NCBI GenBank assembly: GCA_017456555.1
Contig: JAFTJF010000003.1
Span: 64,404 to 128,403 of the forward strand
Source of the DNA: Clostridia bacterium
GTDB taxonomy: Bacteria > Bacillota > Clostridia > TANB77 > CAG-508
DNA: 64,000 bases
Direction of reading: 5' to 3'
The translations under genes and the position numbers were made by a program. Of the stretch, positions 1 to 64,000 are shown piece after piece; positions within the stretch are counted from its first letter, which is position 1, and each line of letters begins with the position of its first letter. The notes beneath the pieces are model-generated. The model was not told where the DNA came from and did no database searches. It worked only from the letters and a program-made list of their open reading frames with translations.

Positions 1-474
1 AGTTCTAACATTTATTTCTGAAATTTTTAGTTCTTTTGAAATTTCTTTTGTAGTTTTAGAATAATAATAAAACATAGTAATAATTTTAATATCAATTTCT
101 TTTAATCCGTTGATACACTGTACTATAAATTCATTTTCAGATATATCATTTTTCATAATTTCAAAATCACTTGCAATATTTTCACATTCTGTTAAATCGT
201 ATGTGATTTTTCTTTTTCTTAATCGCTCTTTAACTAAAATTCTTGTAACACCTGCAATGTATGATTCAACAGAAGTTTGTATTTTACATTGATTTTTCCA
301 TAAAATAAAAAAAGCATCAGACAAAATCTCTTCTTTATCTTCATAGTTTAAGGTATTCATCGCCATATTATTAATTATTGTTCTTATATATGGTTCAAAA
401 TCATTCATTATTCTATCTAAATCTAATTCATTATTATTTTGATACTCATATATTAAGTGTTTTGTTTGGCTCAT
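1..474 (-). CDS. ECF-type sigma-70 family sigma factor, C-terminus cut by the window edge
   Basis: Absent from the ORF track because it runs off the window. Manual translation gives MSQTKHLIYEYQNNNELDLDRIMNDFEPYIRTIINNMA..SDAFFILWKN..YIAGVTRILVKERLRK..ITMFYYYSKTTKEISKELKISEINVRT. This is a clear paralog of 36879..37433 and 38285..38833. GGAG at 481..484 lies 6 nt upstream of the ATG at 474. Confidence 0.75.
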   Translation of the reverse strand, partial: MSQTKHLIYEYQNNNELDLDRIMNDFEPYIRTIINNMAMNTLNYEDKEEILSDAFFILWKNQCKIQTSVESYIAGVTRILVKERLRKRKITYDLTECENIASDFEIMKNDISENEFIVQCINGLKEIDIKIITMFYYYSKTTKEISKELKISEINVRT

Positions 475-638
475 CATCTTCTCCTTTTATAAGATATCTT
501 ACATATACATAATGTCTTAAATTATAAAAAATGTTGCACTTTTTATAAATTTTATCATAAAAATAAACCCTCCTTATTAAACTTTTTTGTCTAATAATTT
601 GGGTTCACTTCATTCCAAACTAATCTTTAAATTATAAT

Positions 639-1850
639 TTATTTAACATTATCTAAAATTTCATCATCTAAAACTTTTACTGCTTGTTTTTTATCTTTTC
701 TTGAATAATACTTTTTACGTATTGTTTCTTGAATATCTACTGAACTTTTTCTTTCTTCTAAATCTTTCAATTCACTACTTAATAATCTAACAATATCTTC
801 TCTTGAAAATCCGGATTGAAGCGGACTGTCTTCTGGCTTTAAGGCTCTCATTCTTCTTACTAATTCTTCAGATTCTTCATAAGCAAATTCATCTTCAATT
901 CTAGATGCTTCATTAAATTCCCTTGAGTCTATTAAGTTAGATATTTTATCTTTTATTAAAATATCTTCTTGCACTTTAAAAGGAGCAATTCCGAATTTAG
1001 TTCTTTGTTCTTCTGTTAAAAGGTCAGCATTTAATTCAAGAAGTAATATTGCAACCATTTTTACTTTTTCTTCATACTCATCCCAAGAATACTCTCCTGC
1101 TTTCTCTTTCATTCTCATTTTATATTCAGGAAATATAAGTCTTTTCTCTTTTAATTCACTTGCTCTCGTTTGCATAAACTCTACATATTCATCTATTTGT
1201 TCTTTAACAGGTTTAGCATATTCAAGAATTTGCTCTCTTGTAGCGTCCTTAGCAGCATTACATTTTAACAAATCTTCATCTCCTGCTTTACCTAGAGAAT
1301 AAACTAATCTTGACAAATCTATATATTTTTCTAGTCCATCTACTACTCTTGTTAAACCAAAATATCCTCTTGAATTATCAAGTTTTTCTCCAACAGCATC
1401 AATACTATCATACCCTAACATTTTTAAGGCTACATTTAAATAAAGTTTTCTAAGCTCAAAAATTTCATGTGTTGGAAGATTTCTTTTTTGATAATTTTTA
1501 ACTTCTTGTGAAATATTATATAACATTATAGCTGTATCGTTTAAAACTCCTGCATTAGGACGATCAGGATTAAAAGGTTCATCCATATATTGTATTCCTC
1601 GAGTCATATCGTTAGCCCAAGATAGTATCCCATTATCTTTAAGCCACATATGAAAATAATAGTCTATACAATCATCTTGTGTAGACGTAAATCTCCATCC
1701 TCTATCTTCAAGTACAATACTTTCTCTAAACTCGCTTCCTCTAGTTCCCCATCTTATTGGCATATCAATATATACCGAACCAGATTTTCCAATTCTTGCT
1801 TTTATTAAATCCCATCCATATTCAAATTCAAACACTTCCATTTTTAACAT
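639..1850 (-). CDS. hypothetical cytoplasmic protein (403 aa), acidic and coiled-coil-rich C-terminal half
   Basis: Long ORF with an AGAAAGG RBS upstream. No family recognised and no TM segment or signal peptide. Confidence 0.55.
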   Translation of the reverse strand: MLKMEVFEFEYGWDLIKARIGKSGSVYIDMPIRWGTRGSEFRESIVLEDRGWRFTSTQDDCIDYYFHMWLKDNGILSWANDMTRGIQYMDEPFNPDRPNAGVLNDTAIMLYNISQEVKNYQKRNLPTHEIFELRKLYLNVALKMLGYDSIDAVGEKLDNSRGYFGLTRVVDGLEKYIDLSRLVYSLGKAGDEDLLKCNAAKDATREQILEYAKPVKEQIDEYVEFMQTRASELKEKRLIFPEYKMRMKEKAGEYSWDEYEEKVKMVAILLLELNADLLTEEQRTKFGIAPFKVQEDILIKDKISNLIDSREFNEASRIEDEFAYEESEELVRRMRALKPEDSPLQSGFSREDIVRLLSSELKDLEERKSSVDIQETIRKKYYSRKDKKQAVKVLDDEILDNVK

Positions 1851-2053
1851 CCTTTCTAAAATTATTAACTAATTTTCCTTATTTAATTACTTTTCAATTG
1901 CTTGTTTTTTAAGCTATAACTCATTCATTTTTTTAATCATTCAAATATAATTTTAAGACATTTAATAATACATTTAAACATGCGTATAATTTCATTTTCA
2001 CTATGTTCTGAATCCATTTTCCAACCTTCTCTTTCCTCTTTTTTATATAAAAA

Positions 2054-2087
2054 AGACATACTTAGTACTCTTGTACTAAATATGTCT
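2054..2087 (-). terminator. intrinsic terminator hairpin H2 (second of a tandem pair)
   Basis: AGACATA-CTTAGTAC-TCTT-GTACTAAA-TATGTCT stem-loop, followed on the minus strand by a T-run (2041..2053). Confidence 0.5.
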
Positions 2088-2123
2088 CTTGACAAATATT
2101 ATTTCCCTATAAAACAAAAAACT

Positions 2124-2158
2124 GAGACCTTATTAGTACCTTTGTACTAGTAAGTCTC
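2124..2158 (-). terminator. intrinsic terminator hairpin H1 closing a short promoter-proximal transcript
   Basis: GAGAC..TTAGTAC-CTTT-GTACTA..GTCTC stem-loop, followed on the minus strand by TTTTTTGTTTT (2111..2123). Its inner stem is paralogous to that of H2. Confidence 0.55.
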
Positions 2159-2243
2159 ATATTTTAAAATAGCACCAGGTTTTGTTTCCGCAAATTGTTG
2201 ATGCTATTCCATATTTCTATGGTTATTACTCCCCTACAAGCTC

Positions 2244-2272
2244 ATTATAACACGTCTTCGCTTTTATGTCAA
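2244..2272 (-). promoter_or_regulatory. consensus sigma-A promoter (TTGACA-17-TATAAT) on the minus strand
   Basis: The reverse complement reads TTGACA (2272..2267), a 17-nt spacer, then TATAAT (2249..2244). It lies downstream of the weak terminator of the DUF3841 gene (about 2320..2350). Confidence 0.6.
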
Positions 2273-2354
2273 CCATTTTGCATTTTTCATTTTACATACT
2301 TTTACTTTACTCATAAATCTCAAAAGAAAAAAACACCTTATCCGGCGTTTTCTC

Positions 2355-2897
2355 TTATCTTGATATAAAATGGTGTACTTTTTTTATTTGTTCTTTCTTT
2401 AATTCCCAAAAGGTGATTTGAGCTCTTTCTCTATCTGCCGGAATCTCACTATAAATAAATCCTTCCCAGCTTTTTTCAAGAGCGTTAGTATAGTCATCGC
2501 CTCTTAATAAGCAAAATTCTCTATACACCTCTTCCCACTCATCATCGTCCTCAATATCAAAAAACGGAAAATGATTAAGTGCACAGTGCCAATTACCATA
2601 ATCTGTGATAAAAATATCTTTTTCATCTATTTCAAATTCAATTCTCACACATTTCTTTCCACTAGCACACCAACAAGATTTTCTTAGATCAGGTTTAAAT
2701 GCCCATGCCCACACTGGATATTCGACTCCTTCTGGAGCATTTCCAATTTTGTCCTTCATCTTTTTTACTAGCCAAGCATAAGCAATTCTAAAGCGTTCTG
2801 ATTCTAAGTGTACTGACTTACTACCATCACAACGGTATTTACCCTCTGTAATAATAGTGTTGTATACTGCTTCATCCTGTATTGTCCAAAGTCTCAT
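2355..2897 (-). CDS. DUF3841-like protein
   Basis: The MRLWTIQDEAVY N-terminus and Trp/Cys-rich core resemble the DUF3841 family. It sits in a GC-richer islet. Confidence 0.5.
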   Translation of the reverse strand: MRLWTIQDEAVYNTIITEGKYRCDGSKSVHLESERFRIAYAWLVKKMKDKIGNAPEGVEYPVWAWAFKPDLRKSCWCASGKKCVRIEFEIDEKDIFITDYGNWHCALNHFPFFDIEDDDEWEEVYREFCLLRGDDYTNALEKSWEGFIYSEIPADRERAQITFWELKKEQIKKVHHFISR

Positions 2898-3096
2898 CTG
2901 TTCTATGTCCTCCTGTTAACTTTTAATATTATACCACATTATGTAACCCTTTACAACTTTACATAATCATTTTTCTGTGTTATAATAACTTTCGCAAAAA
3001 TATAGAAAAAACGAAAATATTGGAATATGCAGACTGCATAGCTTTATTTACTCCCTAAGTTATTCTATAGGGAATTCCAATTAGAAAGGGGCTTTT

Positions 3097-3732
3097 ATGC
3101 TTACACGGAAATATGCTTTATTCAAACATTTAAATCCACATGAACTTTCTCCAGAGCAGTTCAAAGAACTGGAAAAAGAAATCAAAAAACCTGATGCAAA
3201 AGTCTACTCAGATCAATATTGTGATTTTCTTCTCTGGTGTAATGGTCATCCTTCTCGCCAAGAATCTTTTGCAGAATTCATTTCTAAAAAACTTTCTAAG
3301 CATCCTGGTGCAAAAATTCTGGAAGTTGGATGTGGAAGAACAGCTCGTCTATCAAGGATTTTGAGTGAAAAAGGTTTTAATATGACCTGTATTGACAAAA
3401 TCGTTGAACCTGATTTGATAAGTGGTGTAAAAGTTATTAAAGGCAAATTTGACTATCGTCACTTTGATTTATCAGATTACGATTTCATTATTGCTCAAGA
3501 ACCTTGCGATGCCACAGAACATGTCGTTCGGGCTTGTACAAATCAGAACAAACCTTTCTTTATGTCGCTTTGTGGCGTTCCTCACAAACTCATATCTGGT
3601 GGGACTCCTAAAACATACGAAGAATGGTACGAGCATCTTTTAAGAGTGTCAAATGGCAGTGCTAAACTCATTTATTTATCACTCGACCCTCTTACAAGAA
3701 CCCCTGTACTAAAAAGCAAGACTGGATTCTAA
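3097..3732 (+). CDS. SAM-dependent methyltransferase-like protein
   Basis: Rossmann motif I ILEVGCGRTARLS followed by an acidic strand (CID). GAAAGGGG RBS. Divergent from the DUF3841 gene. Confidence 0.5.
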   Translation: MLTRKYALFKHLNPHELSPEQFKELEKEIKKPDAKVYSDQYCDFLLWCNGHPSRQESFAEFISKKLSKHPGAKILEVGCGRTARLSRILSEKGFNMTCIDKIVEPDLISGVKVIKGKFDYRHFDLSDYDFIIAQEPCDATEHVVRACTNQNKPFFMSLCGVPHKLISGGTPKTYEEWYEHLLRVSNGSAKLIYLSLDPLTRTPVLKSKTGF

Positions 3733-3787
3733 CGAATCCAGTCTTTTCATTTTTTATATGTCTAATCATCTATTTATTTTTTAGAAA

Positions 3788-4411
3788 CTAAAATCCTTTA
3801 AATTCCGTAATTGGCCACCATCTACAAAGTACAGTTCCTTCTATTTTGTCTAATGGAATACATCCTAACTCTCTGCAGTCTACACTATTTTCTCTATTAT
3901 CTCCCATTGCAAATACATATCCTTCTGGAACAACAAAATCATTGAATACCTCTGAATTTGTCACAACAGATTCTTCTAAGTAGTCTTCTTCAAATAATTC
4001 TCCATTTATATATACTTTTCCACCTTGTATTTGCACATGTGTTCCTTCTAAGGCAATTACTCTTTTTATATAACTAGTTTTTGTAACTTCTAATATGTTA
4101 TATCCAAATTTTTCAAAATTGCTCATTTCTCGTTGAGTGTAAATAGCTCTTGGATCTTCTTGATTGCAATTTTCTTCGTTAAATCCTTTGCTTGGCGCTT
4201 CAAATGTTATTATATCTCCTACTTCTGGTGTTTTATTAGTTATTCTGTGTGTTCTGTTTAATAATAATCTTTGGTTTTCTTTTAAGGTTGGATACATTGA
4301 ACTATGTTTTACTATTGTTGGTGTTCCTATAAAATATCTTATTAAAAATGCTAATATTAATGCTATTATAATACAAATTATCCATTCAAATACTTCTTTT
4401 GCAATATTCAT
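3788..4411 (-). CDS. lepB: signal peptidase I
   Basis: N-terminal TM segment. Ser box SSMYPTL, Lys box YIKRVIALEG and GDNRENSVDCR box. Confidence 0.9.
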   Translation of the reverse strand: MNIAKEVFEWIICIIIALILAFLIRYFIGTPTIVKHSSMYPTLKENQRLLLNRTHRITNKTPEVGDIITFEAPSKGFNEENCNQEDPRAIYTQREMSNFEKFGYNILEVTKTSYIKRVIALEGTHVQIQGGKVYINGELFEEDYLEESVVTNSEVFNDFVVPEGYVFAMGDNRENSVDCRELGCIPLDKIEGTVLCRWWPITEFKGF

Positions 4412-4568
4412 ATATTTTCCTTCTCTTTTTATTTTTTCTATATTTTAAATATTATAATCCATTAGTTGTCAATCATAATATTTTATATTATATCAATAAT
4501 TCAAATTTACTTAAACCTTTTTTTCAATTTTTATTAAAATACTTGCAACAATTTATATATCACGCGCA

Positions 4569-4597
4569 TTGACAAGTTAACATAAATGTTGTAAAAT
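4569..4597 (+). promoter_or_regulatory. sigma-A promoter TTGACA-17-TAAAAT
   Basis: TTGACA at 4569..4574 and TAAAAT at 4592..4597. It lies about 90 nt upstream of the ORF at 4688. Confidence 0.55.
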
Positions 4598-4687
4598 TAT
4601 TTTTATCGAGTGTTAGAAAACTGCACGGTTAAGAACAGTCGATACATAAACTTATCACCAATTAACTAAAAAAGAGAGGTAAGCAAA

Positions 4688-5122
4688 ATGACAGGTGAAA
4701 TGAAAAATGTTAACGAAGCTGAAGAAACTACTCCCGAATTCGAAGAAATTGAGGAAATCAAGAACTTGCAGGCACAAATAAAGAGTTATCGTTGGAACTT
4801 ATTCTTTACTGCACTGATCCTTGTTCTGTTACTTGCATGCATGTTCCAGCAAAAGCTTTTGGCTGATCAGACAGAAAAAGAAGCCTATCTTTTATCTGTA
4901 GTTGTTACAGAATACGAAGATATCTTACTTTACAAGTACGGAACAACTCCAAATCACATTGGCTTGGGAGAATACAGAGATGCTTGGATTAGCAATCCTT
5001 GCTACGAAACAATTTTCTCGTACTATACCAAGCTTTCGGAAGTTGTAGAAATGTTAGAAGATGGTATTTTTCCTGACGAACCCACTAATGATGGCATCTC
5101 AGGAGAAATGCTAGCCGTGTAA
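4688..5122 (+). CDS. hypothetical single-pass membrane protein (144 aa)
   Basis: AGAGAGG RBS, acidic N-terminus and one TM segment (LFFTALILVLLLACMF). Clearly GC-richer than its neighbours, with its own promoter and terminator. Confidence 0.55.
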   Translation: MTGEMKNVNEAEETTPEFEEIEEIKNLQAQIKSYRWNLFFTALILVLLLACMFQQKLLADQTEKEAYLLSVVVTEYEDILLYKYGTTPNHIGLGEYRDAWISNPCYETIFSYYTKLSEVVEMLEDGIFPDEPTNDGISGEMLAV

Positions 5123-5146
5123 TTAAAGAGTAGCTTATACTCTAGA

Positions 5147-5177
5147 AACCTTGTCAACTCAGTTGACAAGGTTTTTC
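5147..5177. terminator. bidirectional intrinsic terminator between convergent genes
   Basis: Perfect 12-bp stem AACCTTGTCAAC-TCA-GTTGACAAGGTT followed by TTTTT. Confidence 0.8.
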
Positions 5178-5810
5178 TTATTTTACTACAATATATTCTT
5201 TGATACTTTCATACTTTTTATCTCCAAATCCACTAACATTTTTTAAGTCTTCTATATTTCTAAAATTTCCATTTTCTTTTCGATAATCAATAATTCTTTG
5301 AGCCAAAGACTCTCCTACTCCTGGTAATTCACAGAGTTCAGCTACTGTTGCTTTATTTAAATTAATTTTTACAGAATTTTTATTTTCCATATTTTCAATA
5401 ATTCCGCTTTCATTTTCTGTAGTTATTATTTCATTTTCTACTTTATTATTTATATTTGGAATGTTTACTTTCATTCCATCTTCAAGGCAATACGCCAAAT
5501 TCACACCACTTATATCGGCATTTACTGTTAGCCCACCTGCTACATTTATTAAATCTTCAATTCTTGCTCCTATTTCTAATTCTTTTACTCCTGGATTATT
5601 AACATCACCAGTTATATATACTTTAATCTTTGAAATTTCTTCATTACCAACCTTATTTTCTACAACTTCTGTTTCATTTGTAAAAATTGTATTTTCATCA
5701 TAATATTCAAATTCATCAATTTCCTTCTTGTACGAAATTATTGTATAAACTACTATTCCAACTATTACTAATATTATTAAAAATATTTTTATCTTTTCTT
5801 TTTTATCCAT
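5178..5810 (-). CDS. comEA: competence protein ComEA (DNA receptor)
   Basis: N-terminal TM segment and SLBB-like segment IKVYITGDVNNPGV. C-terminal tandem helix-hairpin-helix: LNKATVAELCELPGVGESLAQRIIDYR..VSGFGDKKYESIKEY. Confidence 0.85.
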   Translation of the reverse strand: MDKKEKIKIFLIILVIVGIVVYTIISYKKEIDEFEYYDENTIFTNETEVVENKVGNEEISKIKVYITGDVNNPGVKELEIGARIEDLINVAGGLTVNADISGVNLAYCLEDGMKVNIPNINNKVENEIITTENESGIIENMENKNSVKINLNKATVAELCELPGVGESLAQRIIDYRKENGNFRNIEDLKNVSGFGDKKYESIKEYIVVK

Positions 5811-6090
5811 TAATCCTCCTAAACTAAATCTTTATCGTTTCTATAGCCATTCATTATCTATTTTGTTTCTAAAATCTTTATTCTTTAATTTAAATTGTTT
5901 AATATAAATTTCATCATTTATATTATCTAAATATATTTATTTAAAATTTTATTAATATTTTTTCTATTCAAAACCTGTTTTCACCTAGATTTACTACATT
6001 TTTAATATTTTTTACAATTTTTTTACTATTGAATTTTGTCGAATTTTGATATATCATATTTTAGAAATTAAATTTCATGTGAGGAATTTT

Positions 6091-7323
6091 ATGAAACAAA
6101 AATTAAAATTTATTGTACTATTTTTACTGATGTTTATGTGTATTCAAACAAGTACGCTAGCAGCTGATGTAAAAATAAATTCAGAAGCAGGAATTCTGGT
6201 TGAAGTTAGCACTGGTAGAATTCTTTACGAAAAAAATTCTACTAAGCAAATGTATCCTGCAAGTACAACAAAAATTCTAACTGCAATACTTGTTTTAGAA
6301 AATTGCAATTTGACAGATATGGTAACTGTTAGAGAAACAGCATTAGCAAATATTCCAGATGGATATGTTACTTGTAATTTACAAATTGATGAAGAACTTT
6401 CTGTAAAAGATTTGCTTTATGCACTTATGATTCCTTCTGCTAATGACGCAGCTTATGTTTTAGCAGAACATGTTGCAGGTTCTGTTGATGCCTTTTCTAC
6501 AATGATGAATGATAAAGCAAGAGAACTTGGTTGTACAAGCACACATTTTGTTAACCCAAATGGAATTCATGATGATAGTCACTACTCAACTGCTTATGAT
6601 TTATATTTAATTGCAAATTACTGTATGAAAAATGAAACTTTTAGAGAAATTGTTGCAACAACAGAATACACTCTTCCTGCAACAGAAAAATATCCTACAG
6701 CAGATAGAGTTTTGAAAACAACAAATGAATTGATTAAACCTAATTCAAGAGGCTATTTCAAAAATGCAATTGGAATAAAAACTGGTTACACTTCTAAAGC
6801 TGGAAACTGTTTAGTGGCAGGTTCTTCAAGGGATAGTTTAGAATTTATCGCAGTTGTTCTTAATGGTGGTACAACAGATTCTGGTGAAAATGCAAGATAT
6901 GCTGATTCAAAAAAATTATTCAATTATGCTTATGATAATTTTACTTTAACAAAGATAATTGAAAAAGATTCTTTTGTTCAAAGTATTGAAGTTGAAAAAG
7001 GTACAAAAGAAACAAAAAATCTTGATTTAATAATTGATGAAAGCATTACAGTTGTAAATAATAAGTCAATCGATATGAATGATGTTATTCCAGAAATAAA
7101 AATAAATGAAAACATTGAAGCTCCAATTGCAGCAGGGCAAAAACTTGGAACTATAAAATATAAAGTTGATGATATTGAATATAGCGCAAATTTACTTGCT
7201 AAAACAGAAGTTGTTCGAGTTAATTATAGTGTTTATTTCATCATAGCTGGAGTAATTTTACTTTTCATTTCTTTTAAAATGTTAAATTCAAAATCTAAGA
7301 AAAAACGTAAAAAAAGAAAATAA
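6091..7323 (+). CDS. D-alanyl-D-alanine carboxypeptidase (PBP5/DacB-DacF type)
   Basis: Signal peptide, SxxK (ASTTK), SxN (SAND), KTG (KTGYT), C-terminal TM segment and basic tail. Start moved from the track's 6046 to the ATG at 6091, behind a GAGGAA RBS. Confidence 0.9.
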   Translation: MKQKLKFIVLFLLMFMCIQTSTLAADVKINSEAGILVEVSTGRILYEKNSTKQMYPASTTKILTAILVLENCNLTDMVTVRETALANIPDGYVTCNLQIDEELSVKDLLYALMIPSANDAAYVLAEHVAGSVDAFSTMMNDKARELGCTSTHFVNPNGIHDDSHYSTAYDLYLIANYCMKNETFREIVATTEYTLPATEKYPTADRVLKTTNELIKPNSRGYFKNAIGIKTGYTSKAGNCLVAGSSRDSLEFIAVVLNGGTTDSGENARYADSKKLFNYAYDNFTLTKIIEKDSFVQSIEVEKGTKETKNLDLIIDESITVVNNKSIDMNDVIPEIKINENIEAPIAAGQKLGTIKYKVDDIEYSANLLAKTEVVRVNYSVYFIIAGVILLFISFKMLNSKSKKKRKKRK

Positions 7324-7337
7324 TTTTTTGATATTAT

Positions 7338-7370
7338 AAAGACTTGCAAATAAAAATGCAAGTCTTTTTT
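7338..7370 (+). terminator. intrinsic terminator
   Basis: AAAGACTTGCA-loop-TGCAAGTCTTT hairpin followed by a T-run. Confidence 0.75.
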
Positions 7371-7438
7371 ATAATTTACATAGATTTTTTTAAATTATAT
7401 GTTATAATTTAATTATATTTACAAAGGAGTTTTTAATT

Positions 7439-8005
7439 ATGGGTATGGTTTTAGCTTATTTTTTTATAATGTTTATACTTTTTTTCTTTTTCGTAGTACA
7501 TGTATCTTCTTCGAAATATTCAACTTTAGGACTACTAAAAGAAGTATTAAAAGTTCAAGAATTCTCAAATATAAAAACTGTTTATAGTAATTCAAATTTA
7601 GAAATTATTAGAGCAGACAAAAGTGGCGAAAATTATTTATTTGGAGTTAGAAAAGATTCTAAAGGTTTTACTAGTAATAATATAAACGGTTTATACGAAT
7701 ATGCTCAAAAAGCTCACATTCATACAGTTGTAATTGCTACATATTCACCAATAGGAACAACAAGTCCTATTTATAGGTTAATTAGAGAATATGGTATAGA
7801 TGTTTGGGACTATAATAAATTATTAAATTTATGTACAGAATTCGATGCCACATCAGATACTGAATATACAGCATCTGTATTATCTACAAGTGATACATCA
7901 GATGATACCTGTCCTCAAGATAGTTCATTTGATCCCATTCAAGATGTGCATCCAAAAACAACTAGTATTTTTTCTGGATTATTTAATAAACCAGATCGTT
8001 TATAA
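7439..8005 (+). CDS. membrane-anchored protein with a restriction-endonuclease-like (Mrr_cat-like) core
   Basis: N-terminal TM segment. The segment LEIIRADKSGENYLFGVRKD..HTVVIATYSP..YGIDVWDYNKLL resembles the D/E-x-K Mrr catalytic-domain layout. This is a weak call made by eye. Confidence 0.35.
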   Translation: MGMVLAYFFIMFILFFFFVVHVSSSKYSTLGLLKEVLKVQEFSNIKTVYSNSNLEIIRADKSGENYLFGVRKDSKGFTSNNINGLYEYAQKAHIHTVVIATYSPIGTTSPIYRLIREYGIDVWDYNKLLNLCTEFDATSDTEYTASVLSTSDTSDDTCPQDSSFDPIQDVHPKTTSIFSGLFNKPDRL

Positions 8006-8017
8006 ATTTACATATTT

Positions 8018-8056
8018 AAAAAACCTTTTGCTCAAATGCAAAAGGTTTTATTTTTT
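8018..8056. terminator. bidirectional intrinsic terminator
   Basis: AAAACCTTTTGC-TCAAAT-GCAAAAGGTTTT flanked by an A-run and a T-run. Confidence 0.75.
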
Positions 8057-9134
8057 ATATATCTAAACTTTTTATAAGTTCTTTTGTTTCTTTTTTATTA
8101 TGAACAAAAAACCATAAATCATTACACTTTTCTGAAACTCCTGGTAGTTGTTTGCTTACAATAGAATCAATTTCAAATTCTGTTGCAGCTGGAATATAAG
8201 GTTTTAATTCTCTAATTTCTAAATTTGTTTCAACATTAGCAAACACAGCATCTATTATTGTTTTTGCTTTAAATAAATTTTTTACGTTCAAGGTTTGTTT
8301 TATTGTTTCTGTCATAAAAGCTCTTTGTGTTTTCATTCTACCATAATCATTATCTCCATACTCTGCAGGATATGAAGAACCATCATTGTTATGTCTAAAT
8401 CTTAGTAATTGTTCTGCCTTTTCCCCATCAATTTTTTGCATTCCTTTTTCTAAATGAATATGCAAATCTTGAGTTGGGTCATCATAATCCATATCTATTG
8501 GTACCTCAAAATCAACACCACCTATGATATCCACAATTTCTATTAATGCTTGTGTTTTTACTACAGCATAATATTCTACATCTATGCCTGTAATATCCGA
8601 AACAGTTTTTAGTAGTTTTTCGGGGTTTTTAGCATATAATGAATTTATTTTATCATTTCCTTTAGCAGATGCTTTGTTTTTTCCAACAAAAGTATCTCTA
8701 GGAATTGAAATCATTGATGCTGCTTGTGTTTCTGGATTATATGAACACAAAATTATTGTATCTGTAAGTTTTGAACTTATATCTTCGCTTATCCCCAATA
8801 CAAGCACATTTATTGTTTCTAAATCCTCTACGTTTTCCACAGATAATCCCAAAGCTGTGATTAAAGCACCTTTTACTCCTCCACCATTTTCTTCTGTTTT
8901 TTTATAAAATAACACGCCAAAAATTATAAGTAATAATAAAACTAATAAAAATAATTTTGCAAAAAATCTTCTAATTCCACTCTTTTTCTTTTCTTTTTTC
9001 ACTTTTTTGGGCGGTGCTTGCTTTGTTTTTTTCTTTACAACTTTCTTTTCTGCCACATTATCTTGTTCGATTTTTTCATTTTTCTTTTTGTTATTTCTTT
9101 TATTGTTATTTATTCTGTTCAATAATATTCTCAC
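8055..9134 (-). CDS. LCP (LytR-CpsA-Psr) family cell-envelope polymer transferase
   Basis: Lys-rich N-tail and a TM segment. Motifs INVLVLGISED, TDTIILCSYNP and SIPRDTFV. Confidence 0.85.
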   Translation of the reverse strand: MRILLNRINNNKRNNKKKNEKIEQDNVAEKKVVKKKTKQAPPKKVKKEKKKSGIRRFFAKLFLLVLLLLIIFGVLFYKKTEENGGGVKGALITALGLSVENVEDLETINVLVLGISEDISSKLTDTIILCSYNPETQAASMISIPRDTFVGKNKASAKGNDKINSLYAKNPEKLLKTVSDITGIDVEYYAVVKTQALIEIVDIIGGVDFEVPIDMDYDDPTQDLHIHLEKGMQKIDGEKAEQLLRFRHNNDGSSYPAEYGDNDYGRMKTQRAFMTETIKQTLNVKNLFKAKTIIDAVFANVETNLEIRELKPYIPAATEFEIDSIVSKQLPGVSEKCNDLWFFVHNKKETKELIKSLDI

Positions 9135-9225
9135 CTCTATTTTAGTATGTAAAAAAATGTAAATTTAATTCTATTTATCTATAAAAAAAGCTGACATCTT
9201 ATTGTGTCAGCCTTTCATGTTTTTT

Positions 9226-9918
9226 CTATTTTATTACTAAATTAACAATAAAGTTATCATTGTACATTTTCTTTCCTAATGTTGAATCCTCTATTGCGCT
9301 TATAACTCCCCAAGAACTAATTAATGGAGAAATTATTGAAAATACTGCTAATATTAAATAGATTGTTAAAAATCCTTTAACTATACCATAAACCAAACCA
9401 CCTGATTTGTTAAATAATTTGATAAATGGAAGATTTCCAATTAATTCTGCTGCAAATCTTATGAATAATAAGAAAAATCTTGAAATCATAAATAATAATA
9501 ACATCGTTCCAACTCTTATCATAAAATATGCAAGTTGAACTGATACATATCCTACTGGATCAACTTCTGCAAGTTCTAAAGCTTCTGTAACAAATGAATT
9601 AATCATTTCAACAACAGCTACTGAGAAATTTGATTCTGTAGGTTCTAATAAGTTTCCATCATTTAATGTTGTTCCTTCTAAATTGCTTCTAATTGCATTC
9701 GATAACCATTCATCTAATTGAGTATTTTCTATAATTGAATTTGATACTGGTTTATATAGTAAAAATACAATAAGCAAAGATACTACAAATACTAAAACTT
9801 TAAATAGTACTGCAACTAATCCTCTTCTATATCCCCAATAAGCATTAGATATTAGTATGGAAATAATTACTAAATCAACTAAAATACCACCAAAGGCAAC
9901 CCAATTTATTACTCCCAT
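9226..9918 (-). CDS. cvpA: CvpA family membrane protein
   Basis: Four or more TM segments. N-terminus ILVDLVIISILISNAYWGYRRGLV is typical of the Colicin_V/CvpA family. Confidence 0.65.
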   Translation of the reverse strand: MGVINWVAFGGILVDLVIISILISNAYWGYRRGLVAVLFKVLVFVVSLLIVFLLYKPVSNSIIENTQLDEWLSNAIRSNLEGTTLNDGNLLEPTESNFSVAVVEMINSFVTEALELAEVDPVGYVSVQLAYFMIRVGTMLLLFMISRFFLLFIRFAAELIGNLPFIKLFNKSGGLVYGIVKGFLTIYLILAVFSIISPLISSWGVISAIEDSTLGKKMYNDNFIVNLVIK

Positions 9919-9927
9919 TTGCTCCTC

Positions 9928-11103
9928 CTATAATTTAATTATTTCTATTCTATTTTTGTAAATAACACCAGCAACTGTATCTCCAATTACTATATTTTTA
10001 ATTTGGTTATCTGATGTATATTTTTTTAATAGCCATCCATTTGTGTTTACAATTCTTATTTCATTTCCCATGTTTAAAGCCATATTATAACCACTTATTT
10101 TTATTGATTTTGGAAGTTCACTATCTAAAATATATAAACTTTCTGACTTACTAGTTGTACTTTTATTTATAAGTTCATATTCATAAGAAAATAATCCTGA
10201 TGATTGTTTATCTATTATAGCAATCGAATCTTTTGAATTTATATCAACAAAAACATCATTTGCAGTTATATCATACAATCTTTCGTTTGAGGCAGTTCCA
10301 ACCTTTTGAACATAACCATTAAACATGCATATTGCATTTTCTTTATCTTGATAATTAATATTTGTTATAATTTCTCCATTTTCTGATTCATAAGTATAAA
10401 TAATTGATTCTTTAGGCTCTGTCTGAGCTTTTTCTACAGAAATTATTTTTACATATGATTTTAGGATTGTTCCTGAATAATCTATCTCCCCAATTGCTAA
10501 ATATTTATTGTTTGTAGAAATTGAAGTACAAATTGCATAATTATTAGCAAGATGTGTTCTGAATAGTTCTACTCCTTTTAAATCATAAAAAGCAATTACA
10601 GATTTATAAGTAGTGTTTTTTATAACAATACTAACATATCCATTTTCATTAACATTAACTTCTGAAATACTACCTTGAATAGTATTTTGCCAAACAATAT
10701 TCTCTCCTGAAATTAAATATATTTTTTGACCATTTTTCTCAGCCATTACCATATATTTTCCATTTGTGTGAACAAGAGGAACAGAAATGTTTGTATCTAA
10801 CTGAGCAACTTCTTTTCCATCTGATGTATATTCTATTAGCTTATTCTTGCTAAGAACAGCTATATATTTATCATAAGCAAATATATTTGAATTAGATTCT
10901 AAATCTATTGCTATAGAAGTTAAGGTTGATTCATTTACTTCTTTTTTGAAGACATTAACATCTATCATAGTTCTAAAATCTTCATCAGTAGCATATCTTG
11001 CAGTAAAAAAAACAATGAAAAAAATAATTACTATAAAAGCTGTAATTTTTGAAGTTGCACGCTTATCTTTTATATTTTTTTCAATTTTCACTTCACTAAT
11101 CAC
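9928..11103 (-). CDS. hypothetical N-terminally anchored extracytoplasmic protein, beta-rich
   Basis: One N-terminal TM segment, then repetitive beta-strand-like sequence. Likely co-transcribed with cvpA (9-nt gap). Confidence 0.5.
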   Translation of the reverse strand: MISEVKIEKNIKDKRATSKITAFIVIIFFIVFFTARYATDEDFRTMIDVNVFKKEVNESTLTSIAIDLESNSNIFAYDKYIAVLSKNKLIEYTSDGKEVAQLDTNISVPLVHTNGKYMVMAEKNGQKIYLISGENIVWQNTIQGSISEVNVNENGYVSIVIKNTTYKSVIAFYDLKGVELFRTHLANNYAICTSISTNNKYLAIGEIDYSGTILKSYVKIISVEKAQTEPKESIIYTYESENGEIITNINYQDKENAICMFNGYVQKVGTASNERLYDITANDVFVDINSKDSIAIIDKQSSGLFSYEYELINKSTTSKSESLYILDSELPKSIKISGYNMALNMGNEIRIVNTNGWLLKKYTSDNQIKNIVIGDTVAGVIYKNRIEIIKL

Positions 11104-11215
11104 CTATTAAGATTTTTTCGTAAATATCATATCAATTAAATGTTTTTTTTGCAAGCAAATTACCAAAATTATTGACAAATTAAGGAACTGAGTTTATAAT
11201 TAATAAAGTCGATGT

Positions 11216-11292
<77 letters not shown>

Positions 11293-11493
11293 AAAAGTCC
11301 TTATTTTAAGGGCTTTTTCTTTTTAAACAAAATCTATAAAAGCACTCAAATATAAGCATTTTTCCACTTTTTCAATTTTTAAACATTTTTTAACTTTTCT
11401 TAATTTTTTACAACTTTTTTAAACAAACACCCAAACAAATTTATCTTCAAAAAAAATTGTTTGTGTAAACGCCCCAACACATTTAAAAAACCT

Positions 11494-11521
11494 ATAAAAA
11501 TAGAGCCTTTCAGGCTCTATT
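11494..11521 (-). terminator. intrinsic terminator downstream of the integrase gene
   Basis: ATAGAGCC-TTTC-AGGCTCTAT hairpin flanked by A and T runs. Confidence 0.6.
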
Positions 11522-11530
11522 TTGTTTAAA

Positions 11531-12853
11531 CTATTTAGAATATAAATCATGAAAACTATCATACCAATTCGTATTTTGAGTTTTAATTCTATTATCATAG
11601 ATTTCTAATGCATCTTTCTTTTCTAATCCCTCAAATAATGCTTTTACCTCATCTTTACTTAATTTATCTAATGCTTTAATCGCATCTACCATATTTTCTT
11701 TTAAGAAATATTGATTTACTTTTTCAATCTCTTTTTCTTTAAATGAATCATAAACCGATGTATATGTATTTAATGTCACTCTTATATCTTTATGTCCCAT
11801 TAATTTTTTTACAACAACTGGTGCCATTCCTGCCTCAATACATCTTGTTCCAAATGTATGTCTCAGACTATGAGTTGTAATATCTGTTATTCCAAAATAC
11901 TTTTTCATTATTCTTTTTAATTCTGAATTTACATTTCCTCTATCTGTATAAGAACAATAATCAGGTTTAAATAATAATTTTTCTGGATTATTAGGTTGAT
12001 TTGTAGAAAATTCCATTTGTTCAAGAATAGCATCATATATAAAGTTTTGAATTGGTACACTTCTTTTTCCAGAATATGTTTTGGTTCTTTTAGCCATTAT
12101 AACATTACCTCTTTCATCTCGTGTTAAGGTTTTATTGATATTAATTCTTTTATTTTGCAAATCAATATCAGATATTGTTAAAGCTAAAACTTCACCAATT
12201 CTCAACCCCATAAACATTTGAATTAGAAAAACATTTTTATATTTACAATTATCAATATTTCTTTCTAACAGAAAGTCAGTAAATTTTTTCTGTTCTTCAA
12301 ATGTTAAAGCTCGAACTTCTTTATCTTCTTTTTCACTTTCAGGTTTTATAACAGATGCCATAGGATTTTTAGTTAAATATCCTCTATTTATAGCATTATG
12401 AAAAGTTGCATTTAATTGTTGGTATAATTTTTTTAATGTAGAATTACTTAAATTTTCGTGACTATTTAAAAAAGTTTGTAATTCCTCTGGTTTTATTTCA
12501 TCAATATTTTTCTTTCCTATTGGATATTTTTCAATTTGAGCTATTGTTTGTAAAGTTCTCATATATGTCACTTCTGTTATTTGTTTTGTTTCTAATTTGT
12601 TCCTCGCATTAACTCTCATCATTTCACAAAATGGTATTCCATTATTTTTTATGTATATGGGATTTTCTCTTTGATACATTATCGTACACAAGAATTGCTT
12701 TGCTTCTCTTTCTGTTTCAAAACTTTTTGTTTTAATCATATCTTTCTTTTTTTCTTTATCAAACATTGGATAACAAGCATTCCATTTTTTCCTTTGTTTA
12801 TTAAAGTAAACATATCCTTCACTATTACTAATCGATTCTCTCATTTGCATCAC
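11531..12853 (-). CDS. int: tyrosine-type site-specific integrase
   Basis: C-terminal catalytic signature: GLRIGEVLAL (Arg I), HSLRHTFGTRC (HxxR), LMGHKDIRVTLNTYTSV (His/Tyr). Adjacent to the tRNA att site. Confidence 0.9.
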   Translation of the reverse strand: MMQMRESISNSEGYVYFNKQRKKWNACYPMFDKEKKKDMIKTKSFETEREAKQFLCTIMYQRENPIYIKNNGIPFCEMMRVNARNKLETKQITEVTYMRTLQTIAQIEKYPIGKKNIDEIKPEELQTFLNSHENLSNSTLKKLYQQLNATFHNAINRGYLTKNPMASVIKPESEKEDKEVRALTFEEQKKFTDFLLERNIDNCKYKNVFLIQMFMGLRIGEVLALTISDIDLQNKRININKTLTRDERGNVIMAKRTKTYSGKRSVPIQNFIYDAILEQMEFSTNQPNNPEKLLFKPDYCSYTDRGNVNSELKRIMKKYFGITDITTHSLRHTFGTRCIEAGMAPVVVKKLMGHKDIRVTLNTYTSVYDSFKEKEIEKVNQYFLKENMVDAIKALDKLSKDEVKALFEGLEKKDALEIYDNRIKTQNTNWYDSFHDLYSK

Positions 12854-13115
12854 TCTCCTCTTTACGAGTCGACTTCCAAATTAAATAAGCTAAATAAGTA
12901 ACAGTTTTTGTTTTTCCTATATTTATCGATGGAAAATCTGCTCTTTTAAATATTTCATTTGCAGTTGCTTCTCCACAAAGTAAGTCTTTCATTACTTCTT
13001 TTACAGTCCAATTTTGAAATGGATCTTTTACTTTTTTTATTGCTTCAACTATCGCCACCTTTAATAATTCAATTTCATCTTTGGTATCAATTATATTAAT
13101 TACCTTTTCTTCCAT
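12828..13115 (-). CDS. small DNA-binding / excisionase-like protein
   Basis: 95 aa. It overlaps both the integrase start and the relaxase stop. The position and the WTVKEVMKDL..TANEIFKR segment fit an Xis-type HTH. The functional call is weak. Confidence 0.35.
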   Translation of the reverse strand: MEEKVINIIDTKDEIELLKVAIVEAIKKVKDPFQNWTVKEVMKDLLCGEATANEIFKRADFPSINIGKTKTVTYLAYLIWKSTRKEESDANERID

Positions 13116-14082
13116 CTTCTTTAATTCCTCTCACAAAATTATTTACTATTGACTTTAATCTTTCTATAGGAAAATCAAACAAGATGCTCACACACTCAAA
13201 AGTTTTATTAATATAATGTTTAAACCATCTATTATTTTTTTCAATTTTATAATAATCTTCTTCAAGTACTTCATAATCTTTTTCTAATTGTTCAATCTTA
13301 TTTATGTTATTATCATGAATTACTTTTACTTTTGTATATTGTTTTGCTAATGTATTAAATTTTTTAATAACTCTCCTATAATCTTCTTTCAACTCCTTAA
13401 CATCATTTATTTCTTTTTCTTGTTCCAATTTAATTGATTGTTTTTCTAATTCTTGCATTTCATAATTTGTCATTACTTTTAATTTTTCTATTGGAATATG
13501 TTCATTTTTTTCATTTTCTCCTCGTTCTAAATCAAATCCTGCTCTTGTCATATATTTATAAAAATTATCTTGTAAAATTTTATAGCTATTCTTACCTTTC
13601 CAAAATTCTGAACAAGAAATTTTGTCAATCATTTTTCCACTTTTTTTCTCCAAAATGTGTACAACTGGTAAGAAAACTAAATGCATATGTGGAGTTGATT
13701 CGTCCATGTGTACTTTTGCAGAAACAATATACTGTTCCCCTAAATTCTTATAATTTGCCACAAATTTATATGCTGTTTCAAAATATCTTTTTGTTTCTTC
13801 TTCACCAATTTCATTAAAGAAATCTTTATCCGAAGTAATTATATATTCACAAGCTACATTACTATTTTTCTTAATCTGACCTTTTAAGTTATACTCTTGT
13901 TTTATTTCGTTAAACATTTTCGTATATGGTTTAAAACATCTTTTAAGTGAATAATTCTTATTTGATTTATTCCTATCTATTTCTTTGTTTGAATAAGCTG
14001 AATTTTTTCGCTCGTTATGTCTAAAAAGAACATTCAATTTATCAATAGTATATTTTGAATTTCTAATTATCGCATAACTCAC
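13096..14082 (-). CDS. mob: MobV-family relaxase (Mob/Pre plasmid recombination enzyme)
   Basis: Motif I HNER (LFRHNERK) and motif III HxDE..PHxH (VHMDESTPHMHLVFLPV), followed by a coiled-coil C-terminus. Confidence 0.85.
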   Translation of the reverse strand: MSYAIIRNSKYTIDKLNVLFRHNERKNSAYSNKEIDRNKSNKNYSLKRCFKPYTKMFNEIKQEYNLKGQIKKNSNVACEYIITSDKDFFNEIGEEETKRYFETAYKFVANYKNLGEQYIVSAKVHMDESTPHMHLVFLPVVHILEKKSGKMIDKISCSEFWKGKNSYKILQDNFYKYMTRAGFDLERGENEKNEHIPIEKLKVMTNYEMQELEKQSIKLEQEKEINDVKELKEDYRRVIKKFNTLAKQYTKVKVIHDNNINKIEQLEKDYEVLEEDYYKIEKNNRWFKHYINKTFECVSILFDFPIERLKSIVNNFVRGIKEDGRKGN

Positions 14083-14092
14083 ATAATCTCAC

Positions 14093-14485
14093 CTATCTTT
14101 CTTTTTTACCTCTCATTTTTCCCATATATCTTGTTAACATACCTATTGATTCACTTATTGAATTTTGCATTGATTCTCCCAAAGTTGTGTCTTCATTTAA
14201 CCAATCATGATAAAATTCATCTAATATATCACCCTGTATTAACATCATTTCTTTTTCTGCATCGTGAAGTTCCATATATTTAAGTTCTTCTTTTATTTCT
14301 TCTTTACAAATTAATTCATAAGCTTTTTCAATTATTTTTCCTTTTGGTAATTTCTTTAATCCTCTTTTGAATTGATTAAATTCTCTTTCAAGCATTGTTT
14401 CTAACGCATCATCTAAATCAATTACTTGTACTCCTCTTTCGTCAATTTCATATTCAACTTTATTTAATAAATTATTGTTTTTCAT
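14093..14485 (-). CDS. hypothetical protein (DUF3848-like, common in clostridial mobile elements)
   Basis: 130-aa ORF directly upstream of mob. The IIEKAYELICKEEI segment resembles DUF3848. Weak call. Confidence 0.35.
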   Translation of the reverse strand: MKNNNLLNKVEYEIDERGVQVIDLDDALETMLEREFNQFKRGLKKLPKGKIIEKAYELICKEEIKEELKYMELHDAEKEMMLIQGDILDEFYHDWLNEDTTLGESMQNSISESIGMLTRYMGKMRGKKER

Positions 14486-14596
14486 TTTTTTATCTCCTTA
14501 TTATTTTATTTAAGCAAAGCTTCGTAGCCTTACTATATTTCTAATTACTTCTTGCACTCACTAATTACACAAAGAACGGAAGTGCTATAACATACT

Positions 14597-14836
14597 AGAG
14601 AACTTTAAAAAAGTTCTCTGTATGATTAGGGGATAAATTCCCCTAATAACCCCTAGCATAATTGAAATTTATTAATCCTCTAATAGAGAACTATTATCGA
14701 TTAACCGTATCTATTAGACTTCTCTAATAGATAACTTAAATTTCTAATTATGATAAAAACAATTCAAAATATTTTTATTTAAAAATATATCTACTTGTTT
14801 TTATTTATCCAAGGTTCTCTACATAGAGAACCTTGG
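14597..14836. promoter_or_regulatory. candidate oriT / nic region (cluster of inverted repeats sharing an AGAGAAC core)
   Basis: IRs AGAGAAC-N9-GTTCTCT (14597..14619), TTAGGGGA-TAAA-TTCCCCTAA (14626..14646), TAATAG-AGAA-CTATTA (14691..14706) and CTATTAGA-CTTC-TCTAATAG (14711..14730). A perfect 12-bp-arm IR CCAAGGTTCTCT-ACAT-AGAGAACCTTGG lies at 14809..14836. The cluster is a non-coding gap upstream of the mob operon. Confidence 0.45.
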
Positions 14837-14881
14837 CCATTCACAAAAATATATAAATGAAATTTATACATTTTCGTGAAT

Positions 14882-15403
14882 TTATCTTTCTTGTGTATTT
14901 CTATTTTGTCTTTTTATTTCATCTAGTTCGTCTATATTGACTATTCCTTTTCGATATAACAAATCTAGTTCTTCATCATATTGTTGTTTTTCGTTTTTAA
15001 TACTTTGCTTCATCTCTTTGACTCCTTCTAGTGAATTAATATAAGTAGCCATATCTTCTTCACAAATAACTTTATAATCTTTAACTTCGATTTCATGTTT
15101 TTGTAATTTCTCCAATCTCTCAATAATGTCTTCTCTTACTTTGGCATTACATTTATTTAAAAATGGTCCAAAAGTAGTAATTATTTTTTCAGCAGTTGCG
15201 AAATCATAAATTTCCATATCTGTATGTACGAATTTATTGAAAAAATCTATTATAATGTCTGGAATATCTTCATATTTTGCAACCACTTCATCTGTTCTTG
15301 TTTTTATAAAAACTAATTTTTGATCACTTTCTAATAATTCTTTTATTTCTTCTTGTGTGTAAAATTGAATTTCTTCATTATTTCTCATTTTTAGATTTCT
15401 CAC
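14882..15403 (-). CDS. hypothetical island protein (173 aa)
   Basis: ORF that overlaps the upstream gene. No family recognised. Confidence 0.5.
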   Translation of the reverse strand: MRNLKMRNNEEIQFYTQEEIKELLESDQKLVFIKTRTDEVVAKYEDIPDIIIDFFNKFVHTDMEIYDFATAEKIITTFGPFLNKCNAKVREDIIERLEKLQKHEIEVKDYKVICEEDMATYINSLEGVKEMKQSIKNEKQQYDEELDLLYRKGIVNIDELDEIKRQNRNTQER

Positions 15404-15680
15404 TTTCTTTTTTCTTCTTTGTCAGTTGGTTATTCTTTTTTCTAAAAACAATTTCATAATCTGTACCAAAACATCCAAAACTACTTTTAAACTTCCTTAA
15501 TGTAACATCTAAAAGTCTTGTAAATTCTTCAAATGTTAAGTCTTCATCATAATTAAATACTTTTTCCTTTAATTCATTATCTTTTCTTTTTTGTTTTTCA
15601 AAAAAATCATCATCATTATAATCTTCTGCATAATCTTCATAATGCTCGATTCCAAGTATTCTTTCTATCCATTTACTCAT
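15378..15680 (-). CDS. hypothetical island protein (100 aa)
   Basis: ORF in an overlapping gene chain. No family recognised. Confidence 0.45.
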   Translation of the reverse strand: MSKWIERILGIEHYEDYAEDYNDDDFFEKQKRKDNELKEKVFNYDEDLTFEEFTRLLDVTLRKFKSSFGCFGTDYEIVFRKKNNQLTKKKKESEKSKNEK

Positions 15681-15837
15681 CTATAATCTCCTTGTATTTG
15701 TTTTTAATCCATTGTTTGTATTGTCCGTTTCTTGAAAAATGACTTGATTGTTTTCTGTATTTTCTAAATACATACTTGTATTCTGTATAAACTTCATTAA
15801 GCAACATTTGTAATTCGTCTTTTTCATTAATCTTCAT
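15673..15837 (-). CDS. small hypothetical protein (54 aa), not in the ORF track
   Basis: Manual translation gives MKINEKDELQMLLNEVYTEYKYVFRKYRKQSSHFSRNGQYKQWIKNKYKEIIDE. Its start overlaps the stop of 15827..16603, and its stop overlaps the start of 15378..15680 (ATGAGTAA). It fills an otherwise empty gap. Confidence 0.4.
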   Translation of the reverse strand: MKINEKDELQMLLNEVYTEYKYVFRKYRKQSSHFSRNGQYKQWIKNKYKEIIDE

Positions 15838-16603
15838 CCGATTCTTCTGCAAACTTTCTCAAAAACTCTAATATTATAAGTTGAATTCTTAAAAGCATTT
15901 TTAAAACACTCTCATCTCCTAACACAATATTAGGTGGTTCTACTCTATTAGGTTCTGTTGTTGTACTTGATTCTGGTGTTCTTTCTAAAACCAATTTTCC
16001 TTTATTATTACTATTAATCGAATTACTTGTTACCTCATTATCTTTTTTTGATTCTGAGGCATCCTCGTTCAAATTTACTGGGTTATTTTCTTGATTACTA
16101 CTAACCATTGGAACCAATCTAAAATTCTTTTCAAAATAACTATTACTTACATCAATATCATCTTTCTTTATTTCATTATTAATATCTCTTACTTTTCTTT
16201 TTCTTTTTTCTTCATATGCTCGTCTTTTTCTTTCAGCTCTTGTTAAATATCTTCCGTGTTCATCAAAATTTGTATAATCTATCCCTTGTCTTTCTAAAAA
16301 TCTAGCAACTTTTGTAGCTTCTTCAACATTTGAAAAGCTATAAAACTCTCCTTTTTCATTTTCTTTTACTGCAAATAATCTGCCTTTTATTGAAGTACCT
16401 ATACCCTTTCCTTTTACATCAACACATATATTGGCTAACATCGCATCCGAATTCTTTTTATAAATAATTGTGAAACTGTCACATTTAATTGTTGCTATTT
16501 CTCCACCAATTAATTTTTCCAAATCTTCTTTTGTATTCCATATAACTTTTACATTAGGTTTCTGTCCAACTTCTTTCAAAACTCCAAATAATTTATCTGA
16601 CAT
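15827..16603 (-). CDS. DUF3846 domain protein
   Basis: The N-terminal segment VLKEVGQKPNVKVIWNTKEDLEKLIGGEIATIK..RLFAVKENEKGEFYSFS matches the DUF3846 pattern seen in ICE/IME accessory regions. Confidence 0.5.
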   Translation of the reverse strand: MSDKLFGVLKEVGQKPNVKVIWNTKEDLEKLIGGEIATIKCDSFTIIYKKNSDAMLANICVDVKGKGIGTSIKGRLFAVKENEKGEFYSFSNVEEATKVARFLERQGIDYTNFDEHGRYLTRAERKRRAYEEKRKRKVRDINNEIKKDDIDVSNSYFEKNFRLVPMVSSNQENNPVNLNEDASESKKDNEVTSNSINSNNKGKLVLERTPESSTTTEPNRVEPPNIVLGDESVLKMLLRIQLIILEFLRKFAEESDED

Positions 16604-17951
16604 CTACTTCATCTCCTTTTTCTTCGAGATCAAATAGATAAACAAACTCATGCTTTTTACAAAGTTCTTTTGCTTCTTCAATTTGTTCATCTGTTAAGCT
16701 TTTAAAATCTGCATTTTCATAATCATCACCAATAAAGAAACAATCTCCTGCAATATAATCGAATTCAAAAACTAAATTAGGCAGCAGCCCATCTAACTTT
16801 CCTTCTTCATTACATACTAAAAGTAATCCATCTGATACATATACAACTTCAATCAACCCATCAACTAATCTTTGTTTAGCCTTTAAGGTATTTTCGATTT
16901 CAATTTCTTCTGGTTCTTGACCAACTTTTTTCATAAGAACTCTCAATTTTTCTTTCGATTTTTCATCATATTCTTCTTCATCTTCTCCTACTTCGAAAAA
17001 TCTTCTATCAATTTTGCTATCAAATAATTCTGCATCATATTCTCTTGGAGCTTCTTTCACAATCATTAGTTTTTTAGATTTATGTTTTTGAAAACAAATT
17101 AAATCTTTAAAAGTTCCAAATTCTAAATGTTTTCTTGCTTTCTCATAAACTTCCTCATTATCCGTTGCAAAGAAAACTCTTGTTACTCCATTCATTCTTG
17201 CTATGTTTCTAAAATAATTTTTTAATTCTTCTTTTGGCATATTAACCATTCGATTAGGTATATCTAAAACCATTTTTATTCTACCTTGACCATCTGTTAA
17301 TATCGAAATAGAGTAATCTTTTGAATTTTTCACATTATGCATCATATTTGCAAAATCTTCTCTACTTAAAATTTTCACATCATAAATATTCTTTTCTTTT
17401 AAAACCCTATCCATTTCTTCATTTTTTTCTTTATTTACTGGAATATGATTTTCTATTTCTGGGAAACCATATTCGTCAATCGAAATCCATGCATAAGTAT
17501 CTGTATTAACAATTAAATGTCCTTTAAAACCTCTTACTTTACAAGCAAAATCTACTGTTGTTCTAATATCAATTAAAGATGCTTTGGCATTATCACTTGG
17601 GTGATTATGAACTAAATAATATCCATTAGCTCCTAGCCTATTCATTCTGTTATAAAATTTATTAAAGCATTTTTCAGAATTCACAATTCCTCTTTTATCT
17701 GCTTTTAATATACTTACTTCATTAGGCAATCTACTTGTTATTGATTCATACCCTACAATAGAATTATCTTTCATATAAACTACTCTAAAAGTTTCAAATC
17801 TTTCATCTCTAAATATAGACGCAATCTCAGCTAAATCATCTTTTGTATTAACTAATCTGTGGTTTAAGTTTATATAACCTTTCTCATATAAACTTTCTTC
17901 AATTCTTTTATAAATAATTTTGGTATTGTTATTCATTTGAAGCACCACCAT
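16593..17951 (-). CDS. JAB/MPN (RadC-like) domain protein with a C-terminal DUF3846 domain
   Basis: JAMM-like motif YYLVHNHPSDNAKASLIDI. C-terminus LRVLMKKVGQEPEEIEIENTLKAKQRLVDGLIEVVY..LLVCNEEGKLDGL is DUF3846-like. An alternative start ATG lies at 17936. Confidence 0.6.
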   Translation of the reverse strand: MVVLQMNNNTKIIYKRIEESLYEKGYINLNHRLVNTKDDLAEIASIFRDERFETFRVVYMKDNSIVGYESITSRLPNEVSILKADKRGIVNSEKCFNKFYNRMNRLGANGYYLVHNHPSDNAKASLIDIRTTVDFACKVRGFKGHLIVNTDTYAWISIDEYGFPEIENHIPVNKEKNEEMDRVLKEKNIYDVKILSREDFANMMHNVKNSKDYSISILTDGQGRIKMVLDIPNRMVNMPKEELKNYFRNIARMNGVTRVFFATDNEEVYEKARKHLEFGTFKDLICFQKHKSKKLMIVKEAPREYDAELFDSKIDRRFFEVGEDEEEYDEKSKEKLRVLMKKVGQEPEEIEIENTLKAKQRLVDGLIEVVYVSDGLLLVCNEEGKLDGLLPNLVFEFDYIAGDCFFIGDDYENADFKSLTDEQIEEAKELCKKHEFVYLFDLEEKGDEVDVR

Positions 17952-18360
17952 TCCTTTTAGATTTCTTTTCGATTTCCTTTTTCACATTATCTTTAAAATG
18001 ATTAATTGCTTTTGTTTTAATTTCAATAACTTCTTTTTTTGTCATTTTCATATCTGAACAAGCTTTTTCTAAATCACTACTTTCAAATACTGCTACAAAT
18101 AATGCTTGTTTTTCTATTAAAGGAAGTTTCTTCATAGCTTCATAATAAATTTCATTTGTAAAAACATCTTCTAAATGTTTATAACTAACATTTTCTATTC
18201 CTTTGTTTTTATTTCTTAAAAAATTTTGATATTCTTCTTTTTCAAGTTTTCTTTGTATCCTTTTTGTATCGTTTGGATTTTCAAAATGATAATCTCTTAA
18301 CTTTGAAAACATTCTTCCTTTGTTCCATTTTTCACTTTTACGAATTTTTTTCTTTTTCAT
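17929..18360 (-). CDS. small sigma-70 region-4-like / HTH protein
   Basis: LPLIEKQALFVAVFESSDLEKACSDMKMTKKEVIEIKTKAINHFK resembles a sigma region 4 HTH, comparable to ORF7-like regulators of conjugative transposons. Weak call. Confidence 0.35.
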   Translation of the reverse strand: MKKKKIRKSEKWNKGRMFSKLRDYHFENPNDTKRIQRKLEKEEYQNFLRNKNKGIENVSYKHLEDVFTNEIYYEAMKKLPLIEKQALFVAVFESSDLEKACSDMKMTKKEVIEIKTKAINHFKDNVKKEIEKKSKRNGGASNE

Positions 18361-18600
18361 TTCTACACCTCAAATTAATTAAAATTTGATTTCCGGAAAT
18401 CTTATTTTTCGTTCGAACTAATTTCATGATAGCATGAAAAAAAGAACTTTTTTCTAAGTCCTTTAATCACATTTAATCCCCTTTAATCTCCGTTAAACTT
18501 TTGTTCGTCATTTAAAAGCAACAAAAAAAGCAAAGTCAGTTTACATCTAACTTTGCTCATATTCTATATATATAATTTTTACTATATTTTTTATTCGTTT

Positions 18601-19323
18601 TTATAAAACTTTATAGTCTGTTAGGTTAGTTGTATTCATAATCCAACCTTGTTTTTTCTTCATTATTTCATATTCTTCGTCTGTAATTATCAATCTTTCT
18701 TTTAAATCATTTACTTCTTTTTCATCATCATGATTAATTTGTTTTTTTAATATTATACATTTTTTAGTTAATGGTTGATTTGTTTCATCATAAGTACCAT
18801 TAATCATTCCCATATATCTTTCATCACTTGCATATTTTAAATTAACTACCAACTCTACTTTTTCAAATCGTTTATTAGTAGCATAATAATTTTTCATATA
18901 AATATATGCAATATCTTGACTTGATTCCAATGATCCAACATACAATATCTTATCATTTTCAATATTTTTAAAATATACCTTTTGAAATCCACCCTCTGAT
19001 TTTATTTCAAGTTCAAAGCATAATAAATTATTAGTAAATCCTATATAATACAAATATATATTATTTACTGGAAATGGGTTATTTGAGTTTTCTCTTGATT
19101 CTTCTATTCTATTTATATTAGCTAAATCATCAAATCCTACATCTAAAACATTACAAATTTCAAGAACAGTTAATAAATCTGGCATTAAAACATTTCTTTC
19201 GTATTTATATATTGTTGTTTCTGTCTTATTTAATTTTTCAGCAATTTCTTTTATAGAAACCTTTTTTGATTTTCTCGCTTTTCTTAATAATTCGCCAAAC
19301 TTATATGAATCTAAATTGTACAT
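18601..19323 (-). CDS. XRE-family HTH transcriptional regulator with a 170-aa uncharacterised C-terminal domain
   Basis: HTH LLRKARKSKKVSIKEIAEKLNKTETTIYKYERNVLMPDLLTVLEICNVL. Start moved to the ATG at 19323 (MYNLDSYKF), behind a GGGGGA RBS. Confidence 0.8.
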   Translation of the reverse strand: MYNLDSYKFGELLRKARKSKKVSIKEIAEKLNKTETTIYKYERNVLMPDLLTVLEICNVLDVGFDDLANINRIEESRENSNNPFPVNNIYLYYIGFTNNLLCFELEIKSEGGFQKVYFKNIENDKILYVGSLESSQDIAYIYMKNYYATNKRFEKVELVVNLKYASDERYMGMINGTYDETNQPLTKKCIILKKQINHDDEKEVNDLKERLIITDEEYEIMKKKQGWIMNTTNLTDYKVL

Positions 19324-19403
19324 AATAAATCCCCCAATCATCAAACTCTATATACTTAATTATACCACTTTTAAGACACTTTGTCCAACAAGGACACTTT
19401 TGT

Positions 19404-19432
19404 TTGCAATGGATTACTAAATATGCTATAAT
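19404..19432 (+). promoter_or_regulatory. sigma-A promoter TTGCAA-17-TATAAT, divergent from the XRE gene
   Basis: TTGCAA at 19404..19409 and TATAAT at 19427..19432. Candidate operator repeats lie just upstream: GACACTTT at 19375 and 19393, and IR TGTCC-AACAA-GGACA at 19382..19396. Confidence 0.55.
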
Positions 19433-19629
19433 ATATGTATAACTATTAAGTTATGTAGATAGGTTTAAAACCCTACAATATCTATAAGCACTCTTAATTG
19501 CTGATTAATCAAAAGTTAACTGGCAATGCGAGTGCCAGATATTACTGAGTTTTACATTTGAGTCCTCTCTTCTGTAATATTCTTTTGATTAATTATACTT
19601 AATGGAATATTCCCGAGGAGGACAATCAA

Positions 19630-19695
19630 ATGACATTATCTGCGAAAAATTTTCCAGGTTTTCCAGGTTTCCCTGGTTCACCTGTTAAGGCATAA
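19630..19695 (+). CDS. micro-ORF encoding MTLSAKNFPGFPGFPGSPVKA (21 aa)
   Basis: Strong SD GAGGAGG (19615..19621) 8 nt upstream of the ATG. At the DNA level it is three 9-bp repeats, each with a CCWGG core. Below the ORF-track size cut-off. Confidence 0.35.
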   Translation: MTLSAKNFPGFPGFPGSPVKA

Positions 19696-19788
19696 TGAGC
19701 CTATCAATTTTCGGGGGAAAACTTCCCCCATCATATTACTAATTACATTATTGCTATCTCGCAGTAGCCAATAATGATAATTATATAA

Positions 19789-19829
19789 GCCATAAGGTCT
19801 TGTCATTTGAACCTTATGGCACTTTTTTT
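19789..19829 (+). terminator. intrinsic terminator
   Basis: 10-bp stem GCCATAAGGT-N12-ACCTTATGGC followed by TTTTTTT. Confidence 0.8.
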
Positions 19830-20080
19830 ATTTATTAAAAAATTGTCCTTAAAATCCAATAATTTTGAATTTATAAATTTTCACTATTTTTTTATTGTAT
19901 TCTTTCTAAATATTATCTCACTTTTCTGTCTTTTAAAGACAAATGTTGCTTCAAAAGACAAAAATATATTTTATTTTTGTGTCTTATTACGACAGTTATC
20001 TTTTTTGATTTATGTAAACAATCTTGTTATACTATAATTACAATAAGAACCGACACAAATTTATCTTAAAGGAGATTTAA

Positions 20081-20452
20081 GTGATAAGTTCAAATAATAA
20101 AGAAAGAAAAATTTCATATAATCAAAAGCTATTTATCAAAACTTCTTTAAGACAATTAGGAATTAATCCAAAAAATAATGGCTTATTGATATTTCAAGAA
20201 GCCATTACTTATGCATATTCCAAAGATATGATTATTATTAATTTAGAAGAAATATATAGATATATTGCTCAAAAACATGAAAACAAATCTCCTAGAACAA
20301 TAGAAACTATATTAAGATATGCTTTCTATAATTTAAATTCAAAAAAACTTTCAGATAACTATAAGAAAATTTTTGGATTAGAGTTTTGCATTGAATATTT
20401 TAGTATAAAGACTCTAATCGAAGATTTCTTAGATATTTTAAATTCAAAATAA
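20081..20452 (+). CDS. stand-alone Spo0A C-terminal (Spo0A_C)-like DNA-binding protein
   Basis: GTG start behind an AAAGGAGA RBS. LGINPKNNGLLIFQEAITYAY and IYRYIAQKHENKSPRTIETILRYAFYN match the Spo0A_C pattern (GxxxHxKGYxYLReAI, and LYxxIAxKxxTTxxxVERAIRHAI). There is no receiver domain. Confidence 0.55.
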   Translation: MISSNNKERKISYNQKLFIKTSLRQLGINPKNNGLLIFQEAITYAYSKDMIIINLEEIYRYIAQKHENKSPRTIETILRYAFYNLNSKKLSDNYKKIFGLEFCIEYFSIKTLIEDFLDILNSK

Positions 20453-20484
20453 AAAGCAGACTTCATGTGTCTGCTTTTTATTTT
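20451..20484. terminator. bidirectional terminator closing the EPS operon and the Spo0A_C-like gene
   Basis: AAGCAGAC-TTCATGT-GTCTGCTT flanked by A and T runs. Confidence 0.75.
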
Positions 20485-21539
20485 TATAAATTTATTTTCA
20501 ACATAATTTTATTTAATATTTCCTCTATTTTATTGTACTTAATTTTATCAAAGATGACATCTATAAATATGTCTATAATAACAGATGTTACAAATATAAT
20601 AATTACTGATGTTATCATATTTATAATCATAAATGCATTATTACTCATTTCTTTACATTTTAATATATTCCATAATACATCTCTAACCAAAGGATTATCA
20701 TGTAATATATACACATATAGTAAATGTGGAGTAATAATTTTAATCATCTTATTAAGATTATTATTATTTATTTTTATATCTTTAAATATTAAAAGATGGA
20801 TAACTGCTAACCCAAATAAAAATGAAGATGTTATAGCTGTAAAATGATATATTCCTGCTTTTAAAGCATTTATTTTCATACTAAAATAATAGATACTTAA
20901 AGTTAAAACAAAAATTATTATAACAAATATTAATGCAATTATTTTATAATACTTTTTATACTTATTCTCTTCATTCAATCTAATATATGCCCCAACAATA
21001 TATACATAAATAAACCATATTACATCGCTATACCATGGATCAAAAGATGTAAAAGTAGGAATAACTGAAAGAAGTATAAAACCATATATAATAATTCTTC
21101 TTAATATTTTAGATTCGACATTATTTATTAAATAATTTAAAATTGGAGATATTAAATATAATCCTACATATGCAGTAAAAAACCAATATAACCCACTAAT
21201 CAAAGGTATTACAGAACAAATCCAATTTTTTAAAGTAACTTCACCTATATTAAAACTTTTAAATATTACACATATCAATACTGAATAAAATATAACTTTC
21301 AAATCCATCTTTATTATTTTTGAAAATTTTAATTTATTTTCTTTATAGAAATAACCTGATATTAATACAAATATATTAGCACCTAGCTTTCCACATATAC
21401 TTATTAATAGAGCTAACCAAATATTTCCTGTCACTGTCGAATTTTCTACAATATTTCCATGATATACATAGTGCGACAATATTATAAAAATTATTGATAT
21501 AATTCTTAATAAATCAATATTATACTTTCTTTTTTCCAT
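20484..21539 (-). CDS. acyltransferase family 3 (polysaccharide O-acetyltransferase)
   Basis: About 10 TM segments. N-terminus NIDLLRIISIIFIILSHY is typical of Acyl_transf_3. Confidence 0.8.
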   Translation of the reverse strand: MEKRKYNIDLLRIISIIFIILSHYVYHGNIVENSTVTGNIWLALLISICGKLGANIFVLISGYFYKENKLKFSKIIKMDLKVIFYSVLICVIFKSFNIGEVTLKNWICSVIPLISGLYWFFTAYVGLYLISPILNYLINNVESKILRRIIIYGFILLSVIPTFTSFDPWYSDVIWFIYVYIVGAYIRLNEENKYKKYYKIIALIFVIIIFVLTLSIYYFSMKINALKAGIYHFTAITSSFLFGLAVIHLLIFKDIKINNNNLNKMIKIITPHLLYVYILHDNPLVRDVLWNILKCKEMSNNAFMIINMITSVIIIFVTSVIIDIFIDVIFDKIKYNKIEEILNKIMLKINL

Positions 21540-23058
21540 AAAATATCCCTTCTATTTTTTGCTTAAATAAATTTACAAAATATTTGAAAGATTCATTTTT
21601 TATAGAATATATTATCATTAAAGTAGTGGTTACAATTAATGAGCAAATTACCTTTATACAAAATTCAAATATTTCTGAATTAATTGAAATTGCTGTAACA
21701 AGGTAATAATTAATAATAATTATTACAAATAAATATATAAATCTTACTATAAATCGTTTATAATAGTTTTTTACTTTCATTCTAAAACCATATTTATATA
21801 GTACTAATGGTTCTATCCACGAACTAGATAATAATGAACTTAATATTGTTCCCATAAATATTCCGTCAATTCCAAATTTCATTGCAAAAACAATAGATAA
21901 TACAATATTCAAAAATGCTTCTATCAAAGATTTATATCTATCAACATAAAATAACCCCATAGAATCTCTAAAAGCCAATACTGACTTTCTCATTCCATTA
22001 ATATAAAAACTTATAGATATAATTATTACAGTACTAATCGAAAGCAAATATTTTTCACCAATCCATAATTTTATAAATGGATTAAATAGTGCAATTAAAC
22101 AACTTGTTGATATTGCATAAATAAAATATGTAAAAAAATCTATTTTTAAAAAAATATTTTCTTGTTTATTATTATCCTCTTTACTTGCACACAAATTTCC
22201 TATACTTGCCGTTATTGCATTATATATTTGAGTTATTACAGTCGTTAAAGCACTAATTATCATATTATAATTAGAATATATTCCAACTAAGGTTATGTTT
22301 ATAAATTTTGATATTAATAAATTATCAGTAGAACTCACAACAACCCATCCAATTTTATGTAGCATCATCGCTTTTGCATTTTTGAAAATTTCTTTTTTTT
22401 CATTCTTTTCTAATTGTAATTTCTTATTATTAATATATGGATAATCTTTTCTAGCCTTCCTTGAAATCAAGTAATTCTCAACAATAGTAAATATAATTTG
22501 CAATATCAAAAACAATATGTAATTTTTTGAAACAATTATTACAATAGCCTGTGTTATATATAATAATACATATCCAACATATCTATATAATGCATCAATA
22601 TATTTATCTTGATTTGCAATAATCAATGTTCTATCATATGAAAAAAAGTATGATATGCTTGTGTTAAGTACAAAAAGAATATAAATAAGATAAATATTAT
22701 CATAATCTTTGATATTATCTATAAATAAACTTAAAAAAGGTATTATAAGCATACCTAAACAGAAAATAACCCATCCGATTATTATATAAATTTTTTTAAA
22801 AAAATTCATAATTTGAGTTATTTTAGTCTCATCTTTTTCATATATTGGTTTATATAAGTAATATGTTATAGAAGTTCCAACACCCAATTCTGCTAGTGAT
22901 AGAATTGATAATATATTAGTAAATAAACTGTTTATTCCTAATAAGTCTTGTGATAAAAACTTTATAAAAATAGTTCTTTGAATAAAACTTGCAAATAAGG
23001 TAACAACTTGACCAATAATAGAATATTTAACATTTCTTAAAGATTTTTCTGTCCTCAC
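21520..23058 (-). CDS. wzx: Wzx-type oligosaccharide flippase (MOP superfamily)
   Basis: Polytopic protein. N-terminus SLRNVKYSIIGQVVTLFASFIQRTIFIKFL..LGINSLFTNILSILSLAELGVG is typical of polysaccharide biosynthesis flippases. Confidence 0.8.
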   Translation of the reverse strand: MRTEKSLRNVKYSIIGQVVTLFASFIQRTIFIKFLSQDLLGINSLFTNILSILSLAELGVGTSITYYLYKPIYEKDETKITQIMNFFKKIYIIIGWVIFCLGMLIIPFLSLFIDNIKDYDNIYLIYILFVLNTSISYFFSYDRTLIIANQDKYIDALYRYVGYVLLYITQAIVIIVSKNYILFLILQIIFTIVENYLISRKARKDYPYINNKKLQLEKNEKKEIFKNAKAMMLHKIGWVVVSSTDNLLISKFINITLVGIYSNYNMIISALTTVITQIYNAITASIGNLCASKEDNNKQENIFLKIDFFTYFIYAISTSCLIALFNPFIKLWIGEKYLLSISTVIIISISFYINGMRKSVLAFRDSMGLFYVDRYKSLIEAFLNIVLSIVFAMKFGIDGIFMGTILSSLLSSSWIEPLVLYKYGFRMKVKNYYKRFIVRFIYLFVIIIINYYLVTAISINSEIFEFCIKVICSLIVTTTLMIIYSIKNESFKYFVNLFKQKIEGIFYGKKKV

Positions 23059-23068
23059 AAGATTTTCC

Positions 23069-24079
23069 TCACTTCATTTTTATATTTCTTTTATATTTAA
23101 TTTTTATATATATTTTCTTTAATATTCTATATACTTTTTCTTGTATAGCATTATTTTTTATTTTATTGATTAATATATTTCTCTTTTTTAATTTCCATTC
23201 TGAATATTCACAATCCATTGTGTATTCTTTTATCTTTTTTGTATCTAATGTTATTTCATCAATAAATTTGTTAGGCACTATATAAAAAGAAGTGTAAGTA
23301 TTTGAAATCTCCATTTCCATACTTCTTTTTTGCAAATGAACATACATCACTTCTTTTTCTGAAATTTTATTATTTTCGTCTATAAATAATTCTATCAATT
23401 TTCCATTTTCATATTTAAATATTGAGTTTCTATTTTCACCATTTACATTTTTAAAAGCAAATTTGGTATAATCCACATCAAAATATTCATTTATATTTTG
23501 AGCTCTTATATCTGATTCATTCTCTGCAATTGTACTTACACCATGATCTTCATCAAAATGACAGCATAACTTTATTTTAAAAACTCTTTTATAATTATAC
23601 AAAGTAGAATGATTATCTATTCTAAATAAAGTATTCATTCTCATATTATTTCGATAAATTTGAAAATGACCATATTTATTAATTTTATCACTATTATTTA
23701 GAACTTCTTTTGTAATATAATTACTTAAATTCCCTAAAATTAAATCAATGTCAACATAGCCCCAAAATTCATAATCCTTTATATAATCTTGTAAAGCTAA
23801 ACCAAAAACAGCTTTATAATCACACAATTTATACGCATTTGGCAAACATATTTTAAATTCAAAAACATTTTGAAATATTTCTTTTAACTCTTCGAATTTA
23901 ATATTAATAAATTTAATATTATCATATTTTTTATTAATTACATTATCTGTAAAAATTAAGAAGTCAAAATCTGGATTTTTTAAAGCAGACTCTATCCACA
24001 AATCAAAATAATTGGGAAATTTTCCAAAATAGCAATTTATCAAAACAACTCTATTCATTCTTACACTCTTCCTTTTCAA
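23069..24079 (-). CDS. EPS-cluster protein, putative glycosyltransferase (DUF6625-like)
   Basis: VVLINCYFGKFPNYFDLWIESALKNPDFDFLIFTDN resembles the DUF6625 N-terminus found in capsule loci. Soluble protein. Confidence 0.45.
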   Translation of the reverse strand: MKRKSVRMNRVVLINCYFGKFPNYFDLWIESALKNPDFDFLIFTDNVINKKYDNIKFINIKFEELKEIFQNVFEFKICLPNAYKLCDYKAVFGLALQDYIKDYEFWGYVDIDLILGNLSNYITKEVLNNSDKINKYGHFQIYRNNMRMNTLFRIDNHSTLYNYKRVFKIKLCCHFDEDHGVSTIAENESDIRAQNINEYFDVDYTKFAFKNVNGENRNSIFKYENGKLIELFIDENNKISEKEVMYVHLQKRSMEMEISNTYTSFYIVPNKFIDEITLDTKKIKEYTMDCEYSEWKLKKRNILINKIKNNAIQEKVYRILKKIYIKIKYKRNIKMK

Positions 24080-25229
24080 ACTTATAATAATAATAAAATA
24101 TAGCTAAAAAAGCATATAAAGTTGGATAATATGCATATATTTCTGATATCATCATAACAACATAACTAAACAAAAATGATATCATTATTCTATATTCTTT
24201 ATTTACTTCTTTTATTTTTGGGATAGCTGAATATAACAATATAACAAATATAATTAAATTAACGATTCCACCTTCATATAAAATTTGAATAAATTGATTA
24301 TGTCCTTGCCAATACTCGCCTCTCCAATATACAAAATTACCATCATTTTTATAACCGTGTCCAAAGAATAAATTATCATCAATATAATCATATGATAAAT
24401 CCCATATTTCTGTTCTTCCTGTTAAAGATACACTTTTATGTAACACTTCTTCAATAAATATTGAAAATAAATTTTGAACTCTAAAAAAAGTAATTGACAC
24501 TACTATAATAAAAGCTAATGTTAAAAATATTCGAGGATTTATTTTCTTAAAATATTTACTAATAAAATAGTACATTAAAACTACAATTATTATTCCAACA
24601 ATTGCTGTTGAAATCCATGCTTTAAACATTGTAATTAAAGATATAATTATACAAAAAATATTAAATTTTTTATCTTTATCCATATCCCATCTAATCATTG
24701 AAATAAAAATTAATAAAAATAAATAATCTGTAAATCGCGTTCTAATCCCTAAAAAATGTAATCCCCAAAATTCATTTAAAATACCATCTGGATATTTTAA
24801 ATATAAAACTAAATTTATAGATAGATAAGTTATTAATATGTTTTGAAGTGATTTTAATGTTCTATCTCTATTTCTTTCAAATCCCAATTCTATCATCATA
24901 AAAACAGTTATGTGATTAAGAGATTGATAACCCCATTTTATAATATCACCATCATTTATTATTGTAGGAATTAACAGAGACATTCTGTAAAAAAACATTA
25001 TTACTATTAATTTTGATACTTTTTTATTTTTTATGATAAAGGAATACAAAGCATATAAAAAAGTAACACAAATACCAAAAATAAATAAATAATTTAACTT
25101 AGGTATTTTTACAAAAATTGTAGGTTCAAATAAAAATATTAGTAAGACAAACCAAACTTTCTCACTTATTTCACTATGAATTTTTTTACCCTTTTTTAGA
25201 ACTAAACTTCTCATAATAGTATTCTTCAT
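24051..25229 (-). CDS. wzy: Wzy-type O-antigen/EPS polymerase (O-antigen ligase-like)
   Basis: 10 or more TM segments with a large loop. GRTEIWDLSYDYIDDNLFFGHGY is typical of the Wzy_C region. Confidence 0.65.
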   Translation of the reverse strand: MKNTIMRSLVLKKGKKIHSEISEKVWFVLLIFLFEPTIFVKIPKLNYLFIFGICVTFLYALYSFIIKNKKVSKLIVIMFFYRMSLLIPTIINDGDIIKWGYQSLNHITVFMMIELGFERNRDRTLKSLQNILITYLSINLVLYLKYPDGILNEFWGLHFLGIRTRFTDYLFLLIFISMIRWDMDKDKKFNIFCIIISLITMFKAWISTAIVGIIIVVLMYYFISKYFKKINPRIFLTLAFIIVVSITFFRVQNLFSIFIEEVLHKSVSLTGRTEIWDLSYDYIDDNLFFGHGYKNDGNFVYWRGEYWQGHNQFIQILYEGGIVNLIIFVILLYSAIPKIKEVNKEYRIMISFLFSYVVMMISEIYAYYPTLYAFLAIFYYYYKFEKEECKNE

Positions 25230-26298
25230 ATCTCCTTTGTAGTTGTTTCGTTAATTTTTCAATATTAAAAATAGAATTATCAAAATCTTTCAAATCTCTT
25301 TTATAATGTATATTTTCTATAATACTGTTTTTCCAAGCTTCTTCGGATAATTTTATAAATTCTGATTTTTTCGATATATCTACTTCTCTCGTTATATTGT
25401 CTGAAAATAAACATTTTAATCCATTTGCCTGAGCCTCTATTCCAGTAACAGGTAACCCTTCAAAAAGCGATGGCATTATTAAAATATCCATAGCTTGATA
25501 TATACGATTTACATCTTCTCTTATTCCTAAAAAAATAATTTTATTATTTATATTTAAATCACATGCTAATTTATTAATTTCTTCTTTTGTTTCTCCATCT
25601 CCAATTAATAACAATTTCAAATTTTCATTTTCTCTTAATAATTTTTCCATTAAATTTATTATAAATTTGTGATTTTTTTGCAAATTAAATCTTCCAACAT
25701 GTCCTATAACAAATGTTTCTTCATTAATATCTAATTCTTTTCTAACAGTTTCTCTTATTTTAGGATTATATTCAAATTTTTTGAAATCAATAGCATTTGG
25801 AATAACATCAAAAGACTTCTTTTTATATAAATACTTCCCCGCTTCATTTGAACATGCCCATCGCACATTAGCATGTTTATCAGCAAATCTAAATAAAATG
25901 TACTTTGCAATACCTTTTACCGTTTTTAAAAATGATGTTCCATGACTATGTATAATCCTATATTTTACCCCATTTTTTTTTGCAATCCATAAATATATAA
26001 ATGCTAAACTTGCCATATGTCCATGAACAACTTTATATTCTGTATGTTCTTTAAAAAATTTATCTAATTCTTTTATATATCTTATAACATTTTTATTTTC
26101 CATTACTGGAAATCTATATATTTTTCCACCTAATCGTTCAATCTCTTCATCAAAAAAACATTTTTTATTATAATGGACTAAAAAATCAAATTGTATCTTA
26201 TTCTTATCAATATTTCTATATATGTTCATTATAAAATTTTCAATTCCACCTTGTTGCATATTTGGAACTATTTGCAATATTCTAATTTCATTTCCCAT
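25186..26298 (-). CDS. glycosyltransferase family 4 (GT-B)
   Basis: GRFNLQKNHKFII..MPSLFEGLPVTGIEAQANGLKCLFSD matches the E-x7-E GT4 signature. Confidence 0.85.
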   Translation of the reverse strand: MGNEIRILQIVPNMQQGGIENFIMNIYRNIDKNKIQFDFLVHYNKKCFFDEEIERLGGKIYRFPVMENKNVIRYIKELDKFFKEHTEYKVVHGHMASLAFIYLWIAKKNGVKYRIIHSHGTSFLKTVKGIAKYILFRFADKHANVRWACSNEAGKYLYKKKSFDVIPNAIDFKKFEYNPKIRETVRKELDINEETFVIGHVGRFNLQKNHKFIINLMEKLLRENENLKLLLIGDGETKEEINKLACDLNINNKIIFLGIREDVNRIYQAMDILIMPSLFEGLPVTGIEAQANGLKCLFSDNITREVDISKKSEFIKLSEEAWKNSIIENIHYKRDLKDFDNSIFNIEKLTKQLQRRYEEYYYEKFSSKKG

Positions 26299-26308
26299 TA
26301 GTTATCCT

Positions 26309-27487
26309 CTATTTTAATATTTTTTTTATTTTATTTTTAATCTTTATAGGAATAATTGTTTTTATAAAATTTTTAACCTTATTTTTTATTATTAAATTCT
26401 TTTTTACAAATTTCTTAGGTGATAAAGTGTCAATTCCATAATAAATATTATTACGAGTAATTTTTCGTTCTGTTGGTCTCTCTAAATTCTTATTTTTCTT
26501 CAAAATATCATCTAAAAGAACTTCTTTAAATTCAATATCATTAACAAGTTCTAAAAAAAGTTTTCTTCCCTTTTCTGAATTAATTAAAACTGCTGAAACA
26601 CCATTATCATCATAAAAATTACTATCTATTAATTCTATTCCCCAAAAATCCCCAAGAGTAATATCAGAAACTCTTTCTTTTTTGGCAAATTTACAATCAT
26701 AGCAAGACTCCCTATAAGTATTTCCTTTCAAAAAATTATAATAATATGGGTCACTATTTGCATTTATATATACATTTTTATTATTATTCGTAAGAATTTT
26801 TGCACAAAAATTCCCCCAAACTTTCTTTTCTTTATTTCTAAAATCATAATATATAATGCTTTGGCGAATTTTTTCTTCTAAATATTTTATATATTTTAAG
26901 AATAGTTTTTGACTAGGAACTCCATGACAAATAAAATCTATCGTATATAGGTTATCAAAATCTTTTTTTAAAAAGGATTTTAATCCTGCAATTTGACATG
27001 GTGTTCCTATATATATTACCTTTTTATCTTTAAGCAATTCATTTTTTACATCAACAAAAGTTTCTTTTGTATCACTAAATATATATTTTGATCCTCTTAT
27101 TTCATCTAAACCTTCTAAATTTGTTACTTCTATTTGATTAACAGTCATATCTTTATTTAATTTTGAACCAAATACACATCCATTTTTTTCTATTATTTTT
27201 TTAGAAAAAAGATATGCAATTCCCGCTGATGTACTTTTTCTAGCACATTCTTCATCTTTATTTTTAATAGCATAAGTTTTTAATGGTTTTTCTTTTTTTA
27301 CTTCATTTAATAACGGACATACTTTCTTACAAATTCCACATTTTACGCATTTATCATCTAAAACTATTGGATATATGAAACCTTCTTCATCTTCTTGCAT
27401 TATAATCGCTTTTTGTGGACAAATTTTTTCACAAGCTCTACATCCAACACAATCTTTTTTTTCTTTAATTTGTATATAATCTTCCAT
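26309..27487 (-). CDS. coenzyme F420 hydrogenase/dehydrogenase beta-subunit-like Fe-S protein (pyruvyl-transferase partner)
   Basis: Two 4Fe-4S ferredoxin motifs (CVGCRACEKICP and CVKCGICKKVCP) followed by an FrhB-like body. This type is commonly paired with polysaccharide pyruvyl transferases. Confidence 0.75.
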   Translation of the reverse strand: MEDYIQIKEKKDCVGCRACEKICPQKAIIMQEDEEGFIYPIVLDDKCVKCGICKKVCPLLNEVKKEKPLKTYAIKNKDEECARKSTSAGIAYLFSKKIIEKNGCVFGSKLNKDMTVNQIEVTNLEGLDEIRGSKYIFSDTKETFVDVKNELLKDKKVIYIGTPCQIAGLKSFLKKDFDNLYTIDFICHGVPSQKLFLKYIKYLEEKIRQSIIYYDFRNKEKKVWGNFCAKILTNNNKNVYINANSDPYYYNFLKGNTYRESCYDCKFAKKERVSDITLGDFWGIELIDSNFYDDNGVSAVLINSEKGRKLFLELVNDIEFKEVLLDDILKKNKNLERPTERKITRNNIYYGIDTLSPKKFVKKNLIIKNKVKNFIKTIIPIKIKNKIKKILK

Positions 27488-27502
27488 AAGACTCCTTTAC
27501 TA

Positions 27503-28615
27503 TTATAAAGCACTATCTATATACTTATTAGCAATTATTCTTTGCTCTTTTAAAATATCATTCGCAACAGAAAAATCTATTCTTTTATTGCACAAAGATA
27601 TATCTTCATAATTATCAACAATTCTATCTTCTAATTTTGTTATTTCTAATATACTTCTAACTCTTGTACTATATTTTTCTGGAAATACAATCATAAATTC
27701 TGTGTTAAAATTAATAGAGAAAGCAGTTGCATGAAAAGAATCAGTAACAACATATTGAGCATATTTTAATAATGATAAAAAATCTTCTACTTTAACATTG
27801 CATTTCATTTTTCCTTTTTTATAAAATTCATGTAATGCATAAGACACATAATATATCTCTAAATTTTTTTCTTTTGCTAATTTTTCTACATATTTATCAA
27901 TCTTTTTGTTTCTATTTAAATTATATACAAAAATAAACTTTTTATCTTTGTATCGTTCAGAAGCCAATTCACTCCACTCTTTTCCTGTTAATAAAAGAGT
28001 CGGATCAACTACATTTATAGCACCTTTAATCCCCAAATCTTCAACAATCTCAACTCCCGAAATTTCTCTCAAAGATAGTTTATTATATTTTTTTAAAAGT
28101 CTCTTAGTTTCGTCTTTTTCCCAATTCTCTAATTTACTTTTCCCAAAACTTGCAGCATAAGAAAAACATTTTTTTCCATTTGTATCAAAATCTAAAAAGA
28201 ATGGTGAATCTATTTTTTCATTCCAACCAGTATTCCATACTTGGTCACTTCCAGTGCAATAATAATCTGCAATTGGTGGATTATTTTTCAAATCATCTTC
28301 ATTCTTATATATAACATTAGATAAATTAAGGTTTTTATTAATAAATTTTTTAAATGTATGAAATCTTTGAATATATGATGGAATCATTATTACTCTCGCA
28401 ATATTTCTTAAAATAATATTCTTTTTAAACTTTTGACTTTTATTTTTTATTCTTTTTAACATTCCTAACATATGCATTCTTTCAGGATAATAATCTATAA
28501 ACTCAACATCTAAATTTTTATTTTCAAAAACCTTTTGAGTCGCATATGCTTGAAGAACTGAACCATAATTTACGATTCTATGTAATGTAATTATATTAAT
28601 TTTTTTCTTTTCCAT
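27503..28615 (-). CDS. polysaccharide pyruvyl transferase
   Basis: INIITLHRIVNYGSVLQAYATQKVFE N-terminus and ..VVTDSFHATAFSINF motif are typical of PS_pyruv_trans. Confidence 0.8.
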   Translation of the reverse strand: MEKKKINIITLHRIVNYGSVLQAYATQKVFENKNLDVEFIDYYPERMHMLGMLKRIKNKSQKFKKNIILRNIARVIMIPSYIQRFHTFKKFINKNLNLSNVIYKNEDDLKNNPPIADYYCTGSDQVWNTGWNEKIDSPFFLDFDTNGKKCFSYAASFGKSKLENWEKDETKRLLKKYNKLSLREISGVEIVEDLGIKGAINVVDPTLLLTGKEWSELASERYKDKKFIFVYNLNRNKKIDKYVEKLAKEKNLEIYYVSYALHEFYKKGKMKCNVKVEDFLSLLKYAQYVVTDSFHATAFSINFNTEFMIVFPEKYSTRVRSILEITKLEDRIVDNYEDISLCNKRIDFSVANDILKEQRIIANKYIDSAL

Positions 28616-28616
28616 A

Positions 28617-29453
28617 TTAATTTCCTTTTTTTCTTAATATTTTTTTATAAATGATTTCTCTAATAAAATTTGGCATTAGGCATGTTATAATACTTGCACT
28701 AGAACTTATAATATAATCTTTTTTTGAAAAAAAACCATTTTTTACTTGTTCCGTTTTAAATTTTAATATAGATTTTAAATATTTGATGCCACCACGCCTT
28801 TTATAAAAATCGTCACTCACTCGCATATATACCAAATTTTCTTGAATGTTATATGCTTTTGCATTTACATTAAACAACCTAATCCACATATCATAATCTT
28901 CACATAAATAATATGTCCTGTAATTTCCTGCTTCCAATATTTTACTTTTTCTTAATAACATCGATGGATGTCCAAATGGGTTTCTTTTTTTAGCAAATTT
29001 AATAATTTCATTATGCTTTTCAGGCAATACTCTATAAGCTCTTATGTTCTTTATATCTCCTGTAAATTCAGCTATATTAGACCCTACCATATCTAAATTA
29101 TATTCTTGTATAATTTTCAACTCTTTTTCTATTCTATCTTTTCTAGAAATATCATCTGAATCCATTCTAGCAATATATTCATTTTTGCATTGTTTTACAC
29201 CTATTGCTAATGCTGGTCCTAGTCCAATATTCTCTGATAATTCTATAATATTAAATATATCTGAATACTTTTTACAATATTCAGATATAACAAAATTCAA
29301 TTCTTCATTTAATTTTCCATCTTTTACTATTACAAAATCATTTGTTTTTATAGTTTGATTCATCATACTTTCTATGCTTTCTATCAGCCAATCTTTATTA
29401 TCTTTATAATATACACTCATCAAAACACTATAATTTATTGCATTTGTATCCAC
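28617..29453 (-). CDS. glycosyltransferase family 2
   Basis: YSVLMSVYYKDN..ESIESMMNQT and the DxD-type ARMDSDDIS motif. Confidence 0.85.
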   Translation of the reverse strand: MDTNAINYSVLMSVYYKDNKDWLIESIESMMNQTIKTNDFVIVKDGKLNEELNFVISEYCKKYSDIFNIIELSENIGLGPALAIGVKQCKNEYIARMDSDDISRKDRIEKELKIIQEYNLDMVGSNIAEFTGDIKNIRAYRVLPEKHNEIIKFAKKRNPFGHPSMLLRKSKILEAGNYRTYYLCEDYDMWIRLFNVNAKAYNIQENLVYMRVSDDFYKRRGGIKYLKSILKFKTEQVKNGFFSKKDYIISSSASIITCLMPNFIREIIYKKILRKKGN

Positions 29454-29457
29454 TTCT

Positions 29458-30195
29458 CTATACTGCTCCCTCTTTTTTTAAAACAGATATTACAGTTTTA
29501 AATAAAATTCCTATATCCATAAAAATAGAATTATTAACAACATAATGAAATTCCATTTCAACTCTTTCTTCGTAAGAAGTTTCACTTCTTCCATGTGCTG
29601 CCCAATATCCAGTCACACCTGGTTTAACACTTAAAACTGCATTTTTAAATTCTCCAAATTTTTCAATTTCACCATCTATTACAGCTCTTGGACCTACTAA
29701 ACTCATCTCTCCTTTTAGTACGTTTAAAAACTGTGGAAATTCATCAAGAGATGTTTTTCTTAATATTTTTCCTATTTTTGTAATTCTTGGATCATCGTTC
29801 AATTTTCTATGTTCTTCCCACTCTTTTCTAGCATCTTCATCTTCTTTAAGAAGTTTTTCTAAAACTTCTTGTGAATTCATACACATACTTCTAAATTTAT
29901 ACATTTTAAAGTGTTTTCCATTTTTTCCAATTCTTTCATGAGAATAGAAAATTGGTCCAAAATCCTTATTTAAAATATTTATTATTTTCACAACAATAGT
30001 AAGTGGAATTAATATAATAATCCCTACTATCGCCCCAACTATATCCATAATTCTTTTGAAAAAAGAATTTATATATTTTATGTATTTAATACTTTTCCTA
30101 AAAACAATTAATCCTTGAATTTCTGAATTTAATTGATTGTTTTCAGTAACTTCTGTTTGTTCAAAAGTTTGTAAAACTCCTTCATTTATATTCAT
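29458..30195 (-). CDS. undecaprenyl-phosphate sugar phosphotransferase (small monotopic PGT, Bac_transf family)
   Basis: FKRIMDIVGAIVGIIILIPL..PIFYSHERIGKNGKHFKMYKFRSM..DEFPQFLNVLKGEMSLVGPRA. Confidence 0.9.
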   Translation of the reverse strand: MNINEGVLQTFEQTEVTENNQLNSEIQGLIVFRKSIKYIKYINSFFKRIMDIVGAIVGIIILIPLTIVVKIINILNKDFGPIFYSHERIGKNGKHFKMYKFRSMCMNSQEVLEKLLKEDEDARKEWEEHRKLNDDPRITKIGKILRKTSLDEFPQFLNVLKGEMSLVGPRAVIDGEIEKFGEFKNAVLSVKPGVTGYWAAHGRSETSYEERVEMEFHYVVNNSIFMDIGILFKTVISVLKKEGAV

Positions 30196-30366
30196 CTTCT
30201 ACATCCTTTTTTAATTTTTCATTAAAAATAATTTTGGAAACTCTGAGTATATTTTGATTCAATGAATCACTTCTTTATATGCACTTCTAGTACATAATGC
30301 CGATACCCAAGCAAATTAAATTTTTCATATAGAAAAAATCAATTACCTATCTATTCCTAGTAGGAT

Positions 30367-31596
30367 TTAATCTAAAATAAGTCCAAATTTTTTCAGACAC
30401 ATTTTTCCAATATTCATTGCAGTATTAAAATAATAATTCCCATTATGACCATTCTCACATGAGAATTCACTTTCATTTCTCTTCACTTTTGCTCTACATT
30501 TATGACATTTACTTGCTGTGTAATTTTGTCTAACAGTTGTAATAAGTATTCCTGCTCTAAAAGACTTATAAGATAAATAATTTATAATTATTCTTCTTAG
30601 TGTTATTGGACTGTATTTTCCAACTTTATGCCCAAATCCAACAACATCATCTTCTAATTTTGTTATAGAAATTACTTTGACATTGTTTTCTAAACAGAAA
30701 TCAATTATTTCTTTACTAACTTTGTGAGCTGTATTTTGTCTAATGCGATTTAGTTTTTCCCAATATGTCCTATGGTCTGCTTTATCTAGTGTTTTCTTTC
30801 CATTTTGTCTATGTTTCTTAATTTGCTTCAAAATCTTATCTGTTTGAAACTTGTAATAATTTCCACCAGAAATAAATTTTGATTTTACAAATTCTCCATT
30901 TCGGTTTAAAATAGTGCAGATTGCAATATTATCTGTATTAGAAAAACTAATTCCACACACCCTCAAATTTTCATCTTGCATTCTTTCTTTAACTGGTCTT
31001 ACATCTTCTACAATTTCTCTGACAGGAAGATGCATCATTACATATCGAGAATTAATAACAAGAGTCGGTGACATACTTTCTAAGTTTTCATCAAACGCTC
31101 TGCCTTTCAATTTTGCTTTAAACCACTCCCATTTATAACCATTCCAAAGTTTAAGCATTACAGAATCTTTTTTTAATTCTTTATACATTCCTTGATAAAA
31201 AACAGGAGAACAATTAAATTCAGTTGTAATCGATGGTTCTTTTCCTTTTTTCCCCTCTTGTTTCTCATAATCACTTAATAGTGAAATATAAGACCTTGCA
31301 GAACCAATTGCTTGATTTATTGCTGATCTTCTAAAATATGTTGGTAATTCCATATCTAAATAATTCTTAGGAACATCGCCATTTCGACTAATAATTGTTA
31401 TTTTTTCAAGCTCTCTCAAACAATATTGATTACTTAAATTTAAAAACTCTATATTTTCTAGTAATAAGTTGTAATAAAATAAAACAACTTGGTTATAAAT
31501 ATTCTTAGTAAGTTTTACAAAATCCATATGATTGATATAAAGTCTCAACTTATATGTAATTGTGCAATATCCAGCCTTATTTTCAGTTAATTCCAT
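30367..31596 (-). CDS. TnpB-like (IS200/IS605 OrfB-type) protein with apparent loss of RuvC catalytic residues
   Basis: TnpB hallmarks: N-terminus ITYKLRLY, LPTYFRRSAINQAIGSARSY, Zn-ribbon CHKC..C. The RuvC-I position reads GISFS instead of GxDxG. The RuvC-III position reads YYFNTAMNIG instead of xxDxNAAxNI. No Y1 TnpA gene is adjacent. Confidence 0.7.
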   Translation of the reverse strand: MELTENKAGYCTITYKLRLYINHMDFVKLTKNIYNQVVLFYYNLLLENIEFLNLSNQYCLRELEKITIISRNGDVPKNYLDMELPTYFRRSAINQAIGSARSYISLLSDYEKQEGKKGKEPSITTEFNCSPVFYQGMYKELKKDSVMLKLWNGYKWEWFKAKLKGRAFDENLESMSPTLVINSRYVMMHLPVREIVEDVRPVKERMQDENLRVCGISFSNTDNIAICTILNRNGEFVKSKFISGGNYYKFQTDKILKQIKKHRQNGKKTLDKADHRTYWEKLNRIRQNTAHKVSKEIIDFCLENNVKVISITKLEDDVVGFGHKVGKYSPITLRRIIINYLSYKSFRAGILITTVRQNYTASKCHKCRAKVKRNESEFSCENGHNGNYYFNTAMNIGKMCLKKFGLILD

Positions 31597-31618
31597 ATAT
31601 CACACCAACCTTTTTTAT

Positions 31619-31646
31619 TTTCGTTAAATATGCTATTTAACGAAAA
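31619..31646. repeat. left inverted core site (IR-L) of the invertible cassette
   Basis: TTTCGTTAAATATGCTATTTAACGAAAA, internally palindromic (TTCGTTAAATA-TGC-TATTTAACGAA). Its reverse complement recurs at 32739..32766 with 26/28 identity. Confidence 0.75.
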
Positions 31647-31672
31647 TAACCTCATTATAAATTACTTATGAG

Positions 31673-31701
31673 ATTATATCAAACATGTATATAAATTACA
31701 A
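31673..31701 (-). promoter_or_regulatory. extended -10 promoter (TTGTAA-17-TGATATAAT) inside the cassette, firing toward IR-L and the TnpB-like/EPS operon
   Basis: Minus strand: TTGTAA at 31701..31696, a 17-nt spacer, TATAAT at 31678..31673, preceded by TG at 31681..31680. Confidence 0.55.
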
Positions 31702-31769
31702 GGAAATTTCGACATTTTTCTATGTAAATTTTTTGTGTATTCGGCAGAGCCGTAAGAAAGGGGATTTCA

Positions 31770-32699
31770 TTGTTCAAGATTAAACATTTATTTTTTACAA
31801 AAGATATTTATTTTTATACTATTATAGATAGTTGGTTAATCTATAAATATAACTCAGTAAAAGAATCGACCTATTTAAAATATAAATATATGATAAAAAA
31901 ATATCTTTATCCTGAATTAAAATATAAAACATTAAAAGAGCTTATCAATTATGACTATAATAATTTTATAAGTAAGTTTTATTATTTAAATAACAATACC
32001 ATAAAAACTTTAATAACCATATTAAAATCAATTCTTAAATATACAGAAAGAAAACATAATGTTGATTTAAAATTAGATTTAATTCAATATCCAAAAACAT
32101 TAAAAAAAGAATTAGAAATATTTTCTGATAAAGAAAAACAAAAATTAATATCTTATTGTTATAATGATAATTCTCTGAAATCAATAGGGATATTAATCTG
32201 TTTATATACAGGAATAAGATTAGGGGAACTTTGTGCATTGAAGTGGAAAGACATTAATTTAAAAACAGATATAATTTCCATTAACGAAACATTACAAAGA
32301 GCTTATGATAATGACTCAACAAAAATTATAATAGGACCTCCCAAATCAACTTCATCTATAAGAAAAATACCTATAAACAAAAAACTTCATAATATTTTAT
32401 ATTCGGTGTATAAGCTCAATAAATATGATAGTAATGCTTATTTTTTAACAGGAACTATTGATAAATTTATAGAACCTCGTAACTATCAATATACTTTCAA
32501 AAAAATCCAAAAAAATTTAAATATACCAAATCATAATTTCCATATATTAAGGCACACATTTGCAACAGACTGTATAAAAATAAATATGGATGTAAAATCA
32601 TTAAGTAGAATATTAGGACATGCAAATGTGAATATAACGCTTAATAAATATGTTCATCCATCTTTTGATTCTACCAAAAAATATTTAGAGAAAATCTAA
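31770..32699 (+). CDS. tyrosine recombinase (XerC/D-like, putative invertase)
   Basis: TTG start behind a GAAAGGGGA RBS. GIRLGELCALKWKDI (Arg I), HILRHTFATDC (HxxR), LGHANVNITLNKYVH (His..Tyr). Confidence 0.85.
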   Translation: MFKIKHLFFTKDIYFYTIIDSWLIYKYNSVKESTYLKYKYMIKKYLYPELKYKTLKELINYDYNNFISKFYYLNNNTIKTLITILKSILKYTERKHNVDLKLDLIQYPKTLKKELEIFSDKEKQKLISYCYNDNSLKSIGILICLYTGIRLGELCALKWKDINLKTDIISINETLQRAYDNDSTKIIIGPPKSTSSIRKIPINKKLHNILYSVYKLNKYDSNAYFLTGTIDKFIEPRNYQYTFKKIQKNLNIPNHNFHILRHTFATDCIKINMDVKSLSRILGHANVNITLNKYVHPSFDSTKKYLEKI

Positions 32700-32701
32700 G
32701 G

Positions 32702-32742
32702 CTCGTATAAAGATTTCAATCTTTATATGAGTCTTTTTTTTT
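32702..32742 (+). terminator. intrinsic terminator of the recombinase gene, abutting IR-R
   Basis: 13-bp stem CTCGTATAAAGAT-TTCA-ATCTTTATATGAG followed by a T9 run. Confidence 0.8.
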
Positions 32743-32766
32743 CGTCGAATAGCATATTTAACGAAA
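32739..32766. repeat. right inverted core site (IR-R) of the invertible cassette
   Basis: TTTTCGTCGAATAGCATATTTAACGAAA. Its reverse complement is TTTCGTTAAATATGCTATTCGACGAAAA, which matches IR-L at 26/28 positions. Confidence 0.75.
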
Positions 32767-32783
32767 TTTTTTAAGCACAAAAA

Positions 32784-32809
32784 AGCAAATGAATCTTCGT
32801 TCATTTGCT
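32784..32809. terminator. bidirectional terminator just outside IR-R
   Basis: AGCAAATGA-N8-TCATTTGCT flanked by A6 and a T-rich run. It overlaps the stop codon of the ORF at 32801. Confidence 0.65.
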
Positions 32810-33091
32810 TTTCTTCTTATTATCATTTAATGATTCTACCATTAATGAGTTTGCAAGAGAAAAACCATATTTGAAACCGACTCTCATCATATTAATTCCT
32901 TTTTCTTGATTTAAGTCCATACAATCAGAAAGCATTCTTTTAATATCTTTATTAAATCTTTTTCTAACATTATCTTCGCTCTCTTCTGCAAGTTCTGACA
33001 ATTTTAAATATCTTTCATCTCTTTCTAGTTTTTCAAATAGTTTATTCTCATAATTATAATAAAGTTCTTCAAGTGAATTTTCAATTTCCAC
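32801..33091 (-). CDS. hypothetical small protein (96 aa from the GTG start)
   Basis: The ORF in the track starts at 33148. A GTG at 33091 behind a GGGGTGA RBS is the more plausible start. No family recognised. Confidence 0.4.
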   Translation of the reverse strand: MEIENSLEELYYNYENKLFEKLERDERYLKLSELAEESEDNVRKRFNKDIKRMLSDCMDLNQEKGINMMRVGFKYGFSLANSLMVESLNDNKKKSK

Positions 33092-33323
33092 TTTTTCACC
33101 CCCATTAATAACCAAATTTATATTAATGGTAACACATAAAAACCCCATTTTCTACTTTTTTTGATGATAAAAGTGTTGAGACCGTAAAGCTTTCAGCCAA
33201 ACATCTTGAAATTACTCATAACTTTTTTTAACTGTTTGGGGACTTTTTAAACTTTTAAACTCATTTTCAAACAAAAACACAAACAAAATCTCTATACTCC
33301 TTGAAAATACTCATCAAAAACCC

Positions 33324-33337
33324 GTCCAGCTACACCA
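33324..33337 (+). repeat. tRNA-3'-end-like remnant (GTCCAGCTACACCA), a candidate secondary att junction
   Basis: It ends in ACCA and is followed by a terminator-like hairpin (GAGTCTCT-TTTT-AGAGACT..). It lies 47 nt downstream of the motif CAAACAAAATC, almost the same spacing (48 nt) as at the outer attR. Confidence 0.4.
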
Positions 33338-33514
33338 TTGAGTCTCTTTTTTAGAGACTTTTTTTATTTTTTCTTTTTATCTTTTTTTATCCTTTATTAA
33401 TCACTTTTAGCAACTACAAACGCCTCTTATCACCTCTTATTTACTCTCAATTTATTTAAACAGAAACCCAAACAAAATCCCTAAAACATATTAAAAACAG
33501 TAATAACCACGCCG

Positions 33515-33528
33515 TCTGGGTGCACCAA
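33515..33528 (+). repeat. attR core: direct repeat of the tRNA-Arg(ACG) 3' end
   Basis: TCTGGGTGCACCAA is identical to 11280..11293. The next 5 nt match at 4 of 5 positions. Confidence 0.75.
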
Positions 33529-33664
33529 GAAGTAGTTTTTTAAAACTGCTTCTTTTTTTATTTTATTGCCAATTCGTTAAGATGTATTATAGTATCAATT
33601 TTGCTATAATATTATAAATATGTTATAATATTGCTATACTACAAAAGTTAAAGGAGGAATAATT

Positions 33665-34354
33665 ATGAAGAAAAAAATAATAATTATTTTGCTAGTTATT
33701 CTTGTTATTTTATTAATTGTATTAAGATTTTATAATGAAATCGGATGGTTTATACACGAAAAAATATATGACTATAAATATAAAAATGCATATTGCATTG
33801 AAAAAGATTTATCTTATGATATTGAAAATAATTTAATTGAAGAAAATTTGGTTGAAATAGATGATTTTAAAGTGGTTTTATCTGATTTAAATTATACAGA
33901 AAATAAATTAAATTTTAATTTAAAATTTTTACATTTAAAACCTTTAAATCATTCAGGATATATATTGAGGGTATTTAATGAAGACTATTGCTTAGGCGAT
34001 AGATTTAACGGACAAATCTCTTTGGATACATCTTTTGAATGGTTTATAAGTATGGATAAATTTTACGAAAAACACTTTAATATTCATAATGCAACAAGAA
34101 ATCAAAATGAGCATATGTTATTTAAAGGTAATATAATAAAGCATGACGAACTTTTTGACGATGGCACTTTAGTGCATAAAATATCTTTAGAAATACCAGA
34201 GGAATTTGTTATAGATGATATTTTAAATATTGATTTATTTGATATGAATTATCAAAATATTGGAGATACTAATTTTTATCAAGTAAAAGAACCTTTAACT
34301 GAATTACAATACAATATTAACTTTACAAACACAGATTCGACACCTAGCAATTAA
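33665..34354 (+). CDS. hypothetical N-terminally anchored protein (229 aa)
   Basis: AAAGGAGGA RBS and an N-terminal TM segment. No family recognised. Confidence 0.55.
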   Translation: MKKKIIIILLVILVILLIVLRFYNEIGWFIHEKIYDYKYKNAYCIEKDLSYDIENNLIEENLVEIDDFKVVLSDLNYTENKLNFNLKFLHLKPLNHSGYILRVFNEDYCLGDRFNGQISLDTSFEWFISMDKFYEKHFNIHNATRNQNEHMLFKGNIIKHDELFDDGTLVHKISLEIPEEFVIDDILNIDLFDMNYQNIGDTNFYQVKEPLTELQYNINFTNTDSTPSN

Positions 34355-34398
34355 AGATTATTGATATATAAACAAAAATGTCTGTAATGGCGCAACAA

Positions 34399-34430
34399 AC
34401 ACCAGTAGAAATACTGGTGTTTTATTTTTT
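34399..34430 (+). terminator. intrinsic terminator
   Basis: ACACCAGTA-GAAA-TACTGGTGT followed by a T-rich run. Confidence 0.7.
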
Positions 34431-34470
34431 ATAAAATTTGTAGATTTTTGATATTGCTTAAAAACAATTG

Positions 34471-35205
34471 TCAATTATTTGATATTCTTTTAAACTCTTT
34501 CAATATATATCTAACAAAATAAATATATAATATATATCCTACAAGAGTTATTATTATTGATATTACTCCTAAAATATCGGTTATATTTTTAGCATTTTCA
34601 TCTATAAGGGAAAAATATGAATCGGATATAAAACGTTTTTCTACTTTGTATGTAATATCTCTATAATGCACATACATATGATAATCATCTGGAAATCCTT
34701 GATCAAATCTAATTTTATATACATACTTATCTTCTTCAAAAACTTTTTCCAAAAATTCTTTAACTTCTACATTTGAAATTTCACTTATCTTAGAATTTAC
34801 TTTTAATTCATATTGACTAGTTCCAGGATATAGTGAAAATCCTTTTATTATAATAAATAGTGTTGCTACAAAAAACAGTAGATTTCTAATAATTAATTTC
34901 TTTTCTTGATTATTTATATATTTTCTAGCAAATATAATACCTACTATAATTGAAATTATTAAATATGGTATTGCTAAAATAAACGTTATTAAAAACATCC
35001 ATATAACTGGCATTCCAACAATATTTAATATGTTATAAAAAATTCTATACACATTTAAATCTATCAATATTTTAGAAAAATCCGAAGTGTTCATTAGCAT
35101 CATTGTTAAATAAATAATAAAATACGAAACTATAATTCCTGTAATTATACCTAAAACTTTGATAATAACATATATAATTTTATCTGAACGCTTTGCATTT
35201 TCCAT
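34471..35205 (-). CDS. hypothetical polytopic membrane protein (244 aa)
   Basis: Four or five TM segments. No family recognised. Confidence 0.5.
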   Translation of the reverse strand: MENAKRSDKIIYVIIKVLGIITGIIVSYFIIYLTMMLMNTSDFSKILIDLNVYRIFYNILNIVGMPVIWMFLITFILAIPYLIISIIVGIIFARKYINNQEKKLIIRNLLFFVATLFIIIKGFSLYPGTSQYELKVNSKISEISNVEVKEFLEKVFEEDKYVYKIRFDQGFPDDYHMYVHYRDITYKVEKRFISDSYFSLIDENAKNITDILGVISIIITLVGYILYIYFVRYILKEFKRISNN

Positions 35206-35281
35206 ATTCTTCTCCTCTTATTACTTTTATATAATTAAATTTATATTAATTATATAAATTTTATAATTCTAGTTTTATTAC

Positions 35282-36889
35282 TTACAGAAATTCTATATCA
35301 TCTAAAAACTCTTTCACAGTTTCAATATTTTTAATATTATTTGGAACTTCTAATTCATACACCATTCCTTTGTATATGAACATATAAATATTATAAACAT
35401 CACTACTACTTTCTGTCCACATAATAGCATCTATTTCTTTTAATTTTGTATTTTTAACATTATAAAATTTAAAATCATTAAAAGTAAAATTCTCAGAATT
35501 AATTTTTTGACCATCTATAATTATTTCTCTATTTTTTCCTAGTTCTAAAATTTCTGACCTATTTAAATTTATTGCATCTGCTCTATTTTCTAAATATATT
35601 GGATATTTTTCTTGAAATGGATGCACTCCCCAAGACACGCTATCAACATATCTTCTAAATTCTGCAAGCTCTTCTAATGTCCTATTTTCTAAATTTTCAT
35701 AACATTCTAAACGAATAAAATCGTTATACTCCTTTTTATCACCAAAATATTCATATAATCTTAAGTCCATTCTATAAATAGTTCCATCATGTAAGGTTGA
35801 GTTGTTTTCATAAATATCAACATCTAATTCTTCATCATATTTCAATTTTAAATCTTGCCATTTTTTTGTAGTATATGAAATCTCTTTTCTTGCTTTTTTC
35901 TTAATATCATTTCTTAAATCAATAGTAATTGTTCCTTCAGATAATTTTTCTGTTCCATCAACTTCAGATATATTTATAGTAATTTTTGAATCAAAATCTA
36001 TTTTCTTAAAAACAATTTCTGTTGGTGTTCCTCCTGGAATTCTTTGAATATTACTTGGAAGAATAACTTCACCATTTTCATCAATAATTTCTATAAAATA
36101 ATCTACACCACCAGTAAGGTATCCATCTAAATAACATACCAGTTTTGTTGCCAAATCTGATTTTTTTATTTCTAATAAATTTAAAGTTTTATATATATGA
36201 TTTTCTGGAATCTCTTCTAATTTCAATTCTTTTAATGTAACTTTCTTATCATCAAATATATATTCTTCATAATCAAGTACTTTTCGTTTGCTTTCTAATG
36301 GAATTCTAAAACTCCATTCTCCTATATGCTCACCTGTATCTAAATATTTAGGTAAATAAATTTTAGTTTCAAATATTGCATTATCACTAATTTTACTTGT
36401 ATCGAAATTGTATACAGCAATAGCCTCATACTCTGTATCGTTTATTTTATTAAGTGTCATTTGAATACTTCTTTCTAGTCCATATACATTCTCACCATCT
36501 ATAATTCTGCTAATATCTATCATATTATTTACAAAAGTTTCTTCTACATTATTTACTTTTAACTTATATCCTACAATTAAAGTGTTATCGTCAAAACCAT
36601 AACTTTCTAATATCAAACTCGCATTTTCATCAACTTGTACATCATTTACTTGTGTTACATCGAAAAGTTCTAATTTGTCAAGAACATATGAAATTATATT
36701 TTGATTATATGTAGCATATGTATAAATATTTCCACCAACAATTCCTGCAACAATAATAAAAGAGGCTGCTTTGAAAAACATATTTGTTTTTTTCTTTACT
36801 TGAGTATTATTTTCTTTTCTAAATTCTTCAATTGCAATTTTTTCTTCTAATCTTTTTAATACTCTTTGATTCAAATCTTTATTTTCCAT
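35282..36889 (-). CDS. putative anti-sigma factor / membrane-anchored ectodomain protein
   Basis: Its start overlaps the stop of the sigma gene at 36879..37433 by 11 nt. Short cytoplasmic N-terminus, one TM segment and a large beta-rich ectodomain (GEWSFRIPLE motif, as in DUF4179-type anti-sigmas). Confidence 0.55.
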   Translation of the reverse strand: MENKDLNQRVLKRLEEKIAIEEFRKENNTQVKKKTNMFFKAASFIIVAGIVGGNIYTYATYNQNIISYVLDKLELFDVTQVNDVQVDENASLILESYGFDDNTLIVGYKLKVNNVEETFVNNMIDISRIIDGENVYGLERSIQMTLNKINDTEYEAIAVYNFDTSKISDNAIFETKIYLPKYLDTGEHIGEWSFRIPLESKRKVLDYEEYIFDDKKVTLKELKLEEIPENHIYKTLNLLEIKKSDLATKLVCYLDGYLTGGVDYFIEIIDENGEVILPSNIQRIPGGTPTEIVFKKIDFDSKITINISEVDGTEKLSEGTITIDLRNDIKKKARKEISYTTKKWQDLKLKYDEELDVDIYENNSTLHDGTIYRMDLRLYEYFGDKKEYNDFIRLECYENLENRTLEELAEFRRYVDSVSWGVHPFQEKYPIYLENRADAINLNRSEILELGKNREIIIDGQKINSENFTFNDFKFYNVKNTKLKEIDAIMWTESSSDVYNIYMFIYKGMVYELEVPNNIKNIETVKEFLDDIEFL

Positions 36890-37433
36890 ATTTATACCCC
36901 CTTTCTTCTAATGCTTTCTTTATTTTTTTTCGTATTCGATGTAACTTTGTACTAACATTAAATTCGGTATAACCAATTCTTTTGGCTATTTGTTTTATTT
37001 TCATACCTTTAAAATAAAACATTATAAATATTTCTTTATCTTTTCCAAATTTTTCAAGTTCATTTGAAATAATTTCAAATTCTTCTTTTGATTCAACTAA
37101 TTCTTCAATATTTTCTTTGGATTTTATTTCTTCTTGAGTTTCAATAGATTCATAAGAAATATTTAAACTTCTTAATTTATTTTTCGCAATATTTTTAGTG
37201 ACACCAGCTATATATGGCTTTAATGGAAAATTATAATTTAAATTTTCTTTATTTTTCCATAATACAAGAAAAACATCAGATATCATTTCTTCAATATCTT
37301 CGTCTGTTAGTAGATTTTTGGTTATATTTTTTATAATCACTAAAATATAATTACTGTAATCATTAACTATCTTTTCTACATTTAAAGAATTATCATTATT
37401 TATATAATTTCGTATTAAATATGCATCTTCCAT
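36879..37433 (-). CDS. ECF-type sigma-70 family sigma factor
   Basis: Region 2 is SDVFLVLWKN..YIAGVTKNIAKNKL. Region 4 is IFIMFYFKGMKIKQIAKRIGYTEFNVSTKLHRIRKKIK. Confidence 0.8.
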   Translation of the reverse strand: MEDAYLIRNYINNDNSLNVEKIVNDYSNYILVIIKNITKNLLTDEDIEEMISDVFLVLWKNKENLNYNFPLKPYIAGVTKNIAKNKLRSLNISYESIETQEEIKSKENIEELVESKEEFEIISNELEKFGKDKEIFIMFYFKGMKIKQIAKRIGYTEFNVSTKLHRIRKKIKKALEERGYKYGK

Positions 37434-37566
37434 TCGCTTCTCCTTTCTAATATTCTTTAAAAGCTGCTTTCACTAATATATTAACATTTTATCAAAAAAC
37501 CTTACACAAAAAAAGATTAGCTATATTTCAAACTAACCTTTTACATTTCTTTAATAAAATACTTTT

Positions 37567-38298
37567 CTATAAATTATTTATTCTTTCTTTTAACTCTTCA
37601 TCATCAATTTTATTACTATTCCCCTCTACCATCATTTGTGAAAATTCTCTTAAAACTTGTTTTTCTTCTTCTGTTGGATTCATAGTGTCAAATATTTCAA
37701 CTACACAACGTAATAATGTTTTTCCAGTTTCTGAGAAAGTATAAGATTTAATCATATCTGTTTCTGGATTTTCGTTATTCATTTCAGCAAGTATTTGATT
37801 GATTTTTTCTTCTCCATGATATTTGTACATTATTGATTCAAAATCGTTTTCCAATTGTTCATATTCTTTAATTCTTGTATCTATTGCTTCTGGTGAGTTA
37901 TAAGAATTCTTATTATCAGACACTACATTAATTTCTTCTACAACATTACCTATAATCACTATATTATTCTCTTCAATAACATTTCCTATAGGTTCTTCCT
38001 CTATTTTTGGTTTACTTTCAGCAGGTATCATTACTGACACCTCTTTTCCCATTAATTCTTCTGGAATATTTTCCCCAACAACTATAACTGGTTTTCCATT
38101 TATTGGATTATATTTTATAATTTTTGTAACTGCCACAACGGCACAAGTTGTAAAAATAATCATACAACAAGCAACTGCTACAATTTTAAAAATATTAGAA
38201 CTATTTTCTCTCTTTTCTATCATTTCCTTATCATCAAAGTTGGACATAGAAATTTTTAATTTTACATTTTCTAAGATTTTTTCTTTATTTATCATCAC
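37567..38298 (-). CDS. putative anti-sigma factor (single-pass membrane protein)
   Basis: Overlaps the upstream sigma gene by 14 nt. Has a TM segment (IVAVACCMIIFTTCAVVAV). Confidence 0.5.
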   Translation of the reverse strand: MMINKEKILENVKLKISMSNFDDKEMIEKRENSSNIFKIVAVACCMIIFTTCAVVAVTKIIKYNPINGKPVIVVGENIPEELMGKEVSVMIPAESKPKIEEEPIGNVIEENNIVIIGNVVEEINVVSDNKNSYNSPEAIDTRIKEYEQLENDFESIMYKYHGEEKINQILAEMNNENPETDMIKSYTFSETGKTLLRCVVEIFDTMNPTEEEKQVLREFSQMMVEGNSNKIDDEELKERINNL

Positions 38299-38833
38299 TA
38301 TACCCTCCTTTCGAAAATTCTTTTTTTATTTTGTTTCGTATTCTATAGAGTTTCATTTTCACATTAAAATCTGATATATTTAATACTTTCGATATTTCTG
38401 ATATTTTCATAGAAGAATAGTAATACAAATTAAATATTAATATATCATCTTCTTTTAATTGTTTTACTGTCTTTTCTAAAATGCTTATCTTTTCTCTTTG
38501 TTCACATATCATATCAATTTTTATATTGTCTTGAATTATATTCTCATAATTTGAAATATCAAAATCTATATTTATTACTCTACACTTTTCTTTTACTAAG
38601 TTCTTGGTTATTCCTGCTATATATGGGCTCAACAATTTATCATCTTCTAGCTTCTTTGTGTTTTTCCAAAGTATAAAAAATGTATCTGATATAATTTCTT
38701 CAACATCTTCATCAGATAAATATTCTTTTGCCATATTTTTTATAATAGTATAAACATATCCACTATATTCATTAATAATTTTTTCCAAATCTAATTCTTT
38801 ATTGTTTTTGTATCTTTTTATTTCATTTCTCAA
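38285..38833 (-). CDS. ECF-type sigma-70 family sigma factor
   Basis: SDTFFILWKN..YIAGITKNLVKEK (region 2) and LIFNLYYYSSMKISEISKVLNISDFNVKMKLYRIRNKIK (region 4). Confidence 0.8.
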   Translation of the reverse strand: MRNEIKRYKNNKELDLEKIINEYSGYVYTIIKNMAKEYLSDEDVEEIISDTFFILWKNTKKLEDDKLLSPYIAGITKNLVKEKCRVINIDFDISNYENIIQDNIKIDMICEQREKISILEKTVKQLKEDDILIFNLYYYSSMKISEISKVLNISDFNVKMKLYRIRNKIKKEFSKGGYSDDK

Positions 38834-39027
38834 TTTAGTACGAACTCCTTTTTTTACAAAATATATTTCTTACTTATATATTGATTAATTTTTGAAAAAG
38901 GTAACACTTTTTTGTAAATTTATTATAAAAAAACAAGAACCCTATATTTTACGATAGAGTTCTTGAAAAAGGAAAGTATTAAGTTTTAATTATTGATTTG
39001 GTCAAAGACAATTAACAAAATGCTTAT

Positions 39028-39429
39028 TTATTCATAGAAATATGTAGACACTTCATAACCTACATGATCATACTGCGGAACTACTTTCACCTGATAAGTG
39101 GCATCAGGAAGGTCCTTTCCGCTATACAGAATAACAGTTTGTTCTGTACCATTAAGCTTAATGTCTTTGCTTGTGACAATATAGTCGCCCGTCTCCATGT
39201 TCTTGATAGTGAGATAAACATGAAGACTACCACTGTCACTGGTGCCTTGAGCAGTAATTTTGCTACAATCAACAGTGGTGGTAGAAGTATAGGTTCTAGT
39301 TCCACCCGATTCAGAACCAGTGCCATTGACCTTATGGAATTCACTATCTGCAAATGCAGTTACAGACAGTGCAAAAACCATAATTAAGACCATAATCATA
39401 GAAACAATTCTAGTAATATGCTTTTTCAT
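39028..39429 (-). CDS. small secreted protein (133 aa) in a GC-rich islet
   Basis: Signal peptide MKKHITRIVSMIMVLIMVFALSVTAFA and a beta-rich mature part. By eye about 40% GC against a background of about 25%. Confidence 0.6.
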   Translation of the reverse strand: MKKHITRIVSMIMVLIMVFALSVTAFADSEFHKVNGTGSESGGTRTYTSTTTVDCSKITAQGTSDSGSLHVYLTIKNMETGDYIVTSKDIKLNGTEQTVILYSGKDLPDATYQVKVVPQYDHVGYEVSTYFYE

Positions 39430-39657
39430 TATGTCAGTCCTTTCTTGAAAAATACCTTCCTTTTTTCCTTCTAATCCAACTTTCCAATTTGACTCTGTTG
39501 ATTATTAGGTTTCCTATGACCAAATCTTAAGTATTATACGAGATTATATACTTTTTATTAATAAAAAATGACGAAAAGTGGCGTTATATTTATATTTACT
39601 TGTTTTATTGATTTTTATTTTTTTTATAATTATAATGTTAACAAAAGGAGAATATCT

Positions 39658-40362
39658 ATGAATAAAATATTAAAAAACATCATTTTATCTGTTTTCATTA
39701 TTTTTATATTAGTATTAATTTTTTATTTACACCAATATTTCACATATTCTTTAGATAATGTCAGTAAATTATTGAATTCTTCAAAATTACCTAATGAATT
39801 TTCTATTATTAAAAATGTACAAAGTATAGATTATACTGAACATATGGAATATTACAGAAAAAATGATATTATGTATGTGAGTCAAATAACTAAACCGCAT
39901 ACTTCAGGAGTGAACAAAATTGATATTTTATCTATTTATGAAGATAAAACTGAAACTATAATATCAAATATCAATAAAACTATTTCAAAATTTAATAATT
40001 CAGATGACTTCATATTAAAACCATTATACAAAAGTAATTTCTTTAATTCTGTACAAATGCATGGTTCAAATGATAATATAGGTATTTACAAATATTGTGG
40101 AAAAGATATTATAAATGGAAAAAGATGTATAAAAGTTTCTATGACAAGTTTTTATTCAGACTATGTCTCAGTAGAATATTATTATATAGACTTAAGTAAT
40201 AATCTTATTGTTAAATATTTACTATATACTGGAACTTCTATTGATGATATGCAAAAAATAAAACAAATTAACATAGATTATAATTTTAATTCAGTAAATG
40301 ATAATTATTTACAAAAATTTAATTTAGATAGTTATACAGATTATACTTATAATGAAATTTAA
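39658..40362 (+). CDS. hypothetical N-terminally anchored protein (234 aa)
   Basis: Start moved from the track's 39568 to the ATG at 39658, behind an AAAGGAGA RBS. N-terminal TM segment. Confidence 0.55.
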   Translation: MNKILKNIILSVFIIFILVLIFYLHQYFTYSLDNVSKLLNSSKLPNEFSIIKNVQSIDYTEHMEYYRKNDIMYVSQITKPHTSGVNKIDILSIYEDKTETIISNINKTISKFNNSDDFILKPLYKSNFFNSVQMHGSNDNIGIYKYCGKDIINGKRCIKVSMTSFYSDYVSVEYYYIDLSNNLIVKYLLYTGTSIDDMQKIKQINIDYNFNSVNDNYLQKFNLDSYTDYTYNEI

Positions 40363-40472
40363 ACTTCTTCTTTTTTATAAAAAAACTCAATCAAAATAAG
40401 CTTCAAAAAATGACAAATCCCCGCAGCACACACTGCAGGGACCAAAACATTTTTGCTAATTAGCCTGAGAAA

Positions 40473-40625
40473 TTATTCTGAAATATAAGGAACAAAAATA
40501 ACAGGAATTTCAGATATACGCTCTTTAAGCAACTCTTTTGTACTGTCGGTGAATTTACTTGCAATTTCGGCAACTTCACTTTCTGTAAGCATTTTAATCT
40601 TTTCAGAATTTTTTCTCCAGTTCAT
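40473..40625 (-). CDS. small ORF (50 aa), possibly a gene fragment
   Basis: Manual translation gives MNWRKNSEKIKMLTESEVAEIASKFTDSTKELLKERISEIPVIFVPYISE. GC-richer patch. No convincing RBS was seen. Confidence 0.2.
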   Translation of the reverse strand: MNWRKNSEKIKMLTESEVAEIASKFTDSTKELLKERISEIPVIFVPYISE

Positions 40626-40729
40626 TTCTCTTAAATTTTCCTTCCAAAACTACTCCCAATATTTATAGACAAAAAAAATCCAATATGATAATATATTTGT
40701 ATAATTTAATAAAGATGAGGATTTAATAA

Positions 40730-42313
40730 ATGTTTACAAAAAAGACGATTAAATTTATTTTACTAATCGCTTTATGTATTCTTTTTGCAACCTTCATACA
40801 GATAATGCCTGAAGAAGAAATCGAGCCAGGTATTCTTATTGAACAAAACAAAGGTGATATAAATCTCGCTGAAATCGAAGCAACTCTACAACTTAGCACA
40901 GAATTAGATATAAATCTAACTCTTTGGGATATTGAACCTTATTACAATAAATTAGAAAACACCTATTATTTTCTAATTAATGAAGAACATGCAGAAGAAT
41001 ATCTTAAACCAAAAGTAAAAATAGAACCTGAAAGTAATTTTCAGTACTCAATTCTTAGTGAAAATTATAATCAAAAAGATGGTTTATGCGTAAAATTTAA
41101 TGAACCTTTCGAAATGATAGTTTTCAATGATTCTACTTATTATAAAATCCCATTCAAATTCACAAATCTTCCTATTGTAAATATTATTCCTGGTAGAGAA
41201 GAAATCACAACAGATGCACAACCTGCTTGGGTTCAAGTATACATGGAAGATACTGAAGATAATGTCGGAACAACTTTAGTTACATCAGAAACTATTATTT
41301 ATGTTAGAGGAAGAAGTTCTCTATACTATCCAAAGAAACAATATAGATTAAAACTAAGAAAAGACAATGACTACAATGAAGTTTCTCTAGTTGGTATGGA
41401 AGCAGATGAAGATTGGATACTGGATTCTCTATATTCAGATTATTCGAAAATTAGAACAAAATTATCATTTGATTTGTGGAACCAAATGAATTCTTATGCC
41501 CCAAACAAATTTGATAATGATTTGGAAATGGAATATGTTGATGTTTATATCAATGATGAATACCATGGAATTTATTTGTTAAAAGAATTTTTGGATAGAA
41601 AGAAATTAGACTTAGAAAAAAATTCTGAAGAAGATTCTGGAATTTTACTAAAAGGAATTCAATATGGAGAAATCGATTGGGATAATTACAATAATGCCAA
41701 ACGTTCTCAAGACGTCTTCCCTTGGATATTAAAATATCCAAAAAATTTACCGGATCATTCTAAATATTGGGATACAATTTTACCTAAAATATATACCAAC
41801 TTTTTCGAGAAAGAAAAAATTACAAAAGATTATATTTTAAATAACTTCTTCTTACATAACTACCTAGATTATAATTTATTAATTAATTTCATATATGCAG
41901 CAGATAACTTTGAAGAGAAAAATGTTTATTTATCTATGAAAAATATGAACGAAAATACAAAAGTTCTTATTACTCCTTGGGATTTAGATATGAGCTATGG
42001 TTATACTTGGGGAGCTGGTCCAACTAATCTAGTTGAAAATTCAGAACTTGTAACTGATGCTTCACATTTATGGACAACTTCAGATTATATAAACAAAAAA
42101 TTAAAAAGTAGATATTGGGATTTACGTTGGCAAATTTTCAACACAGACAATATAAACTATAAAATTGATTCATATTACAATAAGATAAAATATTCAGTTG
42201 CAAGAGATAATGAAAAATGGTTACAAACTGATTTAGAAGAAGAAATAAATAAAGTAAAAACTTGGGTACAAGAAAGAATAGAATTTTTAGATGAAGAAGT
42301 TAGGAGAAAATAA
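40730..42313 (+). CDS. CotH family protein (spore-coat-protein-H-like kinase fold), N-terminally anchored
   Basis: KKQYRLKLRKD..DEDWILDSLYSDYSKIRTKLSFDLWNQM..YVDVYINDEYHGIYLLKE..PWDLDMSYG are CotH hallmarks. Confidence 0.75.
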   Translation: MFTKKTIKFILLIALCILFATFIQIMPEEEIEPGILIEQNKGDINLAEIEATLQLSTELDINLTLWDIEPYYNKLENTYYFLINEEHAEEYLKPKVKIEPESNFQYSILSENYNQKDGLCVKFNEPFEMIVFNDSTYYKIPFKFTNLPIVNIIPGREEITTDAQPAWVQVYMEDTEDNVGTTLVTSETIIYVRGRSSLYYPKKQYRLKLRKDNDYNEVSLVGMEADEDWILDSLYSDYSKIRTKLSFDLWNQMNSYAPNKFDNDLEMEYVDVYINDEYHGIYLLKEFLDRKKLDLEKNSEEDSGILLKGIQYGEIDWDNYNNAKRSQDVFPWILKYPKNLPDHSKYWDTILPKIYTNFFEKEKITKDYILNNFFLHNYLDYNLLINFIYAADNFEEKNVYLSMKNMNENTKVLITPWDLDMSYGYTWGAGPTNLVENSELVTDASHLWTTSDYINKKLKSRYWDLRWQIFNTDNINYKIDSYYNKIKYSVARDNEKWLQTDLEEEINKVKTWVQERIEFLDEEVRRK

Positions 42314-43002
42314 TGTATAGATATGAGAAAAAGTACTTAGTTACTAACATCCAAATGGAAATACTGAAAAACACTTTATCAGCAGCATTATATCTTGATT
42401 CTAATATAAAAAATCCTGATGGTAGCTATTTTATTAGAAGTTTATATTTTGATGATTATAAAGATACTAGCTATTTCCAAGTACTAGATGGTATTAGTAA
42501 AAGAGAAAAATATAGAATTAGATATTATGATTTAGATCCTAGCTATATAACTTTAGAAAAAAAATCTAAACAAAATAATCTAGGAAAAAAAGACAAAGAT
42601 AAATTAACCAAAGAAATGGTTATGAAATTTATAAATAATGAAGAAATTGAATCAAACAAACCTGTAGTTGAAGAACTGCAAAGTAAGATGAAAACCGACC
42701 TTTACAAACCAGTTATTATAATAGATTATGAACGAAGAGCTTTCACTTACCCTGCCAATGACGTTAGAATAACTTTAGATTACAACATCTCTTGTTCATA
42801 TGAAATTTCAAAATTCTTTGAAAAGAATATTAATTCAATTCCTTTGTTAGAAAAAAACACAGCAATCTTGGAAGTAAAATATAATGACTTCCTACCAGAT
42901 TTTATAAAACATTTAATAAACATTAATAATTTAGAAATAACATCTTTTTCAAAATATAGTACTGGAAGAGAAATGTTAGAAAAAATAGAAAGAAGGGTTT
43001 AA
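42313..43002 (+). CDS. VTC domain (polyphosphate-polymerase-like) protein
   Basis: MYRYEKKYLV..IRSLYFDD..YRIRYY..LEKKSK..ILEVKYND matches the VTC-domain pattern. ATGA overlap with the cotH-like gene. Confidence 0.7.
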   Translation: MYRYEKKYLVTNIQMEILKNTLSAALYLDSNIKNPDGSYFIRSLYFDDYKDTSYFQVLDGISKREKYRIRYYDLDPSYITLEKKSKQNNLGKKDKDKLTKEMVMKFINNEEIESNKPVVEELQSKMKTDLYKPVIIIDYERRAFTYPANDVRITLDYNISCSYEISKFFEKNINSIPLLEKNTAILEVKYNDFLPDFIKHLININNLEITSFSKYSTGREMLEKIERRV

Positions 43003-43004
43003 AA

Positions 43005-43661
43005 ATGGGTATTAATGATATAGTAAAAAATAGTTTTTTAAATAATTTCACAGAAACAGTTTCTCTTTCAACTGTAATTGCAACAGGACAAATGAGTTTA
43101 GTTTTTGCAGCAGTTGTATATATAGTTTATTTATTAACTTGTGATAAAACAATTTATTCAAAAAAATTCAATGTTGCAATGAGCTTAATGACAATTATAA
43201 CTTCTGCTTTAGTTATGGCAATGCAAGCCAATATCGTTATTTCATTAGGTATGGTTGGTGCTTTATCTATCGTTAGATTTAGAACTGCAATCAAAGAACC
43301 AAAAGATTTATTATTCTTATTCTGGTCTATCTCTAATGGTATAATTATCGGTGCTGGCTTATATTCAATAGCTTGTGTTTTAGCAGTAGTTTTAAGTATA
43401 GCTTTAATAGTTTTCGAACTTATTCCTGCAAGAAGAAAAAGCATGTTATTAGTTGTTAATCTTACATCAATTGAAGCAGAATCAGTTGTTGAAAAAGAGC
43501 TAAAAAAATATTGGGTTAGATTTAAAGTAAAATCAAGAAATGTCTTTAGAGATAAAGCAGATATTATGTATGAAATATCTACTAGAAAAGACAGACAATT
43601 AGTAACAGACCTTTCTAAATTAAATGAAATTCTTTCTGTAAATTTAATAAAACAAGATTAA
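43005..43661 (+). CDS. DUF4956 family membrane protein
   Basis: GALSIVRFRTAIKEPKDLLFLFWSISNGIIIGAG is the conserved DUF4956 core. 2-nt gap after the VTC gene. Confidence 0.7.
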   Translation: MGINDIVKNSFLNNFTETVSLSTVIATGQMSLVFAAVVYIVYLLTCDKTIYSKKFNVAMSLMTIITSALVMAMQANIVISLGMVGALSIVRFRTAIKEPKDLLFLFWSISNGIIIGAGLYSIACVLAVVLSIALIVFELIPARRKSMLLVVNLTSIEAESVVEKELKKYWVRFKVKSRNVFRDKADIMYEISTRKDRQLVTDLSKLNEILSVNLIKQD

Positions 43662-43780
43662 AATATAAAAGTAATTTGTATAAAATCATTAATAGAACTA
43701 CATGTTATGTAGTTCTATTTTTTGTTTTTCTCCCTACCAAAATTGCAACTTATATTTTCACTATAAATTTCCTTTTTACA

Positions 43781-43809
43781 TTGACAAAAATTTTATTAAT
43801 TTATATAGT
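43781..43809 (+). promoter_or_regulatory. sigma-A promoter TTGACA-17-TATAGT
   Basis: TTGACA at 43781..43786 and TATAGT at 43804..43809, upstream of the ORF at 43847. Confidence 0.5.
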
Positions 43810-43846
43810 TATTTTATATAATCGTAGTAATAAAAGGAGCATTCAA

Positions 43847-45400
43847 ATGGAAAATTTACTCGTAATAACAGAATTACAAGTTTTAGTTTTAAGTCTTTTA
43901 GCAACAATTATTTATTTTTCTTTATTAAAATTCAAGAAACCCTCAAAAAGTGTTGCAAAAGCTGGTATCTTAATATTTATTTCATTTATTATTTCTTTAT
44001 GTGCTTTATACTATTTCAAAACAATATTCGAACCAAATCATTTATTTAGTACTGTTTTTATAGTATTTTGTGTAGCTTGTATAGTAATCTTGAAATTATT
44101 AAAAATTTATACACCTAAGATTGGAGTCATTTTTTCATTTTTAATAATTACTGTAGTTGCTTTATCTTATAATTGCTATTCTCCTTATTGGTCAAGACAA
44201 CATGATAGCAGGTCTTTTGATTCACCAGAAAACGGCGGTCATTTCGGATATATTGGATATATTTTTAGCAACAATAAACTCCCAAGTGGTTCTCCTATTG
44301 GCATTTGGTGCTTTTACAATCCACCTTTATTTTATATAATTTCTACAATTGTAATGAAAGTTGTAGTTGCGATTAAAGATTCTGTTGACATCGGCTTTGA
44401 AGTAGTTCAACTTTTCTCATTTGCTTATACAGTAATTTTTAATATATATGTTTATAGAATTTTAAAAGAAATTAATATTAAAAAATCAATAATTCCACTA
44501 TTATTTTTTGTTGGATTATCACCAGCAATGATAATTATGTCTGGTAGTATTAACAATGATATTTTATCTATTGCATTGTCTACAATGGCAATCTACTATA
44601 CAATAGTTTGGTACAAAAAAGATTCTTTGAAAAATCTTATTAAAATTGCTCTAACTATTTCATTAGCAATAATGACAAAAATTAGTGCAGCTCTGATTGC
44701 TGTTGGAATTGCAGTCGTATTCTTAACCAAAGTAATAAAAAATAGAAAAGACTTTATTAGATATTTAAAACATTTTACTATTTTTGCACTAATTGCACTT
44801 CCAATTGGACTTTGGTACCCAGTTAAAAATTTAGTACTTTATGATGTTCCTATTACATATGTCCAATCAGTTGATGAATCTAACAGTGCGAATATTTCTA
44901 GATATTCTGTTTTTGATAGATTTTTCAAAATTAATGATAATCATTTAGATACAATTAATATTGATATGTCTGCAGAAAATGCTGAATATAATCTTTATAC
45001 AACAACTTTAAAATCCTTTATAATTGATGAACATATTGAATATGAAGAAAATAAAATATTGAAATTCGTGATTCCGGCTCTATTCTATGTTTCAATAGCA
45101 ATTTCTATTATTTATCTAATTAACATTATCTATGCACTTATAAATAGAAAAAAACTAGATAACTGGATGTATTTATTTTTACTAATTGGAATATTACAAA
45201 TCGGATCTTACATAAATTTCTGTTTTGGTTTTCCATTTACTTTTACAATGAATTTTAGATATATTGTTCCAACATTAATTACTTATAGTGCAATCACTGG
45301 AACCGTTTCAGACAAAAATAAAATTTTATTTAATGTAAATACTGCATTAATTTCAATTTTCTCTTGTCTGTCAATATTAATGTTTACAAATTTAATTTAA
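43847..45400 (+). CDS. polytopic membrane protein, possibly a GT-C (ArnT/PMT-like) glycosyltransferase
   Basis: Start moved to the ATG at 43847, behind an AAAGGAG RBS. 12 or more TM segments. The family call is weak. Confidence 0.4.
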   Translation: MENLLVITELQVLVLSLLATIIYFSLLKFKKPSKSVAKAGILIFISFIISLCALYYFKTIFEPNHLFSTVFIVFCVACIVILKLLKIYTPKIGVIFSFLIITVVALSYNCYSPYWSRQHDSRSFDSPENGGHFGYIGYIFSNNKLPSGSPIGIWCFYNPPLFYIISTIVMKVVVAIKDSVDIGFEVVQLFSFAYTVIFNIYVYRILKEINIKKSIIPLLFFVGLSPAMIIMSGSINNDILSIALSTMAIYYTIVWYKKDSLKNLIKIALTISLAIMTKISAALIAVGIAVVFLTKVIKNRKDFIRYLKHFTIFALIALPIGLWYPVKNLVLYDVPITYVQSVDESNSANISRYSVFDRFFKINDNHLDTINIDMSAENAEYNLYTTTLKSFIIDEHIEYEENKILKFVIPALFYVSIAISIIYLINIIYALINRKKLDNWMYLFLLIGILQIGSYINFCFGFPFTFTMNFRYIVPTLITYSAITGTVSDKNKILFNVNTALISIFSCLSILMFTNLI

Positions 45401-45446
45401 AAATAGCAATATTTAATCAATAAAAATATCTTATGCATAAAACAAA

Positions 45447-45478
45447 AAGAAGGCTCGCTATTGGAGCCTTCTTTTTTT
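45447..45478. terminator. bidirectional intrinsic terminator
   Basis: AAGAAGGCTC-N7-GAGCCTTCTT followed by T7. Confidence 0.75.
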
Positions 45479-45710
45479 AATTATCTTTTAAATTCTTATC
45501 GTACAATATAGCTAAAACAATTTTTGTTTCTTTCATTAAGTTTTCTGTACTTTGCAAATTTATTTTTGCTGGATCTGGTATGTAATCATTATTCTTATTC
45601 TCTTCTAAGAATTTAATAAAATTTATGTTTATTCTTTTTCTAATATTTGGATGCATATTTTCAATTATGCAATAAACTTCAGAAAAAGCATTTCTATATT
45701 TTTCTTCCAT
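45477..45710 (-). CDS. hypothetical small protein (77 aa)
   Basis: AAGGAGAAG RBS. Last gene of the giant-protein operon. Confidence 0.45.
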   Translation of the reverse strand: MEEKYRNAFSEVYCIIENMHPNIRKRININFIKFLEENKNNDYIPDPAKINLQSTENLMKETKIVLAILYDKNLKDN

Positions 45711-45724
45711 AGATTAACTTCTCC

Positions 45725-45883
45725 TTATTGTTTATTTTTCATTTCTTCTTCAAAATTTTTACCAGTATATTCATTATATGCAGAAACAAAAAGTTCATAA
45801 AATTTCTTATATTCTTCTGTATTTCCTTGTTCTTGTGCTATAATCATCAATTCTTTGTATTCAGCTAAATCACCTATTGTCAT
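45725..45883 (-). CDS. small hypothetical protein (52 aa), not in the ORF track
   Basis: Manual translation gives MTIGDLAEYKELMIIAQEQGNTEEYKKFYELFVSAYNEYTGKNFEEEMKNKQ. The GGAGGAGGAG SD lies inside the 3' end of the giant gene, and the start overlaps its stop codon. Confidence 0.4.
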   Translation of the reverse strand: MTIGDLAEYKELMIIAQEQGNTEEYKKFYELFVSAYNEYTGKNFEEEMKNKQ

Positions 45884-48800
45884 GGTCATCTCCTCCTCCA
45901 AAAAATCTTCCTATTTTTCTTTTTATATCTTTTGCTTTTCCTAAAAAGAATTTTATCATATTTTTACCTGCTGAAATTTCAGTAGCAGGAACATTATCTC
46001 TTATCTCTTGTAAAGCTAACATTTCTTCTTTTTCTGTGTCTTTAACGCTTACAATCTCGATAGGAATTTCCACTACTGCCTGCTCAACTGAAAAATCTTC
46101 TACTTCTACAGTTTGATTCCTTTGTTGTACTTTTTCTAAAGCCTCTCTTTGTATTTCATCTATTATTGGAAGCATATCTGGATGTTTTTTTTCAGCACTT
46201 TCTCTAGCCTCATCAATAATATTTGTTACATTTTCTTCATCAAAATACGCTTTTTCTACTAACGCATGTCTTAATACTGCTTCACCTTTCTCTCTTAACA
46301 AGTTACTATTTGCATATATAAAGAATACTGACATAACATATTTCCTATTATGTTGATATTGCCCAAGCTCTAATTGCCTATATAGCAATTCTTCTGATTC
46401 TAAATTTCCATTTTTTATTTGTGTTTCAACTAATGCTTCAATACCTTGTTTAATATCATAATATTTGGCACCTCTGCTTTCAGCTTCACTAATAGCAACA
46501 TCCAATTCAGCTATATTTTTTGGAAAAGTTAAAAATGGTAGTTCCTCTGGTTTCAAATATTCACCAAAAGTTTCTTCTGCAAAATTTGGATTTTTTTCAA
46601 ATTCTTCTCTACTAAATTTACTTAATGCATTAGCTGCAAATTTCAAATTAATGGTTCCATATTTACTAGCTACTTCAAGATATTTTTTTATATTATCTAA
46701 TCGCATTTCTTCAGGCATATTATTCCAATAATATTCTATCAGAGAGTCTTTGTTATATCCTTCTGAAATTAGTTCCAATGACATACTCAACATTAAATTG
46801 TAATCTAACTCAGATTCTTTATCAAAATTTTTCTTAAATAAAGAACTAACTTCCCACATGAAATTCCAGTCTTCAGGATTATCTTTTTTTAGTGTTTGTA
46901 ATCTTTCTCCAAACTCTTCTATCGTTTTTATTTTATTTTCTGGTTCGCTTATTTTCTCTGTTCCTACTTCTGTTTCTTGAAAAATATTCTCTCTTGGTTT
47001 TGACTTTGCTTTTTCTAAAGCTTGGTTTTGAATTTCTTCAATTTCTAATAATATATCTGGATTCTCTTCAAATATTTCATCTCTAACATAATTTTTTGTA
47101 TAATTAATAGTATCATTTACTGTATTTTCATCAAAATGTTCTTTTTCTAATAATGTATATCTTAATATCTGAGTAAGATACTCTTTTTGAAACTCTTTAG
47201 GTGTATAAATAAAAAATCCTGATATAGCACTGCTTTTTTTATAATCTTCTTTTAAATAATCCAGTTGAGAATATAGCATTTCTATAGATTCTAAATTTCC
47301 TTCTTTAGCTTCATTTTTGACAATTAAATTAATCCCATGTTCTATTACGTCATCATCCACATTTCTATTTTTTAATTCTTCTATTACTTCTTCTAATCCC
47401 TTTTTGTCTTTCGGCATTTTAAATATTGGAAATATTTCTTGTGGTAAGTATTCTCCAAAAAGTTCTTCTGCCAAATCAGGATTCTTTTCAATCTCTTCCT
47501 TGCCAATCTCCAAAACCTTTTTGTAGGCATATTCCAAATCTATTGTTCTATATTTACTACACAAATCTATATAGCCTTGAATATGTTTCATTCGAAGTTC
47601 ATTAGGTACAGCATCCCAAGAATATTCTAGCATGTATTCTCTATTAGCTTCTGTAACAGATTCTAATGCCATTTCTAATAAAGAATTAAAATCAATTGTC
47701 GGATCATTTTTAAAATAATTTTCAAATAAACCTTTGAATCCAAATCCTAAACTAAAGTTTTTGTTTTCTTTATTTATAATTACTTTTGGCAAATCTTTTA
47801 AAACTCTTTCAAAATCTTCTCTGTTTTTTATATCCCTTCGTAGTATTGTTTCAATAGCTGCATCTGAAAGTCGACTATCTTTTTTCATTTCAATATTTAT
47901 TTTTCCATCACGCGAAAAAGTGTCAAGCATTTCTTTTATATATTCAGAAATCTCTAAATTTGGATTATCAGTTGAAATTGTATTTAATAATGATAATACT
48001 CTTCTACACTCTATATCATTTATATCAGCATCACGTAAAGATTCAAATGTTTCATTTTTAATAACTAAATCTACTAAATCAACTATATTATCGTCATATT
48101 CCTCTCGAGTTACCAATAATTTTGAAATATATTCTAAAGTTTCTGCCGAATCTTCTAACGATACTGTAACCCCTGTTCCTAATATTTTAGTATATATATC
48201 ATATATTGATGGACTTGTACATGAAATAGCACTACTTAAAATTTCTGGCGTCTTCTTTCTTTCTCCATTCTCGTCAAACTCTAAACCCAAAACAGGATAT
48301 TTTTTTAGCCAATCTGGCTTATTTCTTATAAGTTCTGCTGCTTTTTGAGAGATTGATACAATTCTTCCATCTCTATCAACTTTGTTTGAAGCAAAATCAG
48401 TGTTTACTTGTTCTTCTTTTTGATTTTCTTCAACAATTTCTTTTAATGTTCTCTTTGTGCTTCCTACATTCTCAATTACTTGTTCTTCTGAAATACCTAG
48501 ATATTTTAAGTATTCGGCTTGTCCTCTTGTTCCAGCAAGTCTAGCATCAATCTCACAATACATTCTTGTATAATTTCTTTTGTAAAAATTATTCTCATCA
48601 TCTCTAATGATTTCTTCTTTTATCATATTATATCTAGAGCCATCTAAATTGGTGAAATCTGTAGTGTTATAATGTTTTGCTTGAATAGCATGTCTTACTT
48701 CATGATATGCCGTATTTATAATATGTGAATTGCTTTCATCCAATTCTAGTAAATTATCTTCTAGAAAACCTATCGTTCTTGTTGCTTTATTATGGTATCC

Positions 48801-50696
48801 TAGTGTATTTCCATCTTTTTCAAAAAATTCAATTGTATATCCTTCTATTTCTTCTTTTGCTAACATGTGTTGCACTTTATCTTCAAAAGCTCTTTTTAAG
48901 ATTGGTAAATATTTATTTATATTCTGATTAAGTAATGAATCTTTTGTTAATTTTTGTTTTATAACATAATCGCAGTATTCTTCTGGTATACGTCCATCAA
49001 ATAACTTTATTATTCCTAAATCATTAATGAAACTATCAAAAGTAGAATCAGCCATAGACTCTAAATCTTCCGAATAATTTTCTGGCAAATACTCTGAATA
49101 TTTATTCATATCTGGAAGTTCATATTTACTTTTTTCTTTTTCTAACAATTCCCTTATTTCTACAAACTCTGGTTCTGTATTATTAGGATACAAATTCATA
49201 AAATTAAATATTGATGTTCCTATACTGCTTGTTACTAATGACATTTCAGGATTAGAAACAACATATTCAATATATCTTTTATATACACTTAAATTTTTAT
49301 CTGTTACTTGGGGATTTAAGTTTTCCTCATAATTCTTAATTATATTTTCTGGTAATATTTGTAAAAAATATTCTCTTGATTTATTAGGTATTCTGTTACC
49401 TAATACTGTAACTATGTATTCTGAATTTTTTTTGATAAATTCTTCTGGCAATTTATTAATTATATCTTCCCAACATTCGTCTGCATCATATTTATCAAAG
49501 ATAATTTCATAATTATAGTTCTCATCTATTTTTGATTTTGCAAAAGTTAATAGCTCTTTAGTTTTTTCTTCATCAAATTCTTGATTTTCTTCAATATCAA
49601 ATAATTTAAGGCATAAATCCGCTACATTATCTTTATCGAAAAGTTCAGAACACTTTTCAAAATTTTCTTCAACAAATATTCTTGGCAAACTTTTTATTAC
49701 GTTTTTAAATTCTTCTTTGGGTTGCCACGTATATTGACTGTTTGTTTTTATAAAATCATATACCAAGTTCAAGTTCTTTAATATTTGTTCATTATCTATA
49801 ACTTCATTTTCTGATATTTCAAAAAGTTTTGGATATAATTTTTTAAAATCTCTTAAAGAAAATGTTTCTGTTAATGTTTGTACATTTTCTTTTACAAAGC
49901 TTGGTGATAATAAATCTGGTATTTCACTTAAAATGATATCTTTTGAAATATTTGCTTTTGCTGCATAGTCTTCTATTTGAGCCATGACCATTTCAAATAA
50001 TTTTTCATCATTTCCATTTGATTCACCTCTAAACGCTTTAGCTACAAATTCAGTAATATCCGAATTACTTAACCCGTTTATTGAGAAATATTTTTTTGAT
50101 ACTTCTTCAAAATTATCTGCAATATATTTTTCTGATAGCGAATTAATTACTTTAGTTCCTACCATCCTTTTATAAGATTCGACTATCCTTGTATTTTCAC
50201 TATCTATTTCGGCATCTTCAAATAAATTTAAAATATGTGAATAATTTTCTTCTTTCTTTAACTGAATAGGTAAATTATACATTATATATAATTGTGTACT
50301 TAATTCTACTGAATATTCTTTGTCGAATATAAATTCACATAAATCTTCAAATTTTTCTCTTTTCACATCTTCAGGAAGATGCTCTATAAACTCTTCAATA
50401 GCATGCCTTTCGCTCCATTCAGTTGATTTTTTATAAGAACCAACTTTGTTTAATAATCCCTCAAAATTTTCAAAAATAACTTCAACAGGTAAATTTTCAG
50501 CTAAAGTACTCCAAGCCTCTGCGCAACTAAATAAATAAATTTTTTCTAATACTGCATCCATATATTTTGTAATTTCATCCAATGTTCTAAATGATCCTGC
50601 TGCATTAGCCAATTCATTAATAATTTCACTGTTACTAAGTCCGAGCATATTGTTCATGCTTTCTTCAAACAGTTTATCAAACTCTTCATCATTCAT
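45870..50696 (-). CDS. giant (1608 aa) acidic, helical repeat protein with a central HExxH zincin-like motif
   Basis: Uninterrupted 4.8-kb ORF with no signal peptide. AYHEVRHAIQ is encoded at 48690..48704. Two tandem repeats of about 280 aa occupy the C-terminal third. Confidence 0.7.
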   Translation of the reverse strand: MNDEEFDKLFEESMNNMLGLSNSEIINELANAAGSFRTLDEITKYMDAVLEKIYLFSCAEAWSTLAENLPVEVIFENFEGLLNKVGSYKKSTEWSERHAIEEFIEHLPEDVKREKFEDLCEFIFDKEYSVELSTQLYIMYNLPIQLKKEENYSHILNLFEDAEIDSENTRIVESYKRMVGTKVINSLSEKYIADNFEEVSKKYFSINGLSNSDITEFVAKAFRGESNGNDEKLFEMVMAQIEDYAAKANISKDIILSEIPDLLSPSFVKENVQTLTETFSLRDFKKLYPKLFEISENEVIDNEQILKNLNLVYDFIKTNSQYTWQPKEEFKNVIKSLPRIFVEENFEKCSELFDKDNVADLCLKLFDIEENQEFDEEKTKELLTFAKSKIDENYNYEIIFDKYDADECWEDIINKLPEEFIKKNSEYIVTVLGNRIPNKSREYFLQILPENIIKNYEENLNPQVTDKNLSVYKRYIEYVVSNPEMSLVTSSIGTSIFNFMNLYPNNTEPEFVEIRELLEKEKSKYELPDMNKYSEYLPENYSEDLESMADSTFDSFINDLGIIKLFDGRIPEEYCDYVIKQKLTKDSLLNQNINKYLPILKRAFEDKVQHMLAKEEIEGYTIEFFEKDGNTLGYHNKATRTIGFLEDNLLELDESNSHIINTAYHEVRHAIQAKHYNTTDFTNLDGSRYNMIKEEIIRDDENNFYKRNYTRMYCEIDARLAGTRGQAEYLKYLGISEEQVIENVGSTKRTLKEIVEENQKEEQVNTDFASNKVDRDGRIVSISQKAAELIRNKPDWLKKYPVLGLEFDENGERKKTPEILSSAISCTSPSIYDIYTKILGTGVTVSLEDSAETLEYISKLLVTREEYDDNIVDLVDLVIKNETFESLRDADINDIECRRVLSLLNTISTDNPNLEISEYIKEMLDTFSRDGKINIEMKKDSRLSDAAIETILRRDIKNREDFERVLKDLPKVIINKENKNFSLGFGFKGLFENYFKNDPTIDFNSLLEMALESVTEANREYMLEYSWDAVPNELRMKHIQGYIDLCSKYRTIDLEYAYKKVLEIGKEEIEKNPDLAEELFGEYLPQEIFPIFKMPKDKKGLEEVIEELKNRNVDDDVIEHGINLIVKNEAKEGNLESIEMLYSQLDYLKEDYKKSSAISGFFIYTPKEFQKEYLTQILRYTLLEKEHFDENTVNDTINYTKNYVRDEIFEENPDILLEIEEIQNQALEKAKSKPRENIFQETEVGTEKISEPENKIKTIEEFGERLQTLKKDNPEDWNFMWEVSSLFKKNFDKESELDYNLMLSMSLELISEGYNKDSLIEYYWNNMPEEMRLDNIKKYLEVASKYGTINLKFAANALSKFSREEFEKNPNFAEETFGEYLKPEELPFLTFPKNIAELDVAISEAESRGAKYYDIKQGIEALVETQIKNGNLESEELLYRQLELGQYQHNRKYVMSVFFIYANSNLLREKGEAVLRHALVEKAYFDEENVTNIIDEARESAEKKHPDMLPIIDEIQREALEKVQQRNQTVEVEDFSVEQAVVEIPIEIVSVKDTEKEEMLALQEIRDNVPATEISAGKNMIKFFLGKAKDIKRKIGRFFGGGDDHDNR

Positions 50697-50839
50697 GTTT
50701 TACATTACCTTTACTTATATTTTTTCATAATAATTATCTCATATTAAAACTTCAAATACAAACACAAATATATTTCATTTTTAATACAACTGCAAAAAAA
50801 GAAGCAACTATCAAAATTGCTTCTTTAAATTTATAAACT

Positions 50840-51991
50840 TTATCTATCATCACGATTATCTCTAGAATTTGTTAATACTTTAGTTGGTTTCAAAGTTTTC
50901 ACTTTGCTTTTAACATATTTTACTGTAGACATTACTGGTTTTTCTTCATTTACTTTTGGGTAAATATTAGGATAATTTTTCTTAATCATATCTTCTAAGA
51001 AAAATCTTACAACTCTATTCTTTACTAAAACACTTCCACTTAACAATAAATCACAATATTCTTTACTATCAAAATCACCTTTTTCATAAGCTGCAACTAC
51101 ATTTTTAAACAATTCTAAGGCAGCACCTTTTAAAACATCATTTGCAACTTCATCTCCTTGAAGAGCTGCTTCTTCAGCAACTTTTCCAAAAAGATTTCCT
51201 ACTTTTGCTCTATCAAATGGTCTTCCATTTTCTTCTGTTATTGAATAAACCAAAGAAACGTACTCTGGAAGTCCTGCTTCTCTTAATCCTAAAGCTTTGG
51301 CTCTATATACATCATTATCAGAATATCCATTTAATCTTAATAGCTTTTCAATTACAAGTTCTCTTAAATAATATGTGTTATCTCTTACAACTTCACCACT
51401 GCTATTTATATAAAGTCCTAATTTTTCAATTTGTCCAACTCTTGTTAAAACTTCTTTTGCTATCCAATATCCAGAACCTTTATCTCCAATGTATTCTCCG
51501 TCACCATCTAGTTTTTCAATTGTATATTCTTCTGGTTCTACATCTGTATTATCATATGGTTTTATATCTTTATATTTTACTGCACCAACAGTTCCAGTTC
51601 CTGCCACTAAAGCTATATCTGATGAATGTAATAATATATCGATATCGTTAGTTACAAACAATTCTGGTGTTTTGGCTCCTGGATTTTCTGTTTTTATTTT
51701 AGTCACAGCATTTTCTAAAGCTGATGCTAAATCTCTTCTATTTTGTTCAATCTCAGTTCCTGCACTAGATAAGCCTATTCCAGAAAGTTCATATCCAGTT
51801 GGAATATTTTGGTATCCTTCTAATATTAGATTTTGAATATTACTTATCGCTTCTCTTCTATTTGGAACTGTAGATAAATTTGTTCCTGTATTTATTTCAT
51901 TAAAATAAATTGGTTGTTCTGAATCGTAGTCTGCAACTACCATTCTTAAATTACTTCCTCCGCCATCTAAGGCTATAATTGCTTTTTTCAT
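50840..51991 (-). CDS. BadF/BadG/BcrA/BcrD-type ATPase (N-acetylglucosamine-kinase-like)
   Basis: N-terminus IALDGGGSNLRMVV (phosphate-1 motif of the ASKHA fold) and ALVAGTGTVG. Confidence 0.55.
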   Translation of the reverse strand: MKKAIIALDGGGSNLRMVVADYDSEQPIYFNEINTGTNLSTVPNRREAISNIQNLILEGYQNIPTGYELSGIGLSSAGTEIEQNRRDLASALENAVTKIKTENPGAKTPELFVTNDIDILLHSSDIALVAGTGTVGAVKYKDIKPYDNTDVEPEEYTIEKLDGDGEYIGDKGSGYWIAKEVLTRVGQIEKLGLYINSSGEVVRDNTYYLRELVIEKLLRLNGYSDNDVYRAKALGLREAGLPEYVSLVYSITEENGRPFDRAKVGNLFGKVAEEAALQGDEVANDVLKGAALELFKNVVAAYEKGDFDSKEYCDLLLSGSVLVKNRVVRFFLEDMIKKNYPNIYPKVNEEKPVMSTVKYVKSKVKTLKPTKVLTNSRDNRDDR

Positions 51992-52144
51992 AATTCAACA
52001 TCCCTTTTCTTTTAATTTTTCCAGTCCCTTTATATCACCATTAATACTTGAAGTCAATATCTTTTGAGGCATTTATTTAAATTATATTTATCAATTTATT
52101 TTTTCCCTTCTAAGTTAATTTATATTAAAAATTTAGCGTCAAAA

Positions 52145-52171
52145 AAGATAGTAATTTCTTACTATCTTTTT
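52145..52171. terminator. bidirectional intrinsic terminator
   Basis: AAGATAGTAA-TTTC-TTACTATCTT flanked by A6 and T-runs. Confidence 0.7.
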
Positions 52172-52176
52172 ATCTA

Positions 52177-53715
52177 TTATTTTAATTTTTCATATTCTAT
52201 TATTATTTCTTCACCTGTGTTTGTAAATATATGAATAGTTAAAGTATCTGTTGCATCATATTTAGTTAAATCAAAAGTTTGATGATAATCTATTATTTTA
52301 TTTTCACCATTAGCTCCACCATATCCATTTGTTCCATCTTTAGATATCTCAAATCTTTTTCCATCTGATGTTTCAACATATTCTTTTTGAAGAGCAATTA
52401 AACTATAAATACTCTTCATATTTTCTCTATCATATAAAGCTTTATAATCTATTTTATCTGTAGTTGTAACAGGTATCGATATTTTAAATGCAGTATTTGA
52501 AAGCACAGCATCTTCAACAACAGTTTTATCATCACTACAACTTTTTACTTTATAAATAACCGTTTCTCTATTGTACATCTCTTCTGGAATATCTTCTTCA
52601 AATTTCCAATTTCCTTTATATACTTCATCATTTGGCAAATCTTTTAAAACAATTCGACTAAAACTAATGTATAGTTTCTTACTTTTTGGAAAAGCTTTAA
52701 CTTCAGCAGCTGATGAAAGAGATATCATAATTTGATTATCACTTACCACTTTTTGTAGCATACTATATCCATTCCAATATTCTGGTTCAAGTGTTTCATC
52801 ATTTTTCGATTTTCTTTCATAATCTGTGCTAAATACAACATTGTTATTCTCATCTATTATTTTCAAATCTTCTAATAGTAGCTTATGTTTTGCAATCTCA
52901 TTTACGTCATCATACTTATCATTAAATGTTAGCAAAAAGTTCATTCCAAAATTATAATCATCCATAATAAAGCTTTTTATACTAACAGTAATTCCCTCTG
53001 TAGTATTTTCAGTTTTACCTTCAGCTACAAATCCATGATTAACAGCTGTATCTACTCCATCACTTGCATTTGCCCCAAACAATTCCTTAACAAATTCTAC
53101 AATCTCGTCAGCGTATGTAACTCCAGTAATCATTGCTGTAACAAATAAAATTATTGAAATTAATCTTATTATTCTCTTATTTCTTATTTCAACAACATTT
53201 TCCTCTATTAATAATTTTCTTAATTTCTTTTTGCTATTGTGTGCTAAAGTTTTTATTTGACTCTCTGTTTTTTCCATAACTTCCGCAGTTTCTTTATAAC
53301 TTAGCCCTTCTACTTGTGTTAGATAGATTACAAGTTGATAATCTAGTTGAAGTTTATTTATAACATTTTTTATTTTCTCTTTCCTTTCATTTGAACAAAT
53401 TATTTCTTCTAACAAATTTTCATCTGCCATATCTTCTGGCATTTCTGTGGTCTTTTGATTTTGATTTATGTAATTTATACTTCTCGATTTTGCAATCATA
53501 TACATATATGTTTTTAAAGAATATTTCGAATCATATTTTTCTTTATTTTCTAACATATATAAAATAACATCTTGAAAAATATCTTCAGCAATTTCCACAT
53601 TTTTCACATATCTTGTTATAAAAAATATTAAATTTTTTTCGTACTTTTTAATAATTGAATTAAAAGCCTCTTCATCTCCCCTTAAAAATTTTTCATATAA
53701 TATCTTATCTTCCAT
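52177..53715 (-). CDS. ECF-type sigma factor fused in one polypeptide to a TM helix and an anti-sigma-type ectodomain
   Basis: Start at the ATG at 53715, behind a GAGGAG RBS. Residues 1 to about 175 are sigma regions 2 and 4 (FQDVILYMLEN; LVIYLTQVEGLSYKETAEVMEKTESQIKTLAHNSKKKLRK). A TM segment follows (IIRLISIILFVTAMITGVTYA). The roughly 310-aa ectodomain is homologous to that of the separate anti-sigma at 55644..57035. Confidence 0.75.
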   Translation of the reverse strand: MEDKILYEKFLRGDEEAFNSIIKKYEKNLIFFITRYVKNVEIAEDIFQDVILYMLENKEKYDSKYSLKTYMYMIAKSRSINYINQNQKTTEMPEDMADENLLEEIICSNERKEKIKNVINKLQLDYQLVIYLTQVEGLSYKETAEVMEKTESQIKTLAHNSKKKLRKLLIEENVVEIRNKRIIRLISIILFVTAMITGVTYADEIVEFVKELFGANASDGVDTAVNHGFVAEGKTENTTEGITVSIKSFIMDDYNFGMNFLLTFNDKYDDVNEIAKHKLLLEDLKIIDENNNVVFSTDYERKSKNDETLEPEYWNGYSMLQKVVSDNQIMISLSSAAEVKAFPKSKKLYISFSRIVLKDLPNDEVYKGNWKFEEDIPEEMYNRETVIYKVKSCSDDKTVVEDAVLSNTAFKISIPVTTTDKIDYKALYDRENMKSIYSLIALQKEYVETSDGKRFEISKDGTNGYGGANGENKIIDYHQTFDLTKYDATDTLTIHIFTNTGEEIIIEYEKLK

Positions 53716-53949
53716 ATGATATCTCCTCTTCTTAAGATTACATATATTATACAATCAAAAATACAAAAAGTTGTACTTTTTATAAAATATTTTCAATAAA
53801 AAATCGATTTGTTATAAATTTATCTAATCCTCATTGATTAATATTTTCATAAACTATTAATTATTTTTTCAATCCAATTGACATCTCATAATTTTCCCTA
53901 TATTATAGTTAACGAACGAACAAACCGCGTTATAAAGGAGTGATCGAAT

Positions 53950-54618
53950 ATGATTATACGGTTGCCCGAACGATTTATCTACAGCAATAAAGGACATGAA
54001 GACGGTGCATATGTCGAAAATGGCATTTTATATATGAGTAAATATACCAATTTCGAGGACTTGATGTACACCATAACTTATGTTCTTAAAGGCTATGATA
54101 GATGCTGTTACTGTGGCGAAAAACTTTCGATGAAAAATCGAACTTTGGATCACATGTATCCAAGAAGATGGGGCGGTGTCAGTATTCCTGAGAACCTTCT
54201 CCCCTCTTGCAAGAAGTGTAACCAAGACAAAAAAGATATGACTTATCGGCAATTCCAAGAATGGAGAAAACTCGCAACTCAGAGTGAAAAAGAAAAATAT
54301 TATCAACAAACTCTAGTGCGAAATCTTGGAGTCGCTCGCCGTGGAAGATTTGTTATAAAAAGACGTTGGCTTTCCTCTTACGAATTTGAAAATGTTGCTA
54401 AATATATTTCTTTCAATCGGCTCTCCGACCGAAAGAGTAAATTAGTAAGTTCTTATTATCGTAACTGGGGTCAATATCCACATCCTGTAATTGTATCTTC
54501 TAATGGTTGGGTCATTAAAGGTTTGCATGTATTGCATCATGCTAGAAAAGCAAAAAAGAAATATGTTATGGCAATTGTTCTAGAAAACGTTGTTGTATAC
54601 GACAAAGACACCTCTTGA
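53950..54618 (+). CDS. HNH endonuclease with a C-terminal ParB-like nuclease-type segment
   Basis: HNH motif CCYCGEKLS..LDHMYPRRWGG..NLLPSCKKCNQDK. The C-terminus VIVSSNGWVIKGLHVLHHARKAKKKYVMAIVLE resembles the ParB/Srx DGxHR box. GC-rich islet. Confidence 0.7.
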   Translation: MIIRLPERFIYSNKGHEDGAYVENGILYMSKYTNFEDLMYTITYVLKGYDRCCYCGEKLSMKNRTLDHMYPRRWGGVSIPENLLPSCKKCNQDKKDMTYRQFQEWRKLATQSEKEKYYQQTLVRNLGVARRGRFVIKRRWLSSYEFENVAKYISFNRLSDRKSKLVSSYYRNWGQYPHPVIVSSNGWVIKGLHVLHHARKAKKKYVMAIVLENVVVYDKDTS

Positions 54619-54637
54619 CTTCAAGAGGTGCCTTTTC
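54609..54637 (+). terminator. intrinsic terminator of the HNH gene
   Basis: CACCTCTTGA-CT-TCAAGAGGTG followed by CCTTTTC. It overlaps the stop codon. Confidence 0.6.
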
Positions 54638-54643
54638 ATATTA

Positions 54644-54672
54644 TTGACATATTATAAAATTCATAGTAAAAT
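54644..54672 (+). promoter_or_regulatory. sigma-A promoter TTGACA-17-TAAAAT for a short plus-strand RNA
   Basis: TTGACA at 54644..54649 and TAAAAT at 54667..54672. Confidence 0.55.
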
Positions 54673-54679
54673 ATATTCA

Positions 54680-54767
54680 TAGGAAACGGAGAAACCACAA
54701 ACGTGGTTTGCCAGTATATTGTGAAAAAACACATCTATAACGGTCAAATCACAGATGTGTTTTTTTA
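54680..54767 (+). ncRNA. candidate antitoxin sRNA (about 90 nt), convergent with the small toxin-like ORF
   Basis: Runs from the consensus promoter to the shared bidirectional terminator (ACACATCT-N16-AGATGTGT with T7 at 54729..54767). Contains the hairpin AAACCAC-AAAC-GTGGTTT. Confidence 0.4.
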
Positions 54768-54771
54768 TTTT

Positions 54772-54879
54772 CTATTTGCTTAACTTTAAAACAAGTAAAA
54801 TTAAGGCAAATACAACGATAGTTTCGGTAATTAAGCCGATTAATAACAAATATATTATTACTAAAAATATTTCTATCAT
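54772..54879 (-). CDS. 35-aa hydrophobic peptide (type I toxin-like)
   Basis: Manual translation gives MIEIFLVIIYLLLIGLITETIVVFALILLVLKLSK. SD GGAGGTGG 8 nt upstream. Candidate promoter TTGTGT-17-TGTTATATT at 54966..54994. Ends at the shared terminator. Confidence 0.45.
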   Translation of the reverse strand: MIEIFLVIIYLLLIGLITETIVVFALILLVLKLSK

Positions 54880-54965
54880 ATGTACCACCTCCGTTCTCGT
54901 AACACAAGTTACGGATTAAAAGTGGCAAACCACATCTGCTTATTCTCATTTCCTATTGAGAGTTA

Positions 54966-54994
54966 ATATAACATAGTAAAAATAAAAACACAAT
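54966..54994 (-). promoter_or_regulatory. candidate extended -10 promoter for the toxin-like mRNA
   Basis: Minus strand: TTGTGT at 54994..54989, a 17-nt spacer, TATATT at 54971..54966, preceded by a TG dinucleotide one base upstream (TGTTATATT, extended -10). Confidence 0.4.
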
Positions 54995-55137
54995 AAGGTA
55001 TTTCTACATTTTAGGGATGAATTTTATTCATCTCTTTTTTGTTATTTTTTTAAATTTATGCAACAAATATGTTAAATTTTTTATCTATTATGTATAAGTA
55101 CTTATTAATTATAAATAATTAGTAAAAGGAGGAAATC

Positions 55138-55641
55138 ATGACAAACAAGCTAGTAAAAATGGCCAAAGCAGGAAACAAAGAAGCATTTAATCAATTAATT
55201 ATTCATTATCAAAATGATTTATATAGAATTGCAAAAAGTAGATTATATAACGAAGATGATGTATGTGATGCTATACAAGAAACTATTTTAACTGCATATC
55301 AATCAATTGATAAACTTGTAAAAACTTCTAGTTTCAAAGCATGGATTATAAAAATTTTAATTAATAATTGTAATAAAATTTATCAAACAAATAAAACTTC
55401 GACTTCTCTTTTTACAGAAAATGATCTTTCTCTATCTTATGGACTAGAATCAAATCTTGAATTTTTAAATTTAATGAATTCTTTAAGTATAGATGAAAGA
55501 ACAATTTTCATTCTTTATTATCAAGATGGTTATAGCACAAAAGAAATCTCAAAAATTTTAGATATTAATCATAATACGGTTCGTAGCAAAATGCTTCGAG
55601 CCAAAAGTAAACTCGAAAATATCTTAAAGGAGGTGTTATAG
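55138..55641 (+). CDS. ECF-type sigma-70 family sigma factor
   Basis: AAAGGAGGA RBS. Region 2 is DAIQETILTAYQSIDKL..FKAWIIKILINNC. Region 4 is IFILYYQDGYSTKEISKILDINHNTVRSKMLRAKSKL. Confidence 0.85.
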   Translation: MTNKLVKMAKAGNKEAFNQLIIHYQNDLYRIAKSRLYNEDDVCDAIQETILTAYQSIDKLVKTSSFKAWIIKILINNCNKIYQTNKTSTSLFTENDLSLSYGLESNLEFLNLMNSLSIDERTIFILYYQDGYSTKEISKILDINHNTVRSKMLRAKSKLENILKEVL

Positions 55642-55643
55642 TT

Positions 55644-57035
55644 ATGGATAAATTAGATAAAAAAATAAAATCAATAATGAACTCTAGTAACTTTCAAGAA
55701 TCAGATAAATTTCACTCTACAGTTACCCAAACATTAGAAAAACTTCCAAATAAAAAACAACATAAATTTAAAAACTTTAAAATTGCTTTAGCAACAGCTT
55801 GTTGCTCATTAATTTTAGTTACTGGTATCGTATTTGCAGAAGAAATTAAACAATATATTCATAAACAATTTAATTATTTTGGAACATCAGATGGTACTGG
55901 CACAGCTATTGAAAATGGATATGTTGCAGAACCAGAAATTTTAGTAACACAAGAAATACCTTTAATTCAAGATGGAAAAACTGTTGATACTCAAACTCTC
56001 AATATTTCTGTTGAAAGCTTTGTTATGGTAGATGAATCTTTAAATTTAGAACTTCATTTTGAATTTGACAATGATATAAATAACTACGTAGATTTAGGAA
56101 AAGAAGTCAACGGCTTTGTTAATTATGAAGGTTCTCATGCAATTGAACTAGCAGATTTATTCATTGTTGATGAAAATAACAATGTTATTTTTAATCAATA
56201 TCGTAATTACCAAAACAATAAACTATTTGTTGATTATTGCAATAAAAACAATATATCAATTGAAAATATTCCATTTAACAACAACGGTTACTATCAAGCA
56301 TTAGTACGAGAATACTTCTTTAACGAGAACACTTTAGGTGCAGATTATGTTATTAATATGGGATCTACTCCAGGTCTTCCAAAATCCAAAGAACTTCATA
56401 TATATTTTTCAGAAATTAGATTAATTCCTGATTCTACAAATCCTAATGGAAAAGAGGCTTCTATGCATGGAAATTGGGAATATCATTTGGAAGTACCAGA
56501 TATAATGTCTAATCGTACAAGTGGTTCTTATAAAGTAATAAGTTGTAGTCACCCAGACTTCACTGTTTATGAAACAGAATTAACAGAAACAAAATTTAAA
56601 ATTGGAATAGAAGTTCAAAATATTACTGAACCTGTTTATCCTGAAATGCTTGCCAAACATGAAGAAGAAATTAGACAAACAAATAATGGTAAACTATCTT
56701 TTGGATATGGTTCAAGAGAAGATATTGTTAAATTCTATGGTTCTGAGGAATATGCTGATATGCATATAAATTATAGAAATGAGTACGAATTATTTGGAGA
56801 TGCTATTAATCTATGGTTCCCATGGCAAGAACCAAGAGAGGCTTGTTATGTGATAAACGAAAATGGTGAAAAGTTTAGATTAAAACCAACTGAACCAAAC
56901 CCTTTCAAGGAAAATAATATTTACATTTATACAGCTGAATGTGATATGACAAAATATAATGCAACAGACAAAATAACTTTGTCTCTTCCATTTAAAGATG
57001 AAGTGGTTTCTATAGAATTAGTGAAAGTTGAATAA
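55644..57035 (+). CDS. anti-sigma factor with a DUF4179-type ectodomain
   Basis: Starts 2 nt after the sigma gene. Cytoplasmic N-terminus, TM segment (IALATACCSLILVTGIVFA) and an ectodomain homologous to the C-terminal part of 52177..53715. Confidence 0.65.
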   Translation: MDKLDKKIKSIMNSSNFQESDKFHSTVTQTLEKLPNKKQHKFKNFKIALATACCSLILVTGIVFAEEIKQYIHKQFNYFGTSDGTGTAIENGYVAEPEILVTQEIPLIQDGKTVDTQTLNISVESFVMVDESLNLELHFEFDNDINNYVDLGKEVNGFVNYEGSHAIELADLFIVDENNNVIFNQYRNYQNNKLFVDYCNKNNISIENIPFNNNGYYQALVREYFFNENTLGADYVINMGSTPGLPKSKELHIYFSEIRLIPDSTNPNGKEASMHGNWEYHLEVPDIMSNRTSGSYKVISCSHPDFTVYETELTETKFKIGIEVQNITEPVYPEMLAKHEEEIRQTNNGKLSFGYGSREDIVKFYGSEEYADMHINYRNEYELFGDAINLWFPWQEPREACYVINENGEKFRLKPTEPNPFKENNIYIYTAECDMTKYNATDKITLSLPFKDEVVSIELVKVE

Positions 57036-57043
57036 ATTTAAAA

Positions 57044-57074
57044 GGAAGTAGAAATTCTACTTCCTTTCTTTTTT
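57044..57074. terminator. bidirectional intrinsic terminator
   Basis: GGAAGTAGA-AAT-TCTACTTCC followed by a T-rich run. Confidence 0.7.
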
Positions 57075-57693
57075 ATTCTTCTATAATTGGTTTTGCTACA
57101 TTTTCATCCACTACTTTATCAAATTCAAATTTATATTCATGAACTATATTTATTGTTTCTAAATCGTCATTATATGTTACTGTTTTTATAAGCTCACCTG
57201 AAAATTGATCATAATATATTTCATAGTTTTTACCTGCTTTAAATACATAGCAACCATCTTTTGTTTCAACCATATTAGAAACGCAATTTTTAAATAGCGA
57301 AAATTCTTTTAATTTTATTAAGCTTTCTAACTCATTTATAACTTCAACATTATACTCAATGTCGTAATCTCCTTGTGTTGTTGTTACATATGCTAATCTT
57401 TCTCCAGATGATAAATCTCTCCAGTTAATTTCATTTAATTCATCATGATTATATACATATATTGTTTGAAGATTATCTTTAGTATATATTTCTTTTCTAA
57501 CAGAATAATCATAATCTGGCATTGACGAAGTTATTGTTACGTGACAATTATCTGATTTTATAATCTTATTTCCTTTAAGTCTTATTGTTCCAAAGATTAT
57601 TAAATTTTTTCCAAATACGCATAAAATTGCGATTAGTACAATAACTAGTATTACAATTAAAATTCTTAGTATTACTTTTAAAAATTTTTCCAT
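57073..57693 (-). CDS. N-terminally anchored extracytoplasmic protein (LolA-like/DUF4367-like paralog family)
   Basis: TM segment followed by a beta-rich domain. The C-terminal motif YKFEFDKVVDENVAKP is shared with several neighbours. Confidence 0.5.
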   Translation of the reverse strand: MEKFLKVILRILIVILVIVLIAILCVFGKNLIIFGTIRLKGNKIIKSDNCHVTITSSMPDYDYSVRKEIYTKDNLQTIYVYNHDELNEINWRDLSSGERLAYVTTTQGDYDIEYNVEVINELESLIKLKEFSLFKNCVSNMVETKDGCYVFKAGKNYEIYYDQFSGELIKTVTYNDDLETINIVHEYKFEFDKVVDENVAKPIIEE

Positions 57694-57781
57694 AGCAATA
57701 TCACTCTCTTTTCATTTGATTACTTTTTCATTATAACATATCGAAAATTTTATGGCAATAATATATATTTGTGTTTATTGA

Positions 57782-58768
57782 TTATTGGTTATTAATTTTT
57801 TCATAAATTTCTCTCATTGTTTCATCTAACTTACACTCTATATTATTTATTTTATAATCCTTATATTGTTCTCCCTCTAAAATAGATTCATCTACATCTG
57901 CATCTGTTACTACACCCTCTTCTAGTGTAAATACTTCTTCATGATAAAAATTTTCAGAGCCAGATACCACTCTTACTAAATCACCTGTTTCTTTCTCTAT
58001 ATAATTTTCTCTAAAAGTTCCATTATATGCATCACTTATAACATAGCATTCTTTATTATTAAACATTTCAGTTCTTACTTTTAATCCTAATCTATGAACT
58101 CCCGCATCAGTTTCCATTGTTCTTGAAATAATTATATTTAAAGTATCTCTTTTTACTTCTGGGAGATAATCATATGTTGCTTTATCAATTTGTTTTAGAG
58201 AATGAAATACACTAGCACTTTCATATCCATAATCATCACTAAATATTATTGTTTCTTCTATCATCTTACCATCTTTTAAATAAGAAATAACCTCTTTATT
58301 TTTTCCGTCTTTATAATAACATACAGCTTCACTTACACTTGTTTCATTTGTTTCTTTATTAATTTGAGTTGTTTTTTGCACTAATTTATAATTATTAGAA
58401 TTTCTTTGCATATCTAACATTTTTACAATATTTAAGTCGTTAATACTATCTATATACACAATTTTAAAATAGAAATAAAACATAAGTACTAATATTGTGA
58501 CAATAATTCCAAACAATATCCATTTTAAAATTGTCATTTTTTTATTAACTTTTTTCAAATGATCCACCTCTGTTTGGTCATTAATCTTTTCTTTTCCTTC
58601 CTCATAAAAAATATCAGCACTCATATCTTCATAATATTTTTGACAATCTTTGCACTCTTTCAAATGCTTATCTACAAATTCTTTGCTGTTTTTACTTAGC
58701 ATATTATCTATATGTAGTGAAGATAAGTCTTTTACAATATCACATTCTTCTTTTTTATTCATTTTCAA
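57782..58768 (-). CDS. zinc-binding anti-sigma factor (ZAS-type) with a LolA-like ectodomain
   Basis: HLKECKDCQKYYEDM (the H-x3-C-x2-C motif), a TM segment and an ectodomain. Overlaps the sigma gene by 14 nt. Confidence 0.7.
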   Translation of the reverse strand: MKMNKKEECDIVKDLSSLHIDNMLSKNSKEFVDKHLKECKDCQKYYEDMSADIFYEEGKEKINDQTEVDHLKKVNKKMTILKWILFGIIVTILVLMFYFYFKIVYIDSINDLNIVKMLDMQRNSNNYKLVQKTTQINKETNETSVSEAVCYYKDGKNKEVISYLKDGKMIEETIIFSDDYGYESASVFHSLKQIDKATYDYLPEVKRDTLNIIISRTMETDAGVHRLGLKVRTEMFNNKECYVISDAYNGTFRENYIEKETGDLVRVVSGSENFYHEEVFTLEEGVVTDADVDESILEGEQYKDYKINNIECKLDETMREIYEKINNQ

Positions 58769-59237
58769 ACTCCTCCTTCAATTTTACTTTTGCTCTATAA
58801 AATGTCACCCTCGCCCACTGTTCTGATTGTCCTATTATTGTTCCAATTTCTTTAAAACTCAAATCTGCTCTAATTCTTAAATAGATTACTTCTCTAGTTT
58901 TTTCATCTAATTTATGAATCTTTTTATACAAATCTATAACCGCTTCTTTATTTGAAAATTCCTCTTCAAAAGAATTTACTAATAAAAATTTTTCTTCTAT
59001 CTCATCAATTCTGGTTTCATTTGTTTGTTTTATTTTTTTCAAATAATCTAACCACTTATTTTTTGCAATCCTGCAAAGCCACGTTTTTAGTGCAGCTTCT
59101 CCCCTATATTTATTAATATTTTTTACAGCACTATAAAAAGTTTCTTGCATTAATTCTTCTGCAATTTCAGGATTATTTGTAAGAGATATAAGATAGCTAT
59201 ATACAATTTTCGAGTACTCTTTATATATTTCTTCCAT
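58755..59237 (-). CDS. ECF sigma factor
   Basis: EELMQETFYSAVKNINKYRGEAALKTWLCRIAKNKWLDYLKK (region 2) and VIYLRIRADLSFKEIGTIIGQSEQWARVTFYRAKVKLK (region 4). Confidence 0.85.
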   Translation of the reverse strand: MEEIYKEYSKIVYSYLISLTNNPEIAEELMQETFYSAVKNINKYRGEAALKTWLCRIAKNKWLDYLKKIKQTNETRIDEIEEKFLLVNSFEEEFSNKEAVIDLYKKIHKLDEKTREVIYLRIRADLSFKEIGTIIGQSEQWARVTFYRAKVKLKEEFENE

Positions 59238-59455
59238 CCTTTTCTCCTTTCTATATATACTGACTATTATTTTCTTTAATTCGTTACAAATTTATTATAA
59301 ATTATTTAAAATATTATAAAAACAAAAACTTTATCTTTTTAATAATTATTGCTTTTACAATAATTATATTTAACCAAAAAAGAGATTACAATTAGTGAAA
59401 TATATTTAAAATCACTTCATAATTTGTAATCTCCTTTATTTGATTTCATATATAA

Positions 59456-60148
59456 TTATCTAGGTTCGTCATCATCTAAATTTGCTGGATTAGATTTTGA
59501 TTTTGCTTGACTTGCTATATATTCTTCTATTCTTTTTCTCTCAGCTTCATCTTTTTTCTTTTTGTCTCTTAAAACACCTTTTATATATTTAGGATCAAGT
59601 TTTAAATGTTCTGCATAGGCTCCTATAATTTCTTCACCCATTGCTTTTCTATCTTTTGCATCTTCTATAACAGCTACACGTTTTCCTAAAAAGCTATATA
59701 AATCTTTTTCTATTATCTCTCTCTTTTTTTGTTTTACAATAGTTGCAACTATTGGCTCTGTCATTTCTTTTGAAACACCTGTAACTTCACAAAAAGTTGA
59801 CATCATTTCATTAGTTTTATCTTCATCCCAAATAGCTCCGCTTTTAATTAATATTGCTGCTAAATTTCCTCTTATTAAAGATTCTTGACCTCTTTTTGAT
59901 TCAGGAATTATATCTTGCATTTTAATATTTATTCCTTTTTTCAATAATGAATTTACTTTTTCAAGAGTTTCTTTTATTGGATATTTTCTTTCACAGCAAT
60001 ATCTAATAAAATACTCTTGTACATTATTTTTTATTGTAGATGGGTCTGGTGATTCATGAAACAATTCGATTGCTTTTACTAAAACCCATTCTATTTCTGC
60101 AATTTCTTTTCCTGTAAATTCAAATGATTTATTTATATTATTTTCCAT
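59456..60148 (-). CDS. hypothetical cytoplasmic protein (230 aa)
   Basis: Start moved to the ATG at 60148 (MENNINKSF), behind a GGAGAA RBS. No family recognised. Confidence 0.5.
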   Translation of the reverse strand: MENNINKSFEFTGKEIAEIEWVLVKAIELFHESPDPSTIKNNVQEYFIRYCCERKYPIKETLEKVNSLLKKGINIKMQDIIPESKRGQESLIRGNLAAILIKSGAIWDEDKTNEMMSTFCEVTGVSKEMTEPIVATIVKQKKREIIEKDLYSFLGKRVAVIEDAKDRKAMGEEIIGAYAEHLKLDPKYIKGVLRDKKKKDEAERKRIEEYIASQAKSKSNPANLDDDEPR

Positions 60149-60311
60149 ATAATTCTCCGCTTTATTATATTTTAACTTACTAACATCTTTAATTATACTA
60201 CTTTTCTTGAAAATAGGCAAATTTGCCTATTTAATTTTCTTTATTTATGTTATATTTACTTTGTAACAAATTTAGAATTTTTACGTCTTATATTATAGAA
60301 AGGAGTAAAAC

Positions 60312-60809
60312 ATGCAGGAAATTGAACAGATTTACAAAAAATATTATACAGTTGTATATAAATATTTATTTTGTTTGACTCATAATTCAGATATTGCAGA
60401 AGAATTAACTCAAGAAACTTTCTATAAAATGATAAAGAAAATTGACACTTTTAAAGGAAATTCAAAACTTTCTGTATGGCTTTGCGAAATTGCAAAAAAC
60501 CTTTGGTATGATGAATTGAGAAAAAAGAAATATCAAACAGTGTCTTATGATGAAATTGAAGTATCAGATTCCACAGCCTATAAACAAAATGTGGAAAACA
60601 ATTACATAAATAAAGAAGAATTTGATGAAACAACAAAAAGAATTGAAACCTTAGACAATTTATCAAAAAGAGTTTTATATCTAAGATTAAATTCGGACAT
60701 GTCATTTAAAGAAATTGGTGATATTTTAGGAAAAACGGAAACTTGGGCTAGAGTTACTTTTTATAGAGCCAAACAAAAAATAAAGGAGGATTGCAGCGAT
60801 GGAAAATAA
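60312..60809 (+). CDS. ECF sigma factor (paralog of 58755..59237)
   Basis: EELTQETFYKMIKKIDTFKGNSKLSVWLCEIAKNLWYDELRKK and VLYLRLNSDMSFKEIGDILGKTETWARVTFYRAKQKIK. Confidence 0.85.
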   Translation: MQEIEQIYKKYYTVVYKYLFCLTHNSDIAEELTQETFYKMIKKIDTFKGNSKLSVWLCEIAKNLWYDELRKKKYQTVSYDEIEVSDSTAYKQNVENNYINKEEFDETTKRIETLDNLSKRVLYLRLNSDMSFKEIGDILGKTETWARVTFYRAKQKIKEDCSDGK

Positions 60810-61665
60810 ATGTAAAATTATACAAGATTTGTTACCTACATATATAGAAAATTTAACATCAGAGGAAACAACAAAATTTATTGAAGAACATTTAAAAAAT
60901 TGTTCTGAATGTCAAACAGTTTATAACAATATGAAAGAATCACTTGAACAAGAAACTCTTGAAAACACTGAAACTGTTAAGAAGATAAAAAAATATAAAA
61001 GAAGAATAAGATTAATAAAAACTATTTTCGTGTTAGCTATTTTAGCTCTTCCTATAGTTTTTGTAGCAAATACAATTTTTAAGTTTTATGTTATAAGAAG
61101 TGCTTATACTAGAAACACAAATTATAAAAATTTTGAAAGTTTTACAGTAGAATATTATGAAGAAAGTATCGAACGTTATTCCAAACATTACACAACTTAT
61201 TATAAAGATGATGTTATGAAAAAATATTATGGAGATGAGCCAATCGAGTTTTATGATGGCGAAAATCATTACTTCTTTGATAATGAAAATATGACATACT
61301 GGGTAAAAAAAGAAAAAGTTAATACAAATTTAAATATTGATATAAGCATTTTAGACGGTATGGAAAATATTGTAAAAGATAATGGAAAAATCAGCAATCT
61401 TGAAATTTTAAAATTTGTTTTATTTCAAGACGATTTAGAAATAATTGCAAATTCTGCTTTTAGAGAGAAGCCATATTATTTAGTAACTTGCAATAATGAA
61501 AGAATCTATTTAGACAATGATACTTTCTATGCAGAACGACTTATTGAAAAAGAAAACGAAGAAACTCGTGAAGAAGCTTATGAATACAGAATTACAACAG
61601 GAAATGTTAATTATAGACAAATTCAGCTTCCAGACCTTTCAAAATATACTCAAATAGAAAAATAA
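60799..61665 (+). CDS. zinc-binding anti-sigma factor (ZAS-type) with a LolA-like ectodomain
   Basis: HLKNCSECQTVYNNM, a TM segment and an ectodomain. Overlaps the sigma gene by 11 nt. Confidence 0.7.
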   Translation: MENKCKIIQDLLPTYIENLTSEETTKFIEEHLKNCSECQTVYNNMKESLEQETLENTETVKKIKKYKRRIRLIKTIFVLAILALPIVFVANTIFKFYVIRSAYTRNTNYKNFESFTVEYYEESIERYSKHYTTYYKDDVMKKYYGDEPIEFYDGENHYFFDNENMTYWVKKEKVNTNLNIDISILDGMENIVKDNGKISNLEILKFVLFQDDLEIIANSAFREKPYYLVTCNNERIYLDNDTFYAERLIEKENEETREEAYEYRITTGNVNYRQIQLPDLSKYTQIEK

Positions 61666-61686
61666 TCTAGAAAGGAAATAATTAAT

Positions 61687-62346
61687 ATGGAAAATAATAA
61701 AGAAGAATTAAAAAAATTAGAATCTCAATATAATAGATATATGAAAATAATAAAATTTATTTTACTTATAGTTGCATTTGTTCTTTTAATACTTGCAACA
61801 AGATTTTTCTATATCTTTTCAATTATGAGCAAATCAATCAAAACCGAATATGCCGATTTAACAAACAAAAACATGAAAAAAACTTATTCATACACTTATC
61901 CAGACTATCCTGAAGAAAATATTGATTGCATATATTATTGTAAAGATGGAATTACTGTTATGGAAACAAGTTTCTTCAAAAACTATACTATAGATAATAA
62001 AATTTATAATTTTTATCCTTTTGCAGAAGAAAAAACTTATTCTGTACACGATAATGTTCAAAGTGAAACCTGGGAAGATTTGAGTTTCTTCAAAAAAATT
62101 GCAGTTATTGCAGTAAAAACAAGTTCTTATTTCACTTCTAATATTGGCCACGAGGAATTGAATGGTCAAAAATGCATTGTTTTCACTGAAGAAAACGAAA
62201 AAGCTTATTATGATGCTAAAACATGTTTACATATAAGAACTTTATCATCAAATTCAATAACAGATATAAAATACGAATTTGACGTTGTAACTGATGAAGA
62301 TATTAAATTACCAGATTTAAGCGAGTATGTTTTAGATGAAGATTAA
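61687..62346 (+). CDS. N-terminally anchored extracytoplasmic protein (same paralog family as 57073..57693)
   Basis: TM segment and beta-rich domain. C-terminus IKYEFDVVTDEDIKLPDLSEY. Confidence 0.5.
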   Translation: MENNKEELKKLESQYNRYMKIIKFILLIVAFVLLILATRFFYIFSIMSKSIKTEYADLTNKNMKKTYSYTYPDYPEENIDCIYYCKDGITVMETSFFKNYTIDNKIYNFYPFAEEKTYSVHDNVQSETWEDLSFFKKIAVIAVKTSSYFTSNIGHEELNGQKCIVFTEENEKAYYDAKTCLHIRTLSSNSITDIKYEFDVVTDEDIKLPDLSEYVLDED

Positions 62347-62540
62347 TAGTTAAGATATTTAAAAAATTATATAATAAAATATACATGAAAAGCACCTCAA
62401 TTTATGAACCAACTTCCAAAGTTCATTTAATTGAAGTGCTTTTTTGTTATAAATACTAGTCTTCACCCAATTGAATCATTTTTATATTGTTTTTTATTCT
62501 ATATCTTATTTTGCCTTTTATTTTTAATTTATATATAAAC

Positions 62541-63599
62541 TTATAATTCAGGAACTGTCACATCATCTATATTTGGTTTTATTTTACTCATTTGAATTGA
62601 CACTATTTCTCTAGTTTCAGCAATATCATTTTTATAATCATCTGAATAAAATGCCATCCAATTTGAATTTGGTGTAATAGTCAAGCTTAATACATCTTCC
62701 TTTTCCAAATTATTTCTATCTCCAAAACTCCATGCATAAGTTTTTATATTATGCTTTCGCCATTCAAATGCAGTAATTGAATTTTCTGAATTTTCAGCAA
62801 TCAATTTTGATGGATTTGCTCTATTAAAATAATTTTCATCAAGAACATTTCTAATTTTATCTAAAGGAGAAATAAATGTATAATCATCTATAACTTTATG
62901 GCTCCAATCATCTGTATAAACTTCCACAACGCCATTATATGAATATGTATTTGTTTTCCAATCATAGCCGTATTCATTTATATTGGATAAATCTATATAT
63001 ATCTGTTTTTTTATTTTTTCAGAATTCTCTCCATCATACTCTGTAACTTTAACTAATCTTTTATCATCTTCAAAATACATATGATATTGTCTATTCGTTT
63101 CTATTATTTTATCATTTTCTTTTTTACTATATTTTTCTGTTATAAGATAACTTCCTTCATAATTAACAATCTCTTTATATGCATTCATTACCTTTTCAAT
63201 ATCTTTTTCTCTTTTGTATAAATTCATCTTATTAGAAATAACTTTATAAGCAACAATTATTATCAAACTAATTATAATCGCAGTAATTAATTTTTTTATA
63301 AATTCTTCTTTGCTTTTTAAAAATTTTGAAATTTTATTCCATAATTCATTTTGCGTTTTATCTGAATCTGTTTTATTTTGTTGATTATTTATATCTAATT
63401 CTTCTTTTACTAATGCATCTACACTAATATTAAATAAATTTGCAAGAGCTATTAATTTATCAAGTTCTGGAACGGCTTTTCCTGTTTCCCATTTAGAAAC
63501 AGTTTGTCTTGAAACATCTAGTTTATCAGCTAATTCTTCTTGACTCCAATTATTAATTTTTCTATACTCAAATATTTTATCATTTAGTTTCATTGGCAT
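62541..63599 (-). CDS. membrane-tethered XRE-family HTH regulator with an extracytoplasmic domain
   Basis: HTH WSQEELADKLDVSRQTVSKWETGKAVPELDKLIALANLFNISVDALV, a TM segment (ITAIIISLIIIVAY) and a roughly 230-aa ectodomain. Confidence 0.75.
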   Translation of the reverse strand: MPMKLNDKIFEYRKINNWSQEELADKLDVSRQTVSKWETGKAVPELDKLIALANLFNISVDALVKEELDINNQQNKTDSDKTQNELWNKISKFLKSKEEFIKKLITAIIISLIIIVAYKVISNKMNLYKREKDIEKVMNAYKEIVNYEGSYLITEKYSKKENDKIIETNRQYHMYFEDDKRLVKVTEYDGENSEKIKKQIYIDLSNINEYGYDWKTNTYSYNGVVEVYTDDWSHKVIDDYTFISPLDKIRNVLDENYFNRANPSKLIAENSENSITAFEWRKHNIKTYAWSFGDRNNLEKEDVLSLTITPNSNWMAFYSDDYKNDIAETREIVSIQMSKIKPNIDDVTVPEL

Positions 63600-63676
63600 T
63601 CCTCCTTTGTAAAAAAGTATATATTAATTATACAATTAATATCAAAATTATGCCACCACCAAATGTTTGAAGTTTA

Positions 63677-63691
63677 GCAACTAATAGTTGC
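63677..63691. promoter_or_regulatory. candidate operator palindrome upstream of the XRE regulator gene
   Basis: GCAACT-AAT-AGTTGC perfect inverted repeat about 80 nt upstream of the start at 63599. Confidence 0.25.
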
Positions 63692-63767
63692 AATGATTAT
63701 ATTTCAAAGATTTTCTTTAAAAATTATAATAAACTCTAAAAACTTTTTAAAAAGTTTCAAAAAAACG

Positions 63768-63796
63768 TTGACAAAACGTTTCCAGTGTGGTAATAT
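63768..63796 (+). promoter_or_regulatory. sigma-A promoter TTGACA-17-TAATAT for the tRNA pair
   Basis: TTGACA at 63768..63773 and TAATAT at 63791..63796, 15 nt upstream of the tRNA. Confidence 0.6.
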
Positions 63797-63810
63797 TATT
63801 ACTGTCGTAT

Positions 63811-63887
<77 letters not shown>

Positions 63888-63921
63888 AAAGTCTTCTTTT
63901 TAAGAAGACTTTTATATATAT

Positions 63922-63997
63922 CGAGGTGTGGCTCAGTTGGTAGAGCGCGTGGTTTGGGACCATGAGGTCGCAGGTTCGATCCCTGTCACCTCGACCA
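63922..63997 (+). tRNA. tRNA-Pro (anticodon UGG)
   Basis: Hand-folded. Acceptor CGAGGUG/CACCUCG, D arm GCUCAGUUGGUAGAGC, anticodon loop UUUGGGA, T arm GCAGGUUCGAUCCCUGU, encoded CCA. Confidence 0.9.
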
Positions 63998-64000
63998 CTA

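Follow-up and report, generated by a model that had tools for sequence, protein, structure and literature searches.

Nuclease-dead TnpB homologues that act with guide RNAs (gRNAs), the TldRs, have been described in fliC-, oppF- and csrA-associated clades; TldRs of the oppF clade use a 9-nt guide, and the oppA target in E. faecalis lies downstream of the transcription start site (bioRxiv 10.1101/2023.11.30.569447; PMC13622181). Only these three TldR clades have a known biological role, these roles concerning flagellin, csrA/flagellin and oligopeptide import. The dCas12f-sigmaE system activates transcription with an ECF sigma factor and CRISPR-type guides (PMC13472631). In the literature that we searched on TldR and dCas12f-sigmaE, a polysaccharide-associated TldR clade was not found. 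Polysaccharide loci have regulators of other kinds: in Bacteroides, the protein-only regulators UpxY and UpxZ, a NusG-like antiterminator and its inhibitor, stand at the head of phase-variable capsule loci, and EAR (eps-associated RNA) and LoaP are leader elements of polysaccharide operons in Firmicutes. Here we describe a structured RNA encoded in a 64,000-nt stretch of a Clostridia genome (the window), which is very probably the guide-RNA-type partner of an adjacent nuclease-dead TnpB. It appears to belong to a further TldR-like clade, widespread in gut Clostridia and found at capsule and exopolysaccharide (EPS) operons, often behind DNA-inversion switches.

The RNA is encoded in a 171-nt spacer (30196..30366) between a TnpB-like ORF (30367..31596, minus strand) and the ORF of a Bac_transf priming sugar transferase (29458..30195, minus strand; assigned by Pfam); the ORF ends at 30367 and 30195 flank the spacer exactly as a preliminary description of this DNA had placed it. 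The transferase is the first biosynthetic gene of a 10-gene Wzx/Wzy operon reaching position 20484, in which the TnpB-like ORF is followed by the priming transferase, a GT2 glycosyltransferase, a pyruvyl transferase, an FrhB-like Fe-S protein, a GT1 glycosyltransferase, Wzy, a DUF6625 protein, Wzx and an acyltransferase. The spacer had been called GC-enriched, which is not the case: its GC content of 25.7% equals the window mean (25.7%), and 14 of the 32 intergenic segments in the window (median 24.6%) reach or exceed it, a mild enrichment (28.6%) being limited to the scaffold part defined below. The claim that it is unusually structured finds no support in the single sequence, whose minimum free energy of −27.1 kcal/mol corresponds to a z-score of −1.45 and is equalled by 13 of 200 shuffles, whereas the comparison across loci bears it out through covariation. 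The minus strand within 30196..30366 holds no sigma-70-like site, in agreement with the earlier statement that no promoter is recognisable there, and no intrinsic terminator was found within the spacer, both of which fit co-transcription of the TnpB-like gene with the EPS genes.

Alignment of homologous spacers recovered a conserved structured scaffold beside homologous TnpB-like genes. In the window, this scaffold RNA comprises about 125 nt (30244..30368, minus strand) and extends from an AAATCC that overlaps the stop codon to the 3' strand of a pseudoknot, as delimited by the covariance model R1, RNAalifold and pair counts. It consists of five helices and the pseudoknot, with compensatory changes as support in more than 45 loci; the four motifs quoted in the preliminary description are all present and coincide with conserved helices, namely P1 (30364-30346), P2 (30344-30314), the small hairpin with the pseudoknot loop and P3 (30312-30278), and P4 (30269-30255). 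On the minus strand, helix P1 (CCTACTA ... TAGATAGG; 30346..30364) has seven pairs, four of them changed on both sides, with 90% of the alignment cells paired, and the long hairpin P2 with its TATAT loop (30314..30344) has 12 pairs, 11 of them changed on both sides. The small GCT/GGC hairpin that follows (30299..30312; three pairs, 100% paired, two covarying) exposes the loop TGGGTAT (30309-30303), which forms the 5' strand of the pseudoknot and pairs with ATACTCA (30244..30250; 98% of the cells paired in alignment A5). Helix P3 (TATGTAC ... GTGCATA; 30278..30296) has seven pairs, 99% paired and four changed on both sides. Helix P4 (TGATTCA t TGAATCA; 30255..30269; alignments A4 and A5) is variable and missing from some loci, and its core G-C and A-U pairs are kept in all 14 sequences that have the helix.

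The RNAalifold structure from a 19-locus alignment contains 29 pairs, 21 of them with compensatory changes; the pseudoknot was added to it by eye and the full structure was then scored on a 16-sequence alignment. In that alignment, 93.5% of the cells of the 39 pairs are paired, compared with 30-47% when the partners are slid, 24 of the 39 pairs have changed on both sides, and 0 of 500 shuffles matched the observed value on any measure. A script located the pseudoknot pairing in about 70 loci, where it is formed by more than 20 distinct pairs of complementary hexamers, including GGGTAT/ATGCCC, GAATAT/ATATTC, GAACGC/GCGTTC, CAGCAC/GTGCTG, TAGCAC/GTGCTA and GACCAC/GTGGTC. The covariance model R1 scores 127 bits on the window (E 4e-27). 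Rfam 15 gave no family for the RNA, with no relevant match in the window region (E up to 10) or in six related loci (E up to 1).

RNA and gene are strictly coupled. Related loci contain 60 further R1 matches, every one of them on the same strand as the TnpB-like gene, and the significant matches adjacent to a gene share its strand in 49 of 49 cases, 44 lying directly downstream and five directly upstream of the gene. The downstream matches begin between −29 and +92 nt relative to the stop codon. The assumption that the scaffold overlaps the 3' end of the gene is not confirmed: in the window its start coincides with the stop codon, at other loci it begins as much as 92 nt farther on, and in five loci it lies upstream of the gene. 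Each of six whole genomes contains exactly one TnpB-like gene and one RNA, side by side, and tandem gene-RNA modules occur at two loci. There, two dead-TnpB genes stand in tandem (L074:655-2041 and 6001-7387; L036:780-2163 and 6001-7194) separated by two genes that encode about 200 and about 1000 aa; an RNA copy lies behind each gene in L074, and R1 detects the first copy only in L036. The RNA is absent from all 120 further genomes searched in the window's own order, and the TnpB-like gene from all 60 further genomes searched in the family of Anaerotruncus colihominis. Of the earlier proposal of an omega/reRNA-like RNA, the scaffold is upheld by the covariation, the pseudoknot placed before a 3' tail, the strict one-to-one adjacency and the co-orientation in all loci; the guide tail, to which we return below, is borne out only in part.

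The protein encoded by the TnpB-like gene (P0001, 409 aa) contains a TNB (Cas12f1-like) domain and nothing else according to Pfam, and scores 48 bits with the NCBIfam model guided_TnpB, against a cut-off of 100. Its AF2 model, based on 32 homologues, has a pLDDT of 89.9, and the best Foldseek matches of this model are full-length Cas12f/TnpB ternary complexes (E 1e-15, TM about 0.6). When P0001 is aligned with relatives that retain Asp-Glu-Asp, its RuvC triad positions read S217, T312 and Y389, and among 32 family members D or E occurs at RuvC-I or RuvC-II in none and D at RuvC-III in one. Residues 1-200 carry PF27142 (Aq_aa04), a recent Pfam family shared with active IS605/IS607 TnpBs of cyanobacteria and Chloroflexi (cf. 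P0116 and P0144). The family forms 84 clusters at 90% identity and has at least 136 cluster representatives (50% identity) at E < 1e-30; a scan of one genome per species gave 191 matching stretches, in Clostridia and mostly in Lachnospiraceae. The nearest relatives with an intact Asp-Glu-Asp triad adjoin a Y1 TnpA (IS605 type, L100) or a serine resolvase (IS607 type, L101-L103); P0116, the closest active relative, is known from one 2.4-kb contig, and its further homologues are at most 43% identical. Because it combines the TnpB/Cas12f fold and a lost triad with IS605/IS607 TnpBs as its nearest intact relatives, P0001 is a domesticated, nuclease-dead TnpB derived from IS605/IS607 elements. R1 also has a weak match (E 0.001), covering a start of the form AAATCC-P1-GGT-P2, that falls within the 3' end of an IS605 relative's ORF, a modest sign that the RNA, too, may descend from a transposon omega RNA.

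Such an ancestry raises the question of whether the hairpins might belong to DNA rather than RNA. IS200/IS605 ends carry subterminal hairpins, and the IS605 relative L100 has such hairpins near both ends of its contig, so that the helices could be read as single-stranded DNA structures of a still-mobile right end that a transposase recognises. However, neither a Y1 nor a serine transposase stands beside the gene, which has one copy per genome in six genomes and a fixed context at the head of polysaccharide operons, and five helices with a pseudoknot far exceed a transposon-end hairpin. These observations already contradict a mobile end, and we give it next to no credence.

The genomic context is equally constant. 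Among 66 loci, the first co-directional gene downstream of the module belongs to polysaccharide synthesis in nearly all: Bac_transf in 21, Polysacc_synt_2/CapD-like in 15, GT2 in eight, GT4 in six and GT1 in five, with nucleotidyl transferases and DegT-type aminotransferases among the remainder. On the other side of the TnpB-like gene, and facing it, lie two overlapping strong promoter-like sites (31654..31701, minus strand; TTGTAA-17-TATAAT with TG, and TTGATA-17-TATAAT). They are contained in a recombinase cassette (31619-32766) bounded by 31-nt inverted repeats (31619-31649 and 32736-32766) that are 90% complementary. Among close relatives, the 309-aa tyrosine recombinase is encoded on the plus strand in L002 and L081 and on the minus strand in the window, L084 and L085. 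The promoter-proximal repeat arm (31615-31649) contains a perfect 16-nt palindrome, TTATTTTCGTTAAATA / TATTTAACGAAAATAA; within the 5' leader of the TnpB-like gene, the arm precedes the ribosome-binding site (RBS) by about 20 nt. Mobile-element genes surround the operon (13096-19344 and 32801-33148), encoding a Mob_Pre relaxase, RadC/DUF3846, an HTH regulator, DUF6809 and a recombinase; at a related locus, Mob_Pre, DUF6809 and recombinase genes lie directly upstream of the module (L081:428-2813). Together with the lack of the RNA in the 120 other genomes of the order, the mobile-element genes around the operon (Mob_Pre, DUF6809, recombinase) fit a mobile island and suggest that the polysaccharide operon region is mobilisable.

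Taken together, the one-to-one adjacency, the dead TnpB, the polysaccharide context and the IS605/IS607 TnpBs as nearest intact relatives lead us to regard the spacer RNA as a TldR-like partner RNA. The comparisons firmly support a module of the TldR type, composed of a dead TnpB and a co-evolving pseudoknotted scaffold and situated at the head of polysaccharide operons.

What follows the scaffold departs from the conserved scaffold with a hypervariable guide that the preliminary description had anticipated. In the window, a guide-equivalent tail, GAG + TTTCCAAAAT (30231..30243, minus strand), is invariant in seven loci with proteins 64-93% identical to P0001, and is succeeded by an A/T-rich leader that contains the RBS of the priming transferase (30196..30230, minus strand; RBS at about 30204-30208) and differs in sequence and length among close relatives. 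The general layout is the pseudoknot, one base, rAG, 4-10 nt kept within a clade, an A-rich variable stretch and the next RBS, so that a short clade-conserved segment and a variable leader stand where a hypervariable guide was expected. The tail of the window's clade is TTTCCAAAAT, those of neighbouring clades are ATGCCAAATT, ATTCCAAATT and TTTCCGAATT, that of Eubacterium is TTTTAAAT, and Lachnospiraceae clades have TTATAAA or GTATAAA. The next start codon follows the scaffold at a median distance of 44 nt, with most values in the range 23-153 nt, and the layout leaves space for a guide of at least 11 nt. Occlusion of the RBS by the guide channel as a general principle was ruled out, the distance to the RBS ranging from 11 to more than 100 nt, and anti-Shine-Dalgarno pairing by the tail, inspected by eye, showed no conservation.

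The tail instead resembles coding sequence. In AT-rich clades it reads GAG-NTN-CCN, a damaged CAA and then TTN, like the site coding for an E-x-P-Q motif, and its middle triplet is TTT, ATG, ATT, TTA or GTT, all codons for residues found at that position of the transferase motif. The tail GAG + TTTCCAAAAT thus looks homologous to the DNA coding for the E-x-P-Q motif of priming sugar transferases. In Blautia and Eubacterium, the GC-rich clades, shuffled tails fit the motif at least as well as the real ones (AAG + TTATAAA... and GAG + TTTTAAAT...); inspected by eye, the latter resemble decayed copies of the motif, and their appearance suggests that a long guide is not maintained in those clades. 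The tail has the look of sequence that bordered an ancestral insertion at a T[AT]GAT site within the gene of a priming transferase; in TnpB systems, such a flank is the guide by construction.

Such an origin could also mean that the RNA is a decaying, functionless relic, made up of the omega RNA and the right end of an old IS605/IS607 insertion, and the descent of the family from IS605/IS607 TnpBs, the flank-like tail and its degradation in many clades are what a relic would leave. It would hardly account for compensatory changes that keep the helices between loci whose proteins are only 31-38% identical to that of the window, for a spacer whose conservation among close relatives (proteins 75-93% identical) equals or exceeds that of the coding sequence, or for a gene that is intact and, in the window's 1.67-Mb genome, present in a single copy with no TnpA nearby. 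A relic is already disfavoured by the covariation, and we regard it as very improbable.

For a functional guide-type RNA, the tail should point to a target, and the best lead comes from A. colihominis. It began with a scan of the complete genome (3.56 Mb) with a 13-nt tail, which gave one hit on the codons for E-L-P-Q-L-I, the most conserved Bac_transf motif. The 17-mer consisting of GAG and the tail, GAGTTATCACAATTAAT, has two sites with at most two mismatches in this genome, namely itself and the E-L-P-Q-L-I site (one mismatch), compared with 0 sites for the reversed control and a chance expectation that we estimate at about 5e-4. Of the only two Bac_transf genes in A. colihominis, the one with the match heads a second polysaccharide locus, which has no TnpB-like gene; the transferase of the module's own operon matches the tail at just 8 of 15 positions. 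The matched site (about 3,548,806-3,548,822) follows TTAGAT, and the DNA coding for the RNA itself has GTCGG at that place. The match of 16 of 17 positions is convincing in that one genome only, and makes A. colihominis a candidate for at least one genome in which the tail still specifies the priming transferase of a rival locus.

Six of 17 tails share their first 8 nt or more with a Bac_transf site in their own genome, compared with 7.1% when tails are set against genomes of other clades (n = 224), and counting by clade gives four of 11; these figures concern related, non-independent genomes, on which a motif idea formed on one hit was subsequently tested. The five bases before the Glu codon are TAGAT (19 sites), TTGAT (nine), TAGAC (three) or TGGAT (two), and TAGAT/TTGAT before the E-x-P-Q site is a possible TAM. 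TTGAT is the TAM of ISDra2 TnpB, which the candidate T[AT]GAT resembles. As further observations on Bac_transf genes in related genomes, tandem pairs of Bac_transf domains occur outside the module's locus (L130, G006:C8:59181-60413; L134, G005:C14:11510-12745), and it is in these pairs that G005 and G006 have their best GAGTTTCC matches to the tail; the same tandem arrangement is present at G000:C6:101962-103185. A Bac_transf pseudogene with 10 in-frame stops (L176, G130:C8:84290-84871) lies in the genome of the loci L017 and L018, and the module of L018 adjoins degraded transferase fragments.

In the window's own genome, the corresponding candidate target lies in the priming transferase of the operon itself (29730..29747, minus strand), where TTGAT is followed by GAATTTCCACAGT and L-D-E-F-P-Q is encoded; it matches the guide GAGTTTCCAAAAT weakly, at 10 of 13 positions. 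The three motif-bearing transferase sites of this genome all match the tail at 10 of 13 positions, each with GAA rather than GAG, and with the TAM filter 21 sites in the genome match equally well, compared with 17 for the reversed guide, which is chance level. Tail matches within the window are likewise at chance level (17 versus 12.4 +/- 3.7). No tail match of at least 11 of 12 was found at the homologous place within about 6 kb in 18 loci; in multi-copy genomes, the search for cross-locus targets returned only matching paralogous tails; the ATGCCAAATT-type tail gave chance-level hits in unrelated coding contexts in three genomes of its clade; and in two complete genomes, those of A. colihominis and Blautia producta, the 20 nt after the scaffold occur at no second site. 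The window's tail does have a perfect 20-nt copy (TTTCCAAAATTATTTTTAAT) about 45 kb before the window start (G000:C5:19396-19415; L104:3997-4016), where it runs antisense to the mRNA of a cyclic-glucan-synthase-like GH94 gene (more than 1349 aa), close to the 3' end of that gene. As a conserved target it was rejected, a genome with an identical tail (G004) having seven mismatches at the orthologous site and near-matches elsewhere, and because the site is not conserved there, the match is probably a coincidence.

The scarcity of targets leads to the question of whether the RNA acts on DNA at all. It could instead be a cis-acting operon leader that works at the RNA level, through processive antitermination, mRNA stabilisation or processing, or translational control, with the dead TnpB at most an RNA-binding cofactor and with no DNA target. 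Its position is in keeping with this, since the scaffold is invariably followed closely by a start codon, be it that of the first polysaccharide gene or, in five loci, of the TnpB-like gene; long polysaccharide operons of other bacteria use EAR RNA, LoaP or UpxY; and both the lack of a distal 20-nt target in two complete genomes and the seemingly decayed tails of the GC-rich clades would be expected of a leader. However, the RNA never occurs without the TnpB-like gene in six whole genomes or about 80 loci. The pseudoknot beside a 3' tail and the weak similarity to the RNA of the IS605 relative fit a guide RNA, the variable RBS distance means that simple occlusion cannot be general, and the match of tail and target in A. 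colihominis would be unexpected. On balance, we consider a purely cis-acting leader unlikely and prefer the guide-RNA-type partner.

Based on these observations, we propose the following hypothetical mechanism, in which (i) the TnpB-like gene, the RNA and the polysaccharide genes would share a single transcript that starts at the promoter within the upstream recombinase cassette; (ii) the scaffold of about 125 nt, followed by the short guide-equivalent tail (GAG + TTTCCAAAAT), would be bound by the dead TnpB as its partner RNA; (iii) the ribonucleoprotein (RNP) would be directed most likely to the conserved L-D-E-x-P-Q coding site of priming sugar-transferase genes, where the Leu/Ile-Asp codons would supply the T[AT]GAT TAM and the Glu-x-Pro codons would pair with the start of the guide; and (iv) RNA polymerase would be blocked inside the target transferase gene. 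As the guide has the sense of the mRNA, its pairing partner would be the template strand, and Cas12-type roadblocks act in this orientation. That the module serves to target the DNA of priming-transferase genes is a tentative proposal, which we hold to be possible and distinctly less probable than the partnership of RNA and protein. Equally speculative is the wider scenario of an RNA-guided polysaccharide choice, in which the RNP of the locus that is switched on might block rival loci or throttle its own, using the L-D-E-x-P-Q target with the Leu/Ile-Asp codons as T[AT]GAT TAM, and in which the module might have arisen when an IS605-type element inserted at exactly this site. In many lineages, the module may instead work with a very short guide or at the RNA level.

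Surface glycans govern sensitivity to phages, recognition by the immune system and colonisation. If the scenario is true, an RNA-guided layer over phase variation would be a new control principle for commensal Firmicutes, and the polysaccharide switch would be an RNA-programmed counterpart of Bacteroides UpxZ. The module is predicted to be a compact natural DNA-binding RNP of about 400 aa, which could interest tool builders, and the RNA model together with the defined scaffold-tail junction makes it directly testable in cultured strains, among which A. colihominis DSM 17241, Blautia producta DSM 2950 and Eubacterium callanderi are carriers.

In comparison with known systems, the module is closest to the TldRs, with which it shares a RuvC-inactivated TnpB homologue outside a transposon, a scaffold RNA encoded beside it on its own strand and a constant association with one class of host genes. 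As in the oppF clade with its 9-nt guides, the guide may plausibly be short, and the candidate target in A. colihominis is intragenic, as is that of E. faecalis oppA. In contrast to the described TldRs, the module is tied to polysaccharide operons, often behind a DNA-inversion switch, its RNA lies in the leader of the operon that it heads and sometimes upstream of the gene, and its candidate target is a conserved coding motif rather than a promoter. With the omega RNA/reRNA of IS200/IS605 and IS607 TnpBs, such as that of ISDra2, it has in common a pseudoknotted scaffold beside a 3' guide-type tail and a matching protein fold, in addition to the nearest Asp-Glu-Asp-intact relatives of P0001 being IS605/IS607 TnpBs. 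It differs from a canonical omega RNA by having no transposase, no transposon ends, one copy per genome, a lost nuclease site, no Rfam family and a scaffold that does not overlap the 3' end of the ORF. The dCas12f-sigmaE system of Bacteroidetes (PMC13472631) likewise pairs a nuclease-dead miniature Cas12/TnpB-type protein with a guide RNA at carbohydrate-related operons, whereas no sigma gene is coupled to our module and the protein belongs to a different family. EAR and LoaP resemble it in that a structured RNA is part of a polysaccharide operon transcript; unlike these, our RNA is strictly linked to a TnpB-like gene, and it has no Rfam match to EAR. Finally, UpxY and UpxZ show no homology to the module and offer a parallel in logic only: the regulator is the first gene behind an invertible promoter, multi-locus genomes have one module per locus, and inhibition of a rival locus in trans is what the A. 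colihominis match suggests.

Follow-up and report, generated by a model that had tools for sequence, protein, structure and literature searches.

A nuclease-dead TnpB homologue and an adjoining structured RNA at the head of a phase-variable EPS operon, with relatives across gut Clostridia

The gene considered here, one of those carried by a 64-kb stretch of DNA analysed at its full length (the window), codes for a nuclease-dead protein of IS607-type TnpB descent which has kept both its fold and its CCCH zinc ribbon, and it lies behind a phase-variable promoter inverton characterised by inverted sites, an inner promoter, a recombinase, and the occurrence of both orientations. Downstream of this switch, the protein gene is apparently transcribed as a single unit together with a structured RNA and a Wzy-type EPS operon. 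No description of a combined dead TnpB, RNA, inverton and EPS arrangement was found in a literature search, and to judge from the sources searched a phase-variable EPS operon headed by a dead TnpB would be an arrangement not previously described. The protein may coordinate surface-polysaccharide expression.

Identity, active site and ancestry of the TnpB-like protein

The 409-aa product had been assigned TnpB/OrfB architecture in an earlier note made from the sequence by eye, and each motif then quoted was located in the open reading frame: ITYKLRLY at residues 13–20, VCGISFSNTDNIA at 213–225, ISITKLEDD at 309–317, CHKC at 364–367, SCENGH at 379–384 and NYYFNTAMNIG at 387–397. The assignment was borne out by a match above cut-off to Pfam PF07282 (1.7e-8) and by fold matches, scores against OrfB_IS605 and the NCBIfam guided_TnpB model being under their respective cut-offs. 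An AF2 model of the protein (pLDDT 90) gave its best Foldseek PDB matches with Cas12f and TnpB (E 1e-15 to 1e-12; TM 0.5–0.64), the dCas12f structures 9n9c and 9n9m being among the matches, and a profile of the clade matched the PDB TnpB 9nzp at 1.5e-13; the sequence similarity of the clade to dCas12f was marginal (E 0.002). On the combined grounds of a WED-REC-RuvC-zinc-ribbon (TNB) fold and sequence homology, the protein is a divergent member of the TnpB/Cas12f superfamily.

Alignment with 27 more distant relatives, in which the RuvC triad is retained (first Asp 27/27, Glu 27/27, last Asp 23/27), indicated that all three catalytic positions are replaced in the window protein, by S217, T312 and Y389 respectively. 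The loss of catalytic carboxylates proposed beforehand was thereby upheld, but not the count of two out of three, and the RuvC-II Glu previously regarded as ambiguous within ISITKLEDD is resolved by the alignment as T312, with no Glu present. The intact D-E-D triad of an ordinary active TnpB was found neither in the window nor across the clade, 32 members of which yielded no first Asp, no Glu, and a single last Asp. By way of contrast, the supposed degeneracy of the zinc ribbon proved mistaken, because C364, C367, C380 and H384 are invariant in all clade members with sequence covering this region. Full-length open reading frames are maintained across the range from 35% to 100% protein identity, and the dN/dS value of the gene is 0.10–0.15.

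IS607-type ancestry is indicated because an active relative, P0143, adjoins a serine recombinase gene and the model of the RNA described below gives a match, albeit weak (16 bits, E 0.22) and single, exactly at the 3′ end of that tnpB; descent of the RNA from an omega-RNA is likewise weakly suggested by this match. Among relatives that retain the D-E-D triad, the nearest belong to the IS607 family, and their 3′-end RNA opens with a P1 (GAAA loop) of similar layout and a long P2. The window clade, however, lacks a serine recombinase, transposon ends and a live active site, and its copies are divergent paralogues at EPS loci. No boundary from which transposon ends or a TAM could be taken was readable in these nearest active relatives, the P0110 contig being too short and the three P0143 contigs representing one locus. 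The claim that the locus carries neither TnpA nor transposon ends was sustained: no TnpA gene (Y1 HUH or serine recombinase) was present in the 64-kb window or in homologous loci, the window contained no second copy of the TnpB-like gene, and the features of an IS200/IS605 or IS607 transposon (an adjacent TnpA, ends, near-identical repeated copies) were absent from the locus.

The switch, the RNA and the EPS operon

The coordinates of the relevant features are collected in Table 1.

Table 1. Features of the TnpB-like locus and its promoter switch, numbered from the first nucleotide of the 64-kb window
Feature	Position	Strand	Details
Nine-gene Wzy-type EPS operon	20484..30195	minus	priming sugar transferase to acyltransferase
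RNA 3′ tail, candidate short guide	30215..30240	minus	TTTCCAAAATTATTTTTAATG...; just upstream of sugar transferase ribosome-binding site
Omega-RNA-like structured RNA scaffold	30241..30366	minus	~125 nt, covariation; 110 bits in window
Nuclease-dead TnpB/Cas12f-like gene	30367..31596	minus	409 aa; RuvC S217, T312, Y389; zinc ribbon C364/C367/C380/H384
Proximal lox-like recombination site	31619..31645		TTTCGTTAAA-TATGCTA-TTTAACGAAA; ends 22 nt upstream of TnpB-like ATG
Invertible segment	31646..32739		1094 bp; carries promoter, recombinase gene and terminator
Sigma-70-type promoter	31654..31682	minus	TTGATA-17 nt-TATAAT, 11/12 matches; inside invertible segment
Xer-like tyrosine recombinase, invertase of the switch	31770..32699	plus	309 aa
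Hairpin and T-run, recombinase-gene terminator	32698..32735	plus	inside invertible segment
Distal lox-like recombination site	32740..32766		TTTCGTCGAA-TAGCATA-TTTAACGAAA; spacer is reverse complement of proximal spacer

A mobile or integrative element had been proposed as the setting of the gene. This was not supported, the neighbouring integrase being a small Xer-like tyrosine recombinase located within an invertible promoter segment: its sites are inverted and bound only their own 1.1-kb segment. Lox-like sites numbered two in the window against 0.02 expected. The promoter is directed outward across the proximal site and towards the TnpB-like gene, so that the switch in the window stands at ON, and this promoter is the only strong candidate for the TnpB-like/RNA/EPS unit. 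An equivalent outward promoter was found in 16 homologous switches. The orientation of the recombinase relative to the TnpB-like gene varies among homologous loci. Direct comparison of two metagenome contigs (L094 and L095) revealed flanks that are 100% identical and an intervening segment that matches at 100% solely when one copy is reverse-complemented, with the inner half-sites swapped; an identical locus present in opposite orientations is evidence for a promoter switch and not for an island.

The 171-nt gap between the TnpB-like gene and the sugar transferase gene, which like the same-strand nine-gene EPS operon beyond it is exactly as previously reported, is occupied by an RNA scaffold that starts with ATCCTA right after the TnpB-like stop codon and ends with ...CTCAGAG. 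The scaffold folds into helices P1 and P2, a long-range closing helix and an inner P3, with compensatory changes in 21 of 34 pairs; 96% of cells were paired as against 29–45% when the pairing was slid, and none of 500 shuffles reached the observed values. Traced across loci with an nhmmer profile, the element accompanies the protein gene in 72/93 cases, once per locus, adjacent and on the strand of the gene, and in L018–L020 and L087 it is located upstream of the TnpB-like gene and remains paired with it. The associated small RNA for which a search had been advised is hence represented by a conserved element seen at the DNA level. Rfam returned no match at gathering score in the window and only noise at E ≤ 10 in the interval 30100–30600, and the covariance models of known cis-regulatory RNAs of polysaccharide operons (e.g. 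eps-associated RNA) gave no match in the window. When a pseudoknot between the tail and either the P1 loop or a conserved ATCGC segment was sought by eye, no covarying complement was found.

The operon encodes a priming sugar transferase (Bac_transf), a GT2, a pyruvyl transferase, an FrhB-like Fe-S protein, a GT1, a Wzy polymerase, a DUF6625 protein, a flippase and an acyltransferase, and neither an intrinsic terminator nor a strong promoter was found within it. Two ECF sigma genes elsewhere in the window (36879–37433 and 38285–38833) were considered as partners of the kind seen in dCas12f-sigmaE systems and rejected, as they are not conserved beside homologous loci.

Recurrence across gut Clostridia and comparison with known systems

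A module consisting of an inverton, a dead TnpB, the RNA and variable EPS genes recurs in Lachnospiraceae, Eubacterium and Acetivibrio, one genome having at least seven such modules, and the clade comprises 137 representative clusters at E ≤ 1e-30. EPS genes lie downstream of homologues from 35% to 100% protein identity, so that the proposed tie between a nuclease-dead homologue and EPS loci holds throughout this range, and the homologues are syntenic with EPS loci instead of being scattered IS copies with TnpA and ends, the outcome that would have counted against it. The position of the TnpB-like gene is fixed in ~90 loci, and the chromosomal site of the module differs between genomes. Copies within a genome are divergent paralogues, often with shared inverted-repeat arms, and one MAG holds both ON and OFF loci. 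Nearly all of the distant copies are preceded by small invertons, many of them having no recombinase nearby and just an inverton of 160–450 bp.

Three TldR clades, associated respectively with fliC, csrA and oppF, have been characterised, the roles of most clades being stated as unknown (Wiegand et al., PMC10705468), and TldRs are also the subject of a more recent preprint (Xiao et al. 2026, 10.64898/2026.09.22.753285). Like TldRs, the window clade is derived from TnpB, has lost the RuvC triad clade-wide together with transposase and transposon ends, is stably associated with non-transposon genes, in this case those for EPS, and has a same-strand scaffold RNA adjoining the gene (72/93 loci), whose 3′ end continues into a short, semi-conserved tail. 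It differs in being a separate lineage with IS607-type nearest active relatives and scores below the NCBIfam TnpB cut-off, in having Wzy-type EPS operons as partners with the gene placed first in the operon behind an invertible promoter, in reaching at least seven copies per genome, and in having the RNA upstream of the gene in one subclade. Neither source (PMC10705468; 10.64898/2026.09.22.753285) mentions any of these differing features. The dCas12f-sigmaE systems, RNA-guided transcription activators of Bacteroidetes (PMC13472631), share with it a nuclease-dead miniature protein of Cas12f/TnpB fold, and deploy a guide RNA for gene regulation. However, their sequence similarity to the window clade is marginal, and the loci of the latter have no CRISPR array and, because neighbours differ between loci, no linked sigma factor.

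A parallel in the logic of control is with the capsular loci of Bacteroides, which possess invertible promoters flipped by the Mpi or Tsr recombinases and have UpxY and UpxZ as their first two genes. In both cases a genome holds more than one polysaccharide locus, every such locus lies behind a promoter inverton with shared repeat arms, a dedicated regulatory gene opens the locus ahead of variable glycan genes, and ON and OFF states are mixed in the population. By way of contrast, the window module leads with a dead TnpB and an RNA which are not homologous to the NusG-like UpxY or to UpxZ, its hosts are Gram-positive Clostridia, and the recombinase of the window subclade is carried within the segment that it inverts, an arrangement also found in the Hin system. 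The two resemble each other in logic and not in ancestry.

Proposed role and alternatives

The reading which we favour, and to which we accord an even chance of being correct, is that the protein belongs to a new TldR-like clade, IS607-type in ancestry, and forms an RNA-guided DNA-binding complex which is made in the ON state and probably represses a distant target. As in TldRs, protein and RNA would together constitute the complex, with the short semi-conserved 3′ tail serving as the guide; in the window subclade the first ~10 nt of this tail are conserved and the rest is variable, and across loci ~8–14 nt are conserved before divergence sets in, a length that resembles the 9–11-nt guides reported for oppF-associated TldRs (PMC10705468). 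Since the ON state of its own locus is a precondition for its production, the complex would probably act on a distant target, by steric block of RNA polymerase. Either a different surface-polysaccharide locus or a common, resident surface locus could be that target, and the phase-variable locus that is ON would in this way determine the cell surface, a role functionally analogous to that of the UpxZ layer in Bacteroides capsule control. The fuller version, in which each EPS locus on flipping ON uses its dead TnpB and guide RNA to silence competing surface-polysaccharide or default surface loci, is advanced only tentatively.

Target searches covered the window, the loci and the paralogous loci of one genome. 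With up to three mismatches, a 16-mer of the window tail gave 35 matches in the 64-kb window against 23 ± 5 expected, none of them above chance. Within each locus, k-mers of the 24-nt tail yielded chance-level AT-rich matches at inconsistent positions, and 8–9-nt subclade seeds such as ATGCCAAAT and GCAGTAGAA had no second copy within ~6–8 kb of their loci. Nor did cross-comparison of tails between paralogous loci (E. callanderi, E. limosum and an Acetivibrio MAG) disclose any consistent site, the promoter regions of E. callanderi and the Acetivibrio MAG included. One 16-nt match, from the L032 tail to L082:3781, was set aside as probable chance because it falls inside an unrelated coding region. 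As no guide target was found in these searches, repression is a step that we infer, and the identical tail start of paralogues in one genome argues against locus-specific cross-targeting.

Were the favoured reading correct, a large further TldR clade would be tied to variable surface polysaccharides, a central trait of gut commensals that shapes phage susceptibility and immune recognition, and DNA-inversion phase variation would be joined with RNA-guided DNA binding, a combination previously unseen. In the fuller version, stochastic promoter inversion together with programmable RNA-guided repression would decide the glycan coat, as a counterpart of the Bacteroides multi-capsule system. The favoured reading would likewise suggest a way for Gram-positive gut bacteria to coordinate many EPS loci, a matter that has been worked out in detail for Bacteroides alone. 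A further use of the compact dead effector and its RNA could be as a tool. Several carriers are in culture (Eubacterium callanderi, Blautia schinkii, Coprococcus comes, Bariatricus massiliensis and Acetivibrio ethanolgignens), which makes the hypothesis directly testable.

The location of the RNA inside the operon mRNA, with no promoter or terminator of its own detected, makes a purely cis role possible, if on the doubtful side. The RNA would then be the leader of the operon transcript and the dead TnpB an RNA-binding cofactor for the EPS genes of the same locus, acting by processive antitermination, of which the Bacillus eps-associated RNA and Bacteroides UpxY are examples, by occlusion of the next ribosome-binding site, or by autoregulatory binding to the tail-encoding DNA. 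Such a leader would account for the invariable sense orientation of the RNA within the unit and for its placement ~12–40 nt before the ribosome-binding site of the next gene (the sugar transferase, or in L018–L020 the TnpB-like gene), and would be consistent with the lack of a trans target in the window, loci and paralogous loci. Also missing from these loci are the regulators that normally open such polysaccharide operons, NusG-like or CpsA-D. However, no intrinsic terminators in need of override are predicted within the window operon, the RNA has no Rfam match to known antitermination RNAs, and purifying selection on WED, REC, RuvC and zinc ribbon exceeds what an RNA-binding cofactor would need. 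Characterised dead TnpB/Cas12f relatives, moreover, all act on DNA.

It is improbable that the ribonucleoprotein instead acts on the switches, attaching at or close to the recombination sites and so biasing or locking the orientation of its own inverton or of others, with the effect that the ON state is remembered or the loci are ranked. The proximal site does lie only 13–110 nt from the TnpB-like start codon in most loci checked, promoter orientation dictates that the protein is made in the ON state only, and repeat arms are common to paralogous loci, but no complementarity of the RNA tails to repeats, spacers or junctions was found, and we know of no precedent.

Still less credence attaches to an integrative island on which the neighbouring recombinase is the integrase and the dead TnpB silences a resident capsule on arrival. 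The differing chromosomal position of the module would suit this scheme, as would the modularity of recombinase and repeats (in L006, the locus most similar to the window, the recombinase is only 63% identical and the repeats are different) and the DUF3846/RadC-type genes, common on mobile elements, that lie past the far end of the operon. The integrase role is nevertheless largely refuted by inverted sites that flank only the recombinase gene and a promoter and recombine with each other, and by the many copies that have an inverton and no recombinase.

A decaying, functionless IS remnant beside an EPS promoter, or an ordinary active TnpB, either of which might be suggested by TnpB homology and low scores to curated TnpB models, is scarcely conceivable, being contradicted by full-length reading frames under a dN/dS of ~0.1, a confidently predicted fold with invariant CCCH ligands, a covarying partner RNA, a position fixed over ~90 loci, the clade-wide loss of the triad, and the lack of a TnpA gene and of transposon ends.

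The nuclease-dead protein and its partner RNA

All motifs quoted in the earlier note were present in the 409-residue product of the TnpB-like gene, which on profile evidence is a member, but a divergent one, of the TnpB/Cas12f superfamily: Pfam Cas12f1-like_TNB exceeded its cut-off (1.7e-8), and OrfB_IS605 (0.002) and NCBIfam guided_TnpB (47.9 bits; cut-off 100) fell below theirs. An AlphaFold2 model computed with 32 homologues as input was confident (pLDDT 90, pTM 0.78), and its top PDB fold matches were Cas12f, TnpB, Fanzor2 and dCas12f, with E down to 1e-15 and TM about 0.6. Purifying selection on the gene was indicated by dN/dS values of 0.10-0.15 in four pairs. The protein family is named in no source.

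In pairwise and profile alignments to solved Cas12f and TnpB, the RuvC-II Glu corresponds to T312 and the RuvC-III Asp to Y389. The clade profile, run against 1.84 billion representative proteins, gave 137 matches at E<=1e-30, a number that rose to 3511 when the threshold was relaxed to E<=1e-3. When the window protein was aligned with seven clade members and 27 more distant full-length matches, the distant relatives carried D, E and D in 27/27, 27/27 and 23/27 cases, the window protein S217, T312 and Y389, and the seven other clade members C/M/S/Y/A, T/A/Q/P and Y/F/V at the successive positions, such that all three catalytic residues are substituted instead of the two counted previously. The first Asp and the Glu were found in 0/32 members of a fuller clade alignment and the last Asp in 1/32; the triad was thus lost at all three positions, and already in the ancestor of the clade. 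Formerly read as degenerate, the zinc ribbon retains C364, C367, C380 and H384 in every clade member reaching that region. One of the closest relatives that keep the triad, P0143, immediately follows a serine recombinase, the IS607 arrangement.

The 171 nt running from the TnpB-like stop codon to the start of the sugar transferase gene proved to be an element kept in homologous loci rather than a spacer. RNAalifold predicted 34 pairs from 14 copies, 21 of them with compensatory changes; 96.2% of cells were paired on the predicted structure versus 29-45% with partners slid by 1-3 columns, the covariation score was 0.58 versus 0.07-0.14 in the slid versions, and 0/500 shuffles reached any observed pairing measure. 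A covariance model of the 14 copies detected the element in at least 43 loci, and a sequence profile derived from its matches in 72 of 93, always as a single match on the strand of the adjoining protein gene, even beside proteins only 31-38% identical to that of the window. No Rfam family matched it. A selected nuclease-dead TnpB-fold protein is accompanied by a co-inherited structured RNA.

A weak covariance-model match (16 bits, E 0.22) coincided exactly with the 3' end of the gene of P0143, the active IS607-type relative, and opens alike, with a P1 helix bearing a GAAA loop and then a long P2; this lends positional support, short of proof, to a descent of the element from omega-RNA. Beyond the closing helix, about 8-14 nt are kept within subclades before the sequences diverge, with TTTCCAAAAT in the window's group and ATGCCAAATTGAA, GCAGTARAATCCAA, TTATTAAA and TTTTAAAT in others. 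A short guide in this tail is plausible, since oppF-associated TldRs use guides of 9-11 nt (PMC10705468).

In the L018-L020 subclade and in L087, the RNA is shifted to the 5' leader of the TnpB-like gene, still adjoining it (L018:5839-5980, L019:1047-1187, L020:5827-5974, L087:32-162). The subclade's proteins are 43-44% identical to the window protein, and the sugar transferase gene comes after the protein gene with almost no gap; the called 474-residue product of L087 probably overruns the RNA from a start placed too early.

The invertible promoter switch

The neighbouring tyrosine recombinase (309 aa) is Xer-like by NCBIfam matches under cut-offs, and its gene is flanked by the only two lox-like sites in the 64 kb (0.02 expected), whose spacers are mutual reverse complements. 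The region's best promoter match, TTGATA-17-TATAAT, is found on the minus strand immediately within the proximal site and faces the TnpB-like gene. Twelve public contigs carry the exact window protein, some of which end at the switch. Two such loci from separate samples of one study, L094 and L095, have 400-nt flanks 100% identical on both sides, with the 1094-bp inter-site segment 100% identical only as its reverse complement and the inner half-sites swapped, as expected from strand exchange within the spacer. The window therefore holds a phase-variable locus in the ON state, and its recombinase gene is no sign of an integrative island, the setting proposed in the earlier note.

Features of the window
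Feature	Coordinates	Strand	Remarks
tRNA gene	11216-11292		Arg
DUF3846/RadC-like genes	15827-16603, 16593-17951
HTH_3 regulator	18601-19344
FrhB/FdhB-like 4Fe-4S protein	26309-27487
Polysaccharide pyruvyl transferase	27503-28615
Structured RNA	30241-30366	minus
TnpB-like ORF	30367-31596	minus	409 aa
Proximal lox-like site	31619-31645		27 nt; TTTCGTTAAA-TATGCTA-TTTAACGAAA
Distal lox-like site	32740-32766		27 nt; TTTCGTCGAA-TAGCATA-TTTAACGAAA
Hairpin	32781-32812		bidirectional-looking
DUF6809 gene	32801-33148		convergent
ECF-type sigma-70 family genes	36879-37433, 38285-38833
Genes with no Pfam match	35282-36889, 37567-38298
Largest ORF	45870-50696	minus	1608 aa
tRNA genes	63811-63887, 63922-63997		Arg, Pro

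In the OFF orientation, the promoter would face the hairpin (within 32767-33148) and would also fire antisense into the DUF6809 gene, a neighbour also found in L094 and L095.

An outward-firing consensus promoter was located at the recombinase 5' end in 16/16 homologous loci with a recombinase in the segment, directed toward the TnpB-like gene in 6 and away in 10, and identical repeat sequences occurred in both states (L002/L008 versus L007; L036 versus L031). In more distant copies the invertons are mostly small (160-450 bp) and enclose no recombinase; their proximal repeat is 13-110 nt 5' of the start codon. Polysaccharide genes follow the TnpB-like gene at all loci, the 73 first downstream ORFs being mainly priming sugar transferases, GT4/GT1, GT2, nucleotide-sugar epimerases/dehydratases and Polysacc_synt_2; gene content and chromosomal flanks both vary from locus to locus. 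Carriers of the module belong to Lachnospiraceae (Blautia, Coprococcus, Bariatricus, Dorea, Frisingicoccus), Eubacterium, Acetivibrio and uncultured Clostridia from animal guts. The TnpB-like gene opens an EPS operon driven by an inverton, with several such loci per genome: one Acetivibrio MAG has seven with common arms TTTCGCTAAG/CTTAGCGAAA (by promoter direction, two ON and four OFF), and Eubacterium callanderi FD has four with TCGCAGAC/GTCTGCGA.

L006, the locus closest to the window, is OFF and has different repeat sequences; the switch cassette appears to have been exchanged separately from the genes under its control, because the L006 recombinase is only 63% identical to the window's despite 89% and 93% identity of the TnpB-like protein and sugar transferase. 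At two distant loci (L068:5082-5559, L035:5350-5784), long inverted repeats of 88 and 93 nt, unlike the short lox-like sites elsewhere, surround segments of 250-300 bp that lie 217-442 nt upstream of the start of the TnpB-like gene.

Proposed function and relation to known systems

TldR clades known so far are associated with fliC, csrA and oppF (PMC10705468), and dCas12f-sigmaE is an activator in Bacteroidetes (PMC13472631). The full texts searched on TnpB or TldR together with polysaccharides, capsules, invertons, recombinases or phase variation did not describe the present arrangement, and the inverton surveys consulted made no mention of it. By sequence-level criteria, the clade is classed as a variant of the TldR kind, given its dead RuvC site, lost transposon context, adjoining scaffold RNA and stable new gene association.

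Protein and RNA would form an RNA-guided DNA-binding complex, present only while its own locus is ON, that may act on transcription at other sites, in the simplest case by repressing it sterically as TldRs do, and would thereby tie switch state to the rest of the cell surface. A parallel in regulatory logic is offered by UpxZ of Bacteroides. The RNA tails, as candidate guides, gave no match over chance in the window, within loci, or between paralogous loci of one genome. RNA tails of paralogues in one genome start alike, as would be expected for a shared target more than for locus-specific cross-silencing. The chief alternative is action in cis within the operon's own transcript, through antitermination or translational control of the next gene, as favoured by the fixed place of the RNA just 5' of a ribosome-binding site and by the failure to detect any promoter or terminator dedicated to the RNA. 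A biasing effect on switch orientation is a weaker possibility.

An exact 16-nt match, ATTAAAGGAAAGAAAA, links the L032 RNA tail to L082:3781-3796 in the same Acetivibrio MAG, 2.2 kb upstream of the L082 TnpB-like gene; the site is purine-rich, lies inside an unrelated 170-aa ORF and was rejected as a guide target, the match being probably due to chance.

Elsewhere in the window, the genes with no Pfam match that follow each ECF sigma gene could be anti-sigma partners; the two sigma genes are not kept beside homologous loci. Past the EPS operon on its distal side (15827-19344) lie the DUF3846/RadC-like genes and the HTH_3 regulator, genes of a kind frequently found on mobile elements, conjugative ones among them. 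Within the operon (26309-28615), the pyruvyl transferase gene is followed by that of the FrhB/FdhB-like 4Fe-4S protein, an unusual-looking partner for a glycan operon, and the pair recurs in L094-L097.

Follow-up and report, generated by a model that had tools for sequence, protein, structure and literature searches.

Upstream of a polysaccharide-synthesis operon in a Clostridia bacterium lies a short segment of DNA that carries a tyrosine recombinase gene between inverted repeats, which raises the question of whether this segment turns round and switches the operon ON and OFF. We analyzed the segment within the whole 64,000-nucleotide stretch of DNA (hereafter, the window) and find it likely that the 1148 bp at 31619-32766 are a self-contained inverton that has its own recombinase and controls the ON and OFF states of the EPS operon. 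The cassette is a phase-variation switch of a known type with an unusual layout, and the switch is considered real because the cassette is found flipped both ways in nature beside a surface-polysaccharide operon.

Inverted core sites bracket a tyrosine recombinase gene

The segment is bounded by two core sites to which no strand is assigned. IR-L (31619..31646; TTTCGTTAAATATGCTATTTAACGAAAA) consists of an outer arm TTTCGTTAAATA, an asymmetric centre TGC and an inner arm TATTTAACGAAA(A), while IR-R (32739..32766) is its inverted copy, with the centre GCA and a CG variant in the inner arm. The reverse complement of 32739-32766, TTTCGTTAAATATGCTATTCGACGAAAA, is identical to IR-L at 26 of 28 positions, the sole difference being TA to CG. 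Each site is a palindrome with 12-nt arms around its asymmetric centre, and as the left centre reads TGC and the right one GCA, the two sites are mutually inverted. A search of the 64-kb window with the site pattern, allowing up to 3 mismatches, recovered just IR-L and IR-R, plus a palindromic self-match of IR-L, and no site match was present in any of 100 dinucleotide-preserving shuffles. The repeats, which a preliminary description of this DNA had presented as 28-nt inverted sites with palindromic arms and an asymmetric centre, are not due to chance. The outer arm and centre together (TTTCGTTAAATATGCTATT) were also scanned in JGI metagenome contigs, which gave no evidence of extra sites elsewhere; the 14 matches obtained there were set aside as chance, having neither the full palindrome nor a nearby recombinase or TnpB-like gene.

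As had been stated, the segment holds one credible gene, which encodes a tyrosine recombinase of 309 aa (31770..32699, plus strand) with a TTG start and an RBS, GAAAGGGG, at 31756-31763. An antisense ORF of 67 aa inside the segment (32035-32238) is probably spurious. The recombinase matches Pfam Phage_integrase (E = 4e-24) and has more than 6000 homologues; its matches were to tyrosine-recombinase families only, with none to the serine recombinase family (resolvase/invertase fold), and among solved structures Tn1549 Int and XerA come closest to it. R150, K192, H258, R261, H284 and Y294 are invariant across 30 aligned relatives, so that the R/HxxR/Y signature reported earlier is indeed intact. 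A search of a phage collection returned partial or distant matches only (at most 49% identity), mostly to unannotated faecal contigs. A phage or ICE integrase module was rejected as an identity for the cassette, as its sites are inverted, the recombinase is its sole gene and the phage matches are distant. A reading of the core sites as dif/Xer sites was dropped because two inverted copies bracket a gene and inversion is observed. The window contains one more integrase-like ORF, at 11531-12853; no core-type repeats were found flanking it, and it was judged unrelated to the switch.

The segment occurs in both orientations in natural contigs

Inversion of the segment had been predicted from the opposed orientation of its sites, and metagenome contigs encoding an identical recombinase carry the segment both ways round between the same flanks. 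Of the contigs that share an identical recombinase or TnpB-like protein with the window, L001 and L105 are oriented as in the window and L002, L003, L005 and L106 are inverted. L002 matches a computed precise inversion at 2547 of 2548 bases and has a core site at both junctions. The CG variant of IR-R keeps beside the 3' end of the recombinase gene whichever way the segment points; since this inner-arm variant travels with the segment while the flanks swap, exchange takes place inside 19 nt made up of the outer arm and centre. Two related lineages, with recombinase identities of 83% and 63%, also have both orientations: lineage P0018 is represented by L007-L010 and L012 versus L011 plus 6 similar places, and lineage P0003 by L015-L020 versus L021. 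The comparison of orientation in related genomes that had been proposed as a check thereby yields both orientations in three lineages. In addition, some contigs span exactly site to site (L006 in 3 samples and L013 in 5), and another, L022, runs from site to site with 12 nt of flank. Site-to-site contigs recur in at least 8 samples, and we infer that they are the expected assembly-graph output of a population of mixed orientation.

It could be argued that inversion is rare or fixed, with strains locked in one state, or that the junctions are assembly artefacts at the repeat, such that there is no functional phase variation. Opposite orientations do come from different samples, the only sample with two informative contigs (ERZ28019339) has both L005 and L106 in the OFF orientation, and assemblies can break at palindromes. 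We nonetheless consider this quite unlikely, as the 28-nt sites are shorter than the final k-mers used by the assemblers (some contigs have names of the type k141_..., and Logan assemblies are built with k = 31), and every junction therefore requires real spanning reads. The recurrence of both orientations in three lineages and many samples and the exact site-to-site contigs also argue against locked strains or artefacts, as does the conservation of sites, promoter and terminator down to ~35% recombinase identity, which implies selection for the switch.

Two orientations would also arise if the cassette were mainly a mobile element that had been inserted independently each way round rather than flipped in situ. 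It has inverted-repeat borders and a single recombinase gene, the closest solved relative of the recombinase is a conjugative-transposon integrase, and related cassettes precede many different operons, suggesting that the module has relocated over evolutionary time. The inverted form, however, is otherwise base-for-base identical to the window and has the same junction nucleotides, and the position of the cassette between DUF6809 and the TnpB-like gene is constant at 63-83% recombinase identity. Neither an empty nor a second insertion site is present among contigs with the exact TnpB-like protein, the cassette is without target-site duplications or cargo, and matches to phage records are distant only. 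Independent insertion is thus highly improbable, and flipping in place is the reading that we retain.

Outward promoters and terminators are conserved in a family of cassettes

Two overlapping outward promoters of the sigma-70 type are predicted at 31654..31701 on the minus strand and would read across IR-L toward the TnpB-like gene. Promoter 1, TTGTAA-17-TGnTATAAT with a TG extension (31701..31673, minus strand), is the extended -10 promoter already described; promoter 2, which overlaps it, is TTGATA-17-TATAAT (11/12; 31682..31654, minus strand). Promoter-like hexamers are as frequent in shuffles of this 25% G+C region as in the region itself (35 found versus 32.2 expected), and the promoter call consequently rests on conservation in relatives and not on the match alone. 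Of the 25 related cassettes scored, 24 have a near-consensus outward promoter at a distance of 8-47 nt from the left site, and the outward promoters of related cassettes all score above the intragenic control mean. The invertible DNA therefore contains what is predicted to be an outward promoter. From the end of IR-L to the TnpB-like ATG (31596) the distance is 22 nt, in agreement with the earlier estimate. The stretch that separates the outward promoter from the recombinase gene includes a conserved AAATTTCGACA motif (31704..31714, no strand assigned), which may serve as a weak -35 element for the recombinase or as a site for a regulator. Conservation of this motif was judged by eye in the window, the L007 and L015 lineages and L109.

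At the other end of the segment, an intrinsic terminator of the recombinase gene is predicted at 32698..32743 on the plus strand, where a hairpin with a 17-bp stem (32698-32735) is followed by a T-run that abuts IR-R, as had been noted, and overlaps it. Outside IR-R, the terminator previously placed at 32784..32809 corresponds to an A/T-flanked hairpin at 32781..32812 (no strand assigned) that is present in related lineages and is likely the terminator of the DUF6809 gene (32801..33148, minus strand), which flanks the cassette on the side away from the operon and is conserved as a neighbour. In the identical contig L001, the gene caller put a shorter DUF6809 start, which gives 96 aa. No terminator-like sites were found on the minus strand within 30000-34000. 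A weak 9/12 promoter-like match lies at 30458..30430, and an internal promoter for the EPS genes is possible.

The arrangement of site, outward promoter, recombinase, terminator and site recurs at ~25 loci in gut Clostridia, within related invertons of 1.1-1.45 kb, although the terminator is clear only in the close lineages and several distant ones. A lack of conserved repeats in homologous loci had been named as grounds for refutation; strong repeats surround the recombinase gene in 25 of 80 genome loci. Core sites differ in sequence among lineages (centres TGC, TAC and TCT), with the copies at each locus always mutually inverted palindromes. The same recombinase family also includes members with the classic layout (L039, L043, L052, L053, L055, L063 and L072), in which an inverton of 190-350 nt directly follows the recombinase gene. 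Genes beside the related cassettes encode Bac_transf, Wzy, CpsB, a NusG-like protein and SLH surface proteins. The cassette is therefore one of a large family and, given that tyrosine recombinases inside hsdS invertons are known (PMC7672463), its supposed uniqueness does not stand.

These relatives bear on which output the switch controls. In the reference genome of several distant relatives, a large regulated-looking gene is co-directional with the recombinase, and the ON orientation is for this reason not settled by counting. The segment might invert without the EPS operon as its main output: it could toggle expression of the recombinase or DUF6809 through antisense transcription or read-through, or read-through might make the orientation with the recombinase co-directional to the operon the ON state. 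The big downstream gene is co-directional in the assemblies of many distant relatives, the inverted promoters are antisense to the conserved DUF6809 neighbour, and DUF6809 is co-directional with the recombinase in the inverted form, such that read-through could tie the recombinase level to orientation. Set against this are the strong terminator that separates the right site from the recombinase gene and is clear in close lineages and several distant cassettes, the hairpin terminator between the right site and DUF6809, and the conserved near-consensus promoter that always points outward beside the left site. We judge these alternatives to be very unlikely and retain the EPS operon as the target of the switch.

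A TnpB-like protein and a structured RNA precede the EPS genes

In the sequenced orientation, the gene that the outward promoter would reach first encodes a TnpB-like protein of 409 aa (30367..31596, minus strand). It matches Pfam Cas12f1-like_TNB, NCBIfam guided_TnpB and Cas12f2, in each case with a score under the curated cut-off. In an alignment to Cas12f/TnpB structures, its three RuvC catalytic positions have S instead of D, T instead of E and Y instead of D, and the catalytic residues are lost across the aligned members of its small clade (84 clusters), with the exception of P0187, which keeps the third Asp. Judged by these residues, the TnpB-like protein is nuclease-dead. No TnpA-type family was found among the adjacent ORFs scanned, and synteny of the TnpB-like gene with Bac_transf is conserved.

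A conserved structured RNA of 138 nt (30231..30368, minus strand) starts at the TnpB-like stop codon, ends in ...CAGAGUUUCCAAAAU and is a candidate guide-RNA scaffold. Its structure has 93.7% of cells paired, with compensatory changes at 24 of 41 pairs, a level reached by none of 500 shuffles. The RNA adjoins the TnpB-like gene in all 11 well-scoring modules, lying upstream of the protein gene in the L109 lineage, and always ends 16-35 nt ahead of the next start codon; in the window, the 35 nt after it include the RBS of the next gene. An Rfam search of 29800-33600 at a permissive E-value gave chance-level matches only, with none to the structured RNA, and a weak match to the RNA model at window positions 20154-20229 (E = 0.47) was taken as chance. 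The putative guide, the sequence that follows the scaffold, begins TATTTTTAATGAAAAATT...; it had no convincing target match in the window or in related loci, where short A/T-rich matches fell in inconsistent places. With a protein that appears nuclease-dead and a partner RNA, the locus fits the earlier suggestion of a putative RNA-guided regulator.

The EPS operon itself (20484..30195, minus strand) comprises nine tightly packed polysaccharide-synthesis genes, including those for a priming sugar transferase, a GT2, a pyruvyl transferase and an FrhB-like Fe-S protein. The remaining five of the nine resemble, by their sequences, genes for a glycosyltransferase, polymerase, flippase and acyltransferase.

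Proposed mechanism and meaning

We infer that the encoded recombinase acts as the invertase, that the DNA was sequenced in its ON state and that nothing else drives transcription of the EPS genes; another recombinase could instead act on IR-L and IR-R. In the proposed mechanism, the recombinase made inside the segment would recombine the two inverted core sites, each site offering its palindromic arms to a pair of recombinase monomers, with a short asymmetric spacer in the middle, and would thereby flip the whole segment. In the ON state the tandem promoters would read across IR-L into the dead-TnpB gene, the RNA and the nine EPS genes. After inversion, in the OFF state, the recombinase terminator and IR-R would point toward the operon, and the promoters would aim at the hairpin past the other site, antisense to the DUF6809 gene. 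The outcome would be ON/OFF heterogeneity in surface polysaccharide that is both heritable and reversible.

Natural variants thus document a phase-variation module that is compact and portable and that recurs in uncultured gut Clostridia next to genes for capsule, EPS and surface proteins. Being self-sufficient, the module should be easy to test in a heterologous host or to employ as a genetic switch. Less expected, and just outside the cassette, is that the polysaccharide operon under this probable phase variation would yield as its first product a TnpB that appears nuclease-dead, together with an RNA. We tentatively suggest, while regarding it as rather doubtful, that the ON transcript yields both the polysaccharide and a nuclease-dead, RNA-guided TnpB-derived complex that silences, for example, a competing polysaccharide locus. 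If true, there would be one coat per cell, much as UpxZ mediates cross-inhibition among the capsule loci of Bacteroides, and TldR-type regulators would gain a new physiological role, the first under DNA-inversion control. Alternatively, the complex might work in cis and regulate the operon that encodes it, as suggested by the structured RNA always ending so close to the next start codon.

Comparison with known systems

Promoter invertons served by tyrosine recombinases are already known, as is the recombinase-inside layout of hsdS invertons. The former include E. coli fimS (FimB/FimE), the RecV switches of Clostridioides difficile and those of the Bacteroides Tsr recombinases. Nearby tyrosine recombinases are also a feature of Clostridia 'inverton group 139' (PMC11892184). 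Like all of these, the cassette combines short inverted repeats, an internal promoter and a tyrosine recombinase with probable control of a surface structure and both orientations in natural populations. Unlike them, it has the recombinase gene and its terminator inside the inverted DNA, which brings the inverton to 1.15 kb. More than 75% of the invertons in the PhaseFinder set are shorter than 300 nt, and these served to train DeepInverton (PMC11602134); because the 1.1-1.45 kb of this family exceeds the short invertons favoured by large surveys, counts of phase variation in gut Firmicutes may be too low.

As in the Salmonella Hin/hix H-segment, a recombinase gene and an outward promoter lie between inverted sites, and a flip connects or disconnects an operon. 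Hin is a serine recombinase that requires the Fis enhancer, whereas the cassette enzyme has a tyrosine-recombinase fold with the residues R-K-H-R-H-Y, and its sites resemble Xer/dif or loxP in having palindromic arms and an asymmetric spacer. The earlier characterization of the locus as a Hin/hix layout built with a tyrosine recombinase is therefore apt. Type I R-M hsdS 'epigenetic invertons' are known from S. pneumoniae (PsrA/CreX), E. faecalis and T. denticola; they shuffle target-recognition domains, while the cassette moves a promoter and a terminator and has no shuffled coding sequence. An hsdS inverton can nevertheless contain its own tyrosine invertase gene (PMC7672463).

The protein outside the cassette is like TldR in being a TnpB homologue that has lost each of the three RuvC catalytic residues and is adjoined by a conserved structured RNA. 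TldR groups associate with fliC, oppF and Clostridial flagellin/csrA (bioRxiv 10.1101/2023.11.30.569447; 10.64898/2026.09.22.753285), and polysaccharide loci and DNA inversion are absent from the main text of these papers. A further difference from described TldR is the upstream position of the RNA in the L109 lineage. Trans-repression of other loci by the TnpB-like protein is speculation. As in Bacteroides capsule loci, where an invertible promoter is followed by upxY/upxZ, a regulator would be the first gene after the phase-variable promoter, and in the L086 relative that first gene is NusG-like; unlike upxY/upxZ, the first-gene regulator at the present locus appears to be TnpB-derived.

Inverted core sites bracket a single tyrosine recombinase gene

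The left core site of the cassette, IR-L (31619-31646; TTTCGTTAAATATGCTATTTAACGAAAA), differs from the reverse complement of the right site, IR-R (32739-32766), solely by a TA to CG change. Both sites are palindromes with 12-nt arms whose asymmetry is confined to the centre (TGC in IR-L, GCA in IR-R), which defines them as mutually inverted. The 28-nt sites are thus as claimed in the preliminary description; the IR-L pattern, with up to three mismatches allowed, occurred at no further place in the 64-kb window and matched in 0 of 100 dinucleotide-preserving shuffles. The sole credible gene between the sites (31770-32699, plus strand; TTG start, good Shine-Dalgarno) encodes a 309-residue tyrosine recombinase (Pfam Phage_integrase, E = 4e-24). 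In an alignment with Tn1549 Int, residues R150, K192, H258, R261, H284 and Y294 fall on its catalytic positions; they do not vary in 30 relatives, in agreement with the single gene of intact signature described earlier. A second integrase-like ORF in the window (11531-12853, minus strand; 440 aa) is ~25% identical to the recombinase of the cassette across 293 aa, and no core-type inverted repeats were found around it.

The cassette is found in both orientations in nature

A look-up in public assemblies returned 11 contigs that encode exactly this recombinase. One of these, L001, has the arrangement of the window, while in contigs L002 and L003 the recombinase gene is co-directional with the TnpB-like gene, indicating that the segment is flipped and its flanks are unchanged. 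A predicted inversion, built from the left flank, the reverse complement of 31619-32766 and the right flank, matched L002 at 2547 of 2548 bases, and the unflipped form aligned only in part; the proposed inversion of the segment is therefore seen among contigs with an identical recombinase. The same look-up with the exact TnpB-like protein yielded one further contig in the window orientation (ON, L105), one further inverted contig (OFF, L106) and no empty site among the contigs carrying it. In both orientations the inner arm with the CG variant adjoins the recombinase 3' end while the outer flanks are exchanged, which places the exchange within the outer arm and centre, where strand exchange in the central spacer would put it. 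The final k-mers of assemblers are longer than 28 nt, so every junction needs real reads across it. The ends of three contigs coincide with the two sites (L006, 1148 nt, 3 samples; L013, 5 samples; L022, apart from 12 nt of flank), and we infer that these are the expected de Bruijn graph product of a population of mixed orientation.

Comparing orientation in related genomes had been suggested as a check, and two lineages with recombinases 83% (protein cluster P0003) and 63% (P0018) identical to that of the window were each found in both orientations. Both share the order DUF6809 gene, cassette, 409-aa TnpB-like gene, priming sugar transferase (Bac_transf) and then variable glycosyltransferase genes. 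Their site sequences differ from those of the window (TTTCGTTTAATA-TCT-TATTAAACGAAA in P0018; centre TAC in P0003), and the two copies at these loci are always palindromes with mutually inverted centres. This co-variation of paired sites across lineages is strong evidence that the sites are functional. The DUF6809 gene (32801-33148, minus strand) is the conserved right-hand neighbour in 3/3 close lineages. Two loci, L015 and L016, have an identical recombinase and the same TnpB-like/Bac_transf arrangement, yet different glycosyltransferase and sugar-modification genes downstream, a pattern reminiscent of serotype-like exchange of cassettes behind a switch and regulator head that stay constant.

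A self-contained layout in a family of invertases

A wider survey of recombinase relatives, in which one genome per species was scanned, gave 80 loci, all from uncultured gut Clostridia, Lachnospiraceae, Ruminococcus and similar groups. A high-scoring inverted repeat brackets the recombinase gene in 25 of the 80, with segments of 1.1-1.45 kb and the consensus TTTCGTAAAGT-N5-7-ACTTTACGAAA. Neighbouring genes encode a priming sugar transferase, a Wzy-type polymerase, CpsB, a NusG-like protein, and SLH or other large surface proteins. The same recombinase family also includes the classic layout, a 190-350-nt inverton immediately downstream of the recombinase gene with sites of the type TCTTTAAGT-N5-ACTTAAAGA (loci L039, L043, L052, L053, L055, L063 and L072), so the self-contained cassette is a layout variant in a family of invertases. 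At L063 a TnpB-like gene lies downstream of the short inverton.

Promoters and terminators suggest an orientation-dependent switch

A consensus scan recovered the outward promoter of the preliminary description, TTGTAA-17-TATAAT with a TG extension, on the minus strand at 31701..31673. Its position stands, but it is not single: an overlapping promoter at 31682..31654 on the same strand (TTGATA-17-TATAAT, 11/12) had been overlooked. Both proposed hairpins, the recombinase terminator (32698-32735) and the one outside IR-R (32781-32812), were seen, and no terminator-like site was found on the minus strand between 30000 and 34000. In 24 of 25 scored cassettes the best antisense-strand promoter match is near-consensus, typically TTGACA/TTGACT-17-TATAAT; this promoter is 8-47 nt away from the left site, and its score exceeds the intragenic control mean in every case. 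A hairpin with a T-run separates the recombinase stop codon from the right site in the close lineages and several of the distant cassettes. Just upstream of the outward promoter's -35 is a conserved AAATTTCGAC(A) motif (31704-31714; also at loci L007, L015 and L109), which persists in lineages with diverged surroundings; it may bind a regulator or serve as a weak -35 for the recombinase gene itself.

The evidence thus establishes an intact tyrosine recombinase gene flanked by two inverted core sites, and a precise inversion that occurs in nature; the encoded enzyme would catalyze the flip. In the window orientation, transcription from the promoters would cross IR-L, whose end is 22 nt short of the TnpB-like ATG at 31596, and continue through the TnpB-like gene and its RNA to nine closely spaced polysaccharide genes downstream (20484-30195). 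After inversion, the operon would face the recombinase terminator and the promoters would aim at the 32781-32812 hairpin, antisense to the DUF6809 gene. As that gene is co-directional with the recombinase in the flipped form, read-through could, speculatively, tie recombinase expression to orientation. A few kb from the switch, two ORFs resembling paralogous ECF-type sigma factors (36879-37433 and 38285-38833, both minus strand) each precede an uncharacterized ORF; in contig L001, which is identical here, precomputed Sigma70_r4_2 and Sigma70_r2 matches are assigned to them.

A nuclease-dead TnpB-like protein is paired with a conserved RNA

The TnpB homologue (30367-31596, minus strand; 409 aa) matches Cas12f1-like_TNB, NCBIfam guided_TnpB and Cas12f2, all under curated cut-offs. 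Alignment to Cas12f and TnpB structures revealed that all three RuvC catalytic residues are gone: GISFS replaces GIDxG, ISITKL replaces the E(D)L motif and NYYFNTAMNI replaces NADxNAAxNI. This loss is common to the aligned members of a small clade (84 protein clusters), except P0187, which keeps the third Asp.

Directly after the stop codon is a conserved 138-nt RNA element (30231-30368, minus strand) with five helices and no Rfam match. Across 11 modules, in an alignment fitted to the model and hence biased in favour of structure, 93.7% of cells pair and 24 of 41 pairs show compensatory changes; no shuffle or slid control came near these values. The RNA accompanies every TnpB-like gene examined, including two tandem copies at locus L035, where an RNA of its own comes after each gene and the sequences after the two scaffolds differ from each other. 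These tandem genes (1301-4045), 32% and 36% identical to that of the window, lie ahead of Bac_transf. At L109, the locus of a 43%-identical relative, the RNA (4846-4984, plus strand) is upstream of the TnpB-like gene (5001-6278), between inverton and ATG, and the TnpB-like stop codon abuts the Bac_transf start, so the order of RNA and protein gene is not fixed.

The putative RNA-guided regulator of the preliminary description therefore gains support: protein and RNA together bear the signature of a TldR, a nuclease-dead, RNA-guided TnpB-like repressor, as the predicted first cistron of the EPS operon. No target of the putative guide was found in the window or in the related loci. In 10/10 modules examined, 16-35 nt separate the end of the scaffold from the start codon that follows (in the window this stretch is 30196-30230, minus strand), so the putative guide would overlap the ribosome-binding site of the next gene, and the RNA could act in cis, instead of or alongside DNA targeting.

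Comparison with known systems

It is textbook knowledge that tyrosine-recombinase promoter invertons precede capsule, fimbrial and flagellar operons. Invertons of Clostridia with a tyrosine recombinase close by have been catalogued (PMC11892184), and in hsdS systems the tyrosine invertase gene has been described within the inverton (PMC7672463). A tyrosine recombinase inside an inverton is thus known in itself; new are the promoter inverton with its own recombinase and insulating terminator, as a widespread family, and the coupling of this switch to a dead-TnpB and RNA module. Short invertons formed the training set of the DeepInverton study (PMC11602134), and the cassettes of this family are longer than those. 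A literature search for a link of TldRs with polysaccharide loci or DNA inversion returned nothing, and the main texts of the TldR papers, which mention neither, describe fliC, oppF and Clostridial flagellin/csrA groups. Taken alone, the inverton is moderately interesting; the component that could prove important is the TnpB-derived regulator.
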